DNA of 61,680 nucleotides, counting the filler, from Hausera hauseri (taxonomy: Eukaryota): NCBI GenBank assembly GCA_046269625.1. It is 9 parts of 9 records of this genome, joined end to end, with 100 filler letters (N's around TTAATTAATTAA, not from the genome) between each part and the next. Parts side by side here need not be neighbours in the genome. Positions count along the whole stretch, not along the records: positions 49,506 to 61,680 come from JBJURY010044443.1; 8 more parts are not named here. One strand, given 5' to 3'. Made by a program: the position numbers and the translations under genes. Each line of letters opens with the position of its first letter. Within the stretch, counting starts at the first letter, position 1. The notes under the pieces were generated by a model. It worked only from the letters and a program-made list of their open reading frames with translations, was not told where the DNA came from and made no database searches. Shown piece after piece: positions 1-61,680 of the stretch.

Positions 1-1218
1 GTCATTAATATTGATCGAATAATAAGTTCGACATAGTCTTCCTTTGATAGATAGTATCCATTCTCCAGTTCATTAATAAATCGGACACAATCAATTTTAC
101 CACTGCACATTTCCTTTGTGAGCCGTTTAATTTCAGCTTCTATTTCCTAAGTATATAAATAATTTCACACAACAGATTTAAAATCATACCATTTGTCGCA
201 CAAATACAACGCCATGATATTTTCAAGGCCTTTATTTATACCGACCACCAAATAAGGGGTGGGAATAGTGAAACCACGACTGCGCCAGCTTTGTTCCTGA
301 TTGGTCAGTTTTCCGCACCCCGCGATGATGTGTTCTCCTCCCATTGGCCACTTTTCCTTACCCCGGTGACGTGTTCGCCTCCCATTGTGTTCCTTCCTTC
401 CATGGGGGGGGGGGGGTTGGCGCGAAGTCCTCACTTCCATCTACTACCGCTGTCATTTTTCCTGTTGGATCTTGAAGGATCAGTGCTTCGAAAGGTATAT
501 CTATTTTTCTGTTTCTGCTTCTTAAATTCATTTTCACTCTTTCCCTTTTCAATTCAAAACTGATTTTCCTCCCACCACCGTAACAGACACATTCTCTTGG
601 CTTCCGTTCAGTTTTAGCCATTCCGCAACCGAAAGTTTTGAAACGTATGAAACATTCAGTACTTTCATCATCTAATAACATTCATACCTTTACCTCTCGA
701 TTTTCTTTTGTAACGTATAGAATATTGCTTCTTGTTTATTAAATACATTTTCTCTTAGCGATGACTCGTGGACAAAACGACACCCTTCTTCATATTTGCA
801 ATTTCTATTTAGATAATATTTGCAAATTTGCGTCATATTTTTTCTTTCGTTATTGTGCGAATATTTGCAATTACTTCCAAACTTACAAGTTCCATGTTTC
901 TCAAATTCTCAACATATTTGTTTTTTATTCAAATCTTTTGGTCTAGCACTGTTTTATTTTTCCGCAATTTTTGTCTATATAAAAACTCTTTTGTGTTTCT
1001 TTCGTGTGTACACGGTCCCTGAACGGTTCATGGACTTTTTCTTGGAAGGAAAAATGTTTTTAACTTTCGGATAATTTCCGTTAACCATTTGACGGAAATT
1101 ACGTCCGTTTCTAATTTTCACCAAAGGCAATGAATTATTTTTGGAATAGAAACATTGATACCCCTAAATGTTTCAATTTTGTTCATTCGTATTCATGTTT
1201 TCACTTCAACCCAAACCT

Positions 1219-2346
1219 TTAATTCTTTAACTGTTCGATTTGGTTTTTTCTCAATATATACCTTTTCCATAATAAGACTCCCAACTCAGGAAGTTTCTCC
1301 ATTACACTCTGGTACAGTAACCCATAACATAATTCTTCCTTTCTTCCCAAATTTCTCAATCTTACCGTTATGCCGTCCAACAATGCAACGAATCGGTCTA
1401 AACCCACGATGTCTTTTTCCCTTACCGGTTTAAAACGTATCACTTCAGTCATAAAGTCGGCATAACACCGTTGCTCTCCTCCGTAATAAGAGTAAAGTTT
1501 TCCCATTGCAACATTATAGCCTACTTCTGACAGGTCGAAGTTCTCGACTAACCTCCTCGGTTTTCCGTATAGGCATTGATTTAATTGCAATTGCTTGTAG
1601 ACATCGGACATTGACGTCTTATGAAAACAGGTATCAAATGTCCTCCTCCATTTATCATACTCCGTGACTATGCCGCCAAACTTTGGAAGTTCCAACTTCT
1701 GCAATTTTGGCAATATGACCTTTTTCCTCTTACAGTTATCCGCGCCTCTTGTATTATTAATTGCCGCTTTGCTTTCCTTTAAACTTCTTTCATAGATAAC
1801 TATGTTAATCTTTTCGTTTTGTTCGTCCAGCTTCTCTATTTCATTTTCTAACAAAGTAATGCTTTCTTTCCTTTTTAGTTTCCTTGCAGCAGTTGTTAAA
1901 ATACAGAGTTCTTCTTGTACACTCGAAAAGATTTTCTCGTAACTTTGATGGAATACGTTATAATCATGCTCGCTCAAATTAACATCCATCAATCTTCTTC
2001 GAATCAAAGTCAATTCATTTATGGGTCTCCGTCGCTTGGCAATGCGCTCTTCGAGTTCGTCCGCTGTTATTTCACTTCCTCCCTTTAGATAAAACGTTAC
2101 GTGAAGTGTTACACAGTGTCTTAGGTTTTTCACTGCTCTGTCGGTCCGTAGCGACTTTCCGGCATGTAGTAGATTAAATTCCTCGTTTATTTTTAAGATT
2201 TTCTTTATAGTCACCTTTAGATCGTAATATGACTGAATTTCGGCCAATTCTACCACAAAATTACGTCCACCACAACGAAAAATAATCTGTTTTCTTATTT
2301 CTTCAGTTTGGGTAGCTATATCCTTGCTTATTTTCCTTTTATTCAC
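1219..2346 (-). CDS. BEL/Pao-type gag (DUF1759-like) with N-terminal ubiquitin-like domain; probably partial or degenerate
   Basis: KLQKLELPKFGG..EYDKWRRTF..SMSDVYKQLQLNQCLYGKPRRLV is the Pao gag signature; 2077-2289 reads IIFRCGGRNFVVEL..DLKVTIKKIL..FNLLHAGKSL..TLHVTFYLKGG (ubiquitin pattern ending in GG); GTG start, no pol downstream. Confidence 0.75.
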   Translation of the reverse strand: MNKRKISKDIATQTEEIRKQIIFRCGGRNFVVELAEIQSYYDLKVTIKKILKINEEFNLLHAGKSLRTDRAVKNLRHCVTLHVTFYLKGGSEITADELEERIAKRRRPINELTLIRRRLMDVNLSEHDYNVFHQSYEKIFSSVQEELCILTTAARKLKRKESITLLENEIEKLDEQNEKINIVIYERSLKESKAAINNTRGADNCKRKKVILPKLQKLELPKFGGIVTEYDKWRRTFDTCFHKTSMSDVYKQLQLNQCLYGKPRRLVENFDLSEVGYNVAMGKLYSYYGGEQRCYADFMTEVIRFKPVREKDIVGLDRFVALLDGITVRLRNLGRKEELCYGLLYQSVMEKLPELGVLLWKRYILRKNQIEQLKN

Positions 2347-2663
2347 CTTTTCTATGTCATTATGTTTCCATTTCGTTTGTAATTCTGGTTGTTAAGGATC
2401 ATCATTTTTAATGAGGTCCTTTATCCTTCTTGATTTTGTATCATTAACTTTTTGCTCCATGCCGCTCCTTTTAACTTGATCTCCAACATCTCCACATTCC
2501 GAATATTGAAAATCTTCCTGAAATACATCCAATAGTTTTGGGTCACTCATGTCGAATGGGGACCTTTTAAAATATTTTCTATTCGTGTCAGTTGTCTACA
2601 GTTTTGTCCACTGATGTCTGTTCTCTATCAACTTGGAGACATAGACATCAGAACCTCTTCCTT

Positions 2664-3824
2664 TTAAATATCTATCGCCCTCGGCGCAAGATTCCGTACT
2701 CCCGATTTTAACGTCGCCTCAGTGAAATAGTCATGGTGTTCCATTTTATTTACTTCGCCATAACTCCTCACCATGCATATTTCACATGAGGTTCCCGCTT
2801 TCATTTCAATATTTAAACATAAAGAACAAGGTCCGAAAGCGAGGAGACGGACATAAAGACACTCAAAGACAACTGCATTACATGGTTTGTGTGTGCGGAT
2901 CAAGGTGCAGAGCACAAACCACGCTCTGCTACCATAAAATGGAAGATTTAAAACGGAATGATAGGATAAAATATGTGTATCTTCGCTAAAACGGACAGTT
3001 AGCATATGACTTAAATTCTCCTTGGACACAATCCTTATCATCTTTTCCCTGGGCCCATTTTTATTTTCTTTTGATATATGTACATTTTTATCCCCTGTCG
3101 AAAGTCCTTTCCTCTTATTCCCCACTCTGTCAATATGTACATCTATGGACACTTCGTAACTCTGTGTGTCTTTTCTTATCTTGGGCACCCTTGAGTTAGC
3201 CCTGAGTTTCATATATCTCAATATATATAATCCCATATGTTCCCAAGACCCTTTATCGAATATATAGAAATACGAAAAAACATTTAACTTAAAATTTTCA
3301 ACATACCTAGCCATTGTTTTCGGAGTGCTGCTCTCCGGGGGAATTTCTCCACCATTAACTTTGTGGTTCCAAACAAACACACGGATTTTAGCATACATAC
3401 ATTCGCGCAAAAACATCACACAACCCCTGGCAGGGTCCATCATACCAAAAAAACGAAAATAACCAATAACGATATTATTTACACAACTCTCTAATACCTT
3501 TAAAGTCTCTGACAAGATCAAAGGTCCTTCGGCGAACGTGTCCTCTTTCTCTGTAATCGGTGACACAGTTCTTTCACCAATTCTCTTCGACAAATTATCT
3601 AGAATTTGTAGCCAACTCTCTGACCTTTGATGAAACTCGATCTTGGGTAACAAATCAAAGTCGTTCATTTTCGATACATTTTTGTCTCTAACTTCAAACG
3701 TAAAAACACCAGTGGACTTCCATTTCTGTATTAAAATTAAGCTTTGTATATTTTCCAATTTAGCTATAATTTCATTTAAATCACGACCATCCAAAGAACT
3801 GATATCCTTAAATGAAGCAAACAC
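2664..3824 (-). CDS. Uncharacterised 386-aa ORF, likely part of the same decayed retroelement region
   Basis: Long open frame on the same strand upstream of the Pao gag; no recognisable motif. Confidence 0.3.
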   Translation of the reverse strand: MFASFKDISSLDGRDLNEIIAKLENIQSLILIQKWKSTGVFTFEVRDKNVSKMNDFDLLPKIEFHQRSESWLQILDNLSKRIGERTVSPITEKEDTFAEGPLILSETLKVLESCVNNIVIGYFRFFGMMDPARGCVMFLRECMYAKIRVFVWNHKVNGGEIPPESSTPKTMARYVENFKLNVFSYFYIFDKGSWEHMGLYILRYMKLRANSRVPKIRKDTQSYEVSIDVHIDRVGNKRKGLSTGDKNVHISKENKNGPREKMIRIVSKENLSHMLTVRFSEDTHILSYHSVLNLPFYGSRAWFVLCTLIRTHKPCNAVVFECLYVRLLAFGPCSLCLNIEMKAGTSCEICMVRSYGEVNKMEHHDYFTEATLKSGVRNLAPRAIDI

Positions 3825-4606
3825 ATCTTTTTCACACCATTTTCAAATTCTGATATATTTTTTTACATATTTTTTCATCATTAAATCGTGTTTTAGTTTC
3901 AGAAATTCGCTGAGATATAGACATAGAAGACATCTCCAACGTTTTAAATCCCAAATAAACCGTTTCATAATTTTGTATTTGTTTCTGTAAATAAAACAAT
4001 TGGGACATTTTTGATCGTCTATGTTTCTGAAGCCTCTCCTGGCCCAAATTCCTCATATTTTTTGGGGAGGAGCTAGAGGCATAGCCCTCGAATTTGTCCG
4101 CATCTACTGGTACCTTATTTTCATTATATTTGTCAGTATTTTCAACGAAATTTGACGTTTTTGATTTTGTCCATGACAGGACTTTACAATCATACATTAC
4201 AAATTTTTCCAATTATAAATTCAATTTATTCTGTCAATAATAGATAATTATTTCCTTGGCATTCATTGCCATTTACATCTGTATACATTCCCATATACAC
4301 ATAATTATACATCAATATTTACATATATACAATGACCCATATATGGTTGACGTAATAGGGAAATACTCTGGGGATTTTGGATGGTTGATGGTGTTTATTG
4401 TGAGTGGAGATGGAACGGGAATGGATACAGAACAACTGCTGGTATTATTATTATTAATTGCTGCCATGAGATGTTTTGATGTGACGACTTAAATTACCAT
4501 TCGTCGTAAAGATTTTCATGCAATGTGAATTATCAAATTGCAGTCCTGTATAGTTTTCCCAACTGTTCAGACTGACATTCATGGAATTTTGTCTTGAATT
4601 TGAAGT

Positions 4607-5139
4607 CTGCATCGGGGTTGACTCAGCTGAGAGAGCGGTAAATCCAACGATGTCGCTGAAATAAATAGAAACCATTTCGAAACTTCCAGCTGTTACTGTT
4701 TCATTGCGAATGAGCTGTCCAGCAACTGATTTTGGCAGCATGGAGTATAATAAGTCTTCTGTTTTTCTCTTTTCTTCCAGATATTGTTCTGTTCTCTGAT
4801 TAACTGATTCCTCTAAATTGTTTGCGTATTGCTCCATTCTCGACAGGAGATTGTCCAATATATTTCCACTGTCTCCACCTTTGTTAAAAATCTCATCATA
4901 TTTTTTATCGTTCTGAAATCCGGTCTAACACTTGGATCTTCTTGCCAAGCTTGCCGAATAATTTTACATAAATCTTCAGAACACGATTCTTCTTCTCCAA
5001 GAAGTGGTCGGAATGATTTCGCTAAAGATTTTTCGACACATTCAACAATATCCTTTGGTTCCATAACCCGTTCACCCAAATAAAATACCCCTTTCCGATA
5101 AACAACTTCTTGTCAAATAATTCCAAAACTATACACATC
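4607..5139 (-). pseudogene. Receptor guanylyl cyclase (NPR/GC-A-like) fragment: end of kinase-homology domain, hinge and start of cyclase domain
   Basis: DVYSFGII*QEVV...[11 protein letters not shown].../[19 protein letters not shown]...[20 protein letters not shown]...[22 protein letters not shown]; one stop, one frameshift, no introns. Confidence 0.9.
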
Positions 5140-5873
5140 GCTTTTGTTTCCTCATTACATGGAACTCAGTAATTTCATGCCACGTTTTCTTCATCAAACA
5201 TAAATTATGATGGTTGATCACCATTGCCATTTTGGCTTTGATTTCTTGTTTGTATGATTCCTCTAATCTGGGAAGATTAATTAATTCGGGAACAGTGTCA
5301 TCCATCATGCAATTATAAAACAATAGTTTTGTAAAACCCGTCTAACGGCTTTCAACTTCTCGGTGAACCATGGCCATTCTCGCTCTCCCAGTTTTCCGAA
5401 TCCTGCCAGGGATCATGCATCCATTATTTTGCACACTCATTCAACTATCTAACCTTTAACAAACCAATTTTTAATACAATTATCATGCACAATGCAACCA
5501 ACATGTAAACACACATACATTTATACATATTTATACACACCTATATATACACTATATACATCCCCTACCCCTTTATCTTTCTAATGCTTTCCGGATTACC
5601 CAACTAGTCAGTCGGGTTCCAACAGAGAATGAACCAGATTGGGATGCATATTTAGATGCCATGATGGCTGAAAACCCGAAAACTGCAGTACACTTAAACG
5701 AAACGGAGATACGCTCGCCAGAGCAGAAATTCTTCGTAGAAATGCTCTTAGACCCGGTACAGACTGAAAAGGAACTATTTAGGCTAATCAAGGTGGACCT
5801 CACTGAAAAGCAATTAAGACGGTGGGTTCCCACTTTAACCAAATTGGCCAGCGAAGGTACAGTTTACAATGCC

Positions 5874-5973
5874 NNNNNNNNNNNNNNNNNNNNNNNNNNN
5901 NNNNNNNNNNNNNNNNNTTAATTAATTAANNNNNNNNNNNNNNNNNNNNNNNNNNNNNNNNNNNNNNNNNNNN
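5874..5973. other. Artificial contig linker (N44-TTAATTAATTAA-N44); also at 10446-10545, 16726-16825, 24278-24377, 28478-28577, 35142-35241, 42283-42382, 49406-49505
   Basis: Identical 100-nt N-padded six-frame-stop spacer repeated eight times; adjacency across linkers has no biological meaning. Confidence 0.98.
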
Positions 5974-6059
5974 ACTTTATGGATCGATAGTGCACAGTGT
6001 GCACTATCGATCGGCACATGTGCAAAATCGATTTATCGATTACCCCCCCCGTGGGACCG

Positions 6060-7020
6060 AAAGCACATTTTCTCACTACTCTATTTCTATTTCTAAAACA
6101 TTAATATTAGTGGCAAAAATATGTTCTACCCTACATCTAGTCACTTTTTTATTTCCGATAAGTCTTACAAAGTCTTTGATCTTCGTGGATATCATAACTG
6201 TTGGTGTATCTATTTGTTCTAATTTATCTTCTTCATTCTCACTTTCAATATTTCGTCGTGCGAATGGTGTACTGAGTCGTATTCCTCTGGTTACGTTAAA
6301 TTTTACCTTTTTAAGAAGGCTAAATTACATTCGACCACCGCTGCAGTCCAAGTAATAATGGAATAAGTAGGTCTACAGTACTCAGTACCGTACTCACAAT
6401 CTGTTTTAACCATCAATTGTTTTAATTCCACATCAAATGAAATATCCTCTTCAATAATAGTTAATGTTTACAATGCTTATACAACAACTCTTGCCACACC
6501 AACCACTGTGTTTCCACAACAATCTCCGTTAACCGTAATAGAGCCTTCCTCATTGATAGTGTGATAATTTATAGCGTTTACGGCCGCTGCTATTTCAACT
6601 TTGTTATTTATTTTTAATTTTCCCATTTTCATCGCATCTCAGCATTGATCCATGCCATTTATTTATTTGCTTAGTCAACTTACATTCAAGCGCTTTCATT
6701 CGTATAAATCTATTTTCTTGGTACATCCTATAATGTTTAGTGTCTTTAAATATAAGTTTATCAGGTCTCGCATCTGGACATTTTTCTAGGTGTAAAAGGG
6801 CGTATGAGTCTCCAACAGTCGGATAGTCACAATTATAGGCTCGAAACGCATAAGTTCCCTTATACAAAATTAGGAGAAGTATAATTAGCCAGGTTAAATC
6901 AGTACTTCCTGTTCTATGTAATGTACCACTAAATAACCCTTGAGCTCTAGTAAACAGTTCAGAAAATCCATGTTTTCCTTGATCATTTTTCCTGCTTCCT
7001 AACTCTAGTAATTTATTTTC
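6060..7020 (-). pseudogene. Decayed chuvirus-type glycoprotein N-terminal half, homologous to the glycoprotein at 52141-53984
   Basis: LTWLIILLLILYKGTYAFRAYNCDYPTVGDSYALLHLEKCPDA..MYQENRFIRMKALEC aligns with IIQILLITSLLMPKAVGIVAYDCSKPSEGQKYSLVDLEKCPEA..VYQESEFIKAKVREC; later CEYGTEYC vs CEYDNGEC and LLKKVKFNVTRG vs LLKEGKFNKTVG; stops and frameshifts. Confidence 0.85.
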
Positions 7021-8350
7021 GATTGTTCAAGGTTTATCGAAACTGAATAAATCATTGCATCCTCCAATTCGGTTTATATCTGAAGATATGTGTTTAAAGT
7101 TCTTCGCCTTGTTGATGGAACTTTTAATTAAAAAACTAAAAAACATGTAAATACAGTCGAATAAAACGTATAAAACAAAAATTGGAAAGGCCAAATAATA
7201 ACGAGAGTAACTTTTTTTAATTTCTCGTAAATCATTCGCGAGACGTACGAGTCCTCGGTTGAGCAGAAGGCCGGATAAATCCTGGGACTTCGGCCTGGAC
7301 AAGTCGGAGCGTCGTCCGAACTTGAATACATTGGTGCGGGTTTCGGTCGTGTCGCCTCTAAGCGGCGTCTGCGACACGGGATTGGTATGTCATCATAGCT
7401 CAAACTTTGCACCCTTAGTCGTAGAGTTCATTCCGCTTGAATAGTGGGGATCAGATAGCTCTCGAACGGAACCAGTGATTTGAACAAGAAATCGACGGCA
7501 GCCATCAATTGAATAAATATCGGTGTAAACACTGAGGAGTTGAAAAGTCTCCTCGTCTCTCAGTCGGCGTAGAACCTTTGGAAGTGACTCGTCGGTAGAG
7601 AATACTGATCATAGTCAGGTAGTTTGCTAAGGTGCCGCACGAAACGGCTACGCTGCAGCAATTCACGCACCGTTTGATAATCCGAGTAAGATCGGTGCGG
7701 AGTTTAATAGTCCAGGATGCGGCATCGTCTGCTAGGGGCATCTTTATTTCTTTGTCTCAACCTTTGGTCGTTTCGACCGGCGGGATGTGAATCGCCGCTA
7801 ACCAACTGCTCATTGTGTGGCCTATTGTTGAGTGGTTGATCGTTTTCTCCAGCGTGGGCTGGTCAAAGCACCTTGGGAATTCGGTACTCCGGAATGGGTT
7901 GAATTTTCTTTCTGACATCCGAGCGTCTGGTTGAATTCGGGAGATGGCGACATCGGCTTGGATGGTCTTCGCACCTTCTTTTATAATGGGCTCACCGGGT
8001 TTCGATATCCTGGTTGCCGACATCTGGTCCTTTTAGAGAGTTTCCAGTGCTTCTGGCATGTTTTTCATTTTTTGAGTCGTTGTTCTGTTTTTTTACTCTG
8101 CATATTTTTTGAATAAATAACAACTGGTTTTAAACTGTAGATTTAAACAAATGAATTTAAATCCACAGATTTTTGTTGTTAATCACAATGTGCTGGTCAC
8201 TTTGGCATTTGCGATTCTCCTCTTTTGATTCTGCTATCTTTATTTTTGTATAGATGAATTCGTATTTCCCTTAATGAAAATGCTAAGAAATTTTAGAATT
8301 TTTAATTAGGATGAATCCGTGATATTGTCGATTGTTATTTTATAATTTTG

Positions 8351-9237
8351 TTAATAGTATTTGTTGTAAGGCGGAACCTTACAATGTGTTTTTAAATTTT
8401 CTATGGCTATATCGAAACCATTATCTCTTTCTTCTGTTGTATTCGTCGAATCTCTGATACTCATTGCTAAATAGACTAAAATAGTGATAACTCTATCCTT
8501 AGTTAAACCTCCTGTCTTAATCCACTTTTGTATTATTTTCCTATCTTGGGTAGAATCTATTCGTTTTGGCAATTGTTCATTTCTCACTGTCGTTTCTAAC
8601 CGAAACAATGTTCTTTTTATATGATTTTCTATATCAGGATTGAATGGCTCATTGATTAATTTTTCACTTTCCACTGGAAATAAAAGGCTGTAAATTTTCC
8701 ATAGAATTGGTCTACATCGTCTTGTCTCTAAATCCATTATTCGCATTTCACTTTTCCTTAATGCTTTGGTTAATGTATCAACTTTAACGTGCTCCCAAAA
8801 ATTTTTCTTGGGCGACCTTGTGGTCGCTTATCAGTTTGGGTTGTTTCTTGTCTTGATTAGAGTATATTTAGTATATATTGTACATTAGTTGGATTTATTA
8901 AATTTGGTTGTTCAGTTTTGTGTAAGATATCATCGATAACTTGACTTTTTTTCACAGTCAATCCTTCTGCACAAATTATTTGTTCAGGGACTGGTTGGTC
9001 GATTTCCATATCTTCTCTCGGAGCCGGAGTATGCATTTCCTCTTCAATCTCTAACCGTCTAATAGCCTCGTTTGACCCCAACACATTCACGATGCGCTGT
9101 TCTGGCTCTCTTTGCTTTAAATTATTTCTGTCTATCCAACTGTTTAAATGTACTATGACACTTTCAGTTAGATCTATCCCATCTATAATTCCTAATTCTA
9201 TCCATGACTTTTCGTAATTTAGGGCAGTACGATCCAT
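8351..9237 (-). pseudogene. Remnants of the gag-extension (pre-glycoprotein helical region) of a relative of the 49506-61680 element
   Basis: IQKWIKTGGLTKDRVITILVYLAMSI resembles LEKMFATGITREKARTAISYLIYKI; same strand and same order relative to the glycoprotein remnant. Confidence 0.55.
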
Positions 9238-9249
9238 AAATGTTACTCA

Positions 9250-10245
9250 TTTTATTTGAATATTCTCATCATCGTGTTGCATCATTATTGCTTCAACAGC
9301 TGTGAGCATTTGTTCATTAACATTTACGGCAATTCGAAGTTCGCTAATTTTATTTCCATATTTTCCTGCCTTCGGTGCTATATATTGACGAAATGGACAG
9401 TTGCCTCTAAAGGATACAAGACGTTCATCAACCATTAGCTCTGCATTTGGATTCATCATTGTTTTACAATTGTTGTATATAAATTATACACTTCTTGTAC
9501 AGCTGCCAACTTGTCAACAGCTTGTCAATTTTGTTTGTCTCTGTAGTCATCAGAGCGTAGAAATTTCTTTATCTCTTTGAATCTTTTGCGGCTCATAATT
9601 GCTGTAAAAACTGGACTACGCTGTTTCAGATGTAGTACACATATCACCGGCTGTTTTTTTTCGACGGTGAAAAACACCATTCAGTATCATTAGTCCTAGA
9701 AATCCGTATAGTTGCTGTTCGTAAATGTCGTTCCAAACTTGTATATTTGTTGGATTGCCATTGTTCTAGCGAATGTAAATATCTTTAGCTTTTTTATTAG
9801 AGACAATGAGATGCATTATTTCTGGAGTGACAAATAATTTGAAACATTCGGAAATGGTTCCTGCACCACTTGCTACCTGTGACATTCCTGGCTGAATTAG
9901 AAAAATGTTTGCAATGGTCTTTGTCTCTACCTGGTGAATTTTGAACTCTATACTGGTCTCGCTGTATCATCAGTATTATCTTCTGAATCAGAACTTTCAA
10001 CAGACGACGTCGGTTCAACGCATATGCATAATCTTCATAGTTGAATATTTTAGTTTCATCACTGTCGGGATTGCCATCCGAATCTGATATATTGATTAAA
10101 CGTAAAGTTTGAGTAAAGTTATATGTCTCCAGTACTAATGCCATAATTAGGAAATATTAAATGTTTTTTATATCTGAAGAAAAAACTGCATTGTATCACA
10201 ATAATTTATAATTCAGTACCTTATTATATGTTGGCCATTGGAGGG
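9250..10245 (-). mobile_element. Degenerate piggyBac (PGBD4-like) transposon, 5' part
   Basis: VDERLVSFRGNCPFRQYIAPKAGKYG and IMSRKRFKEI motifs; terminus TTAA-CCCTCC on the minus strand (TTAA at 10246-10249); a second TTAA-CCCTT end starts at 10259. Confidence 0.85.
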
Positions 10246-10745
10246 TTAAATATTTTCATTAACCCTTTCTTTACTTGCGAGACTTCAAGTCCCAGTGGTA
10301 AATTGCGATTAAAAATCGATCTAGACTTCTGTACGGTCACTTTACCAGCGGGACTTCGTGGTCCCAGTTGGAGGAATGTGATTTATTGAACGAATCCAGT
10401 TTTGATTTCGTATTTACGACTGATATTCCTGTCAATCACGGTGTTNNNNNNNNNNNNNNNNNNNNNNNNNNNNNNNNNNNNNNNNNNNNTTAATTAATTA
10501 ANNNNNNNNNNNNNNNNNNNNNNNNNNNNNNNNNNNNNNNNNNNNGCCCACATCAGAAAAACAGCCGTAAGTGGACAGATCTCATGAATGATTTCTTTCT
10601 TTACTGAGTGGCGTTTAAAGAAAAGAGGCTTGGCCAGATCAAATTCACCTTAAAGAGATTGAAACACCAAGTGTTGTCAGCGAGCAGGTCCGGTCCTTCT
10701 GACGATTCTTTACTTTTAATCAACATGTTCGTCCGCTTTCCACAG

Positions 10746-10848
10746 GACGTCTGACAGCTGCCACACTTCTCCCGTCACCACGCCTCTCATTCTGTACGAC
10801 GGGTCAGAGGAGGAGCTGATGGACACCATCGAAAGAGAGTTCAGCTGA
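10746..10848 (+). CDS. cys1: Probable terminal coding exon of a teleost cystin-1-like gene
   Basis: Acceptor ttccacag, then TSDSCHTSPVTTPLILYDGSEEELMDTIEREFS*, matching my recollection of the cystin-1 C-terminus (YDHSEExLMASIEREY); flanks 10546-11058 are GC-richer and fish-like. Confidence 0.55.
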
Positions 10849-11059
10849 CAGGTCAGCTCAGCACACTGCAGCAGAGCCGTACCCGCTGGTTTCAACATGA
10901 GAAACTTGGATCCAGCTCAAACAGAACTCCTGACTGTTGAAGTTGATGGAGCTGTGTGTCTGCAGCATCAGAGGCCAAACAGAACCCTGAGCGGATCAGA
11001 ACCTGTCCAGGAGACTCCTATCGGTTCTGAACAGGTTTTGGACTGGTCTGGTTCTGAAT

Positions 11060-13150
11060 TTATCCATCCAAATCGACACTTTCTTGATTGATTCTGGTAT
11101 CTATCAGATCTTCATCGTCTGGTTGTGATCCTGGCCTGATGCGTTCAATAGGTATAAGTGTGGGTTGCATTTGTTTCAACAATAGCAAATATTTAATCTG
11201 GCCGTTAAAAAATTGTTCTGTAACCGATTCAAGTGTATTTGATACAATTAATTTAATTCGCAATTTGGTACTGAGCTGTACTCCGAAATTTACGGGTAGC
11301 TTCAGTATTACTGTTGTTTTCTGATATGGCACCAGAAAGTATTGACTGTCCGGTCTTTGATAAATGACTCCAATGAAGTTATTTCTTTCAGAGTTCCATT
11401 TTGAAATTCGTCTACATGTAATGGTCTTTTTGAAGAAATAGGGTCTGTCAATGTGATGTATTGGGATTGGCAGAGTTAGATGATCTTTCTTCAATAATAT
11501 ACCGAAATGGAATGCCATTTTTTCTACATTGTTTAAGCACCTTTCTATTTGTTGGGCCAATTTATCCGAATTTGATAACATTGTGTGAGTCATTATATCC
11601 TTGGTTTGGGGCGGGTGTTTCCATAATCCGATTTCTAAATCTTCATCGTTAACATCTGCTGCGAGTATTTGCTGAATATCTCTGTTATCCACTATATCCT
11701 CTGATTGTTCTGACTCCGGATCTTCTAGAGATATATTATCAGGAGTATTGAGCTCCATATCTATATCAATTTGTTCGTTGGTATCATTTTTTTTCTTACC
11801 ATTAACCAAACATACGTCAATTTTATGTATCCATCCGAAATTTTCTAGATACTTCTCTCTTCTATAAAATAGCTCACCAACGTCTATTATATTTTCTTGG
11901 GGATTGTCAGGTGTCCAATTTACTTGTCTTGGTTCATTGATGATATGTAAAATATCCATAGTTAATTCAAGTTTTCCATCTGTATCCTGATTATAAAGTT
12001 GACCATTCCGAAATTTTGGCAGTTTCAATTCTTTTGCAACATTGGTAATATCTATGGTAGTAAAAGTGACTCCTGTCACTTCTGGATGTTTCAGTATATC
12101 TATCACTCCTGCCAAATAATTTGGGTGGATTTCAAATATCTGTATCATTCTATGGGTATCAATACCCATCACTATGGTGCCGAAGAGCCATTGTGTTAGT
12201 TCTTTGGAAACTTCAAAAACATCAATTCCTCTTGATTGTAGAATCTGGAAATCGATTCCATGTCGGCCAGTGTTACAGTTATGAACTCTGTCTCTATTTA
12301 CCACGAATGCTCGATATAAGGTCTTTCCTTTCATATCTGAAACAATCACTTCTAACGGCATAGGAGATCCATCCACTTTGTAACCCAACGACACAGTCAA
12401 TACTCGAACGTTGTTTGATTGATTAGTTTGCAGATAATTTAGTTTTGAGTCCATTATAATTTCCGGCGGTGTCTGAGCTAGCACCATTGGACGTGGCATA
12501 GATAAGTGCTTTTCAGGTAAAAGCCACTCAATCATAAGTATTAGTGGTAGTCTGTTTGGTCTGAACTGAATTAGATTGGCATTCATAGGCGTGTTTATGG
12601 CTAACGTCTCCTCCTCAAAAAGGGTTGCTATATTGGACATATTATATTGAGAACTTCTTGATGTTTTTATGACAAGGTTACCTCTTGTCATGTGCAATAT
12701 GAGGCCATCAATAGAGGGACATTCTGTTATGTATTCTTCTAGTGATCGCTGATGTGATTCCGTAATGGTGGTAATTTTTATATGTCTGTTGACAGTCGGT
12801 CCATATTTCAATGAATTGGGAATCTGGGTTACATGATAGAAAAACTGCTCAGGATATACTGTTGCTTCTCTTCTGATATAATTGTAAAAAGTTCTGGACA
12901 TGGTTTTGGTAAATGATGAATTCTTAGATGCATACTGTGATAATAACTGTTCTATTGGGAGAGTGTCAGCATGAAACAATGGAAACAAACTAGTGGATCT
13001 GTTTTGGTGATGAATTTGTGCCATATCTTTTTTGTTTCTGATTCTTCGGTATCTGTCTTTGTGTTGGTGGTACAGGGGTAAAATATACCTTAAGCAGTAC
13101 CTAACATATAAATAATTCTTCTCCAATTCAACCCCGAGTTTTCCAGACAT
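11060..13150 (-). CDS. 696-aa protein with an inactive DEDDh (ISG20/REX4-like) exonuclease-fold domain; homologue of 57468-58856
   Basis: QIPNSLKYGPTVNR vs QIPNNLKGYSMSNR; PLEVIVSDMKGKTLYRAFV..VHNCNTGRHGI..TIVMG..LAGVIDILKH vs PIECSVITLDGQTLFYSVI..INNFDTHLTGL..KVIIG..IAGVRDILYH. Confidence 0.75.
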   Translation of the reverse strand: MSGKLGVELEKNYLYVRYCLRYILPLYHQHKDRYRRIRNKKDMAQIHHQNRSTSLFPLFHADTLPIEQLLSQYASKNSSFTKTMSRTFYNYIRREATVYPEQFFYHVTQIPNSLKYGPTVNRHIKITTITESHQRSLEEYITECPSIDGLILHMTRGNLVIKTSRSSQYNMSNIATLFEEETLAINTPMNANLIQFRPNRLPLILMIEWLLPEKHLSMPRPMVLAQTPPEIIMDSKLNYLQTNQSNNVRVLTVSLGYKVDGSPMPLEVIVSDMKGKTLYRAFVVNRDRVHNCNTGRHGIDFQILQSRGIDVFEVSKELTQWLFGTIVMGIDTHRMIQIFEIHPNYLAGVIDILKHPEVTGVTFTTIDITNVAKELKLPKFRNGQLYNQDTDGKLELTMDILHIINEPRQVNWTPDNPQENIIDVGELFYRREKYLENFGWIHKIDVCLVNGKKKNDTNEQIDIDMELNTPDNISLEDPESEQSEDIVDNRDIQQILAADVNDEDLEIGLWKHPPQTKDIMTHTMLSNSDKLAQQIERCLNNVEKMAFHFGILLKKDHLTLPIPIHHIDRPYFFKKTITCRRISKWNSERNNFIGVIYQRPDSQYFLVPYQKTTVILKLPVNFGVQLSTKLRIKLIVSNTLESVTEQFFNGQIKYLLLLKQMQPTLIPIERIRPGSQPDDEDLIDTRINQESVDLDG

Positions 13151-15885
13151 GAGGCATCACGTTTTTAATTAATCGGATATCTCTGTTAGTCTCCTGATCC
13201 GAAGGATTATGAGTTCCAAAATAATCTTGGGTTCGACGTAAACCCCATGTGCAGAGATGCAGCCATTTAAACCTCAATTTTCTATTCATTCTATATCCAT
13301 ATGGACCTACACCAATCCAAGGATCACCCATTGGTTTGTAGCAACGAAATTATAGCTTTTATCAATAAAACTAAAATGTTAATCCTATCGAAATATTAGA
13401 ACAGGAATGATCATTACCCACTTTACACATTTAGATAGGCCAAGGCTGTGAGACGTAAGTTGGGTATGTATTGGAATCATAATATTGTAGGTAACTCGAG
13501 TCGGGCATATATTGGAATCATAATATTGTAAGTTAATTCGTGCAATTTGACATATTCGATGTCCCGACGATTATCAAAATTTAATGGGATGACTAGGAAT
13601 TTTCCAAAGATAATTAATAAGATACATCCGATGTCCCGACGATTATCAAAATTTTCAATGTAATCATCTATATATAGCCGTTACTAAAAATACTTCTTAC
13701 CAAATTCAAATTCCATTTACGCATGTTTTGGTTATATTTATAAATTCACCTTTACCATTAAGATGTTTATTTACTTCATTTCATTATTCGGTTTGTTGGG
13801 CGAACTACTATTCTTTACGCATCGGACACCGATCTAGACCCGATAGGTAGGGCGTACACGAAATTTACCATTATCTAATCGATAACCACAAACGCAGTAG
13901 AAATACAGGGAATCGATGATAAACATCCCCGAATAATTTCCTCAAATGTTATTCATCAGGATTATACCATCTCTCATCCTCGTAATACTTTTGCTAAAAC
14001 AGCGACGTGTACCCTTTTGTATATGCAACGAAAATTTTTGGGTTAAGACGGTTTCACCAATCGTCTTTATGATCGAGGTCAGATATCAAGTATTGCGTTA
14101 TTTACGGTATCACTCCTCCTTTCTACACAACTGGAATTTATCCAAGGCCAAATATACAAAATTTAACATGATTCTTTTGCAGTCGGACTGAATATAAATT
14201 CGTTCAATTTTCACTAATAGTACCATCTTTTAACGACATCACCCGTCGAATTGACACCCCAATGATATATATCGATCTGTGTTCGTCAGTGATTATTCTA
14301 ACCATTGGCTTGGTCCTCACTGGGCAATCATTGAGCTGGTCCTGATCTCTAGCGATTCTTTCACTACAATATCTCTCAATATCCCAGCCTGTATGATGAC
14401 TGTCCCCAAATAGGAGGAATCTTTCCTTTTAATTTTCGTCTATGCGAACTAAAAATTTTTAGTTTCTAACTCCATCGCTTCTATATCTGCACATACCAAT
14501 CTGGATAATTGGTTGGCAATATTATCAAACGGCTTCCAGTTTTTTAATTAACCCTGGTTAGAAAAGATGCATCCAAATCAAAACATGAATCATTCATATA
14601 ATATTCTCTCATCTCTATCAGATCGTTCACAGCCGCATAACAATTTCATCTTGCGCCTTTTCAATAATCTCATCATGCCGGAAAGCTAATTACCAAAAGA
14701 AGCCGAAATCTAGTTCGGGGAGTCATTGATTCTAAAATAACATCACACTGTTAAGGTTCACCCGGGAACATCTGAACGACAGACTAACAAATCTGACTTG
14801 CTCAAAGTTTCAGGATTAGCTGAGGTATTAGTACGCTTCTTTAAGTCAGCTCTTTCTAACGTTTACAGTACATCAAGATACTTTCCAAATCATGACCCTT
14901 TATTCGGTATCCATCCAGATCGGTAATCTTCTGACAAGCCAAGGATAAACTCCAATTGATATAACAACTATTACTGATCCATGCATCTTAAACTTTAAAA
15001 CGGTATTTATACGCAGCGGAAACCGCATCTCTTTATCGCACAACTAAATATAAAATTTTATTTATAGGTACAGCACAGATAATCACGTAAATATAACTCT
15101 TCTTGTTTATCAAATATATTCAATGAACAAATTGTGATCGTCGTTATTCAAAACAATAACGCATATTGAATCAGCATCATGCGACCTTGAGTTGCCGTAA
15201 GTCCATTCTTTCTCAATTCGACTACCGGCTTGTCTCTGTTTGGATTTCCCTAATTTACACAACCTTCCATAATTTAACTAAATCAAAATGATTCGAAATC
15301 GATAACCTTCGAACTACATTTTACAATTATATTAGACATGATATCGATGTAAACAGGATTCTCCGTAAACCGCAATACCATTAATAATCGTTATATTCAT
15401 TGTCACAGAACGTTCAAGGAGGCAATCATCTATCATATCGGTGTACTGCTAGCCAATTCATTGTCATCCTGTCGTATATCCCGTGTCTTGTCGATTCTTT
15501 CGCTATGCATCTGTATACAGGGGGTCTCGACAGCCATCTTCTTTAATCTTTGGTCCATAATGACTAAGAGGCCAATCTTGTTATCAAATTTATTTTTTAA
15601 AATATTTATTGTACTACAATGATTTACACAAAAATAAAAACAAAATAGAATCAAAATAGATGAACCGAAGACACACGTACCCGATTCCAATTCCAACGAG
15701 TTGATAGAGACATCATTATTGTTCGTGGCCATGGTCCTATTATTGACTATAATTATCAAAACTTTCAATGTAAGATCCTACCTTGGATTCCAAATTTCAA
15801 AATTGAATAGGTTGAAGGTAAAATAAGTGTGTTTTTAAGGTTTTTGAGGCAAGTTTATATACTTGCGTGTTTCTATTTTCAGGGA

Positions 15886-16340
15886 TGACGCAAATTTATT
15901 TTTGGAGATTGCGACACTATGTCGTTATTTTCCAATTTTAATTTTGGAAAACCAAACACAATTCTTTCAATGACGCAAATTTATTTTTGGAAATTGCGAC
16001 ACTATGTCGTTATTTTCCAATTTTAATTTTGGAAAACCAAACACAATTCTTTGATGGAATCCCAACACTATATCCCCATTTCCAATATGACAAATCCATT
16101 TTTTAAAATTGATCCACAAATAATAATTTGCTTATATTTTCAAAATATTTTCAAAATACAATCTCGTGCATTTTTAGAATTGTTCCACAAATAATAATTT
16201 ACGCATATTTCTAAAATATTAATTTTTCAAAATACAATCTCATGTATCCACAAATAATAACCTACGCATATTTCTAAAATATTATTTCCCGAAATAATAT
16301 ATTCAATAATCTACGTGCAAATAATAATTTGCGTATACTT
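15886..16340. repeat. Tandem/nested direct repeats: ~85-bp duplication TGACGCAAATTTATTTTTGG..., then CCACAAATAATAA/CATATTTCTAAAATATT units
   Basis: Visible near-identical copies at 15886 and 15971; further short duplications at 13468-13655 and 16495-16575. Confidence 0.85.
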
Positions 16341-16639
16341 TTATTTTTCAGGAAGACGTATCTCTAAGTTCACCAACAGGGTCAGGGATACAATAATTAT
16401 ACAAGATACAGGAAAAATATGGATGTCCATCATGTGGGACTTAACATATTTATAACAGAAGATAATATAAAAATAATGGTTTATTGTCATTCCAAATGTA
16501 TAGAAAAATTCAAAATCATTTATTTAATCGTCATCAAATGTATAGAAAAATTCAAAATCATTTAATCGTCATCATAATAATGTGAGATGTAAGTGTAAAT
16601 GTACGCGGAGGTTTGTTGGGAAGGTTCTTTCGGAATGTT

Positions 16640-16672
16640 GCTTAAGGGGTCGTAACAGTTCTCCCCCTTTTG
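16640..16672 (-). promoter_or_regulatory. Gypsy-type polypurine tract and LTR start (AAAAGGGGGAGAAC-TGTTACG, TG at 16657)
   Basis: Purine tract immediately followed by TG on the minus strand. Confidence 0.5.
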
Positions 16673-16825
16673 AGAAGGATTCGGTCCTCCGGATCACTCT
16701 GGGTACTGGCATCGATGAAACTGAGNNNNNNNNNNNNNNNNNNNNNNNNNNNNNNNNNNNNNNNNNNNNTTAATTAATTAANNNNNNNNNNNNNNNNNNN
16801 NNNNNNNNNNNNNNNNNNNNNNNNN

Positions 16826-17737
16826 TACCGACCATTACATGGATTCTATCCGTATTTACACAGATGGGTCAACTTTTAAGGCAACAGTTCATGCAGGATA
16901 TTGAGCTGTAATCATTCCGTCAGACACAGAAGAATCCATCAAAATATTAGGCCCTTGTGGTACATTGTGTACAAATTATGAAGCAGAAGTGGTCGTCATT
17001 AATGAAGCTTTGATAAAAATGTTTGAACAATTTGAATCTAAAGGATTGAAATCGATGGATATTATAGTCTCCTCAGATTCACAGGCAACCTAAACAGCAA
17101 TAGAAAATTGGAGAATAAATTCAGTTGACACCACCCAGAAGATAAAGAAATATGCCACAAAATCATAATCCTGTATGATGTGAATGTATACATGCAGTGG
17201 ATGCCAGGCCACACAAGCATCTATTTCAATGCGAAAGCCGATAGATAGAGGAGAGCACAAATGCCCCAGATAGAACATCAATTAAGTTTGGCAACAGCAA
17301 AACAGATAATCAAAAAATAATCGTAGAGAGGATTGGATGAATAAGTGGGCACAGGCTAAAACAGGAAGGAGGCTTTTCAGACACCTTACAGCCCCCAACA
17401 CTGAACATGCTATCAACAGGAATGAATGCAAGTACCAAACACAGATCTTCATGTTGAGAACTGGCCACTTTACACTAAATGCTCACAGAAGCAGAATGGA
17501 CCCTCAGAGAACAGCACAATGTAGACATTGTGCACACCACAACGAGACAATGAAGCACCACCGCACTCCAGGAACTAAGATAGACTCTACTACCTGTCAA
17601 CCCTAACAAGACAATATCCTATATGGCAGCCCACAGCAGCTTTGTAATACTGCACACTACCGCATATTGGCATCAAAGTCAACAAGAGCTGACGCTTGAT
17701 GATTGTGGATCAAAGACATGACAAGACAAGACAAGAC
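16826..17737 (+). mobile_element. 3' end of an RNase H-bearing LINE (I group: I/Nimb/Ingi-like), decayed
   Basis: IYTDGS, NYEAEV, SDSQA, QWMPGH RNase H motifs; LRTGH..CRHC..ETMKH zinc knuckle; (ACAAG)n tail at 17721-17737. Confidence 0.85.
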
Positions 17738-17989
17738 GTGGGCAGATATCTTGGCTGACTATGGTTCGCCAGCCATGGCATTGAGCATCAGGAGAACACT
17801 CACAGCACTTTAATCTCAATATGAAAATGTTAATTGTCGACCATCGTTTCACATCAAATCATTTGAGATTGATTCGAACTCCTTAGGAGCAATTATAGCA
17901 TAGTGAACGAAGTCCACAGCACCTGCGATGAACCACATAATATTCTGGTACAATGGGTACGCATTTTTACAGAAACGTTTTACGGACAG

Positions 17990-18070
17990 GGAATTTTTCA
18001 GCCTAGTCTTTAATATGTACAGGTTTACATGGGACCTCGGAGTTTATCATCCATCTCAGACAGGACTAAA
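17990..18070 (-). mobile_element. Possible MetaSINE/MESC-like central domain
   Basis: Minus strand GTCCTGTCTGAGATGGATGATAAACTCCGAGGTCCCATGT resembles the Meta-domain consensus as I recall it (GTCCTTCGGATGAGAC..AAACCGAGGTCCC). Confidence 0.35.
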
Positions 18071-18819
18071 TGTTCCACCTACCAGGGACCTGCGGCTGAC
18101 TTACTTATTTATACATTCCCGTGATTAAAGTCGGTATTGGCAACACAGTTTTTACTTTACAAACATCCTATACTAATGGTATGTAATTTTTCCTACTGTT
18201 TCTCCTTCTGTTTTTACATGCCTGAAGAAGACATCGTCGTCGTCGTAAAGTGGTTGTTCATTTGTTTCTCTCATTGTAACAAAATTTCTCCAACCATTTT
18301 TTATTTTTTTCCTCCGCCAGACCTGTTATTAGTCTTACTGTAGTAAGCTTCCTTTATTAGTTTTCTCTACATTTCGACAGTACCAGCTCTCTACTCCTAT
18401 CACATATTGTGCACTATTTACTTGTTTATATTTTTTACGCGAGTTGGGAACGTTCGTCAGTATTTTCTCTATTTGACCATAGACTTTCTAAGTAGTGATA
18501 CAGGTACAAAACGACCCGAATCCTCTTGCCAGGTGCTTATATAAGCTATAGTCACTGGCAAGCTCCTGCAACCAAGCCTTAAAAGTCAAGGGCAGCTAAC
18601 TGTTGCAAGGGATAGATAAGTGATGTGCCGTCATCAGTGAGCATTCGGCGTGTGTCGTGATCGAGACCTTCTGATGTAGGGAGCATGGGAGCAGATGAGC
18701 TTGGCGGAGACTATAAGGCAAAGAAGAAAAAATGGGGCGCATGGGGGCGCAAGTCACGAGCAAGATGGCTGAGGTAAAGGGGTTGATAATCAATGTGACG
18801 TCATCAGTGAGCTAGTCAA

Positions 18820-20285
18820 TAGCATCATGTGCCGTGTCGTATAAGGGTTTAGTGAACGAGTCCTTCCGATACTTTTAAGAGACAAATAGAGTCAATAGCA
18901 GAAGGCGTCATGGCGTATAAGGGTTTTTATCACTATTAGTGACCAAGACCTTCATCATCATGCAGTGTATAAGGCTTTAGTGAGAATTCATCATCATCAT
19001 GTGCCGTATAGTGAACGTTCCAACACCTCCATCTTTGATATGTGAGATAATTAAGATTATGGGAGATTGTGGGAGCGGGTTTCTTCTTAGGCTCGGCAGT
19101 AGAGTGTAGCGGATCATCATCATTGTATGTTAGTAACCAGGACCTTCCGATACCGCCGTATTTGAGAGTTGAGATAACCATAAATTATAATAGGACAGGA
19201 GATGGGAAAGAAGTAGAGCTTATAAAACCTTGCAGATGACTTGGTGGAGGGTCTGCAGGAGGGTTGGAGTGTGGTAGACTAACCAAGACCTTCCAACGCC
19301 TCCATGAGATGATATAGCTTAAATAACAAATATTAAACCTAAGACTGGCGCTGGCATAGGGCGTATTGGTTCTTCTAAATCTGAGCGACAGATGAGTCGA
19401 TCTATTGCATCTAGGGTGTGGACAAACATCATTGTCTAATAGTCACCAAGACCTTCCGCTCCTATAGGAAAAAGGGGGACTCTGCAAGGGGGCTGAGCGG
19501 TGGATTATCATCACTGTCGTTTAGTGACCAAGACCTCCCGAAGCTGTATGAAGCCGTCGGAGCTCTGGGTGGCAAGCCGACCTATAGCATCTAAATCTTC
19601 ATCTCTGTCGTTTAGTAACCAAGACCTTCCGAAGTTGTAGGATGCTGAGAGCGTTGAGTGGCAAGCCGATCTATAGCTAGTAGGGCCCAAGACCTTCAGA
19701 TGTCTCCGTGACCAAGACATGCTGACAGCATTGAGGACCCGACAAAGAGCATCTAATTGTATGCGGCAAACCATCCGATAGCAGCTAGATAATCATCATT
19801 GGCTATTAGTGTCCAAGACCGGCTTTCAGAAATGATAGTAAGAGGCTGGATGCCGACAAAAGGGGTCATGACGGCGTTGGTGGCGTCTATAGCGCAAAGA
19901 ATAAAAAAACAGGGACCAAGGGGAGCAAGCCTGGCGCATAAGGGCGTCAGTAGGGGAGCAAGGGGGAGCAAACCTAGTACAAGATGGCGTCGGTATTCGA
20001 TGTAACGGCTTTAGCGAGCATTCTAATCATTAGCACCATGTACCGTGGTGTATAAGGGCTTAGGGAATGAACCCTTCTGATACTTTTGAAAGACAATTTC
20101 TTCTTAGAGTCAATAGCAACAGGCGTCGTGGTGTATAAGGTTTTTAGGACTATTAGTCACCAAGACCTTCATCATCATGCGGCGTATAAGGCTTTAGTGA
20201 ACGAGACCTTCCGCTCCTGAAGTTGTATGATGCTGGGGGACTCTGAGTGATAAAAGGGGCCGACCTATAGCGGTGGATCATCATC
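18820..20285. repeat. Diverged tandem repeat (~80-100-bp monomers) with conserved core TTAGTRACCAAGACCTTCC
   Basis: Core seen ~13-15 times (e.g. 18936, 19130, 19440, 19520, 19611, 20153, 20193); block 18820-18985 duplicated at ~20030-20200. Confidence 0.85.
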
Positions 20286-20628
20286 TTTAACATATTTTGA
20301 GCGTCAAGAAAGCAAATGGATAGACGGAGGAAACAGTTCATCGTCGGGGAACTGCTAGAGGTGCAGGACAAGACCACCGCGGCAATGATTGGTTTAAAGT
20401 ATAAATTTATAAGGTCATATTTTTATATTAAGGGCAGGTATCTTAATTGTGCTGGAGGTGGTTTAGGACGTCTTACTCATGCTTGAGCAGGTCTATGGGA
20501 TGGGCACATTTTCATTTAAGCTTGGGCATCTTAAAGGTGCTGGCGGTGGGTGAGGTCTGAGTTGTACGAGAAAACTCAAAATTCGAGCGGAGCTAAAGAA
20601 GGAAATGCGGAACTATTTTTGGCGCAGT

Positions 20629-22964
20629 GATTTCAAATAGCATGATGCAATAACGTAATCCAAGTTGGGACTACTTTTTGCGTAGTGTTTTAATTACCAT
20701 GACGTAATAAGACCACGGGAAAAATTTACATTGGAAGGCACAGAGAAACAAAGAAATCGATTCGAAAAGATACACGAAAATACAACAACAACCTATCAGA
20801 AGAAGCAGAAACAACCACCAAGAAAGAAAACACGAAACAAATGTATGATCCCACTAAGAAATAAACATGAAACTTTGGAAGACCAAGAAAAATATGTAAA
20901 AGGCAAAAAGGAAATACGATTTTAGGGTTAAGAAAACAAATGGATACACAAATGAACTATTACACAGACCAACAGCGACAAAACCCACCAAATATTCCTC
21001 CTGAGGCAATTAGACTTATCTGTATACTGTGATTTATGAACTTGAGAAATAGTTAATCAGCGCACAAGATTGGAATGATAAGAAAAGAGACTGACATAAA
21101 GCCAAAATGGAAGGCTATAAGAAACAGTTAACAAAAGAAACAAGCAGCTTTTTTACGAACTCGCCCACTTTCTTTTACAATTTTATTCTTTTCTATTTCA
21201 TTTTCCCTTGACTTTTGTCATGCACTGTTTTTTCCTCCATCTGTTGGGCCAAGTCTCGAGTGCTGTGTGCAGAGTCTGTGCTCTCATCGCTGGGGGACTT
21301 CTTAAAAGTACGGTGGAAAAGTTGAGATGTGAAAAATCCTAACATGAAAACTTGCTGCTATGACAAAAAAACGCCAATATGAAAAGTTACTGACATGAAA
21401 ACACGAGACATGACACAATGTTGAAAAGAAAAATTGTCGACACGCCAAAGATACCAATATGAAAAGTTGAGATATGAAAACTTGAGACGCGGAAAGTCAT
21501 CGACATGACAAACTCACTGACATGACAAAGTCATCGATCTGAAAGTTGACGACCCAAAGGTTGTTGACATGACCGTTGTAGAAATGAAGGTTGTTGACAT
21601 GAAAGACTCCAACATGACAAAGTCGCTGAGATGAAAGTTGTCGACACGAAAGTTGTTGACATGACTGTTGCAGAAATGCAGGTTGTTGACATGGAAGTTG
21701 CCAACATGACAAAATCGCCGACATGGCGAAATCGCCGACACGAAAGTGAAAACTTGTTGATGTGAAAAATCCTAACATGAAAACTGGAGATGTTGAACGT
21801 CGCCGATATGAAAAACGTTCCAACATGTCAAAGTCGCTGATATGAAAGTTTATGCCCCGAAAGTTGTCGAGATGAAAGTTAAAACTTGTCGACGTGAAAA
21901 ATCCTAACATGAAAACAGAAGACATGGAAAGTCGCTGATGTGAAAACGTTCTAACATGTCAAAGTCGGTGACATGAAAGTTGATGACTCGAAAGTTGTCG
22001 ACATGAAAGTTAGCGATATGAATGTTGTCAACATCAAGGTTGTCGACATGTAAACTTGTCGATGTGAAAAATCCTAACATGAAAACTTGAGACTTGGAAA
22101 GTTACCGACATGAACCTTACCAACATGAGAAAGTCGCTGAGATTAAAGTTGTCGACACGAAAGTGAAAACTTGTTGCCGTGAAAAATCCTAACATGAAAA
22201 CTGGACACACGGAACGTCGCTGAGCATGAAAAACGTTAAAACATGTCAAAGTCGCTGACATGAATATTGATGCCCCAAAAGTTGTTGGCATGAAAGTTAA
22301 TGATATGAATGCTGAAATGTCTTGTTTATTTCTCTTTGATCAAAGTCACAATAATCTTTTGGTATCGGTATTGCTAGGTTCTCAGCCAATCTTTCTGCTT
22401 TCGCCATTTCTGTGATGTGAAAGTGGGCGAGTTCGTAAAAAAGCTGCTTGTTTCTTTTGTTAACTGTTTCTTTTAGCCTTCCATTTTGGCTTTATGTCTG
22501 TTTCTTTTTTTTCGGGCCAAGCTTGTGCGCTGGTTAACTATTTCTCAAGTTCATGAATCACAGTATACAGATAAGTCCATTTGCCTCAGGAGGAATATTT
22601 AGTGGGTTTTTTCGGTGTTGGTCAGTTTAATAGTTTATTTGTGTATCCATTTGTTTTCTTAACCCTAAAATCTTATTTTCCTTCTTTGTCTTTTTACATA
22701 TTTTTCTTGGTCTTCCAAAGTTTCATGTTTATTTCTTAGTGGGATCATATATTTCTTTCGTGTTTTCTTTCTTGGTGGTTGTTTCTGCTTCTTCTGTTAG
22801 GTTGTTGCTGTATTTTCGTGTATCTTTCCGAATTGCTATCTTTGTTTCTCTGTGCCTTCCAATGTAAATTTTTCCCGTGGTCTTATTACGTTACGGTAAT
22901 AAAAACACTACGCAAAAAGTAGTCCCGTCTTGGATTACGTTATTGCATCATGCTATTTGAAATC
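20629..22964. mobile_element. Foldback/MITE-like non-coding element with ~545-bp inverted arms (20629-21172 and 22419-22964)
   Basis: GATTTCAAATAGCATGATGC...CTCGCCCACTTTC is reverse-complemented as GAAAGTGGGCGAG...GCATCATGCTATTTGAAATC with scattered substitutions. Confidence 0.9.
21310..22312. repeat. Degenerate minisatellite of ~15-17-bp units (GACATGAAAGTTGTC-like) with higher-order ~130-bp repeats
   Basis: Dozens of ACATGAAA/AAGTTGTCG units; TGTGAAAAATCCTAACATGAAAAC recurs five times. Confidence 0.9.
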
Positions 22965-24277
22965 TTGATTACCTTTTCTCTCTGTCACAGAAGTGATCTC
23001 TTTAATCAGAAGTCTGCCCCGAAAGAAATCTTGTGGTATGGATGGTATTTCACCACGCATCCTGTATCTAGCAGCTCCTGTCGTAGCTGAGTCTCTTACG
23101 TATATTTATAACTTATGTATTACCCAGAAGACATTTCCAGAGCACCTAAAAGCAGGGCTCGTGTTTCCAATCCCAAAAAAGGGCAACCATGACCTTGTAG
23201 AAAATTACAGACCAATTTCGCTTCTCTCTGCAATATCCAAGCCTCTTGAGCGACATATTTACAATCATATGCAGACCTCTATCAATAAATTCAATCTCCT
23301 ACATGAAAATCAATCAGGCTTTCGACGAACTCACTCTTGTCAATCTCTGCTAACTAAACTCACTGAGATATGGCACTCAAACATAAACATTAGTAAAATA
23401 AATGGTGTCCTGTTGATAGACTTGAGTAAAGCATTCGACAGAATAGACCATAACATACTTTTACATAAATTAAAATTGTACAATTTCCATCCTGACATTA
23501 TCTCAATGACACAATCGTTTCTCGAAAATCGAACGCAGTGTGTTCTTCATCAGAACATCTTGTCTAAACCCTACACTGTATCAGTGGGTGTACCACAAGG
23601 CTCGATATTGGGTCCTCTGCTTTTTAATATCTATGTTAACGACCTTCTGTTAACATTCCCACATGACGAATGTCTTATGTTTGCCGACGATACAACTCTG
23701 ACAGTAGCAAGCTCAGACATGCACTCTGTAGAGTCTCTTCTCCAGTACCACTTAGATGCATTACACCGATGGTGCATAGTCAACAAAATGTCCATCAATA
23801 CCGCCAAGACTAAATCATTAATAGTGTCTACAAGGCAAAAGCTTCAAAACTGCCAGTCTACCAAATTGTCAATCACACTGGAAGGGGAACATATTGAGCA
23901 AGTTTCCGAACACTCATTACTAGGCGTCATCATAGACCAGACTTTAAGCTGGAAGCCACATATTTTCGTTACGACAAAGAAAATAGCCCAAAAAGTTTAC
24001 CAGTTATCAAAAATTAAGCACTTCTTATGCATTAACTCTAGATTAGCATTTTATCATGCGCATATACAAAGCCACCTCTCCTATTGTTCCAGCGTTTGGA
24101 GTCGTGGTAATTCCACTGCCATGAAGAGGCTTGAGTCTCTCCAAAAGAGAGCAATGCGTCTGATTTGCTTAGATAGAGATAAGGAGTGCACACAAATGTT
24201 TTCTTTTCTAAATGTTCTCCCAGTCAAAAAGTTCTTCTACTATCAAGATCTTAAATACGTCTATCAAATACTGCATA
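22965..24277 (+). mobile_element. Non-LTR retrotransposon (CR1/L2-group) ORF2 reverse transcriptase, open frame, truncated at both ends
   Basis: GMDGI, NYRPISLL, QSGFR, DLSKAFD, GVPQGSILGPLLF, FADD, LGVIID..LSW. Confidence 0.93.
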
Positions 24278-39100: not shown

Positions 39101-40900
39101 AAAACATATTTCAGGGGTTGACAATTTAGTGGCTGATTTTTTGTCACTCTCCGACGACTCTATCATATCTGCACTTATTTTTAATAGTGAATTACTCCGA
39201 CGAAACCTGCTAGACGAGTTTATTCTCTCCGCCTTCAAATTTTACAAAATCATTCATGGCGTAGCTTTGGACACCTCTGATTCTGGGTTTACTAAAATTA
39301 TTCTATTACCTTTTTTATAAAAACCGCTTTCACCAATATCCATTGTTTGCATCATCTAGGATCCAAAACTACTTTTCGATTTCTTAAACGCCAAGTGATA
39401 TGGCTATCAAAGAAAACAGATGTGCATGACTGGGTCAGTGAGCGTGTGGCATGCCAGAAGTTTAAAGTAGCCAAACACCTCAAGCCGCCACTTTATCATT
39501 TTCCCTGCACATCACGTTTCGACACCGTTTACATCGACATAGTCGGACCTCTTTCACCCGACAACGGCCATCAATTTATTCTTACAATGATGGATCGTGC
39601 TTCTAGGTGGCCAGAAGCCGTTTCACTTCGCTAAACCAACACTGAGACCAGTGCAAATGTATTCATACGCACATGGCTCAGCAGATTCAGCTCACCTAAG
39701 CACACAATCACTGATCAAGCCCTCAATTTCAGTCGAATTTTTTTCTATCATTAGTATATCGACTGGGGATCAAGCGTATTCACACAACACCTTATCATCC
39801 CAAGTAGAATGGCTACTGGAGCGTTTCCATCGTACTATGGGAATCTCCCTTAAAATTCTAGCCGACACAAATCAACACTGAATAAACCTTCTTGCTTACG
39901 TTCTACTGGGATGACGGAACACCCCATCCACAAACACTGGCTGCTTTCTGTCCGGGCACTCTTTGGTACACCAGTGCGTGCATTGTTCGAGTTGGCGTAG
40001 TGCAATGAAACACCCACTGACAAAACAATCCGGGCTGCGCAGGAGCACTTTATTTCGCTTAATAGCGATTCGTTTTGCAGAATTCTAAATCACAACAAAG
40101 CATACATTCTCGACATTCTATATAAGCCAAATTTGTCTGGCTGAAGAATTCAGTATCGCACGGGTTACAACCTCAATACGTTGGGCCTTTTAAGTTAATT
40201 CGTCTGAANNNNNNNNNNTGAACTCACATACTTTTATAACCCTCAAAAATGGATAAGAATGCTCAGTGCACATCATTAACATCAAACCAGCATTATTTAT
40301 CGATGACAACCCTGATTATTCTGTTCCGCTTTGTAGCAATTCCTTTATTGATGTTTTTACCAAGCCTTTTATTCCATCTCACAACAAACCTCTCGTTGAC
40401 GTTTTTCAGCCTTCACTAAACCTTCAATCCTGTCCTGATACTTCTTCTCAAACTTCGTCAAACGCACAATGTTCTGATTCTTCTTCAGTTCACAATGACA
40501 TGTCACTTCATGCCTTTCCTCAATCTTCTTCAGACCTTCAATATTTCAAACCTACTTTACCTTTCTCCACTTCGTGTTCGACTTATTTTCCTTCAAAATC
40601 TTCATTCTCTTCGACACACACAACATCAAACACTAAACTCAACAATCTAATAAATCTTCTGCCGCTACATACCTCTCTGCAACCTAACACAACGCGCACA
40701 AACAAAACACGCAGAGTGACATTCTTCACGTACAGTAGGGGAAAATCATTAGGTATTCAACGTCTTGTCCGCACTAAAACTGAATAAAATAAGCACTACT
40801 TTTTGGAGCCTTTCATTTCCTCTGCTTTGCTTTGGTAGTTTTTAGTTTAGCCACGGGGGGAGGGGTGATGTGGTGCCCGGGCTTTGCGGCGACCTTGTTT
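36168..40900 (+). mobile_element. Near-complete decayed Ty3/Gypsy element (PBS-like TGGCACCCAA, gag, PR, RT, RNase H, IN, PPT, LTR start)
   Basis: gag 36500-37300; TANG..PILG; SPLHVVPKKDG, YIDD, TTDAS, DIVGP; GGGGGAGGGGTGA then TGTGGTGCC at 40869; same family as 24378-26900 (shared VTF..YSR...QRLV..KTE tail). Confidence 0.92.
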
Positions 40901-43900
40901 TTGCTGTGCCGTGTGTTGGGGGTTTGTTCTCTCCTATCGGAAATTTGGCTGCTTTAAAGAATTCGGAACAGGAAGAAAAATCAAATTAATTTTGTAAATG
41001 TGTATAATTTTTTTTCTGTTTAAAGACATAAATTCAGGGACACATTTATTCAAAAACTTTATTTACCCGATTGTTGGCACTGTACTTCGTCTTCGTTTTT
41101 GAATAAAATTAAAAGCCAAAAGATATCAACAGTAATGCTTGATTATTATCAACTGTTGAACAACTTTCAATTCAGTCCTCAGTCAAGGAAACTCGTCTCA
41201 TACCGTTCGGCCAATAAACGAAAAGCCATACTCGTACAACAATATCAACAACCTTGAACATCTAACCGTTTTCAAATATCCAAAATTTACAAAGCGCGAA
41301 TCCGTTTCAAACAGTAACATCAGTAACAGTAATCAGAACCGCAGTTCCTTGTCCGACACCGAAAATCAGCTTTATGCACGTGCAATTAAAAAAATACAAG
41401 TAAAACATTAAATGCATCGACAAACAAATCAGCGCAACATAGCAAACCAAATCAAAAGACTAAAGAAAGACAGAAAAGCGAAGCCCTAGGTTTAACGGTT
41501 ACCTCCCATGTGTAGGTCCTTTTACTAAAAGAGCCCCATTAACAACTTAAAGCCTTATAAGGGAATGTCATACAGTCTTCCTGCGGTCTCCATTATCTGT
41601 TCTCACTCGGCTGGAGCAAAAATTGAACCTGACTAGATTGCTGTTGCATAGATTTTCAGGCCATGAACACTGCCATGAGGCTATCTGCTCATTACTTAGC
41701 AGACTTTTGACCGCACCGTATAAAATGTATGAAAATTATGCATGCATTTCAGCATCGGTGAGATACGTCATTGTGGCTGTTTGTTGTTAAATGAGCTGCA
41801 GTGTTGAAGTAACTAATTTATTTGTAGGGGTAATATAGTTGTATGATGGGTAAGACATGGGAAAGGCAGATATGGAAGATGAGCAAGCATGTCCAATTCT
41901 CAACCCTTTCAGAATAAGGTGTGTTTGTTTCTTTCTTTGCAATCTTTAGATATCTACTTGAATATTTTCTTAAAAGCATACAGCTGTTAGCATGAGATCC
42001 TTAACTTCTCTGTACGGCGTGTCATCGACGGTCAGTCACTGGTGATGTTAACAGGAGCTTTCTCCGTTTCTCATTCCACCTTTCTTTCTTTCCTGCGAGG
42101 TGTCGTGAGGGCTGAGGAAGACTCATAGCCTCTCTCTGTCACAGCGTCTCATAACAGCCAAACATCCGACCACCTTCGCGTGAAACTCCTGGGTACGGAA
42201 GGGGAAATCTTATTTTGGCCACGTTAAACGTCATGATGGCCTGGAGAAACTAGTACTCAAATGTATTATTCCTGGCGCAACANNNNNNNNNNNNNNNNNN
42301 NNNNNNNNNNNNNNNNNNNNNNNNNNTTAATTAATTAANNNNNNNNNNNNNNNNNNNNNNNNNNNNNNNNNNNNNNNNNNNNTTAATATTATGACTGCAA
42401 CCACCCGTAGGAGTTTTAAGAATAAAGGGATTAGACTGAGTTGGAATAAAAGAACCATCTGAATAACTTTCAGGGAAAATGTAATAGTCAACAAATAAAT
42501 AACTGATAATGTCATCGTTGTCAACTGTCCTCAAATGTAACATGGAATACTTCACTTTCAGATGTTCCAATTCTTTTCTCAAATCTGATTTTATTATCTT
42601 TCTCGGTTAAACTGCTTTCTTTTTGACTAATCTTCAGTCTTGCTACAACCAACTGATGTTTATCAGCAATTGCGAATTTAGAGTAGATATAATCGATTGA
42701 TTTTGATATAACAATTTCATTATCAAGAAATACAAGCATATCGCCCATTTCCAGTTCTTCCTCGCCATTATTTACAAATGATGAATCAATTTCTGAGACG
42801 GTATATACCTTAGTTAATTGATCCACAGGTCTAAATGCACTGTTACTAGATCCAATGACTGCTGTTGGCCCTTCCGGTCTATTCAATGATCCTGTCATCA
42901 ATGGACTGAATGCTGACTCTTTTATTTTGATCGGATTGGTATTTGTCTGTTTGGGATTGATAGAAAACTCTATACAGTACAACTGGCAATATTTCACTAT
43001 TTGGTATAGATTTATTGAGGAGCATTCTTTTTTATTCATTTCTGCGACTACTATCACCGAATTTCTTGATGGAGTATCGTCACTGTCAAAATTGTCATGT
43101 GGTGAATTTCCCGGGGGGCTTAGTAATTGGTCTTCGTTGGTAACGTCAGTTTTCACAAGGGGTTCGGATATAATAACTTTTGCTTCAGGAACGGGAGTTT
43201 TCTGTATTCCATTTGTTTCATGTTTATCATTTGGTATAGAAGGGAGAATTCGTTTCGCTATCATTTAAGTTCTGTAAAATTGTCTGAGAATTCATTTCTT
43301 TTCTATCATTTCGATGATTAACATTCGGCAATTTTCAACGATGGTGTTTCGAATTGTGATTAATCATTCGGTACAGATAGCTGTCTGAATCCGGAGTTCG
43401 AATTTCTCTTTATTTCATTTGATTTTTGTAATCATCTTGGAGCTGTTAAATGATGTTTTTTCATGCGTCTGGCTGGGATGTCTCAGCCTGAGTGGTTTCT
43501 AGGGTGAATTCAATTGAGTTGGTTTTGTTGGCATACTCGCATGGTACGTCATTTGGTTGTAGTATGCCTGATTTATGTCCAATGACTTAGGATGAATTTC
43601 TGGACTTCATAGGAAATTATTTCAATAGTAATTCAATCACTTGGCTTGAGATAGTTTCGGTTGATATTTGTAGATTTTGACAGTAAGTTACCCCACTGTC
43701 ATTTCTTATATTCACCCTTAGATGATTACCCCCATCAAGAGATAGATGCTATCTGTTCAATTGGTCTTTAACATCATCGGACAATTTCAAAACTGGATCC
43801 GAGGGAGACAGCAGAACTTTTTTATTTCTTCTGTCTTTTTTTAATTGAATTCTCGTCGTCCACATCTTTACCAACTTCGGATCGATGTGATTCAGTTTGA

Positions 43901-44350
43901 ATCTGTCTAAATATTGTCGAATGACATCGGCTGAACATGTCATTTTGTCGACATTGATCTGCGTTGGCTGACTGATGTGTGGTGCCCACAGCGACCGGCG
44001 CCCTCTGGCTCATATTGGTTGGACACGGCCGGGTGTCCGTTGCCGCCTTATCGAGCCCATAGTCGGACCCGATTTTCCGCCTCGAGATAACGACAGAAGT
44101 CACAGTAATATAAAACAGCATTTAGAAACCTCAATTACTTTACCAAAAAATTCAGTCCCTGTGACTTTATTCTCAATTTATGAGAAGCACGTTGTCGAGA
44201 CGAAAATGCCGTTTTGAACTTGATAAACAGTCTCCGAATAATCGGTCGTAACGACTGTGCAATGATCACCGAACAAGACCTTATTAAATGATGTGTGATA
44301 ATAGAGCAATTTGAGAAATACAGATTCAGTATGATCATATACATATATCG

Positions 44351-45160
44351 ATGTGTGTGACAGTTGATACTTATCATAATCGTCCAAGAAAGCATGATAA
44401 ATATATTCGAAACATTCCACTCAATAGATCGAAAATCGCAACACTCAAACCCCCAGAATACTTTGGTGCTTTCGGCAGAGTGGAACGTGTCTGTATCGTG
44501 AAAAACGACAAATTCATACGAACGTACGAGAACAATGCTTACAAACCGTTGACATTGCACGTTACTTTTACAAACAATACTGATGCGGTCAAAGCTCTCT
44601 GTGAATTACGTCGAATGAAGATAAAAGACGTTGAAATGATCGTAACATTCGGTTGTAACAAATTCTGTGAATCATACATGAGTGATGAGCAATGTAAAAA
44701 ACAGCACTGCCATTATACACACACTCCAATGGAAAAAAACCTCACACTTGAACAGTGCTCTGAAGTCAGTTCCAAAATGCCCAAAATGCTGAAATCAATT
44801 CTCAAACAACATGGACATTCCGATCTTTGTAGCCATTTAACAAAGGTCTCAGAATTCTGGTCGATTTTAATCAATAGTTACAGTATTACTAACGCCAATA
44901 TATTTTCCTTAGAAAATCGCAAATCAACGGATAATTCAGATTTTTCCGTAGTCAGTATGTTGGAAACTACGTTCACTGATGACATCAATAACGAACTTTT
45001 TAATCTCGTTTTTAATCCTGTGTCTGTTGCCTCTAGTTGGTTGCAGGATGAAATTTTGAAATACAAAATATCATCTATTTTCTTATTCAACAAAATGACG
45101 ATATTACTCATTCACTGCCTCCATCCTGTAGAAAACCTCCTTTGTGGGATTATGTTCTGA
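44351..45160 (+). CDS. CNOT4: CNOT4/Not4-like RRM + CCCH protein lacking the RING finger, intronless and divergent
   Basis: LKPPEYFGAFGRVERV..VTF....DAVKAL....FGCNKFCESYM...C....CHYTH parallels CNOT4 LKRPEYFGKFGKIHKV..VTY..EDA.RAI..LGTTKYCSYFL...C....CMYLH. Confidence 0.7.
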   Translation: MCVTVDTYHNRPRKHDKYIRNIPLNRSKIATLKPPEYFGAFGRVERVCIVKNDKFIRTYENNAYKPLTLHVTFTNNTDAVKALCELRRMKIKDVEMIVTFGCNKFCESYMSDEQCKKQHCHYTHTPMEKNLTLEQCSEVSSKMPKMLKSILKQHGHSDLCSHLTKVSEFWSILINSYSITNANIFSLENRKSTDNSDFSVVSMLETTFTDDINNELFNLVFNPVSVASSWLQDEILKYKISSIFLFNKMTILLIHCLHPVENLLCGIMF

Positions 45161-46147
45161 TCCTTCGTGCTATTCAGATATTTGCTAAACAAGAACATGA
45201 AAGTCGAAGTATTGAATCATCCAAATAAGGATGAAGTTTTAAAGTGTCGATCAAAAAACAAACTACCTATGAAAGAACCCTCACCAGAAAACGAATCATT
45301 GGACTGTGCACCAAAGGTAAAATCAGTTGAAGGGTCGACTGAACCACCCCAAATTACCACAAACGTAGTTGTCGTACCTCAGGTGTATCATTCGATGTGT
45401 TGTACAAGATGCATGGCAACCCGTATCAACGGTGATCCCTGTCGAAAAGAAATAATGGCAGACTTGTTAATGCCAAACATCATTATTTCTGTTTACATTA
45501 TTATTGTTGTCTGTATTTTCATTAATCAAAACGTAGACATAAATTTTTTAGATGTCTGTTTTATTCATATCTCAATGTGTTTGTGCCTACCGATTTTGTA
45601 GTGATATTTATTATTTGAACTTTTCAACTGAATTTGTTTAAATTTGCTAAGATATACACAAAATGTTTTTTAAAAGAAAATAAATTTTCAACCATCTTGT
45701 TTTTAGAATTTTAAATTTACAGATTTTCGACTTATCTTGGATATTATCATTTATGGATATTATTTATTCAATCTACATCTGGTGCCAGAAGTGTACTATG
45801 AATACAGAGATTGATAAGATTACGTCGGTATTTCGTACTCGCAAATCACAAGGTATATCTAAAGAAGTCGGAAGCGAATTTGACGTTCCAAAATGCCCCA
45901 TTGAAAAACACGAAATGAAAAAATATCTAATCGAAATGGTCCTGAAAAATGATGAAAATTCAAAAGTTCCCATAAATGAACTTGCAGTGATTGATGCAGA
46001 AATGTCAAATTTTCTGGAAGATGTTAAATGAGTTCGGAAAGTTACGTTTCTCCAAATAAAAAATGATTTTCAAATTTCCATCGAATTTCAATTTCAGAAG
46101 ACGAAACACCGCTAATATTTGAAGAATTCGAAGAACATGCCAATGCC

Positions 46148-47812
46148 TTGTTGACTGCAATAAAATTACGTAGACATTATATGGCGATATCAAATCAAAG
46201 TTTTCATAAGAATACAGAACAATACTTAAATCTCCTTCAGTGTGAAAGTACACCATCCGACTACCACAAAATGAACATTGAATATTCTAATCCTCAAAAT
46301 GACATTCAAAGTGATCATCTATTAATGCTTCTAGTACTCAAGATAGCCCATATAAAGTCAGAATGATGTTCATTAAAATTGAAGCCGATTTGTCGTTTGT
46401 AGATGGTGCAATGACTGTTCATAATAAAACTGATAATTGTACAATCAAATGCCAAATTCACGTTTCTGAATTTCTCCGAGATTATCATGCACTGTAGACT
46501 TTTGTTAGTGATGGGCCTCTAAAGTCGTTTTGCTTCAAACGTTTGAATTTTTTGAAACATCGATATTATCTGCACTGTTTATTGAACGAATTGCATTAGT
46601 CAGCCGAAAAAAAGACAATTGCTCATAGAGACTTACAATATTCGAAAAGTGGACACATATCCATGCATCATCATCTATGAATAAGAAACACTTGTTGCGT
46701 TTTATAAAAAAATGTCTACGTACTCGTCCAAATGAAAAAGTTTTGGTTGATAAATCTCCCAATCAAATATTGACTCTTAGCGAGGTCTTCAAGTCAATCA
46801 ACATTACCCCATATGAATTAACAATTATTAAACTTGGTGTTCATTGTGATCGTGATACATTCCACAGATTTGATAAATTCAATGCAAAGTACAATCCTGT
46901 TGGACAAAGTGAACTGAGTTAAGTGTTTCTAAAAACCGATAATTATAATAAGGGTCAATTGTTTGCCCAAATAATAAGACGTTATGGAAGATTTAGGAGT
47001 CAAAATACCAGCATGCAGAGCTGCGAATGTCTGTTTATCGCCGAAGTATTAACGAATGGGATCAGTTATCAATTTGGGCCATTGAAAATAATGTATATTC
47101 CAACAATGTCCAATGGATGATTCAATTTCCCCTGATTTATGATATTTTCCAATCTAGTTTTAATTAAAAACTTTCAAGACATTATTAGTAATATATTTTT
47201 ACCACTTTTTGAAGTTACCTGTAATCCCGAAAGTCATCCAGAATTGAATGCCTTTCTTTCTCGCGTTAGTGGTTTTGATCACGTCGACGATGAATCGAAA
47301 ACAGATACACGTGCTTTCGACAAAAATTCTCCAAATCCAGAAAATTGGGATAGTGAAGATAATCCTCCTTATTCTTATTACCTCTATTATACTTTTGCCA
47401 ATATCACGGTTTTGAATGCCTTTAGGAGACAACGTGGAATGAACATATTCACCTCTCGCCCACACTGTGGTGAAGCTGAATCAATACAGCATTTGGGTGC
47501 TGCCTTTTTATTTGGAGAAAGCATTAATGACGCATTATTATCGCGAAAAACTCCATTTTTGCAGTATTTATATTACACTTGCCAAATTAGGATTGCAAAG
47601 TCCACTTTGAGTAATAATTCATTGTTTTTGCATTATCAAAGGAACCCATTTTATGAATGTGTCGAGGACTTAACATGAGCCTAAGCACAGATATCCATTG
47701 CAGTTTCATTTCACAAAACAATCTCTAATGGAGGAATACAGTATTGCTGCCCGGGTGTGGAAACTTACTTCTACAGACGTGCGAACTTGCTAGAAACAGC
47801 ATGCCGATGAGT
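46148..47812 (+). pseudogene. AMPD: AMP deaminase pseudogene, intronless
   Basis: [102 protein letters not shown]; multiple stops and frameshifts. Confidence 0.93.
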
Positions 47813-48799
47813 AAATATGTGGCATTTCTGTTTAATTCAATAAAAATCGTTCCTCCAGATGACGAAACCAGCAGTGATAGCATGGAAAATGCTAATCTAT
47901 GTATTGTAATTCCAAACTGTCCAATACCAATTTTAGAGGAGGATATTTTAAATGTTTTCTCCAAAATCTTATTATCATCAACAAACACTCAATCTTCTAA
48001 ACAGATGGTTCAAATTTGTCTCATGAAGCTCAGCTCTCGAGTTAAACAAGGGATTAGCATAAAGAAGATTCGACCATTCTAAACAACTGGAGAGCTTTTG
48101 ACGTTTCCGTCGATTGGATTTGTCACAGCTGACAAATCAGTCATCCGACTGTCGTACATTGACAGCGGTATCCCCGCAATATCACTACATGTAAGTTATC
48201 CTAATTACAATCGTGTCATAAATTCGCTAATAACTTACGAATTTTAGTTGATATGTCACGATGTGACCATTACTCCCACAGGATGATCTGTCTCCCTAGT
48301 ATACACAATCTATCTAAAGTTTTAGCGCCAGAAATCATCCTGAAACACTTTGGTTTTGAACGTACTCTTTAGTAAGACAGGTAAGAGATCGATTACCCCG
48401 AAATTTGGGACCTTCTGCGGCGAGGCTGAGATCCCAGCCGTCCACCCTGCGCCATTGGGTCAGACTGCACCTTTCACTGCCGTCCCGCAGCACGCCCTCG
48501 GGCATATCACCTTTCCCTACTCCATCTTTCTTTTTCTGAATAACAAATATATATACAGCACTACACTGACATACTGCAACCATTCACAACTTCATATATA
48601 CCTTACTCCACTCCTCTGATTTCTACTTCACACAATGGATCTTTAGTACCCCTCGCTGGAACTCTACAATCTTTCTCAACCCACATCTGTCTTCACATTC
48701 ACTTTCGTATCCGTGGTGGCATGGATTCATCACGCACAATCGATACCACGGACAAACTCACCGAACCACAGATCCCCATCATTCATTTACCCAAACACA

Positions 48800-49405
48800 G
48801 CGCTTCCAACATCTCTGCACAACACACTCCTTACTTATTCCTCCTGCACCGAATACTTCCTCGAAGTCAAAACTCTATTGAAACTTGGCTAAAACTACAC
48901 CAATTTCGGCACCAATCACAAAACGTCGTCGATTATCCAAAGCCAACAGCCTCCTTTTCCACTTACCAACTTTCATCAAAATTAAAATTACAAATATAAT
49001 CGATATCCTTCAGCACACTGACCCATATACTCAACTTTATAATGCCGTTCTCAAGCTTACTAAGCCGTCAATCGACTCCAGCATTCAATGGTTCTTCAAG
49101 GATAACTCCATGGGCCTTCAGAAGCCTTCTGAATTCTTACGCACATCCCTGTCTCACCTTAACACCCTTGGCGTAACATGTGAGCATAGTCCAGAACTTA
49201 TTCGTCGCTATTTCTTAAATGCACTGCCCCTTCAAATAAGAGCTTTGCTTACCGTGGTCAAAGACTCCACGGCTCTGGACAAGCTAGCCGAACTGGCGGG
49301 CAAAGCTTACGAAATACTGCACTCACATACAGCACCAACTATCTCTGCGGCATTAACAACAGACCAACAACAACAAAATGCAATGCTGCAGCAACAAATT
49401 GCGCA
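48800..49405 (+). pseudogene. Gypsy gag fragment homologous to 36500-37300
   Basis: LLFHLP..DPYTQLYNAVLKLTKPSID..KPSEFLRTSL..FLNALPLQIRALLTVV..LDKLAELA. Confidence 0.85.
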
Positions 49406-49505
49406 NNNNNNNNNNNNNNNNNNNNNNNNNNNNNNNNNNNNNNNNNNNNTTAATTAATTAANNNNNNNNNNNNNNNNNNNNNNNNNNNNNNNNNNNNNNN
49501 NNNNN

Positions 49506-49582
49506 TTTTTTTGTTGATCCATCCATACTCCATACAGACGCGACTACTGCTTTCTGTGTTTCTGTTTTATCAGGTATTCTCG
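49506..49582. repeat. 77-bp terminal direct repeat identical to 61604-61680 (assembler circular overlap)
   Basis: TTTTTTTGTTGATCCATCC...GGTATTCTCG at both contig ends. Confidence 0.97.
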
Positions 49583-52500
49583 ATAAGTAGTCGGCATTAG
49601 CATTTCGCGATCCAGGTTTGTACTGGAAATTCAAAGTATACGGCTGCAACTTTAGAGCCCATCGTAATAATCTACTGTTGGGATTTTCATGCTGCTTCAG
49701 CCATTGGAGTGGTCTATGGTCAGTATAAATCAGAAGAGGTTTGTTTTCACTAATATATGGTGAAAATACTTCTAACGCAAATATTACTGCCAATAACTCT
49801 TTTTCTATCACAGCGTATTTCTTTTGGTGCTTATTGAGTTTTCGTGACGCATAAGCTACTGGATGTTCCTTCCCATCTTCTCCTTTCTGTGATAATACAG
49901 CTCCTACTCCGTAATCACTTGCGTCGGTTGCCAAAATAAAAGGTTTGGTCATATCCGGATAAATTAATATGGGGGCTGTTAGTAGTCTATCTTTTAAGTA
50001 ATCAAAGGTTTTCTGACACTCGTTCGTCCAAATAACTTTATCTAAGTCCTCTCGTAGTAACTCGTACAAAGGCTTTGCGATTTTGCTAAAATCCTTTATG
50101 AATCTTCGATAATAATTGGCTAAGCCTAGAAACTGACGTAGTTCCCTAACCGTACTCGGTTTAGGAAAGTCTCTTATCTTTCCTAAGAGCTTATCCTGAG
50201 GTTTTACACCATTTCTATCTACTTTATGTCCGAGGAAATCTACTTCTGTTTGAGCAAAAGAACATTTCTTAGGATTTATCTTCAAACCCATTATTTTGCA
50301 TCTATCAAAGAGATCCTGTAGATCTTTCATGTGTTGTTGGAAATCTGATGATGCTATTATTACGTCGTCTATATATACCATGGCATGGGGGGCATCTAAT
50401 AACAGAAGTTCTGTTCCTCTCTGGAATGTCGGTGGCCCGTTTTTTAGCCCGAATGGCATTCTATTAAATTCCCACAGTCCTTCGCCGATGGAGAAGGCTG
50501 TCTTGGGTTTGTCTTCTTCTTTAACCTCCACTTGCCAATAGCCCTTTTGCAAATCTATAGTCGTGAATATGGTTGATCCATGCAATTTATCTAGTATTTC
50601 GTCAATTCTTGGTAATGGATATGTGTCCGTTTCTGTTATCTCGTTTAACGCTCTATAGTCTATGCAGAATCTCATAGTCCCATCTTTTTTCTTAACCATC
50701 ACTACCGGAGCTGTCCAAGGTGAACAGCTCGGTCGAATTATCTTATTTTCCCTCATTTCCTTTATTATTTTTCGTGCTTCTTGTTTTTTGTCAAATGCCA
50801 ATCGATATGGTCTCTTTTTAATTGGCTTATCTTGTCCGTCTTTTAACTTAATGGCATGTTGAATAACCTTCATAGTGCCTAGGTCGTAATCCGTTTGAGC
50901 GAATCGGTTATTATTCCTTTCTAGTAACTCTATTAACAACTTCTTCTCTTCTTTACTTAAAATTATACATCCTTGTAATCTTTCATTCCAGTCGATGTTT
51001 GTAGGCTTACCTTTTTTGTTACTATTTGATTTTTGTTTTTCTATCATCATCTTTTCTATTTTGTCCACCTCTGATGTTATCGTGCAGCTCTCTTCTTTTA
51101 TCACTTCTTCCATTGTTGTTATTTCTCCCAACCTAGTATCCTTTCGCAACCGTTTTTCTTTTTTTGTTGTATTACATATAAGTAAGTGAACTTTTCCATC
51201 TCTTACCTTATCCACATGAGGAGCTATTAGTAATTCGTACTTTTCCATAACCTGTGGGGATGGTTCAAAATATATAATATCTGGTAGGACGCGACTTTCT
51301 ATTCTTCCAGGCACCACTATCTCAGATCGAGGTGGAATTGTGGTGTCTTTCACTAGCGAGACCATTCCTTCATTGCGATCATCATTAAACGTCTTAAGTT
51401 GACCGGTCTTTACATCTATATAAACATTTTCCAATTGGTTTAGAATGTCACATCCTATTAAAATTTCGTTGGTTAAGTTATCTGCTATTCTTATCGTATG
51501 TTTCACGATTTGTTTGCCTATTCTAATTTCAGCGTCTAAGACCATTTTTATTTCTTCTTCTGTGCCAAATGCTCCTATGTTTACTAATGTATTGATTGGT
51601 TTCCGTAATTTCCTTTTTAATTCCTTTGGTAATTGGCTTCTTCCCATTATTGTCGTCGTAGATCCCGTGTCTAGTAACGCGGTCATGGGGTGTCCGTTTA
51701 CCTCTATTTCGATTTCCGGTCTTATAGGGTGTTGTTGTGCGTTTTTATCATTTGTTTTATACGTTGTTTCACGTTTATAGGGCTCTGCATTTTCTTCAAA
51801 ATTTCGTTGCATCTGTTGTACTTGGTGCATTGGATATAATCCTGTGTGCACTACATATCGTGGAGCTGAAGGATTCATTGGTGGTAATTCATTATATGGT
51901 CGCTCGTTATATGATTGTCCATGGTATTCGTCTGCTGGGTCTAGACGAGGCAAATCCGTTATTAACTTACGTTTATATTTTGGCCTTCGTGTCCTCAACA
52001 TTAAGTGTTTAATATTATTTATATGTTTCTTTGGTTTTCTTTGACTATCTTCAATATCACTATCATCGGGCATACTATATGTGGACTCCTTTACATCCTT
52101 TCTTTGTATTAACTTCCTTTTCCATCGTGCATCGTGATTCGCTAGAAAGCAACTGGCTACGGCAGGTATTACTGCTATTAAGATTTTCCATGAACATTCT
52201 ACTGCTGCATGTATTCCATAGGCTTTACCTAATGCCGTAAATACCGTTCGAATAGCGCTAATGATAAAGTATATGGCTAGGAAACCGGAGGCTGCTTGAC
52301 CGAAATACAAAAATTTTCCCCACATCTTTTCCATGACGTTTTTCGTTACTTTCCTTAGATAATCTTTTCCCATAAGGTTTTCCCATTGTGGTGACCCTTC
52401 GCCATCCCACATTACTCTCCGGGTTAACTCTGTTATAACTCTCTGTCTTTGCTGGGGAAATAGCAGCATTCGTCGATAATCTTCTAAATTTTGTTGTGTG

Positions 52501-55500
52501 TAAATTCCTCCCTGGGATATTCCTGTCAATGGTTCAAATTTTTGATTCCTTTGTAAGTTGATCAGGCTTAATGTCTCTGGATTAGATACTGGCTCTCTTT
52601 TTGGCATTCTGACCCATTTATTGTTATCAATCTTAAACATGGGTGACATATTAAATGTGCAATTGTATAATGGAGTAGGTTTCACGTTAACATCTAAAAG
52701 TATTCTTGTTACTGGCATAACATATCGTGGTTCCGCATGATAAATTACTGGTAGTTCCATAGTGCATTCATTCGTCGGTCGAATTGATACTTCTACTTTC
52801 TTGCATTCTATTGTTATCAATACCTCGCCCATCACTCTTCCAATAATTCCATCACCAAAGGGCATTACAGGAGCTACCATGTCCGGATTTGTTATTACTA
52901 GTGCCATTTTATTACGCACTATTTCATAGTTTAGCTTACACTCGTTCGTTATTATCTCACGGTATAAACTTCTAATTTCCTTTCTTACATAATTTATCAA
53001 GAAGTCGATCTTGTTATCGAAATATTGTGACAACTTTATATCTTTCTTATCGATTTTAGTTTTTGCACCGGGTATTTCTTTTCTTGATAAGAAGATACCC
53101 TTATAATTAGTTTTTGAGACTTCTTCATTACATTTCGTTGCTACTCCCGTGATCTTAAATCTCATCATGTCCTCCGGATTTTCTGAATATACAATCGTAG
53201 CTACCTCCGTCATCTTTACTTCCTTCGTTCCTTCTTTAAACGTTGCTGTCTCCTTTTCTGCCGTTTTTCCCACTGTCTTATTAAATTTTCCTTCTTTCAA
53301 CAGTGTTAGTTGACATTTGCTTACCGTGGTTTCCCACGTCATTTTCGATTCTCCGGTGTCGCATTCTCCATTGTCATATTCGCATTCGCTCATCGTTGTC
53401 ATTAGTTTTGTTTGTGAATCAAATAACGCTTCATATTCTTTCAACTGAATTTGGTAATCTTCGATAGCTACCGTTCTAGGTGCAATAGTACCTCCTACGT
53501 CGTAATCTACTCCCTTACACGTGCCTTCCCTAGTCTTATCTATTCTTCCTGCCCTGAAAATTCTGGTGTATTTTATTCGGTTTCTAACTGCCGGTATGTG
53601 GGCATTTTGTATCGTAATAATGCCAATCTTGAAAGCATCCTGACACTCCGCTCTTGATACTATAATCGGTTCAAAGGGTGTCGTAGGCTCAATTATAGCC
53701 GAGTTTCCGGAATAGTAAGCGCAGTTGAACAGGAAGAACGACCTTTTAACATAACATTCCCTAACCTTTGCTTTTATAAACTCCGATTCTTGATATACCC
53801 AATAAGTGAGACCACCTGTCGTTGTTAACCGTTCTGGATCAGCTTCTGGACACTTTTCCAAATCTACTAGTGAATATTTTTGACCTTCGCTGGGTTTAGA
53901 GCAATCATAAGCTACTATACCCACTGCTTTAGGCATAAGTAGCGATGTTATTAGGAGTATCTGTATAATTTCCATCATTGACATACCTGGTTTATTAATA
54001 CCTGGTTGCATCGGAGTTGGTGTCTCTATCAGTCTTTCTCGTTCTCCGGGCCTTATTGCATTAGTCATGAGGCTGGTTAACCATCCGCCTCTGCATTGAG
54101 CCCAATTTCCCAGTGTATCTTTCAATATTTTCACAACCGTCTGTATGTTCCGTTCTATCTCTTCTAAATTTTGAGTTTGATGGTTAATCACTATTATCTT
54201 GTATATGAGATATGATATAGCCGTTCTAGCTTTTTCTCGTGTAATCCCTGTGGCGAACATTTTCTCCAAAATATCCAACTCGTGTAATTCGTTTATTCGT
54301 TCCTCATCTAAATTCTCATAAAATTGCCTACTTATTCGAAGCATATTATTACGCAGGGTTGTAAATAATTCATCTGGGATTATTGTCTGCATGTCAAATG
54401 AAGCAAAGGACGTATGTAATTTGGCTAACAGCGTTCTTAATAATGGGTCTATGTCCACTGATTCAGACATGCCATCTGTTCCTGCTAATAGTAAACGTCT
54501 TACTATTTCCTCGTTCCTATCTTTCCTATTACGTATGTCACTTATTTTCGTTCCTTTTGGCCTACCTCTTCTTTTACCTTCTGTTTGGACTGTAACATAT
54601 CGTGCCTCTCCTATAGGAACTTCTTCAACTCTGTGTGGTTCCATTTCCCTCAAGATATCCTCCACTGTTGCTTGTGCTCGAGCTTCAGGATGTATTTCGG
54701 TTATAATTACCGGATTGTAATTCTCACTTCTACATCCTATTCTCAATAATTTATCATAATTATATAACGTCCTTCCGTAATAATTTAATCCATAGGGACT
54801 TCCTTGATAAAAAGGTTCAAGTTCCTCAATCTTCTCTCTTAAAGATTGTATATCATCTATTTCGTTCATCCTAATAACCCTCATATCTTGATTACCTTCT
54901 CTTACTGTTATCCGTATGACTTCATTTCTTCCTTTCTCGTCCTCAGCGGCTTTAGCTAATATCGTTCTTGCTATTTCTCTAATGGGATTGGTATCTTGAG
55001 CCAATAATACCAGTTTAGGTAAAATTTCCTTCATCTTTTCTATCGTTATTTTATTGTTAAGTATTTTTAGAATAGTGGTAGTCGTTCCATCCACATCGAT
55101 TATATTATCTGGATCGACAGTCATTACTGCCTGAATAATATCTTCTTCTTCGTCTAGGTCTACTCCTGGATTCCTTATTACTTCATCTAATACGGTATCG
55201 TCAAACATTGGCGTAACTTGAGTTTCTTCTGGACTAAATGAAGGTGAGGGTGTGCTAAGGCTTTTCTTTCTTCCTCTTTTCTTTTCTTTTACTACCTCTT
55301 CCCTCTCCGTTGATGTTTCTCTTGATTCGGTTTCTACATCAATTATTTTCCTATTGCTTTTCTTTCTTCCTCTCTGAGATACCTGTTTCTGTGGTTGATC
55401 TCCTATCATGTAAATACTGCTTTCCTTCAACCTTTGTTGTTGCCTTTTATATTCCTTTAATTCTATTTCTAATCGCTTTTTCATACGTGATGGTAACGTA

Positions 55501-56531
55501 TCATCGATGTAATTAGTACTCTCTTTCTTTTTATCTTTTTTCTTCACTTCAGATTCGCTAACACTATCCTCCGTCTCATATTCTTTATCGGAAGATTCAT
55601 CTGACGTTGTTAACGTATAGTCTTTCTTAGATGGTTTCTTCTTATTACTTGATTTTGAGGGATCTCCTTTACGTAATTTGCACGACTTGGCTATATGCCC
55701 ATATTTATTACAATTGAAACATTTTAATCTTCCTTCGGAATCAATATTGGGTAAGGATCGTCCATCTTTCTTGAACTTCTTTTTGTATCCTGTCTTCTCT
55801 CCATCATTCTTTAAATTAAACCTTACTTTCTTTTCTCCGTCCGACTCGGCCTCTGTAGCTGATGTCTGTGAGGGGCTTCGATTCCTATTATAACGTTGAT
55901 ACTTCTGTGTACTTTTTTGCTTATCGTCATTATTGTCGTAGTTTCTGGATTTGTTCCACTTATATAATTCAGCGTCTCGTTCGGCTTTACGTGCCTTTCT
56001 TATAGCCTCCTGGAAGGTAGACGGATCAGCCTGTAATATTATACTTCTTAATCTGCCTTCCAGTCCGTATTGGAATTGAGCCAACAGCGCATTACTTCTT
56101 ATTACTGCATCGGGGTACGCCCTTGCGGCTAGCTTTTCCAGTGCACAGACAAAATCTTGGACTGTCTCATCTTTTCGTTGCCTCCGTCTTATAAATTCTT
56201 CTATTCTCCCCTTTCCAGAGGGATCAACTAGAAATTTCTGAGGTAACTTATCTTTGACAGTCTTCCAATCTTTCTTTTCTTCTTCTGGCATCTGAAAGAA
56301 AATTGTTAATGCAGTTCCTTTTAGGTGAAGAGGTAACCTCTCCATCCTTTGTTGGTCATTCCATCCGAAGCTTTTTGAATATACCTCATATTCCATTATG
56401 AAGTCTTGCACATCTTCTTTTCCTGAAAATTTCTTCATCGGGAGGGTGAAATCAGCCTTTGACTGAATCACCTGTTCTACATTATGGTTAGCCATTGTTT
56501 CTTCTTCACTTAGGTCTCTCAAATATTCCAA
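49506..56531 (-). CDS. Polyprotein part 1: Gag (CA, CCHC 55680-55721), UBL (54684-54923), chuvirus-type glycoprotein (52141-53984), protease (DTG 51663-51671), dUTPase-like spacer, RT (YIDD 50364-50375), RNase H (~49580-49945)
   Basis: FSGKEDV..F..GW; CFNCNKYGHIAKSC; LLDTGS; SPWTAPVVMVKKKDG, CIDYRALN, DLQKGYWQ, MPFGLKN, YIDD; ATDAS, EKELLA, TDHRPL; no stop or frameshift. Confidence 0.96.
52141..53984 (-). other. Embedded envelope domain: internal signal peptide, Cys-rich Jingchuvirales/Monjiviricetes-type class III fusion glycoprotein, TM anchor
   Basis: MSMMEIIQILLITSLLMPKAVG/IVAYDC; EC.VK; GTCKG; NECKL...NPD.VA....G..GRVMGEV...C..VEVSIRPT.EC..ELPV.Y.....PVTRIL; GGIYT; TM FGQAASGFLAIYFII. 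Confidence 0.85.
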
Positions 56532-56635
56532 TCCGAAGGGTTCGTCTTTGTCTGGGTGATAAATCGTTCCTTTCCTAGTAGTAATGGTGGTACTTTCTTA
56601 ATCTAAAGGTCCTAAGATAAATCGAGAGATTAATT

Positions 56636-56654
56636 ATCCCGGGTCACGGCACCA
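56636..56654 (-). promoter_or_regulatory. Primer-binding site complementary to tRNA-His
   Basis: TGGTGCCGTGACCCGGGAT, 3 nt after ...TTAACA LTR end; close match to the tRNA-His PBS TGGTGCCGTGACTCGGAT. Confidence 0.9.
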
Positions 56655-56657
56655 GTT

Positions 56658-58875
56658 TGTTAAATACCCACTAATTTCTTTTATAAAGAACTTTTATAGG
56701 TACACTTAATTAGGGGGATTAACAAATATGTTCGTTTCGTTTGACCAGCAGAGGGTATAGATCGTGATTTCAGACGGTCTTACCTAACTATCAGTAGGTA
56801 ATGTGTTTTGTTTAAGTCAGTATTTCACGTTACCCACTAAGGATTATTATCCTATATATTATTTAATATTAAACGGGTGGTCGTCAGGTAGGGTTAGACC
56901 TGGTCGACCGAGAGCCAAGTTATTTGACGATTACTTATTTACTTTGGTTTAGTTAAATGAAACCAACAACGTTTATACAAAAATATAATTGATAAAATAA
57001 GAAAAATGATATAACGAAAAACAATGAAAGATTAGAATTCACCATAAGCAATACACTTACTAGAAGACATGTCGTATCGTACGATCAGAAATAAAAATTG
57101 TTCAAGTTTGTGGTGAAAATCCATTGTATTTATACTTAATCAAAAATCACATATTTGTCCATATTAGGACTAATAATGTATGTGCACAAAAATTAATATC
57201 CGAATTAAGACATTTTAAATACATAACATGAATATAACATGAATTAGAATGTCACATATTGATCAAGACATGACAGGATATTGTCATGAACATTTATTTG
57301 AACAGTATTTATTTGAATCAAAGGATGACCAGTTGAACAATGTTCATAAATGTTTATTTGAATCCAGGTAACAATGTTATTTGAATGTTTATTTGAATCA
57401 AATGTGATCAAAGGATGGGGGGCACAAGAAAATTGTCCCGAATTTTATAAGAGGAAGACAACTTGTTTCATTGATCGAGCGGGAGTGGTACGTGGATAAA
57501 TTTGTCAGAAGTCCTGCTTTTGTATCTGATTGCTTCTGGCTCATAGACCTCATCGTCAATCACCATTGTTTCGGCGGTTTGGAACTTTCTTTTTCTTCCA
57601 GCTGTGGTTGGTGTTATTAGCACCGTATCGGAGGCCGAGGCTTGAGTAATCATCTCATCAGTCCACTTGAGTTGCTTGTAGATAGCCTGGTAGCATTGTA
57701 CCAAGGCAGTACTTCGGAGTGGCATTCCACGGGTATCGTAGAATTTCTTAGCCAACTCCTTATAGGTATTTGTCGTCAATTGATACTTACGGATAGCCTC
57801 TTCGTGATAAAGAATATCGCGAACTCCGGCTATCCGTCTGATTGGGCATTTACAATGGTTGATTATCATCTCGAGAACGTCGGCTCCTATTATGACTTTA
57901 TCTGTTAGGACTTCTGTGATCTTCCGATAGAACTCATTCACGTCCATTTGATTATTGATGTGGGACTCTGCCAAACCCGTTAGGTGGGTGTCAAAATTAT
58001 TGATTCTTTGACGCGGAGAGATGACACTATAAAAAAGGGTTTGACCGTCCAATGTTATAACTGAGCACTCAATAGGTTGCATCTGGTTCCACTGGTCATA
58101 TGCTAGGTTGATCGCGGCTATGACCAAGTCCTGGTTTGTGACGTGCTGGAGTCTTCTATATGGGATTGTCTTGTATCGTAAATAATCGGGTTCGGGGAGA
58201 TAAAAACATTTTCCTTCGGGAATGATAGGTTGAAGAACCTCCTGTTTGATGATCTCAAAGGCTATCATAATCCTGTTGGTCAAAGAACGTACTTTTACTG
58301 TGTTGTTCTTTATGAATTGGTACTCGAAGGCAAGGGCGTGGTCTTGATCCATATTTATTAGGTCTCCTTGGATCGAGGTCTTACGATTGGTTGATTTAAT
58401 ATGAAACTTGCCAGCGATGTTATAAATGTTCATTGAATGATATCTTTCGGGTAATATGATCAGATCTTGAATGTAGAAAGACGTTGCTTTTGTTAACTGT
58501 ATCAGGGCCAATGATCTGTTGCTCATGCTATACCCTTTCAGGTTATTTGGAATTTGAGGTGTTTGAGGATAGTTGAGACTATAGGTATAGTCATTATGGA
58601 TTACATAGTATTGACTGTTTGGGTTAGCATTAATGAGGTGGGTTTTGGCGTTGCTGAACCAATGTTTTGATCGGGTTATCGATTGAACTTGACGATCCGT
58701 TGAAATTGATACTGAAAGAAGAAATGTCAATGGCAAATCATTGTAGGTATCTACATACAACACAACGGTTATCAAACACACAGTGGTAATCGTTGTAGTT
58801 TTAATTTTTACTTGATTTCTATAGGTAACCTGATGAAGTGTGGTTATCTTTGTCAAAAGGGTTGCATAATTAGCA
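56658..58875 (-). repeat. Candidate single (collapsed) LTR, ~2.2 kb, TG...CA, containing the pseudo-exonuclease ORF
   Basis: 3' end ...TATTTAACA fixed by the PBS; 5' end TGCTAATTA (7/9 inverted match) follows purine tract AAGAGTAGGGA (58877-58887); the 5' boundary is inferred. Confidence 0.55.
57125..57420 (-). promoter_or_regulatory. U3-like promoter/enhancer
   Basis: TATAAA (57129-57134), CArG box CCATATTAGG (57159-57168), repeated (TG)TTTATTTGAA forkhead-like units, two ATCAAAGG TCF/LEF-like sites (57317, 57407). Confidence 0.55.
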
Positions 58876-58892
58876 ATCCCTACTCTTAACCG
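57468..58892 (-). CDS. Accessory ORF with inactive DEDDh exonuclease-like domain; probably expressed by readthrough
   Basis: ECSVITLDGQTLFYSVISPRQRINNFDTHLTGL..L...EFYRKITEVLTDKVIIG matches the REX4/ISG20 fold pattern; Exo I DxE replaced by NLA; frame open up to the TGA at 58893-58895. Confidence 0.75.
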   Translation of the reverse strand, partial: RLRVGIANYATLLTKITTLHQVTYRNQVKIKTTTITTVCLITVVLYVDTYNDLPLTFLLSVSISTDRQVQSITRSKHWFSNAKTHLINANPNSQYYVIHNDYTYSLNYPQTPQIPNNLKGYSMSNRSLALIQLTKATSFYIQDLIILPERYHSMNIYNIAGKFHIKSTNRKTSIQGDLINMDQDHALAFEYQFIKNNTVKVRSLTNRIMIAFEIIKQEVLQPIIPEGKCFYLPEPDYLRYKTIPYRRLQHVTNQDLVIAAINLAYDQWNQMQPIECSVITLDGQTLFYSVISPRQRINNFDTHLTGLAESHINNQMDVNEFYRKITEVLTDKVIIGADVLEMIINHCKCPIRRIAGVRDILYHEEAIRKYQLTTNTYKELAKKFYDTRGMPLRSTALVQCYQAIYKQLKWTDEMITQASASDTVLITPTTAGRKRKFQTAETMVIDDEVYEPEAIRYKSRTSDKFIHVPLPLDQ

Positions 58893-59450
58893 TCAGCTGG
58901 GGTTACCCGTAGCTGACGGATTTGTTATATCTCGTAAGTTGATTCGTATCCAATTTTGTTTCCTCCTACATTGTTTTCGTATCACTTTAAACAATATTAT
59001 TATTATTATCACACTTATTATAGGGACTATTAAACTTGTTATGATTATTTCTAAGCGAGAATATGTATACGTAGCTCTAGGTGGTTTTTTGGTGGTACTG
59101 TCTTTAATCGTGCTTACTCTATTTGATAATTTTACTTTATTACTTTTCGTGATTGCAGATAATACTTTCGTAGAAATTATTTTATTGTTGTCATCTAGCA
59201 ATTGCAGAATAACTGTATATCTCATATCAGACTCCAAGGCTGCACATGGCGCTATAAGGTCGTCAGGGGTTATCATTCCTTTAGCCACTATAGTATCTTT
59301 TTTCTTGCAGCTGAATTTTATTTTTGTAAAATCAAACTCTGGTTTTACAGAGATGATTAGTGCTGTTGGAGCTGCTATAACGGTTACATTGTCCCATATA
59401 GAACGTTTCTGCCGATAATACGAAACATAAGGTTTAACTATAATAGTCAT
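58893..59450 (-). CDS. Type I membrane protein module: furin site, FN3-like domain, Thr-rich stalk, TM, basic tail
   Basis: RQKR/S; LESDMRYTVILQL; STTKKP; IIITSLIVPIISVIIIIILF then KVIRKQCRRK. Confidence 0.75.
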   Translation of the reverse strand: MTIIVKPYVSYYRQKRSIWDNVTVIAAPTALIISVKPEFDFTKIKFSCKKKDTIVAKGMITPDDLIAPCAALESDMRYTVILQLLDDNNKIISTKVLSAITKSNKVKLSNRVSTIKDSTTKKPPRATYTYSRLEIIITSLIVPIISVIIIIILFKVIRKQCRRKQNWIRINLRDITNPSATGNPS

Positions 59451-61603
59451 ATTTTTTTATCAGGTGAGGATTGCACAAATGGTGTCGTGACTTTATCTTG
59501 TATATCGTCGTATTCTTTTTGGTTTTTATATCGTATGAACATCGTCGGGCCTTTCTTTTGTAATCTATTTTCAACTTTTCCATATTCTTTTCGTGACAGA
59601 GTATATTTTACTTCGTATATTTTCCCTCTAATTACATTGCAACAGACTCGTTGATGCTCGTCCGTTAATTCGCATCTCCCTATTCTTTGTTTCCCTCCAA
59701 TTTCTTTTATGGATATGGTTATCCATCGGATGTATTCTAACTCTATCATACTTCTTACCTCTAGACAACTTCTTCCGCTCTTAAATCCCATTGGTTTCAT
59801 TTTTAATTGTGCTAGAATTATTTCGTCACGCCATGACTCGTTCATTTCTTTTCTGTTGGGGATTCGTATATATTTGTAAAATTTGGTATATAGACTATAA
59901 TAATGATCCTCTTTCTTCTTTAGGAGTGTTAAATATATTCCATGCATTCCAGAAGTGTCTATGGGACATTGTGTTTCATTTGTTTCTGAATGAAGAATAC
60001 AATTATCGTGTCTTCCACCGGGACTTCTTTCATAACCGGAGATTGGGTTTATTTGCATCTTTATAATATATTCGCCGAATATCTGTCTGGTAGTGTACCA
60101 AATCATACATTTGCGACCTGTCATGGAGTATGTCATTCGATATTTCAAACTTTTCAACCATAAATCTTCATTTATGGCCGTGGCGTGCCGTATTTTGGCT
60201 TGTTCGACTTCTTGAGGGGTCATCTGTCCAAATACATAAGGAAGTAAGATGATCAATATCAATAAATTCTTTAGTAGCCAATGTAAGTTATAAGTCGAGT
60301 TTTTTATCTGCGCCTTTTCTTTGATACTTAATACTATTTCTTTTTCGCCCTTCCTTAGCTCACTGTCTTGCGGTGCTAATTTACATCTATTAACATGAAC
60401 CTTTATAGACGTGTTATTTTTCTTAATGCAAATGTTTGGTAAATCTACTTTTTCTACCTCATACGGCCCTTTGTATGGTCTATCCAATTTAGATGTTTTT
60501 CCCTTTTTAATCGTAGGTGAGTGTAACATTACTCGATCGCCTATTTTAATCTTGGGCTGTTCTGTCTTTTTGTCATAATATTTCTTATATTTCAACTTAT
60601 ACTCCTTTTGATTATCACCAATTATTCTATATGCCAGTTGGAGACGTTCTTGCATTAGCTGTTTATAGTCTTCTACCTCCATTAGATGAGAAATTGGTTT
60701 TACGTTAAAATCCAGATCAATTGGTATTCGTGCGTCTCGTAAGAACATTAAATAGAAAGGTGTTTCTTTAGTAGCCTCGTGGACCGATGTTCGGTTCACA
60801 AAAACGCATGCATTAATGTATTCATCCCAATCATCTTGTCGAGTATTGACCACTGTTTGTAATTTCCCCTTTAAATCTCCAATATATCTTTCGACCATTC
60901 CATTATTTTCTGGATGTCCTGGCGTGGATCGTAACTTTAGTATTTTTAAAATATTGTATATGGCTTGCATTACAGTTCCCGTTAAATTTGATGCTTGATC
61001 AGTCAAGAGAATCCTTGGGGCTCCGTAATTAAATATTATATTTTCCACGAATTTCTCGGCAATGGTGTCTGCTTTCATGTCAGCCATAGGTATGGCAACG
61101 ACCCACCGGGTAAAATAGTCGATAAAAACCAATATATACTTATTTCCATTCCGCGTTAATGGTAATGGTCCTGTTACATCCATCGCAGTAAACTCGAAAG
61201 GAGCTGGAGGGTTATCCCATACTTTTAGTGGAGCTTTAAATTTTGATCCCGTATTTTTCCTGGTAGCGCACAGTTTACAGCTTACACACCACTCCTGCAC
61301 ATCTTTCGTTATCGTAGGCCAGAAATATTTTCGTTTTAATTTGTTTAGCGTCTTATTGGCCGATTGGTGTCCTCCAAGTAATCCATCATGATATTGTGTT
61401 AATAGAACTGCTCTATTTTTCTGTGGAATCACTAGTGCAGGTCCGTTTTGACTAAGGAAATACAAAAATCCTTCTTTTTCCTCATATGCTTCGCTAAATC
61501 GAGCCAGATGTCGGGCTAAGTCTCGATCTGCTGGTATAGTTTTATCCTTTATAAATTTTCTGATAGCCCTTATCTCGATATCTTCGCTTTGATTGGCCTT
61601 AAT
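59447..61603 (-). CDS. Polyprotein part 2 (continuous with 49506-56531): integrase (HHCC, DDE, GPY/F) plus internal signal peptide and Cys-containing ectodomain
   Basis: HDGLLGGH..CVSCKLC; MDVTGP, LTDQAS, NGMVER; YKGPY; LHWLLKNLLILIILLPYVFG/Q at ~60228-60287. Confidence 0.93.
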   Translation of the reverse strand: MKANQSEDIEIRAIRKFIKDKTIPADRDLARHLARFSEAYEEKEGFLYFLSQNGPALVIPQKNRAVLLTQYHDGLLGGHQSANKTLNKLKRKYFWPTITKDVQEWCVSCKLCATRKNTGSKFKAPLKVWDNPPAPFEFTAMDVTGPLPLTRNGNKYILVFIDYFTRWVVAIPMADMKADTIAEKFVENIIFNYGAPRILLTDQASNLTGTVMQAIYNILKILKLRSTPGHPENNGMVERYIGDLKGKLQTVVNTRQDDWDEYINACVFVNRTSVHEATKETPFYLMFLRDARIPIDLDFNVKPISHLMEVEDYKQLMQERLQLAYRIIGDNQKEYKLKYKKYYDKKTEQPKIKIGDRVMLHSPTIKKGKTSKLDRPYKGPYEVEKVDLPNICIKKNNTSIKVHVNRCKLAPQDSELRKGEKEIVLSIKEKAQIKNSTYNLHWLLKNLLILIILLPYVFGQMTPQEVEQAKIRHATAINEDLWLKSLKYRMTYSMTGRKCMIWYTTRQIFGEYIIKMQINPISGYERSPGGRHDNCILHSETNETQCPIDTSGMHGIYLTLLKKKEDHYYSLYTKFYKYIRIPNRKEMNESWRDEIILAQLKMKPMGFKSGRSCLEVRSMIELEYIRWITISIKEIGGKQRIGRCELTDEHQRVCCNVIRGKIYEVKYTLSRKEYGKVENRLQKKGPTMFIRYKNQKEYDDIQDKVTTPFVQSSPDKKI

Positions 61604-61680
61604 TTTTTTTGTTGATCCATCCATACTCCATACAGACGCGACTACTGCTTTCTGTGTTTCTGTTTTATCAGGTATTCTCG

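What the first reader, a model, noticed from the sequence alone, without database searches (positions are those of the whole stretch)
49506..61680. Intact Gypsy-type retroelement with a chuvirus-type fusogen embedded in-frame between Gag and protease, in a single ~3,060-aa virus-like polyprotein
Seen: joining the 77-bp terminal overlap gives one stop-free frame of about 3,060 codons: CA-CCHC-UBL-helical region-signal peptide-glycoprotein-TM-PR-RT-RH-IN-signal peptide-ectodomain. Established: env genes of retroviruses, errantiviruses and env-bearing BEL/Pao elements (including those with chuvirus- or gB-like glycoproteins) normally lie 3' of pol as separate ORFs. Inference: this element uses a capsid-envelope-replicase polyprotein cut by host signal peptidase plus its own protease, like flaviviruses. 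Gag, Env and Pol would be made 1:1:1, with Pol initially tethered to the Env cytoplasmic tail. It is a candidate new lineage of infectious invertebrate retrovirus.
Basis: partly seen in the sequence, partly recalled or inferred. Interest (0 to 1): 0.95.

Follow-up and report, generated by a model that had tools for sequence, protein, structure and literature searches.

The report
Compact Burro-like envelope-bearing retroelement
This jumping gene, likely from a flatworm, encodes its capsid, a Bcl-2-like domain, a herpes-gB-like fusion protein and its copying enzymes in one reading frame that is likely cut up by host and own proteases, a layout already reported for planarian Burro elements.

Summary
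The 12,175-bp contig has a 77-bp terminal repeat, and its two ORF pieces are in register: 3,048 codons from the first ATG. Order: capsid-CCHC-UBL-Bcl-2-like-signal peptide-class III glycoprotein-TM-PR-dUTPase-like-RT-RH-IN-second signal peptide-ectodomain. The glycoprotein matches Pfam Monjiviricetes_fusion (1e-90) and folds like herpes gB and chuvirus G. At least 15 database polyproteins carry G ahead of the protease in one chain, so it is no misassembly. Not seen in the papers I read: a post-integrase signal peptide-ectodomain-TM module (5 of 7 relatives; split over two frames in this contig, so 'intact' needs a caveat), a 3' ISG20-like ORF4 lacking catalytic residues, and in-phase splice sites that would give Gag without Env-Pol. 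Cleavage, topology, infectivity, LTR limits and host are inferred. New member of a known, unstudied kind.

The parts
56636..56654 (-). Primer-binding site complementary to the 3' end of tRNA-His(GUG); a ..CA LTR-like end lies 3 nt upstream at 56658
   Evidence: Sequence; its first 12 nt equal the His_GUG PBS entry of PMC13524379 supplementary file 1
55944..56441 (-). Gag capsid (first ATG at 56495)
   Evidence: Pfam Ty3_capsid E 8e-7
55677..55724 (-). Single CCHC zinc knuckle
   Evidence: Pfam zf-CCHC E 1.4e-4
54687..55073 (-). Short helical domain followed by a ubiquitin/SUMO-like domain (indirect assignment)
   Evidence: Matches P0007 413-533 at iE 3e-14; P0007 ubiquitin E 0.03; aligned segment of P0003 ubiquitin 4e-5 and PF11976 1.5e-3; model weak here
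54060..54443 (-). Bcl-2-like domain with degenerate BH1 and BH2 (GGW kept)
   Evidence: Pfam Bcl-2 E 0.03; BOK E 0.09; 6-sequence profile hits Bcl-xL E 4e-5; Bcl-2 family chains Z 6.0-6.8 among unrelated helical rows
53981..53989 (-). Only strong 5' splice-donor consensus on the sense strand, just before the Env signal peptide (function untested)
   Evidence: at least one such site in piece A occurs in 18.5% of 1,000 codon shuffles, position not scored
53913..53984 (-). Internal signal peptide of the glycoprotein; would remain as C-terminal membrane anchor of the Bcl-2-like domain (inferred)
   Evidence: Hydropathy; hydrophobic stretch before AYDC in 14 of 16 sequences
52311..53912 (-). Class III (gB/chuvirus G-type) glycoprotein ectodomain, 14 Cys, 3 N-glycosylation sequons
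   Evidence: PF24664 E 1.3e-90; AlphaFold blocks mostly 85-98 pLDDT; herpes gB E 5e-15; chu-related G E 6e-42; gB Z 9.8 with rmsd 11.3 over 422 residues, gB domain IV Z 9.4 with rmsd 3.5 over 156
52230..52304 (-). Transmembrane helix of G
52140..52196 (-). Second hydrophobic helix, likely amphipathic on the cytosolic face
   Evidence: Charged residue inside in 14 of 16, hydropathy >=1.5 in 5 of 16; the window's own is the most hydrophobic, 1.92; also present in stand-alone G proteins
51429..51722 (-). Aspartic protease (LDTGS)
   Evidence: Pfam RVP E 1e-10
51126..51362 (-). dUTPase-like domain between PR and RT
   Evidence: PDB dUTPase E 0.002; 10 invariant columns in 9 sequences
49638..50696 (-). 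Reverse transcriptase (YIDD) and RNase H
   Evidence: best solved relative is Ty3 RT, E 7e-93, ahead of the other retroelement RTs listed, 2e-59 or weaker
49506..49582 (.). 77-bp terminal repeat, copy 1 (assembly overlap in the RH-IN linker, not an LTR)
   Evidence: bridged by an X1 contig
61604..61680 (.). 77-bp terminal repeat, copy 2
60719..61429 (-). Integrase (HHCC, D-D-E), followed by a GPY motif
59447..60286 (-). Second signal peptide (60218-60286) and Cys-containing ectodomain, to the stop of piece B
   Evidence: two hydrophobic segments after IN in 5 of 7 relatives; Atlas search uninformative
58893..59456 (-). ORF3: FN3-like domain (lead only), Thr/Ser/Pro stalk, TM (58983-59048), basic tail; different frame from piece B
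   Evidence: Atlas best hits FNDC9/FNDC5 score 0.89; L-x-P/S-D-T-x-Y-like motif in 5 of 6 relatives and ORF3; no Pfam fn3 hit; frame offset
57468..58892 (-). ORF4: 474 codons, no early ATG, same frame as ORF3 behind a UGA-CGG stop; C-terminal half ISG20/REX4-like, catalytic residues apparently lost; acceptor-like site at 58712
   Evidence: Homolog P0156 61% over 86%; paralogue at window 11060-13156; ISG20L2 E 8e-5; 6 of 8 listed variants at third codon positions
56658..58887 (-). Candidate single LTR (58875-56658) behind a polypurine-like run (58887-58877); limits unproven
   Evidence: Read from the sequence; the purine scan did not list this run; no second LTR copy in the contig

Best explanation
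A compact Ty3/gypsy retroelement, likely from a flatworm, encodes capsid, a Bcl-2-like domain, a class III fusion glycoprotein and PR-RT-RH-IN in one open frame, and this polyprotein is likely threaded through the ER membrane and cut by host signal peptidase and its own protease to make enveloped particles. Steps. SHOWN: one frame, domain order, class III fold, catalytic motifs, tRNA-His PBS, conservation of the layout in relatives. INFERRED: (1) Gag-UBL-Bcl-2 is made in the cytosol; the hydrophobic stretch at residues 838-861 acts as an internal signal sequence; signal peptidase frees G and leaves the stretch as a tail anchor on the Bcl-2-like domain, which would also tether Gag to the membrane that carries G. 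(2) G stops at one TM; the next helix lies along the cytosolic face, so PR-RT-RH-IN emerge in the cytosol on G's tail until PR cuts them off. (3) A second signal peptide after IN sends an FN3-like type I membrane protein into the lumen, a candidate attachment or accessory envelope protein. (4) Bcl-2-like, UBL and the inactive-looking ISG20-like ORF4 would act on host death and defence pathways. (5) Reverse transcription is primed by tRNA-His; the circular contig is a collapsed-LTR assembly cycle or a one-LTR circle.
For: frame, domains, motifs; class III fold; 24, 26: 5 of 5 hits have G then protease, 4 of 5 also RT-RH-IN; 46: 10 of 19 chosen long hits (of 150 listed) have G with PR or Pol in one chain; 63: a cluster of 20 members, the 15 listed all 4,026-4,029 aa; 80: 19 polyprotein-type or close G sequences form one clade (SH-like 1.0) apart from 45 stand-alone G; 59: variants in X1 fall on third codon positions in 13 of 18 places in G and 21 of 29 in piece A (40 of 83 places were shown); 99: signal-peptide-like stretch in 14 of 16, charged residue in the post-TM helix in 14 of 16; 74: Burro domain order; 87, 91: by eye the G domain shares motifs with six S. 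mediterranea GAG-ENV-POL elements.
Against: No experiment or RNA read shows cleavage, topology, particles or infection. No dedicated topology predictor was available; the window's own post-TM helix is the most hydrophobic of 16 (1.92, one Lys, low hydrophobic moment 0.22) and could be read as a second TM. The post-IN protein is split over two frames in this contig. Bcl-2 and UBL matches are weak singly (E 0.03) and the BH1 motif is degenerate. No Burro sequence could be fetched, so there is no RT tree with Burro (one search found nothing among 4,079-5,000-aa proteins). The clade is partly made by choosing hits on similarity. Host is inferred only.
Confidence: 0.75

Rival explanations
1. Same element, but not 1:1:1: most Gag comes from a spliced RNA that leaves at the donor just before the Env signal peptide and lands at the acceptor-like site at 58712, giving a soluble Gag-UBL-Bcl-2-ORF4 protein; only unspliced RNA yields Env and Pol.
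For: The only strong donor consensus on the 12-kb sense strand lies at the Gag/Env border, and one of 11 acceptor-like sites lies at ORF4 codon 61, where similarity to P0156 begins (about codon 65); both are phase 1 (worked out by hand from the coordinates); ORF4 has no ATG before codon 124 yet is conserved upstream of it.
Against: Found after the fact; such a donor occurs somewhere in piece A in 18.5% of shuffles; phase match has a 1 in 3 chance; one X1 joint (58673-58758, 21-nt side) skips the acceptor; ORF4 could instead be reached by readthrough of UGA-CGG (type II context, PMC3159437), though no 3' stem-loop was found (z -0.39); no RNA run was listed.
Confidence: 0.22
2. A purely intracellular retrotransposon: G is kept for cell-to-cell spread or as a membrane scaffold inside the animal, with no free infectious particle.
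For: A large diverged family (15,282 X1 contigs laid, 11,166 at 90-95% identity) and a decayed G copy on another contig of the window point to long residence in a genome; PMC13524379 argues for long vertical descent; no relative in viral contigs by a close-relative scan.
Against: G keeps 14 cysteines, a confident class III model and third-position-biased variation, so it is under selection as a protein; that fits fusion, though not necessarily extracellular spread.
Confidence: 0.3
3. An exogenous or episomal retrovirus-like virus caught as a one-LTR DNA circle, not an integrated repeat.
For: The contig closes on itself inside pol; an X1 contig (56632-57699, depth 10.8) runs through the LTR end and PBS without a fork, and depth there is not double that of internal pieces (11.7-14.3); relatives sit on element-sized contigs of 11.8-18.4 kb.
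Against: A multi-copy repeat in a thinly sequenced host gives the same graph cycle once flanks are pruned; contig depth is no copy number; LTR limits are unproven; X1 may be the source sample.
Confidence: 0.15
4. Misassembly joining a chuvirus-like glycoprotein or endogenous viral element to a gypsy element.
For: The listing shows no single piece spanning the Gag-G or G-PR borders in full (only 8 pieces listed).
Against: The frame is open across both borders; 15 database proteins have G and PR in one chain; P0007 matches continuously from the helical domain into G; the layout is published.
Confidence: 0.02

Closest known systems
Burro / GYPSM1 giant Ty3/gypsy elements of planarians (as described in PMC6431247, section read in full)
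   Same: One ORF with Gag-CCHC, Ubi2/SUMO-like, BCL2, mononegavirus-like env, PR, dUTPase-like, RT, RH, IN in this order; relative P0003 also has ankyrin repeats.
   Different: Unit about 12.1 kb and 3,048 codons against up to 25 kb internal and 4,873-5,140 aa; one CCHC, not two or three; no MATH, BIR, ankyrin or Smc hit in the window; the section does not mention a post-IN membrane protein or an exonuclease-like ORF; no direct sequence comparison with Burro was possible.
GAG-ENV-POL HSV/gB-type 'ancient errantiviruses' of Nematoda, Bryozoa and Platyhelminthes (PMC13524379; nematode case credited there to Sacco et al. 2022, not read)
   Same: Ty3/gypsy Pol, gB-type Env related to chuvirus G, env before pol, tRNA PBS; G shares motifs by eye with Smed_errantivirus_1-6.
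   Different: The paper's main text has no occurrence of 'polyprotein', 'Bcl' or 'fibronectin', so it does not describe the single-frame processing, Bcl-2 domain or post-IN module; the six S. mediterranea rows list no PBS, here it is tRNA-His.
Atlas virus (Belpaoviridae, hookworm; PMC9094657 passages)
   Same: Gag, Pol and Env in a single 2,828-aa polyprotein without stops.
   Different: BEL/Pao Pol, order Gag-Pol-Env, class II phlebovirus-like Gc.
Chuvirus / Monjiviricetes glycoprotein G and the BEL/Pao elements carrying it (PMC7642597, search listing only)
   Same: Same Pfam family and fold, same TM plus juxtamembrane helix.
   Different: There G is a stand-alone protein of about 650 aa at 21-28% identity; here it is internal to a polyprotein.
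Bdelloid LTR retrotransposons with DEDDy exonuclease ORF3 (PMC5408684 passages)
   Same: A DEDD-family ORF 3' of pol and dUTPase between PR and RT.
   Different: Those are RNase D-like with intact catalytic residues; ORF4 is ISG20/REX4-like and seems to lack them.

Membership tests
Ty3/gypsy (Metaviridae) | Pol order PR-RT-RH-IN and Ty3-type RT | tested here: met
   Ty3 RT best PDB hit E 7e-93
Ty3/gypsy (Metaviridae) | tRNA primer-binding site next to an LTR end | tested here: met
   tRNA-His PBS at 56654-56636 behind a CA end
Ty3/gypsy (Metaviridae) | Two LTRs with target-site duplication | tested here: inconclusive
   Circular contig holds no repeat other than the 77-bp overlap; no flanks
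GAG-ENV-POL gB-type errantiviruses (PMC13524379) | HSV/gB-type (class III) envelope with signal peptide and TM | tested here: met
GAG-ENV-POL gB-type errantiviruses (PMC13524379) | Order gag-env-pol with uninterrupted domains | tested here: met
GAG-ENV-POL gB-type errantiviruses (PMC13524379) | Integrated in an invertebrate genome | tested here: inconclusive
   No genome held; neighbouring contigs look animal (AMP deaminase closer to human than plant) and hold a decayed G copy
GAG-ENV-POL gB-type errantiviruses (PMC13524379) | Placement in the published POL clades | not testable with these tools
   Published sequences could only be compared by eye
Burro / GYPSM1 | Env in frame between BCL2-like domain and protease | tested here: met
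Burro / GYPSM1 | Ubi2/SUMO-like domain upstream of BCL2 | tested here: met
   Indirect, through P0007 and P0003
Burro / GYPSM1 | dUTPase-like domain between PR and RT | tested here: met
   E 0.002
Burro / GYPSM1 | Giant size (internal region to 25 kb, ORF1 about 4,900-5,100 aa) | tested here: not met
   12.1-kb unit, 3,048 codons; hence 'Burro-like', not filed as Burro
Burro / GYPSM1 | MATH, BIR, ankyrin, Smc accessory domains | tested here: not met
   No Pfam hit at E<=1 in the window's ORFs; ankyrins present in relative P0003
Burro / GYPSM1 | Monophyly with Burro RT; planarian host | not testable with these tools
   No Burro sequence retrieved; run organism is coded
Belpaoviridae with chuvirus G or Atlas-type Env | BEL/Pao-type Gag and RT | tested here: not met
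   Ty3_capsid, RT_RNaseH and H2C2 integrase families, no DUF1759; YIDD
Bcl-2 family | BH1/BH2 helical bundle | tested here: met
   Profile E 4e-5 to Bcl-xL; structural Z 6-6.8 is not above helical background
Bcl-2 family | BH3 binding or apoptosis control | not testable with these tools
   BH1 motif is degenerate
ISG20/REX4 DEDDh exonucleases (ORF4) | Fold-level homology | tested here: inconclusive
   Profile E 8e-5 to ISG20L2 over about 125 positions; model too poor (pLDDT 34), fold search empty
ISG20/REX4 DEDDh exonucleases (ORF4) | Catalytic D-E-D-D-h residues | tested here: not met
   Aligned Exo II and Exo III positions lack them; the Exo I position was judged by eye from the recalled motif

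The most novel reading that the evidence does not exclude
A widespread, uncharacterised lineage of infectious flatworm retroviruses that builds a two-glycoprotein envelope from one flavivirus-like polyprotein: the Env signal peptide doubles as the tail anchor of a viral Bcl-2, a class III fusogen carries Pol on its tail, integrase is fused to an FN3-like attachment protein, and an Env-Pol-skipping splice supplies excess Gag fused to a pseudo-exonuclease; this contig is its circular replicative DNA.
Probability: 0.15. Interest if true: 0.8.

Novelty: new member of a known kind. Interest (0 to 1): 0.45.

Why it matters
Burro-type elements were proposed in 2019 to be proviruses but called too large and complex to test (PMC6431247). 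This element keeps the same core in about 3,050 codons, and at least 15 related polyproteins show the layout is a stable lineage, not a planarian oddity. That makes open questions testable domain by domain: how a retroelement expresses Env from inside Gag-Pol, how it sets Gag:Pol ratios without a frameshift, whether a captured Bcl-2 protects the producing cell, and what the conserved membrane protein after integrase does. The headline layout itself is not new.

Tried and rejected
No whole genome is held. The search for related loci found no relative in metagenome contigs or viral contigs; single-protein queries reach close relatives only. Search among 4,079-5,000-aa proteins gave nothing, so Burro itself was not retrieved. 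No RNA holder listed: no evidence either way on expression or splicing. A second read-laying on the LTR region gave no result, so LTR limits stay open. ORF4 structure prediction from 2 sequences failed (pLDDT 34) and its fold search had no match at E<=0.001; the Atlas query for ORF4 did not complete. Atlas hits for the ectodomain of piece B (bacterial DUF1961/DUF6250, 0.93, recognition 1890) were rejected as weak. PDB search with ORF3 matched only TM segments. No stem-loop after the ORF3 stop. My by-eye idea of ISG20-like stretches in P0016 was not supported by the ORF4 profile. A recalled likeness of the helical domain before the UBL to the TFIIS N-terminal domain was not supported or excluded (barely tests that part). 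The first multi-sequence alignment misaligned the Bcl-2 region of P0003 and P0009, so a focused one was used. Earlier scan findings: none by words or by sequence. Sacco et al. 2022 and Grohme et al. 2018 could not be read. No complex prediction was run. 'Not in print' for the post-IN module rests only (3 papers listed, none on topic by title and abstract start); figures of these papers and Repbase entries could not be seen.

Full report
1. Observation. The window is a chain of contigs separated by N-spacers; the finding is the last one, 49506-61680, 12,175 bp, 37% GC, with an exact 77-bp terminal repeat. The element reads on the minus strand. Piece A runs from ATG 56495 to the contig end without a stop (2,330 codons); piece B runs from the other end to a stop at 59447 (743 codons). 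The last 25 codons of A are the first 25 of B, so the frames are in register, 3,048 codons from the ATG. The overlap lies between RNase H and integrase, so it is an assembly overlap, not an LTR; a 407-bp contig of run X1 crosses it with 180 nt on the shorter side (X1 holds 0.58 of the sampled words and may be the source sample).

2. Domains. Pfam gives Ty3 capsid, one CCHC, Monjiviricetes_fusion at residues 840-1488 (E 1.3e-90), protease, RT, RNase H and integrase; catalytic motifs are present and the closest solved RT is Ty3's. An AlphaFold model of residues 461-1482 from 90 sequences is confident over the ectodomain and poor over residues 560-706. It matches herpes gB (Foldseek E 5e-15, low global TM-score), chu-related virus G (E 6e-42) and again gB by the second aligner (Z 9.8, rmsd 11.3 over 422 residues; domain IV Z 9.4, rmsd 3.5 over 156). 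The UBL is assigned through relatives. A dUTPase-like fold sits between PR and RT (E 0.002). A tRNA-His PBS lies at 56654-56636 behind a CA end.

3. Not a misassembly. All 5 hits carry G followed by protease, 4 of 5 also RT-RH-IN. Of 19 long or offset hits chosen from the 150 listed, 10 have G with PR or Pol in one chain and 4 have a Gag marker upstream of G. One cluster has 20 members; the 15 listed are 4,026-4,029 aa on contigs of 14.6-18.4 kb. In a FastTree of 64 G ectodomains the window and 18 polyprotein-type or close sequences form one clade (SH-like 1.0) apart from 45 stand-alone G (P0007 and P0015 fell to the length filter, P0019 and P0020 are G-only fragments, and the set was chosen by similarity). 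Of the 40 variant places shown out of 83 in X1, third codon positions make up 21 of 29 in piece A, 13 of 18 in G and 6 of 8 in ORF4.

4. Topology and processing (inferred). A hydrophobic stretch directly precedes the AYDC-type start of G in 14 of 16 sequences. After the TM comes a second hydrophobic helix that is also present in stand-alone G proteins. It holds a charged residue in 14 of 16 sequences and reaches hydropathy 1.5 in only 5 of 16, which favours a helix lying on the cytosolic face; against this, the window's own copy is the most hydrophobic. A single pass puts PR-RT-RH-IN in the cytosol, which is also what the second signal peptide after IN needs. Signal-peptidase cleavage would leave the first signal peptide on the end of the Bcl-2-like domain, about 30 residues after BH2, where cellular Bcl-2 proteins have their tail anchor (general knowledge). 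None of this is shown by experiment.

5. The 3' region. In 5 of 7 relatives with RT and IN, integrase is followed in frame by exactly two hydrophobic segments 236-408 residues apart, a type I membrane protein; P0021 has three and P0022 ends at the integrase core. In the window the first segment is in piece B and the second in ORF3, in another frame. The one X1 contig listed across this place is not identical to the window there, so a copy-specific break, an assembly error and a recoding site all remain open. ORF3 resembles FN3-TM proteins (Atlas 0.89, a lead only; motif; no Pfam fn3 hit). ORF4 follows in ORF3's frame behind UGA-CGG, a type II readthrough context (PMC3159437 passages), without a downstream stem-loop. 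ORF4 is a real gene: 61% identical over 86% to P0156, with a paralogue elsewhere in the window, conserved upstream of its first ATG. Its C-terminal half matches ISG20L2 (E 8e-5) and seems to lack the catalytic residues. The only strong splice donor on the sense strand lies at the Gag/Env border and an acceptor-like site lies at ORF4 codon 61, both phase 1 (phases by hand); this would give Gag without Env-Pol and is kept as a rival.

6. State of the DNA. The contig holds no second LTR. An X1 contig runs through the LTR end and PBS without a fork and without doubled depth. This fits a one-LTR circle, but also a multi-copy repeat with pruned flanks; 15,282 X1 contigs were laid, mostly at 90-95% identity, and a decayed G copy lies on another window contig, which favours a genome-resident family. 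A candidate LTR of 2.2 kb holding ORF4 is read from the sequence only.

7. Prior art. [quoted passage not shown] PMC13524379 (abstract, passages, section 14, first part of section 5, rows of supplementary files 1, 2, 4 and 5) reports GAG-ENV-POL gB-type elements in nematodes, bryozoans and flatworms; by eye the window's G shares a run of motifs with the six S. mediterranea entries. PMC9094657 (passages) shows a single-ORF Gag-Pol-Env polyprotein in a belpaovirus. PMC5408684 (passages) shows DEDDy exonuclease ORFs behind pol in rotifer elements. Sacco 2022 and Grohme 2018 were not readable; figures were not visible. The element fails Burro's size and accessory-domain features, so it is Burro-like, and it meets the tested features of the GAG-ENV-POL gB-type class. 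A flatworm host is my inference (about 60%).

8. Verdict. Real, well supported and biologically odd, but the headline architecture has been in print since 2019. What may be unreported is the lineage-wide post-integrase membrane protein, the Bcl-2 anchor/signal-peptide overlap, ORF4 and the possible Env-Pol-skipping splice. Interest 0.45; new member of a known kind.

Noticed in passing
window 11060-13156 (-): 698-codon ORF on another contig is a paralogue of ORF4 (23% over 261 aa, pairwise E 1e-10), with its own early ATG and no retroelement protein detected on that contig.
   Followed up: partly
window 6297-6918 (-): Decayed fragment of a related signal peptide-G gene, broken over frames: a second member of the family in the same assembly.
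   Followed up: partly
window 1219-2391 (-): DUF1759 (BEL/Pao Gag) ORF, E 8e-12, with an unexplained 392-codon ORF upstream (2664-3842).
   Followed up: no
window 22969-24277, 24378-26205, 37529-39813: Three other RT-bearing remnants; the last two match gypsy RT-RH-IN with stops or frame breaks. The first sits beyond a 280-bp inverted repeat pair (20629-20908 / 22685-22964) enclosing a 15-bp-period repeat.
   Followed up: no
window 47136-47678 (+): AMP deaminase fragment, closer to human AMPD2 (E 3e-65) than to the other entry listed (2e-54): an animal-like host sequence.
   Followed up: partly
protein P0012: A G-PR-RT-RH-IN polyprotein of this family is annotated in NCBI as a hypothetical protein of a Flavobacteriaceae MAG: probable eukaryotic contamination of a bin.
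   Followed up: no
proteins P0002, P0004, P0005, P0006, P0008, P0010, P0011, P0017: Relatives carry two to four aspartic-protease-like stretches, in P0004-P0006 one of them after integrase; the window has one.
   Followed up: no
protein P0111: A chuvirus-type G fused behind three Ig domains, possibly a domesticated fusogen; P0152 has a chromodomain before G.
   Followed up: no
window 56225-56637: Several X1 joints start next to the PBS and skip 139-238 nt (short sides): family members seem to share the PBS but differ in leader length.
   Followed up: no

Follow-up and report, generated by a model that had tools for sequence, protein, structure and literature searches.

How is an accessory protein translated from an open reading frame (ORF) that opens directly behind the stop codon of another ORF and has no ATG for more than a hundred codons? 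This question is raised by a contig of Hausera hauseri (positions 49506-61680), the last of the separate contigs joined in the window, by which we mean the whole stretch of DNA analysed (61,680 nucleotides, filler included). On its minus strand an ORF encoding a transmembrane (TM) segment (59456-58893) is followed in the same frame by the accessory ORF (58892-57468, 474 aa), with a TGA alone between the two (58895-58893), 474 open codons behind it and the first in-frame ATG of the accessory ORF at codon 123 (58526). On each of these points an earlier note on this DNA was correct, as it was in its reading of the junction itself (CCC AGC TGA CGG TTA AGA, continuing to ACC CTT TTG). The same note had gone on to propose that the UGA-CGG is read through, appending the accessory protein to the tail of the membrane protein within a single translational path controlled by two recoding sites. 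The evidence gathered here points elsewhere: with a probability of about 0.65, the accessory gene is mainly expressed from its own spliced message, leading from a mini-exon in the long terminal repeat (LTR) to 58711, and the UGA serves as a normal terminator for the membrane protein.

The element and its accessory protein

The contig carries a Ty3/gypsy LTR retrotransposon on its minus strand, in which, as in Burro, a mononegavirus-like glycoprotein separates gag from pol. The contig ends (49506-49582 and 61604-61680) share 77 nt, which indicates that the element is circularly permuted and that its LTR is shown once; the permuted junction is crossed by a contig of sequencing run X1, confirming gag and the PR-RT-RH-IN order across it, although the X1 contigs may be what the window itself was taken from and are then no independent evidence. 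Along the minus strand the order is Gag, CCHC knuckle, Monjiviricetes fusion glycoprotein, protease, reverse transcriptase (RT), RNase H, integrase, signal-peptide-like stretch, ectodomain, TM segment, tail, accessory ORF and LTR-like region. The 5' part of the polyprotein (49506-56597, minus strand) reaches from Gag to RNase H: here a class III fusogen lies in frame between gag and pol (PF24664, E 1.4e-90, residues 874-1522), preceded by a region with a weak Bcl-2-like match (E 0.032). The 3' part (59447-61678, minus strand) comprises the integrase, the signal-peptide-like stretch and the ectodomain, and the TM ORF (187 aa from stop to stop) consists of a beta-rich ectodomain repeat, a hydrophobic helix and a 31-aa tail. 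One LTR-like region was seen together with a PBS-like TGG motif that marks the LTR 3' end (56637-56654, minus strand) and that is a putative match to tRNA-His; the contig comes without flanks, no polypurine tract was seen in it and the window holds no tRNA genes. The host is an animal.

Among known elements, this arrangement resembles that of Burro/GYPSM1, giant gypsy-like LTR retrotransposons of planarians, in which a mononegavirus-like env also lies in frame between gag and pol within one polyprotein and is likewise preceded by a Bcl-2-like region, weak in the present case (PMC6431247). The element described here is nevertheless smaller (~12 kb, against >30 kb for Burro/GYPSM1), and its signal peptide, ectodomain and TM segment behind the integrase, as well as the 3' pseudo-exonuclease ORF, have no counterpart in the available part of the Burro description (PMC6431247). 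The GAG-ENV-POL errantiviruses, which bear an HSV/gB-type ENV and are described from Nematoda, Bryozoa and Platyhelminthes, likewise have the Ty3/gypsy order of pol and a class III fusogen that separates gag from pol; the expression of accessory ORFs is not addressed in the main text of the paper, where no mention of splicing, readthrough or an exonuclease occurs (PMC13524379).

The accessory ORF (57468-58892, minus strand) encodes a cupin/DSBH-like barrel and a DEDDh (ISG20-like) exonuclease fold without catalytic residues. In the predicted structure, obtained with a 27-sequence alignment (mean pLDDT 77), an RNase H-like DEDD fold is present, and Foldseek returned ISG20/ISG20L2 (E 6.7e-9, TM 0.77 by target length) as well as cupin/AlkB-type barrels. 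The catalytic D, E, D, D and H are all lost, with the DxE aligning to A-I-N and the later D and HxxxxD positions gone; judged by these lost acidic residues and the lost His, the protein of this copy is a dead (pseudo-) exonuclease. In Pfam the accessory ORF had no match, the best hit of a PDB sequence search was ISG20L2 at an E of only 0.055, and RNase_T clusters in the ESM Atlas (0.90, low recognition) provide a lead only. Matches at E <= 0.001 were obtained with 36 representatives, and the closest relative, P0005, is 61% identical. The family profile match starts at codon 68 (about 58691) and the predicted fold near residue 69: pLDDT lies at 40-54 in residues 1-60, is mostly below 50 in residues 1-64 and exceeds 88 from residue 71. 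Translation therefore cannot begin at the first ATG, since the folded domain starts ~55 codons earlier and this ATG lies inside the barrel; another way to start is thus needed, and in this the earlier note was right.

The stop junction and the open spacer

The UGA-CGG at 58893-58895 is a true Type II readthrough motif (UGA-CGG/CUA; PMC3159437). TGA-CGG/CTA accounts for 5 of the 774 stop triplets on the sense strand of the contig (TGA-C for 43/774), at a site that was itself picked for its context. Between the stop and the folded domain lies a spacer of 60 open codons (58713-58892, minus strand), the protein of which is not conserved and is unfolded in the model, and which is likely the 3' end of an intron. 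Of 20,000 dinucleotide shuffles, 0.95% leave this spacer open in the TM frame and 2.9% leave it open in any frame, values that apply to a site picked for this very feature; its other two frames contain 9 and 4 stops. A codon test of the spacer gave z 1.06, with 4 of 60 coding windows as low and non-coding and off-frame windows reaching 1.7. The earlier note had looked to the 150 nt 3' of the stop for a stimulatory stem, and the fold of this stretch proved unremarkable (z -0.29); windows of 78 and 103 nt gave z -1.05 and -1.52. A window of 42-48 nt, chosen after the 150-nt test, yielded z -3.0 to -3.1, and z <= -3 is reached by 9 of 506 windows of the contig. The predicted local hairpin (58852-58890, minus strand; z ~-3 in this post hoc window) starts 2 nt past the stop, and its inner stem lies 11 nt past it, inside the range of 7-12 nt that separates the stem from the stop in known Type II stimulators (PMC3159437). 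A spliced message as the route of expression treats the open spacer (p ~0.01), the UGA-CGG/CTA at 5/774 and the hairpin as coincidence or relic.

These features could be accommodated by dual expression, in which a spliced soluble protein is accompanied by low-rate, hairpin-aided UGA-CGG readthrough that attaches the accessory product to the membrane protein's cytoplasmic tail. Besides the spacer, the rare context and the hairpin with its well-placed inner stem, such a possibility is favoured by the stop suppression reported between the pol and env-like ORFs of SIRE1 (cited in PMC2194720); it is opposed by the absence of the junction from five related loci, the unremarkable 150-nt fold, a spacer that is not conserved with P0005 and the selection of the site for open frame and context. 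Comparison with known systems reveals the same division. Type II sites of alphaviruses, tobraviruses and furoviruses likewise combine UGA-CGG with a downstream open frame and, possibly, a stem 3' of the stop, but the known sites display a conserved long-range stem (span of ~96-200 nt) with compensatory changes (PMC3159437), whereas only a short local hairpin is found here and none of the relatives found shares the junction. In SIRE1 (env-like stop suppression) and Tca2 (gag-UGA-pol) an in-frame stop lies between two retrotransposon ORFs as it does here; these are, however, Ty1/copia elements (PMC2194720), and in the present element a predicted, phase-matched splice route competes. As the relatives found are distant, readthrough specific to this lineage could still occur, and we consider dual expression improbable.

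The second recoding site that the earlier note had placed in the single translational path is a frame offset further upstream, where the polyprotein and the TM ORF are out of frame near 59450-59456, in a run of A. The fold 3' of this frame change is not significant (z -1.48), and a contig of run X1 that covers 58774-59548 matches the window apart from one substitution and one gap somewhere along this span. Two full-length relatives (L001 and L004) pass the equivalent region in a single frame, which makes programmed frameshifting the less likely reading, behind a copy-specific break or an assembly slip. Both relatives in fact keep one frame from gag to the TM tail and end there, against the single path that had been proposed.

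Predicted splice signals in the LTR and at the domain boundary

Close to the start of the folded domain lies a predicted 3' splice site (58712-58730, minus strand), which consists of a TTGAC branch-like motif, a pyrimidine tract and CAG, and which would open an exon at 58711 in phase 1. Scored by a simple count rather than a trained model, this acceptor (cut between 58712 and 58711) comes out on top among the 347 YAG sites of the contig's sense strand: with 13/17 pyrimidines it is tied with three others, and it alone of the four combines a branch-like motif with the lack of any AG in the preceding 25 nt. The cut falls between codons 60 and 61, and the profile match sets in 7 codons further on, at codon 68. 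Similarity to P0005 starts right after the acceptor (residues 61-78, with 0 of 5000 shuffles as good), and codons 1-61 show no similarity to this protein (shuffle test, p 0.35). A likeness noted by eye between the spacer and the N-terminus of P0005 (T-V-V...L-T-x-F-L-L) was ruled out by the shuffle test (p 0.35). At the place matching the acceptor, 22 residues before a shared Trp, P0005 has Gln-Met, which may be read as CAG/ATG with the cut between the two codons.

The LTR, for its part, contains a TATA-like box (57127-57134, minus strand) as putative promoter, an ATG with 7 further nt as the predicted coding end of a first mini-exon in phase 1 (57061-57070, minus strand) and a GTAAGT as predicted splice donor (57055-57060, minus strand), a hexamer that occurs three times on the contig's minus strand but just once in the LTR region. 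The donor at 57060 lies 74 nt past the TATA at 57134 and 10 nt past the ATG at 57070, and its phase fits that of the acceptor; its -1 position is weak (A), and a second TATA is present at 56698. By these signals, transcription would start in the LTR, as suggested by the TATA box at 57134, the ATG at 57070 would come from a short first exon, and splicing from 57060 to 58712/58711 would remove gag, env and pol together with the TM ORF and the UGA, over a distance that in an integrated copy would place the 5' LTR ~10.4 kb upstream of the acceptor, as calculated from the coordinates. Since donor and acceptor are both phase 1, the ATG would share its frame with the folded domain from the beginning of the latter, giving a soluble protein with an N-terminus whose length matches that of the closest relative; the open spacer, the CGG and the hairpin would then be incidental. 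What the data show are the signals, their phase, the domain boundary and the arrangement of the relatives; the splice event, the transcription start and the incidental nature of spacer, CGG and hairpin are inferred. In LTR retrotransposons an ORF3 is usually a separate unit with a spliced message as its route of expression (PMC5408684).

A spliced mRNA was one alternative that the earlier note had itself set against readthrough, and the predicted signals for it are found in the right place and phase. If readthrough were instead the only route to the protein, along one continuous translational path that passes two recoding sites, chance would have to account both for the contig's top-ranked acceptor lying at the domain boundary and for the phase-matched donor in the LTR, and the two full-length relatives show no frame change before the TM segment; the open spacer, the rare context, the hairpin and the lack of an ATG before codon 123 are the points in favour of this explanation, which we hold to be very improbable. 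Of the sole-readthrough model, the motif and the need for a start other than the ATG of codon 123 have stood, whilst the junction itself is seen in 0/5 relatives and phase-matched splice signals would explain expression.

Copies in run X1 bear on the same region. Among the 40 listed of 4241 differences, a near-fixed difference is present at 58915 (24 contigs) and none falls at 58893-58895, the latter a weak hint. One X1 contig skips 84 nt in frame (58674-58757) across the acceptor, with only 21 nt on one side; if real, this skip would favour readthrough in a subfamily.

A second homolog of the accessory protein was identified in the window (13156-11060, E 2.6e-36), with an acceptor-like CTGAC/TAG in phase 1 at 12951 and a candidate first exon containing an ATG (15732-15681), which lies after a TATA and ends in a phase-1 donor at 15680. 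The acceptor in this case is ordinary (5 of 163 sites score higher and at least 8 tie) and the ORF has ATGs of its own; 68 open codons precede the acceptor-like site without any upstream ORF.

Related loci and what they imply for expression

A metagenome scan returned five related loci (L001-L005) out of 285 candidate stretches, whilst viral contig scans and an earlier metagenome scan gave no relatives; the 27-sequence alignment is too divergent to serve as a scan query. The relatives are distant (~42% in RT, ~24% in the accessory ORF), and in 0/5 of these distant loci does an in-frame stop join the accessory ORF to an upstream ORF, contrary to what the earlier note would have led one to expect. 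L001 and L004 share the architecture: gag to TM tail forms one ORF (3012 and at least 3207 aa), the polyprotein stops are TAA-A and TGA-A with the in-frame continuation ending after 8 and 4 codons, and the accessory ORF starts with its own ATG 960 nt (L001) and 334 nt (L004) past the stop. The upstream ORF of L005 occupies a different frame, and in the DNA available for L002 and L003 no upstream ORF of >=120 aa is present. A profile comparison of the TM ORF with the C-termini of the relatives gave weak matches (E 0.036 and 0.14), so the correspondence of the TM segments rests on architecture and not on alignment.

The starts of the related accessory ORFs are in keeping with a spliced message. 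In 3/5 of the loci a YAG lies 0-2 nt before the own ATG, and a YAG ending 0-3 nt before the ATG was found for 8/10 accessory ORFs, 5 of which were picked by eye once the pattern had been seen, against 5.5-19% of all ATGs. The profile match starts no more than 26 residues from the called Met in 23/26 two-domain relatives, a count that excludes 10 hits (host-type exonucleases, fragments and one repeat protein). Since calling of these protein records begins at the first start codon to follow a stop, they could not show readthrough.

L002 and L003 lack the adjacent acceptor, and CCAAT- and TATA-like motifs are seen by eye just upstream of their ORFs. This favours transcription from an internal promoter or the addition of a trans-spliced leader, with translation from a non-AUG start or a leader-derived AUG; near-cognate codons in codons 6-72 and a phase-0 CAG at codon 21/22 could serve such a route in the element here. 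Flatworm spliced leaders may end in AUG. At the best acceptor, however, an AUG at the end of a leader would not be in frame with the ORF and would meet a stop after 11 codons, and no promoter-like motif was noted by eye in the spacer or the TM ORF, so that we give this explanation little credence.

The TGA could also be a private nonsense mutation, in a lineage in which the exonuclease-like domain is fused to the polyprotein. This would explain the open spacer directly, as well as being consistent with the cytoplasmic tails of the relatives (~80-88 aa, against 31 aa here) and with the further frame break near 59450 in this copy. No fused form was found, however, in the 36 representatives or among proteins of 831-2370 aa or 364-1159 aa, in weak searches that miss non-representatives above 2370 aa, and the X1 differences listed leave 58893-58895 untouched, as described above; we regard a private mutation as highly unlikely.

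The spliced message preferred here finds a parallel in the bdelloid Juno and Vesta elements, in which ORF3 is also an exonuclease-family accessory ORF 3' of pol (PMC5408684). Their ORF3 is of the DEDDy type with intact catalytic residues (PMC5408684), whereas the present ORF displays an ISG20/REX-like DEDDh fold that has lost its acidic residues and is fused to a cupin-like barrel. If the splice model holds, the accessory gene would be expressed by ordinary retrovirus-style splicing, the small twist being a start codon provided by an LTR mini-exon. Were readthrough to work in addition, it would constitute a rare recoding site in a Ty3/gypsy element; the literature searched, partial in its coverage and hence no proof of absence, yielded no such case. 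It is conceivable, if improbable, that a gag-env-pol element makes its dead nuclease both in a soluble form, spliced across ~10 kb, and in a membrane-tethered one through structured UGA-CGG readthrough out of the tail of its post-integrase membrane protein, and should both forms be true, this would be alphavirus-type recoding in Ty3/gypsy that localises an RNA-binding accessory protein. The pseudo-exonuclease family itself is widespread but unnamed (36 representatives, no Pfam hit), and the splice model would provide the correct N-terminus for its member here.

Membrane-protein module and the region between Gag and Env

Downstream of the integrase, the polyprotein of the element encodes a further membrane-protein module consisting of a signal-peptide-like stretch, Cys-containing beta-rich repeats, a TM segment and a tail (window 59447-60310 and 58896-59456, minus strand), with counterparts in the two full-length relatives (L001:7799-9037; L004:8368-9621). 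No match for this module was found in Pfam. It is present alongside the class III fusogen, and could represent an attachment protein. On a separate contig, window 6309-6840 (-) holds a broken piece of a glycoprotein of the same class as the fusion glycoprotein of the element.

The stretch between Gag and Env (window about 54080-54930 (-); residues 560-840 of P0004, the 5' polyprotein part) contains a region that by eye resembles ubiquitin and a weak Bcl-2 match (E 0.032). This order is also the one reported for Burro (PMC6431247).

LTR-like region and polypurine tract

One contig of sequencing run X1 spans window 56632-57699 unbroken, connecting the accessory ORF to the PBS across the complete LTR-like region, at a depth of 10.8, comparable to 7-14 in the internal region. 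A one-LTR circle or tandem array matches this contig better than a two-LTR insertion does, although collapse of polymorphic insertions may also generate such a contig.

In relatives, a motif beginning CGGGAC and followed by a G run lies 5' of the polypurine tract (L002:1725-1760; L003:1895-1930; window 16657-16690 (-)). The copy in the element (window 57415-57445 (-)) has a C run in place of the G run, and no polypurine tract was seen; L004 likewise terminates in a C run, near 12155.

Other sequences in the window

Window 10546-16725 (-) contains another LTR element, which bears a 698-codon homolog of the accessory pseudo-exonuclease and at its 3' end passes into unrelated, GC-richer sequence. 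It holds no gag/pol ORF of at least 150 aa and is apparently non-autonomous. An AMP deaminase fragment (E 2.1e-77; window 47136-47678 (+)) on a neighbouring contig of the window is possibly captured host sequence.

Starts of the TM and accessory ORFs

At window 59450 (-) the upstream ORF ends in a stop codon that shares bases with the first ATG of the TM ORF (ATGA), making termination-reinitiation possible if the frame change is genuine. The protein relatives P0020 and P0021 of the accessory pseudo-exonuclease resemble the copy in the window in that their called Met (profile positions 24 and 54) falls within the conserved domain; a spliced exon may supply their start as well, or the calls may be truncated. 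Three of the related elements contain two or three successive accessory ORFs (L001:9207-11684; L004:9959-12008; L005:1006-3360), and in the majority of these ORFs the ATG lies 0-3 nt 3' of YAG, which suggests a set of alternative acceptors common to the whole family.

What the first reader, a model, noticed from the sequence alone, without database searches (positions are those of the whole stretch)
57468..58856. Retroelement-encoded catalytically dead ISG20/REX4-like exonuclease conserved in two divergent copies
Seen: this ORF and the 696-aa ORF at 11060-13150 share an N-terminal block (QIPN.LK....NR) and the DEDDh-fold pattern. Both lack the Exo I DxE (NLA / SLG), yet both remain open despite strong divergence. 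Established: ISG20 is an antiviral DEDDh nuclease, and catalytically altered DEDD-fold domains act in piRNA biology (e.g. Maelstrom, Exuperantia). Inference: an RNA-binding decoy or anti-silencing accessory factor.
Basis: partly seen in the sequence, partly recalled or inferred. Interest (0 to 1): 0.8.

Follow-up and report, generated by a model that had tools for sequence, protein, structure and literature searches.

The report
Dead nuclease carried by enveloped retrotransposon
An envelope-carrying jumping gene in an animal genome has an extra gene whose RNA-trimming nuclease domain has lost all five catalytic residues, while about half of its relatives keep them, so the protein likely works by binding rather than cutting.

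Summary
Real, with corrections. ORF 57468-58856 (minus strand) lies behind the integrase of a multi-copy Ty3/gypsy element of gag-env-pol order (Burro-like). It is a true, distant homolog of ORF 11060-13150 (23% identity over 261 aa; 0 of 1000 shuffles as high). Both join a predicted cupin-like barrel (the QIPN.LK block) to an ISG20/REX4-type DEDDh domain; the family profile hits ISG20L2 at E 2e-30. Of 45 aligned family rows, 22 keep DxE and 23 do not; one origin of the loss is rejected (p-AU 0.016). ORF696 is not shown to sit in a retroelement. Best reading: a long-lived pseudo-nuclease accessory factor that likely binds RNA or recruits proteins. Anti-silencing is untested, dN/dS could not be measured, and the structure models were poor. 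Active DEDDy exonuclease ORFs in rotifer LTR elements are published; I found no paper on a dead barrel-plus-DEDDh form. This scan noted the same kind before, on other DNA of this genome and of another genome.

The parts
57468..58856 (-). ORF462: accessory ORF, barrel domain plus catalytically dead DEDDh domain; no ATG before codon 111
58242..58559 (-). Predicted double-stranded beta-helix (cupin / 2OG-oxygenase-like) domain, residues about 100-205, beginning with the IPN.LK motif; no HxD/E motif
57660..58127 (-). ISG20/REX4-type DEDDh domain, residues 244-399; catalytic positions read A248, N250, M330, L380, L385
58712..58734 (-). Candidate 3' splice acceptor (pyrimidine tract plus CAG; exon would begin at 58711, inside codon 49); similarity to P0001 rises from 9/36 before it to 30/48 after it
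   Evidence: inferred, no RNA data
58893..59450 (-). ORF185 with a C-terminal transmembrane helix; its TGA stop is in frame with ORF462, 12 codons upstream
58875..58887 (-). Purine tract followed by TG: candidate polypurine tract (if real, ORF462 would lie inside U3 of the LTR)
   Evidence: unresolved
59447..61624 (-). Integrase-containing frame (H2C2 zinc finger, rve core) with an unassigned C-terminal part after a hydrophobic segment
49506..56531 (-). Polyprotein frame: Ty3 capsid, CCHC knuckle, weak Bcl-2-like region, Monjiviricetes-type fusion glycoprotein, protease, RT, RNase H; runs off the contig end
56637..56654 (-). Primer-binding-site-like 18-mer starting TGG, 3 bases after a possible LTR end; only copy in the window at up to 4 mismatches
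   Evidence: the match to a tRNA-His 3' end is recalled, not tested
61604..61680 (.). 77-nt repeat of 49506-49582: the contig is an assembly circle whose ends fall inside pol
11060..13150 (-). ORF696: distant member of the same dead branch, on a separate contig with no recognisable retroelement gene; extra C-terminal 280 aa unassigned

Best explanation
ORF462 is an accessory gene of an envelope-carrying Ty3/gypsy retrotransposon; it encodes a predicted cupin-like barrel joined to an ISG20/REX4-type exonuclease domain that lacks all five catalytic residues, and the protein likely acts as a non-cutting RNA-binding factor for the element. Shown: position behind integrase in a multi-copy gag-env-pol element, DEDDh homology, loss of D-E-D-H-D, and a family with both intact and dead members in which the dead branch holding ORF462 and ORF696 is old. 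Inferred: an ancestor took up a host REXO/ISG20-like nuclease and fused it to a barrel; some lineages kept cutting (3'-end trimming), others lost it and kept the fold. The protein is likely made from a spliced subgenomic RNA (acceptor at 58711) and would hold RNA 3' ends or structured element RNA without degrading them, shielding them from host 3'-5' exonucleases or small-RNA pathways.
For: Element context: Pfam domains in order, PBS-like site, 24,206 contigs of run X1 laid on the element. Homology: family profile hits ISG20L2 E 1.8e-30, ISG20 3e-18, SDN1 8e-18; 5 of 6 NCBIfam rows for the domain alone are PolC, DinG or DEDD-type families, best E 5e-4; Atlas RNase_T 0.93. Catalytic loss: 22 of 45 rows keep DxE, all 22 with Exo II D/E and 21 with Exo III H and D; ORF462, ORF696 and P0001 keep none. 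Retention: ORF462 and ORF696 fall in one 16-row branch without DxE (SH-aLRT 93); non-catalytic residues persist in dead rows (P103 23/23, N104 22/23, K107 22/23, R282 23/23, D305 23/23); chance of no stop under neutral substitution about 1e-3 against P0001 and 1e-5 against ORF696. Precedent for binding by dead DEDD folds: PXL and Exuperantia (PMC13659232, abstract and passages).
Against: No binding or expression data. The dead domain is not basic, and PXL and Exu owe part of their RNA preference to a SAM-like domain, for which no match was seen here. Dead members diverge faster (median identity of the nuclease domain 0.23 against 0.38 in active rows), which also fits relaxed selection. Conservation among dead rows is inflated because the search profile was built from three dead sequences. 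Summed contig depth over ORF462 (447-3158) is lower than over gag-env-pol (2641-25691), so many relatives may lack it or have diverged. AlphaFold did not fold the nuclease domain (pLDDT 38 and 40).
Confidence: 0.45

Rival explanations
1. The dead protein is a protein-binding mimic or adaptor: it keeps the surface of a host REXO/ISG20-like nuclease (or of an active family member) and titrates its partners or, when fused to a RING finger, marks them for ubiquitination, as retroviral accessory proteins do.
For: P0006, in the row group nearest ORF696, is dead and carries a C3HC4 RING at 747-790. Neutral surface charge. The same element carries a Bcl-2-like region (E 0.0013), and Burro elements carry apoptosis and ubiquitin modules (PMC6431247, passages).
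Against: RING found in only 1 of 42 family proteins scanned; none in ORF462 or ORF696. No partner is known.
Confidence: 0.27
2. The selected part is the barrel domain (for example a dimer scaffold or ligand sensor), and the dead nuclease is only a structural appendage.
For: The IPN.LK motif, H at column 145 (18/23) and E201 (22/23) persist in dead rows; the barrel is about as conserved in dead as in active rows (0.18 against 0.19), whereas the nuclease domain drops.
Against: Between ORF462 and P0001 both domains are equally conserved (82/126 and 105/160); between ORF462 and ORF696 the nuclease domain is the better conserved (42/158 against 24/116).
Confidence: 0.13
3. A functionless relic: a once-active exonuclease ORF drifting in young copies that have not yet gained stops.
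For: Longer branches in dead rows; no dN/dS measured; only open frames can be found in protein databases; bdelloid ORF3s showed no significant departure from neutrality within genomes (PMC5408684, passage).
Against: 16 divergent dead rows form one branch with paths of several changes per site and keep shared non-catalytic residues; stop-free chance 1e-3 to 1e-5, indels not counted.
Confidence: 0.08
4. The protein is still a nuclease with a rebuilt or unusual active site.
For: Acidic residues remain nearby (E263, D326, E329, D347). Recalled, not from a call: the Maelstrom domain cuts RNA without canonical DEDD residues.
Against: None of the five canonical positions is kept, and replacements differ among dead rows (A 13/23 at 248, R 6/23 at 250), so no shared new site is visible.
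Confidence: 0.07

Closest known systems
DEDDy-type exonuclease ORF3 of bdelloid rotifer LTR retrotransposons Juno and Vesta, and of Terminons (Rodriguez et al. 2017, PMC5408684; passages read)
   Same: A DEDD-superfamily 3'-5' exonuclease ORF as an accessory gene behind pol in an LTR retrotransposon; roles in 3'-end processing or silencing were proposed there.
   Different: Those are RNase D-like DEDDy with intact catalytic residues (DEED); this is ISG20/REX4-like DEDDh, joined to a barrel domain, and dead in about half of the family rows.
Burro / GYPSM1 elements of planarians (PMC6431247; passages) and GAG-ENV-POL errantiviruses with gB-type env (Chary and Hayashi, PMC13524379; abstract, passages and section 5 part 1)
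   Same: Env in frame between gag and pol, CCHC knuckle, Bcl-2-like region before env, accessory ORFs.
   Different: The passages read name no exonuclease or cupin ORF for these elements; this unit is about 12 kb, not about 30 kb.
ISG20 / ISG20L2 / REX4 / SDN1 DEDDh exonucleases (PDB 1wlj, 7yw5, 5z9x)
   Same: Nearest solved relatives; strand-helix pattern, the G before Exo II, the RD motif and the terminal W are kept.
   Different: No catalytic residues; N-terminal barrel; encoded by a mobile element. In the tree the family is apart from the 7 REX4-like rows.
Host pseudo-exonucleases PXL (PML-1) and Exuperantia (PMC13659232; abstract and passages)
   Same: DEDD fold without catalytic acids, binding nucleic acid: the working model used here.
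   Different: They are host genes with a SAM-like domain and a basic patch; neither feature is shown here.
AlkB / 2-ODD accessory ORF of orchid Ty3/gypsy elements (PMC9289625; abstract only)
   Same: A double-stranded beta-helix accessory domain in a gypsy element, linked to RNA-level host control.
   Different: That domain is an active m6A demethylase; the barrel here lacks a conserved HxD/E motif and is not shown to be AlkB-derived.

Membership tests
DEDDh exonuclease superfamily (ISG20/REX4 group), by descent | Significant sequence homology to the RNase_T / ISG20 domain | tested here: met
   3-sequence profile E 2.1e-5; 45-row profile E 1.8e-30; 15 of 42 relatives hit RNase_T at E<=0.01, 12 above the curated cut-off. 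ORF462 and ORF696 alone do not hit Pfam RNase_T.
DEDDh exonuclease superfamily (ISG20/REX4 group), by descent | RNase H-like fold in a structure model | tested here: inconclusive
   Models had pLDDT 38 and 40; fold searches with the domain model gave nothing meaningful.
Active DEDDh exonuclease | Exo I D-x-E | tested here: not met
   A248-I-N250 in ORF462, T-V-S in ORF696.
Active DEDDh exonuclease | Exo II D, Exo III H and D | tested here: not met
   M330, L380, L385 in ORF462; M, Q, K in ORF696; the Exo III alignment of ORF696 has gaps and is less sure.
Active DEDDh exonuclease | Metal-dependent 3'-5' exonuclease activity | not testable with these tools
   Needs an assay.
AlkB / 2OG-Fe(II) oxygenase (N-terminal domain) | Double-stranded beta-helix fold | tested here: inconclusive
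AlkB / 2OG-Fe(II) oxygenase (N-terminal domain) | HxD/E...H iron triad | tested here: not met
   An HxD/E occurs anywhere in the domain in 7 of 45 rows and in neither window ORF; one His column is conserved (Y145 in ORF462).
GAG-ENV-POL Ty3/gypsy errantivirus (host element) | Ty3 capsid, fusion glycoprotein, PR-RT-RH-IN in that order | tested here: met
   the contig ends fall inside pol and one contig of run X1 bridges them.
GAG-ENV-POL Ty3/gypsy errantivirus (host element) | Two LTRs with target-site duplication | tested here: inconclusive
   The contig is a circle, so LTR limits could not be read; PBS-like site present, PPT only a candidate.
GAG-ENV-POL Ty3/gypsy errantivirus (host element) | Placement in the pol phylogeny | not tested
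   No named reference sequences were at hand.
Maelstrom / Exuperantia / PXL pseudo-nucleases | Homology to MAEL or EXO-SAM architecture | tested here: inconclusive
   No such chain among 13 PDB sequences at E<=5 and no such Pfam family; the resemblance is functional analogy only.

The most novel reading that the evidence does not exclude
An undescribed family of retroelement accessory proteins (barrel plus DEDDh) has several times turned a captured antiviral-type exonuclease into a dead mimic that counters host RNA defence, by capping RNA 3' ends or, with a fused RING, by destroying host factors: an invertebrate counterpart of retroviral accessory proteins, possibly encoded inside the LTR.
Probability: 0.25. 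Interest if true: 0.8.

Novelty: new variant of a known kind. Interest (0 to 1): 0.52.

Why it matters
Accessory genes of invertebrate LTR elements are poorly understood and no suppressor function is established for the exonuclease type in the passages read. A natural series of active and dead versions of one protein makes the question testable: whether a mobile element keeps such a domain to cut or to bind. Repeated loss of catalysis with retention of the fold would be a clear case of pseudo-enzyme evolution in a host-transposon conflict.

Tried and rejected
Word-indexed homolog searches found only P0001 or nothing. Loci of relatives: 0 confirmed in 5 viral-contig scans and 2 metagenome scans, so the genomic context of the 104 other hits and any dN/dS stay open. 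No whole genome is held. Sequencing runs: one holder, no RNA holder listed. Of the 40 best-supported variants listed for run X1 (1224 more not shown), only 2 fall in ORF462: one synonymous (codon 375), one non-synonymous upstream of the candidate acceptor (codon 7); the other frames gave 20 synonymous and 18 non-synonymous: too few for ORF462. AlphaFold with 2-3 sequences failed for the nuclease domain; the fold searches on that model are no evidence. DDX6-type helicase and TFIIF rows in PDB searches vanished with the deeper profile and were rejected as chance. Atlas search of the N-terminal part gave only scores of 0.81 or less. Stop read-through from ORF185 (in-frame TGA-CGG) was considered; ranked below splicing because codons 1-51 are poorly conserved and two contigs of run X1 lack one base at 58814, upstream of the acceptor; the read-through frame matched no Pfam family. 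The acceptor is not unique: it is among the top 7 of 347 YAG sites of the element, and no phase-matched strong donor stood out. No Rfam match at 56400-59600; no tRNA gene in the window. Literature: searches listed no paper on a dead DEDDh or cupin-DEDDh ORF in LTR elements; subscription journals, Repbase reports and the supplements of PMC13524379 and PMC5408684 were not seen and may hold it. Malik et al. 2000 was not held. PMC12440569 (part 1 of 5), PMC6338049 (one passage) and PMC10123124 (abstract) added background only.

Full report
Setting. The window is a string of small contigs separated by N runs. The finding lies on the last one, 49506-61680, whose ends share 77 bases, so it is an assembly circle. 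On the minus strand it carries a 2.3-kaa frame with Ty3 capsid, CCHC knuckle, a Monjiviricetes-type fusion glycoprotein (E 1e-90), protease, RT and RNase H, and a second frame with the integrase. A weak Bcl-2-like match lies before the envelope (E 0.0013 on the part alone, below the curated cut-off). One contig of run X1 bridges the two ends inside pol, and 24,206 contigs of that run lie on the element, most at 85-95% identity, so it belongs to a large multi-copy family. Behind the integrase come ORF185 with a transmembrane helix, ORF462, about 800 non-coding bases and a primer-binding-site-like 18-mer. Env in frame between gag and pol is known from Burro elements of planarians (PMC6431247, passages) and from GAG-ENV-POL errantiviruses of nematodes, bryozoans and flatworms (PMC13524379, section 5 part 1). 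The host taxon was not tested here; unchecked scan notes call it a probable flatworm.

The observation. ORF462 and ORF696 are homologous: 23% identity over 261 aa, E 9e-11; no shuffle of 1000 reached the score, and the two halves were each significant. Neither hits Pfam. ORF462 alone hits ISG20L2 only at E 0.05, a three-sequence profile at 2e-5, and the 45-row family profile at 2e-30, followed by ISG20, SDN1, PolC and PAN2. NCBIfam and the ESM Atlas point the same way. The DEDDh call therefore rests on sequence; the AlphaFold models were poor (pLDDT 38 and 40) and did not confirm the fold.

Catalytic residues. An unindexed search gave 105 proteins at E<=0.001. I took 43 of them by eye as family members (long or two-domain matches) and left out 62 (fragments, nuclease-only matches and canonical REX4-like proteins, some of which also look like family fragments). 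With the two window ORFs this gives 45 rows. 22 keep Exo I DxE; all 22 have D or E at Exo II and 21 have the Exo III H and D, the other being truncated. 23 lack DxE; a few of these keep one of the two acids.

History. In a quick maximum-likelihood tree of the 45 rows plus 7 REX4-like rows (316 columns, catalytic columns left in), ORF462 pairs with P0001, ORF696 groups weakly (80) with P0006 and P0016, and all lie in a 16-row branch without DxE (SH-aLRT 93, not starred). The no-DxE label needs 4 changes, at least 2 forced by starred branches, and a single origin is rejected (p-AU 0.016). Eight rows, ORF696 among them, have long branches, so placement is unsure. Read with these limits, catalysis was lost more than once, and the branch holding both window ORFs has been dead for a long time while keeping non-catalytic residues. 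That list is biased by the dead query profile. A neutral-substitution estimate gives 1e-3 and 1e-5 for staying stop-free over the differences to P0001 and to ORF696. dN/dS could not be measured.

Expression. ORF462 has no ATG before codon 111, yet identity with P0001 is 30/48 in residues 52-99 against 9/36 in residues 1-51. A pyrimidine tract and CAG end at 58712, inside codon 49, among the top 7 of 347 such sites in the element. A spliced subgenomic RNA is the likeliest route; read-through of ORF185's in-frame TGA is the alternative. Neither is shown. Third-position GC is 0.47 against 0.29-0.33 in the element's other frames, which fits a separate origin or a swap of this cassette. A purine tract plus TG at 58887-58875 could be the polypurine tract, which would put the ORF inside the LTR, but LTR limits cannot be read from a circle.

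ORF696. It has its own ATG and a 280-aa tail without a family match. Its contig shows no RT, integrase, gag or env in 3.5 kb upstream (tblastn; Pfam on six frames of 13151-15900). It may belong to a larger element whose core lies off the contig, or be a stranded copy. Its best pairwise match tested is P0006 (24% over 291 aa, E 1e-17), which carries a RING finger.

Mechanism. Shown: a dead DEDDh domain with a barrel, kept over long times in an accessory slot. Inferred: it binds instead of cutting. Host precedents bind RNA (PXL, Exuperantia; PMC13659232), and host DEDDh nucleases restrict retroelements (PMC10123124, abstract), so an RNA-end shield is plausible (0.45). The neutral charge and the RING-fused relative favour an adaptor or mimic (0.27). 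Barrel-only function, relic and residual activity share the rest. If the host is a parasitic flatworm, the target would not be piRNA (PMC8191739, listing).

Novelty. DEDD-type exonuclease ORFs in LTR elements are published as intact DEDDy enzymes, with a passing comparison to Maelstrom and EXD1 (PMC5408684); an active AlkB ORF is published for orchid gypsy elements (PMC9289625). My searches listed nothing on a barrel-DEDDh family or its dead forms. Verdict: a new variant of a known kind, real and worth an assay, function untested, already seen elsewhere in this scan.

Noticed in passing
window 56632-57699: One contig of run X1 runs unbroken from the 3' end of ORF462 across the non-coding region into the PBS-like site at a depth like that of the other long pieces (9-14), with no sign of a flank; this would fit a one-LTR circle or a head-to-tail array rather than a collapsed provirus (contigs drop rare forms).
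   Followed up: partly
window 58893-60240: After the integrase core the frame has a signal-like hydrophobic stretch and a cysteine-containing part; ORF185 follows with a 4-base stop/start overlap and ends in a transmembrane helix. Together they look like a second, unassigned membrane protein; no Pfam match.
   Followed up: partly
window 54732-55082: Between gag and the Bcl-2-like region lies a stretch that looks ubiquitin-like by eye, as reported for Burro elements; Pfam gave no match.
   Followed up: partly
window 6309-6840: Broken remnant of a second, related fusion-glycoprotein gene (30-42% identity); the same contig has a decayed piggyBac-type DDE transposase.
   Followed up: partly
window 10546-11045: Right behind the stop of ORF696 the GC content jumps from about 0.36 to 0.46-0.53; no Pfam match. 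Could be captured or foreign DNA.
   Followed up: partly
window 20629-22964: Long inverted repeats (280 and 179 nt arms, 89-94% complementary) enclosing an array of 15-base-type repeats: a foldback-like element.
   Followed up: no
window 1219-2346: BEL/Pao-type gag (DUF1759) with a ubiquitin-like-looking N-terminus.
   Followed up: no
proteins P0030, P0080, P0091: Proteins with 3-4 tandem REX4-like domains, some lacking DxE.
   Followed up: no

Follow-up and report, generated by a model that had tools for sequence, protein, structure and literature searches.

Beyond the integrase of a retroelement from Hausera hauseri, the reading frame continues into what looks like the start of a second surface protein, breaks off at a run of A residues and is succeeded by another open reading frame that ends in a membrane anchor. 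This arrangement raises the question of what the two frames encode, and of whether the break between them is a switch or an accident of the sequence at hand. We consider it probable that the post-integrase region codes for a second, predicted surface protein that spans the membrane once and bears one or more predicted FN3 domains, and that its split at the A-run is an incidental frameshift of the copy, the allele or the assembly. The value of the locus lies in this recurring second surface protein and not in the junction; recoding there is probably not real.

The element and its backbone

The window, by which we mean the whole stretch of DNA analysed (61,680 nt), consists of nine contigs joined by spacers, and the element occupies the last of them, at 49506-61680. 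The ends of this contig overlap by 77 nt, and it represents a collapsed or circular unit of 12,098 nt without flanks. The main features of the backbone are the following.

56643-56654 (−), primer binding site, tRNA-His(GUG); 12 of 12 letters agree with the His_GUG site in the accessible part of supplement 1 of PMC13524379
49506-56597 (−), Gag (capsid, zinc knuckle), Bcl-2-like stretch, class III fusion glycoprotein, protease, RT and RNase H, in a single open frame to the contig end (Pfam)
52032-53978 (−), gB-type (class III) envelope glycoprotein, bearing a signal-like stretch and a TM of its own (PF24664 at residues 874-1522; hydropathy)
60302-61678 (−), integrase with H2C2, core and GPY/F-like end (Pfam Integrase_H2C2, E 3.7e-19; rve, E 1.3e-12)

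The element is of the Ty3/gypsy type, and its frame, gag-(gB-type env)-pro-pol, is Burro-like. The order protease-RT-RNase H-integrase and the Ty3-type capsid (Pfam) place it in the Metaviridae, as does the tRNA primer binding site upstream of gag, and PF24664 (E 1.4e-90) lies between gag and pol, before the protease, as in the gB-type GAG-ENV-POL class. Along the gag-pol frame, the Pfam matches are Ty3_capsid, zf-CCHC, Monjiviricetes_fusion (E 1.4e-90), RVP, RVT_1 and RT_RNaseH. The Bcl-2-like stretch before env matches Pfam Bcl-2 at E 6e-4, under the curated cut-off, and a ubiquitin-like stretch, also before env, was seen by eye and has no Pfam match. The continuity of RNase H with integrase is based on the 77-nt terminal overlap, through which the first 25 residues of the integrase frame are the last 25 of the gag-pol frame, and on one contig that crosses this overlap.

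Env also lies in frame between gag and pol in Burro/GYPSM1, the planarian giant gypsy-like elements, where it is related to mononegavirus fusion glycoproteins (PMC6431247). The present element shares with these the placement of env and the possession of accessory ORFs, and perhaps a Bcl-2-like cargo, which is weak in the window; in Burro/GYPSM1, Bcl-2-like and Ubi/SUMO-like modules both precede env (PMC6431247). However, Burro/GYPSM1 exceed 25 kb and have an ORF of near 5000 residues, whereas the window element, at ~12.1 kb and with one zinc knuckle, falls short of giant size and gives no Pfam match to MATH, BIR, ankyrin or dUTPase. The gB-type GAG-ENV-POL errantiviruses of Nematoda, Bryozoa and Platyhelminthes resemble it in their Ty3/gypsy pol, gB-type env, gene order and many related copies, to judge from the accessible part of PMC13524379, and the GAG-ENV-POL backbone is already known from that source.

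A second surface protein after integrase

The integrase frame (61678-59447, −) continues beyond the GPY/F-like end into a hydrophobic stretch, termed signal-like here on the basis of hydropathy, and from there the following layout was found.

60227-60286 (−), internal signal-peptide-like hydrophobic stretch, residues 465-484 (hydropathy)
59864-60181 (−), ectodomain unit 1, a repeat of unit 2 (0 of 2000 shuffles)
59534-59839 (−), ectodomain unit 2, putatively FN3-like (profile of the relatives' units, 9.9 bits, 1 of 500 shuffles)
59447-59458 (−), frameshift break in the A-run, with AUGA overlap (sequence)
59403-59414 (−), furin-like site, RQKR, separating unit 2 from unit 3 (sequence)
59151-59387 (−), ectodomain unit 3, predicted FN3 β-sandwich (AlphaFold2 and Foldseek; profile of the relatives' units, 11.4 bits, 0 of 500 shuffles)
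58992-59048 (−), transmembrane helix (hydropathy 3.24; model helix with pLDDT >90)
58893-58991 (−), basic cytoplasmic tail with Cys, closing at UGA (sequence)

The two repeats before the break begin at GRKC (60118) and GRSC (59776), 114 residues apart on the minus strand, and the score of their local alignment, 59, was matched by none of 2000 shuffles. The ORF after the break has one strong TM and no N-terminal hydrophobic stretch; having no signal of its own, it would need the upstream one to put its FN3 domain outside. The two ORFs are most likely the halves of one protein composed of signal, ectodomain, furin-like site, FN3 domain and TM.

Structure prediction was most informative for the part after the break. 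AlphaFold2 gave a β-sandwich at residues 22-100 of this piece (pLDDT 63-84 for the block and 64.4 for the whole model), and the best PDB rows in a Foldseek search with the model were almost all FN3 domains or monobodies, with a best E of 9.9e-4 and several rows at ~3 Å rmsd across ~85 columns. The predicted seven-stranded β-sandwich identifies unit 3 as a putative FN3 domain. In the viral fold library, FN3-type rows appeared solely at E >0.001. The model of the part before the break, containing units 1 and 2, has a pLDDT of 41, too poor for a fold call; it gave weak cytokine-receptor rows at E 0.03-0.2 and, with VIA-align, a best Z of 5.7 to unrelated folds. DUF6250 and DUF1961, suggested for the same piece by the ESM Atlas (score 0.91, 143-153 shared features, low recognition), were dismissed as weak. 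A reading of this DNA made from the sequence alone had described a signal-like stretch, two repeats, an A7/AUGA junction, a −1 ORF, RQKR, an FN3-like unit and a TM; all of these were found, and its FN3-like unit now has a predicted fold to go with it.

Sequence searches with the ectodomain pieces gave no Pfam fn3 match, nothing else in Pfam above cut-off and nothing significant among PDB sequences. One search returned 734 candidates, none at E 0.001, a second 242 candidates with no homologue among them, and a comparison with 1.84 billion representatives no match; locus scans of viral and metagenome contigs likewise yielded no relatives. To obtain relatives, the env region was used as query against proteins 1300-4137 residues long; this identified four polyproteins, P0001-P0004, with integrases 40-49% identical to that of the window. 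In all four, the frame stays open for 419-733 residues beyond the integrase HVNRC motif and takes in a signal-like stretch followed by an ectodomain; three of them also reach a second TM. The sequence-only reading had proposed checking whether homologues are in frame, and these long relatives are unbroken past integrase. Position, frame and the signal-ectodomain layout are the same in all five lineages examined.

The ectodomains themselves differ considerably. In P0001, the ectodomain comprises three cysteine-containing units and is followed by a TM; in P0002 and P0003, a single unit is connected to the TM by a Thr-rich stalk. From their motif likeness, we infer the units of these three to be FN3-like. 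P0004 matches Pfam Ig_3 (E 4e-8) and ends in a short hydrophobic stretch that lies under the TM threshold used. P0004 and two cluster members end without a full TM. The post-integrase part of P0004 with the Ig domain, residues 2481-2774, closes with this short hydrophobic C terminus, a possible lipid-anchor signal. The P0001 cluster has five more members, possibly from one species, that cover the region unbroken (four at 99.6-99.7% and one at 91.5%), plus a sixth that is an internal fragment. P0001 and P0007 are 99% identical over the integrase, 86% over the signal and ectodomain, and 76% over the TM and tail.

Direct likeness between these ectodomains and that of the window is slight. The window's pieces aligned with P0001 at a level reached by 19 and 11 of 1000 shuffles, and the post-break piece with P0003 at a level reached by 18 of 1000; the remaining five of the eight piece-relative comparisons gave nothing. 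A profile of the relatives' units, with borders drawn by eye on the common motif, scored units 2 and 3 as listed above and did not exceed shuffles on unit 1 (328 of 500), and the profile-profile comparison of window and relatives (hhalign) gave a probability of 0.3%, which is not significant. The D[TS]G motif typical of aspartic-protease-like sites occurs three times each in P0001, P0002 and P0003 and once each in the window and P0004. In P0001-P0003, one copy lies between integrase and the second signal-like stretch, where it could serve to free integrase from a membrane stub.

The break in the A-run and how it may be read

Seven A residues occupy 59458-59452 and are followed by an AUGA overlap, with ATG at 59450-59448 and TGA at 59449-59447 (all −), such that the ORF after the A-run sits in the −1 frame. 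At the junction, the zero frame lacks a canonical X XXY YYZ heptamer; UGGGA is absent from the 120 nt upstream, and no stable structure was predicted 3' of the junction (z 0.45 and −0.04, for pseudoknot-free folds). The stretch 56500-60400 has no Rfam match. UGGGA-type upstream motifs of termination-reinitiation are known from work on caliciviruses. Two other distinct runs of at least seven A's occur in the coding frames of the element, both unbroken, and the A-run at the junction is therefore nothing unusual.

Copies of the element were found in one public run, X1, which carries window DNA, may be the window's own sample and was available as contigs, not reads; no RNA dataset was listed as carrying window DNA. 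The sole near-identical contig in X1 that bridges the junction is 776 nt long, with a depth of 8.79 and one other difference. The length of its A-run is unlike that of the window, and by frame count the protein is unbroken there. The sequence-only reading had offered an A8 allele as one way of joining the two ORFs, and a near-identical copy or allele without the break is thus borne out. At a likeness of 80, diverged contigs without a listed indel, which either span the junction or merely reach into it, supply ~81 of the 90 depth units at this site; a split conserved among diverged copies is thus conceivable. Depth in X1 falls across the junction from 3054 to 758 to 153 and climbs back to 1567, and two contigs end loose at 59450. 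Among the differences listed for diverged copies, 10 of 16 before the break and 10 of 16 after it fall at third codon positions (P 0.016 each), and through this bias both halves look coding. The tally comprises 39 of the 40 differences listed, of 166; the one omitted, at 59098, belongs to the near-identical contig.

How should the break be read? That reading had favoured −1 slippage, or alternatively termination-reinitiation at AUGA, as a source of secreted and anchored forms. Programmed −1 slippage on the A-run, ribosomal or transcriptional, would give a major secreted and a minor anchored product. It would account for two constrained frames offset by −1 at a homopolymer, for the diverged contigs at the junction that, spanning it or merely reaching in, have no listed indel, and for the one relative lineage that ends without a full TM. 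However, the canonical heptamer and a stimulatory structure are both absent, the near-identical contig has no break, three of the four relatives are in frame through the TM, and equally long A-runs are read in frame elsewhere in the element. We regard slippage as unlikely. Termination-reinitiation, by which the FN3-TM part would be made as a separate protein, has the AUGA overlap to recommend it, but UGGGA is missing upstream, the product would have no signal for its FN3 domain, and the near-identical contig again runs through unbroken; this reading is highly improbable. The proposed fusion of the two ORFs into one SP-ectodomain-furin-FN3-TM protein survives, insofar as they are most likely its halves, but slippage as the route to it finds little support. 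As the long relatives carry the counterpart in one unbroken frame, the split in the window copy is likely a chance frameshift and not a programmed switch.

Two further readings concern the protein more than the break. The second protein might be made from a spliced or subgenomic mRNA of its own instead of forming the polyprotein end, in which case the break would still be incidental. This is suggested by a Met that lies within eight residues of the signal-like stretch in P0002, P0003 and P0004, and we also infer that equimolar Gag, Env, Pol and cargo from a single frame would be wasteful. Nevertheless, the nearest Met is 81 residues upstream of this stretch in the window and 133 in P0001, and all five lineages have an open frame from integrase onwards; a separate mRNA seems rather improbable. 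Alternatively, the segment could be host sequence, passively carried and with no role for the element. Sequence conservation between lineages is little and the window copy is broken, as this would predict, but the constancy of position, frame and layout in five of five lineages and the third-position bias on either side of the break make passive carriage barely credible. The reading that we prefer remains a second surface protein encoded in frame after integrase, with an incidental frameshift in the window copy.

Topology, putative role and neighbouring features

The polyprotein contains two pairs of signal-like stretch and TM, one around the fusogen and one around the second ectodomain, and would make two excursions through the ER membrane. 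With the first pair, the gB-type fusogen would become lumenal and protease, RT and integrase would come back to the cytosolic side; the signal that follows integrase would then translocate the three-unit ectodomain. In the resulting topology, Gag and Pol would be cytosolic and both ectodomains lumenal. Signal peptidase could free the second protein, which its TM and basic tail would anchor. Furin-type cleavage at RQKR could shed units 1 and 2 and leave unit 3 anchored, and soluble and anchored forms could thus arise without recoding. R-x-[KR]-R occurs in the window and in the ectodomains of two of the four relatives, a pattern that may lend weak support to such shedding. The window copy as it stands would yield the anchorless part only.

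Fixed position, fast change and the exchange of FN3-like and Ig modules together argue for a host-facing role, and the second surface protein likely binds a host cell-surface or secreted partner. It may tentatively be cast as an attachment aid for the fusogen; a host-signal decoy or superinfection block is a candidate of equal standing, and some other role is less probable. Herpesviruses enter cells with two components, the class III fusogen gB and the separate Ig-fold protein gD. The element resembles them in having a class III fusogen beside a separate β-sandwich surface protein, a likeness in layout. By this analogy, the gB-type fusogen in a lineage of enveloped LTR retroelements might form a two-protein entry system with a separate, swappable FN3/Ig attachment protein located beyond integrase in that polyprotein, a proposal that we hold to be rather doubtful.

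Extra ORFs after pol are known from other LTR elements. As described in the accessible part of PMC5408684, those of bdelloids include DEDDy exonucleases as well as short TM proteins that contain RXXR, but the TM protein there is a separate ORF3 that replaces the canonical env, whereas the one in the window occurs alongside a complete fusogen and shares the integrase frame. Additional TM ORFs beyond pol are also known in envelope-less Drosophila elements, according to the accessible part of PMC11952523. Fibronectin and immunoglobulin are not mentioned in the accessible text of PMC5408684, and the description of Burro in that of PMC6431247 mentions no post-integrase membrane protein. In the main text of PMC13524379, the words fibronectin, immunoglobulin, accessory, frameshift, readthrough and exonuclease do not occur, and in its accessible passages a chromodomain is the only post-integrase domain named. 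Searches of the accessible literature turned up no membrane protein with FN3 or Ig domains in the post-integrase position, although Repbase entries, subscription papers, supplements and figures might annotate one. A surface protein with exchangeable FN3/Ig modules in a fixed place is a concrete candidate for attachment in gB-type envelope systems or for interference with host signals, and element sets that are already published suffice for checking its recurrence.

Two features adjoin the end of the TM protein.

58890-58919 (−), stable hairpin whose 3' arm contains the UGA stop of the TM protein (z −4.85, 0 of 200 shuffles)
57468-58892 (−), accessory ORF downstream, continuing the frame beyond UGA and with its first Met at codon 123; weak ISG20/REX-like exonuclease stretch (ISG20L2, E 0.034)

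The stem of the hairpin is 9 bp. Over 58750-58919 (−), related contigs are deeper than over the coding flanks and, among the differences listed, two of seven fall at third positions, which is no bias, and short indels occur. This segment may be a conserved RNA element for expression of the downstream ORF, and we take the UGA-CGG context at the stop to resemble that of readthrough sites. A homologue of the accessory ORF lies on another contig, at 13156-11060 (−), with 23% identity over 261 residues (E 6e-9). At 6309-6840 (−), also on another contig, lies the start of a related gB-type env, degenerate and with a broken frame (E 2e-16). Other contigs contain gypsy, BEL-like and non-LTR fragments, along with pieces of host genes that by eye resemble guanylate cyclase and AMP deaminase.
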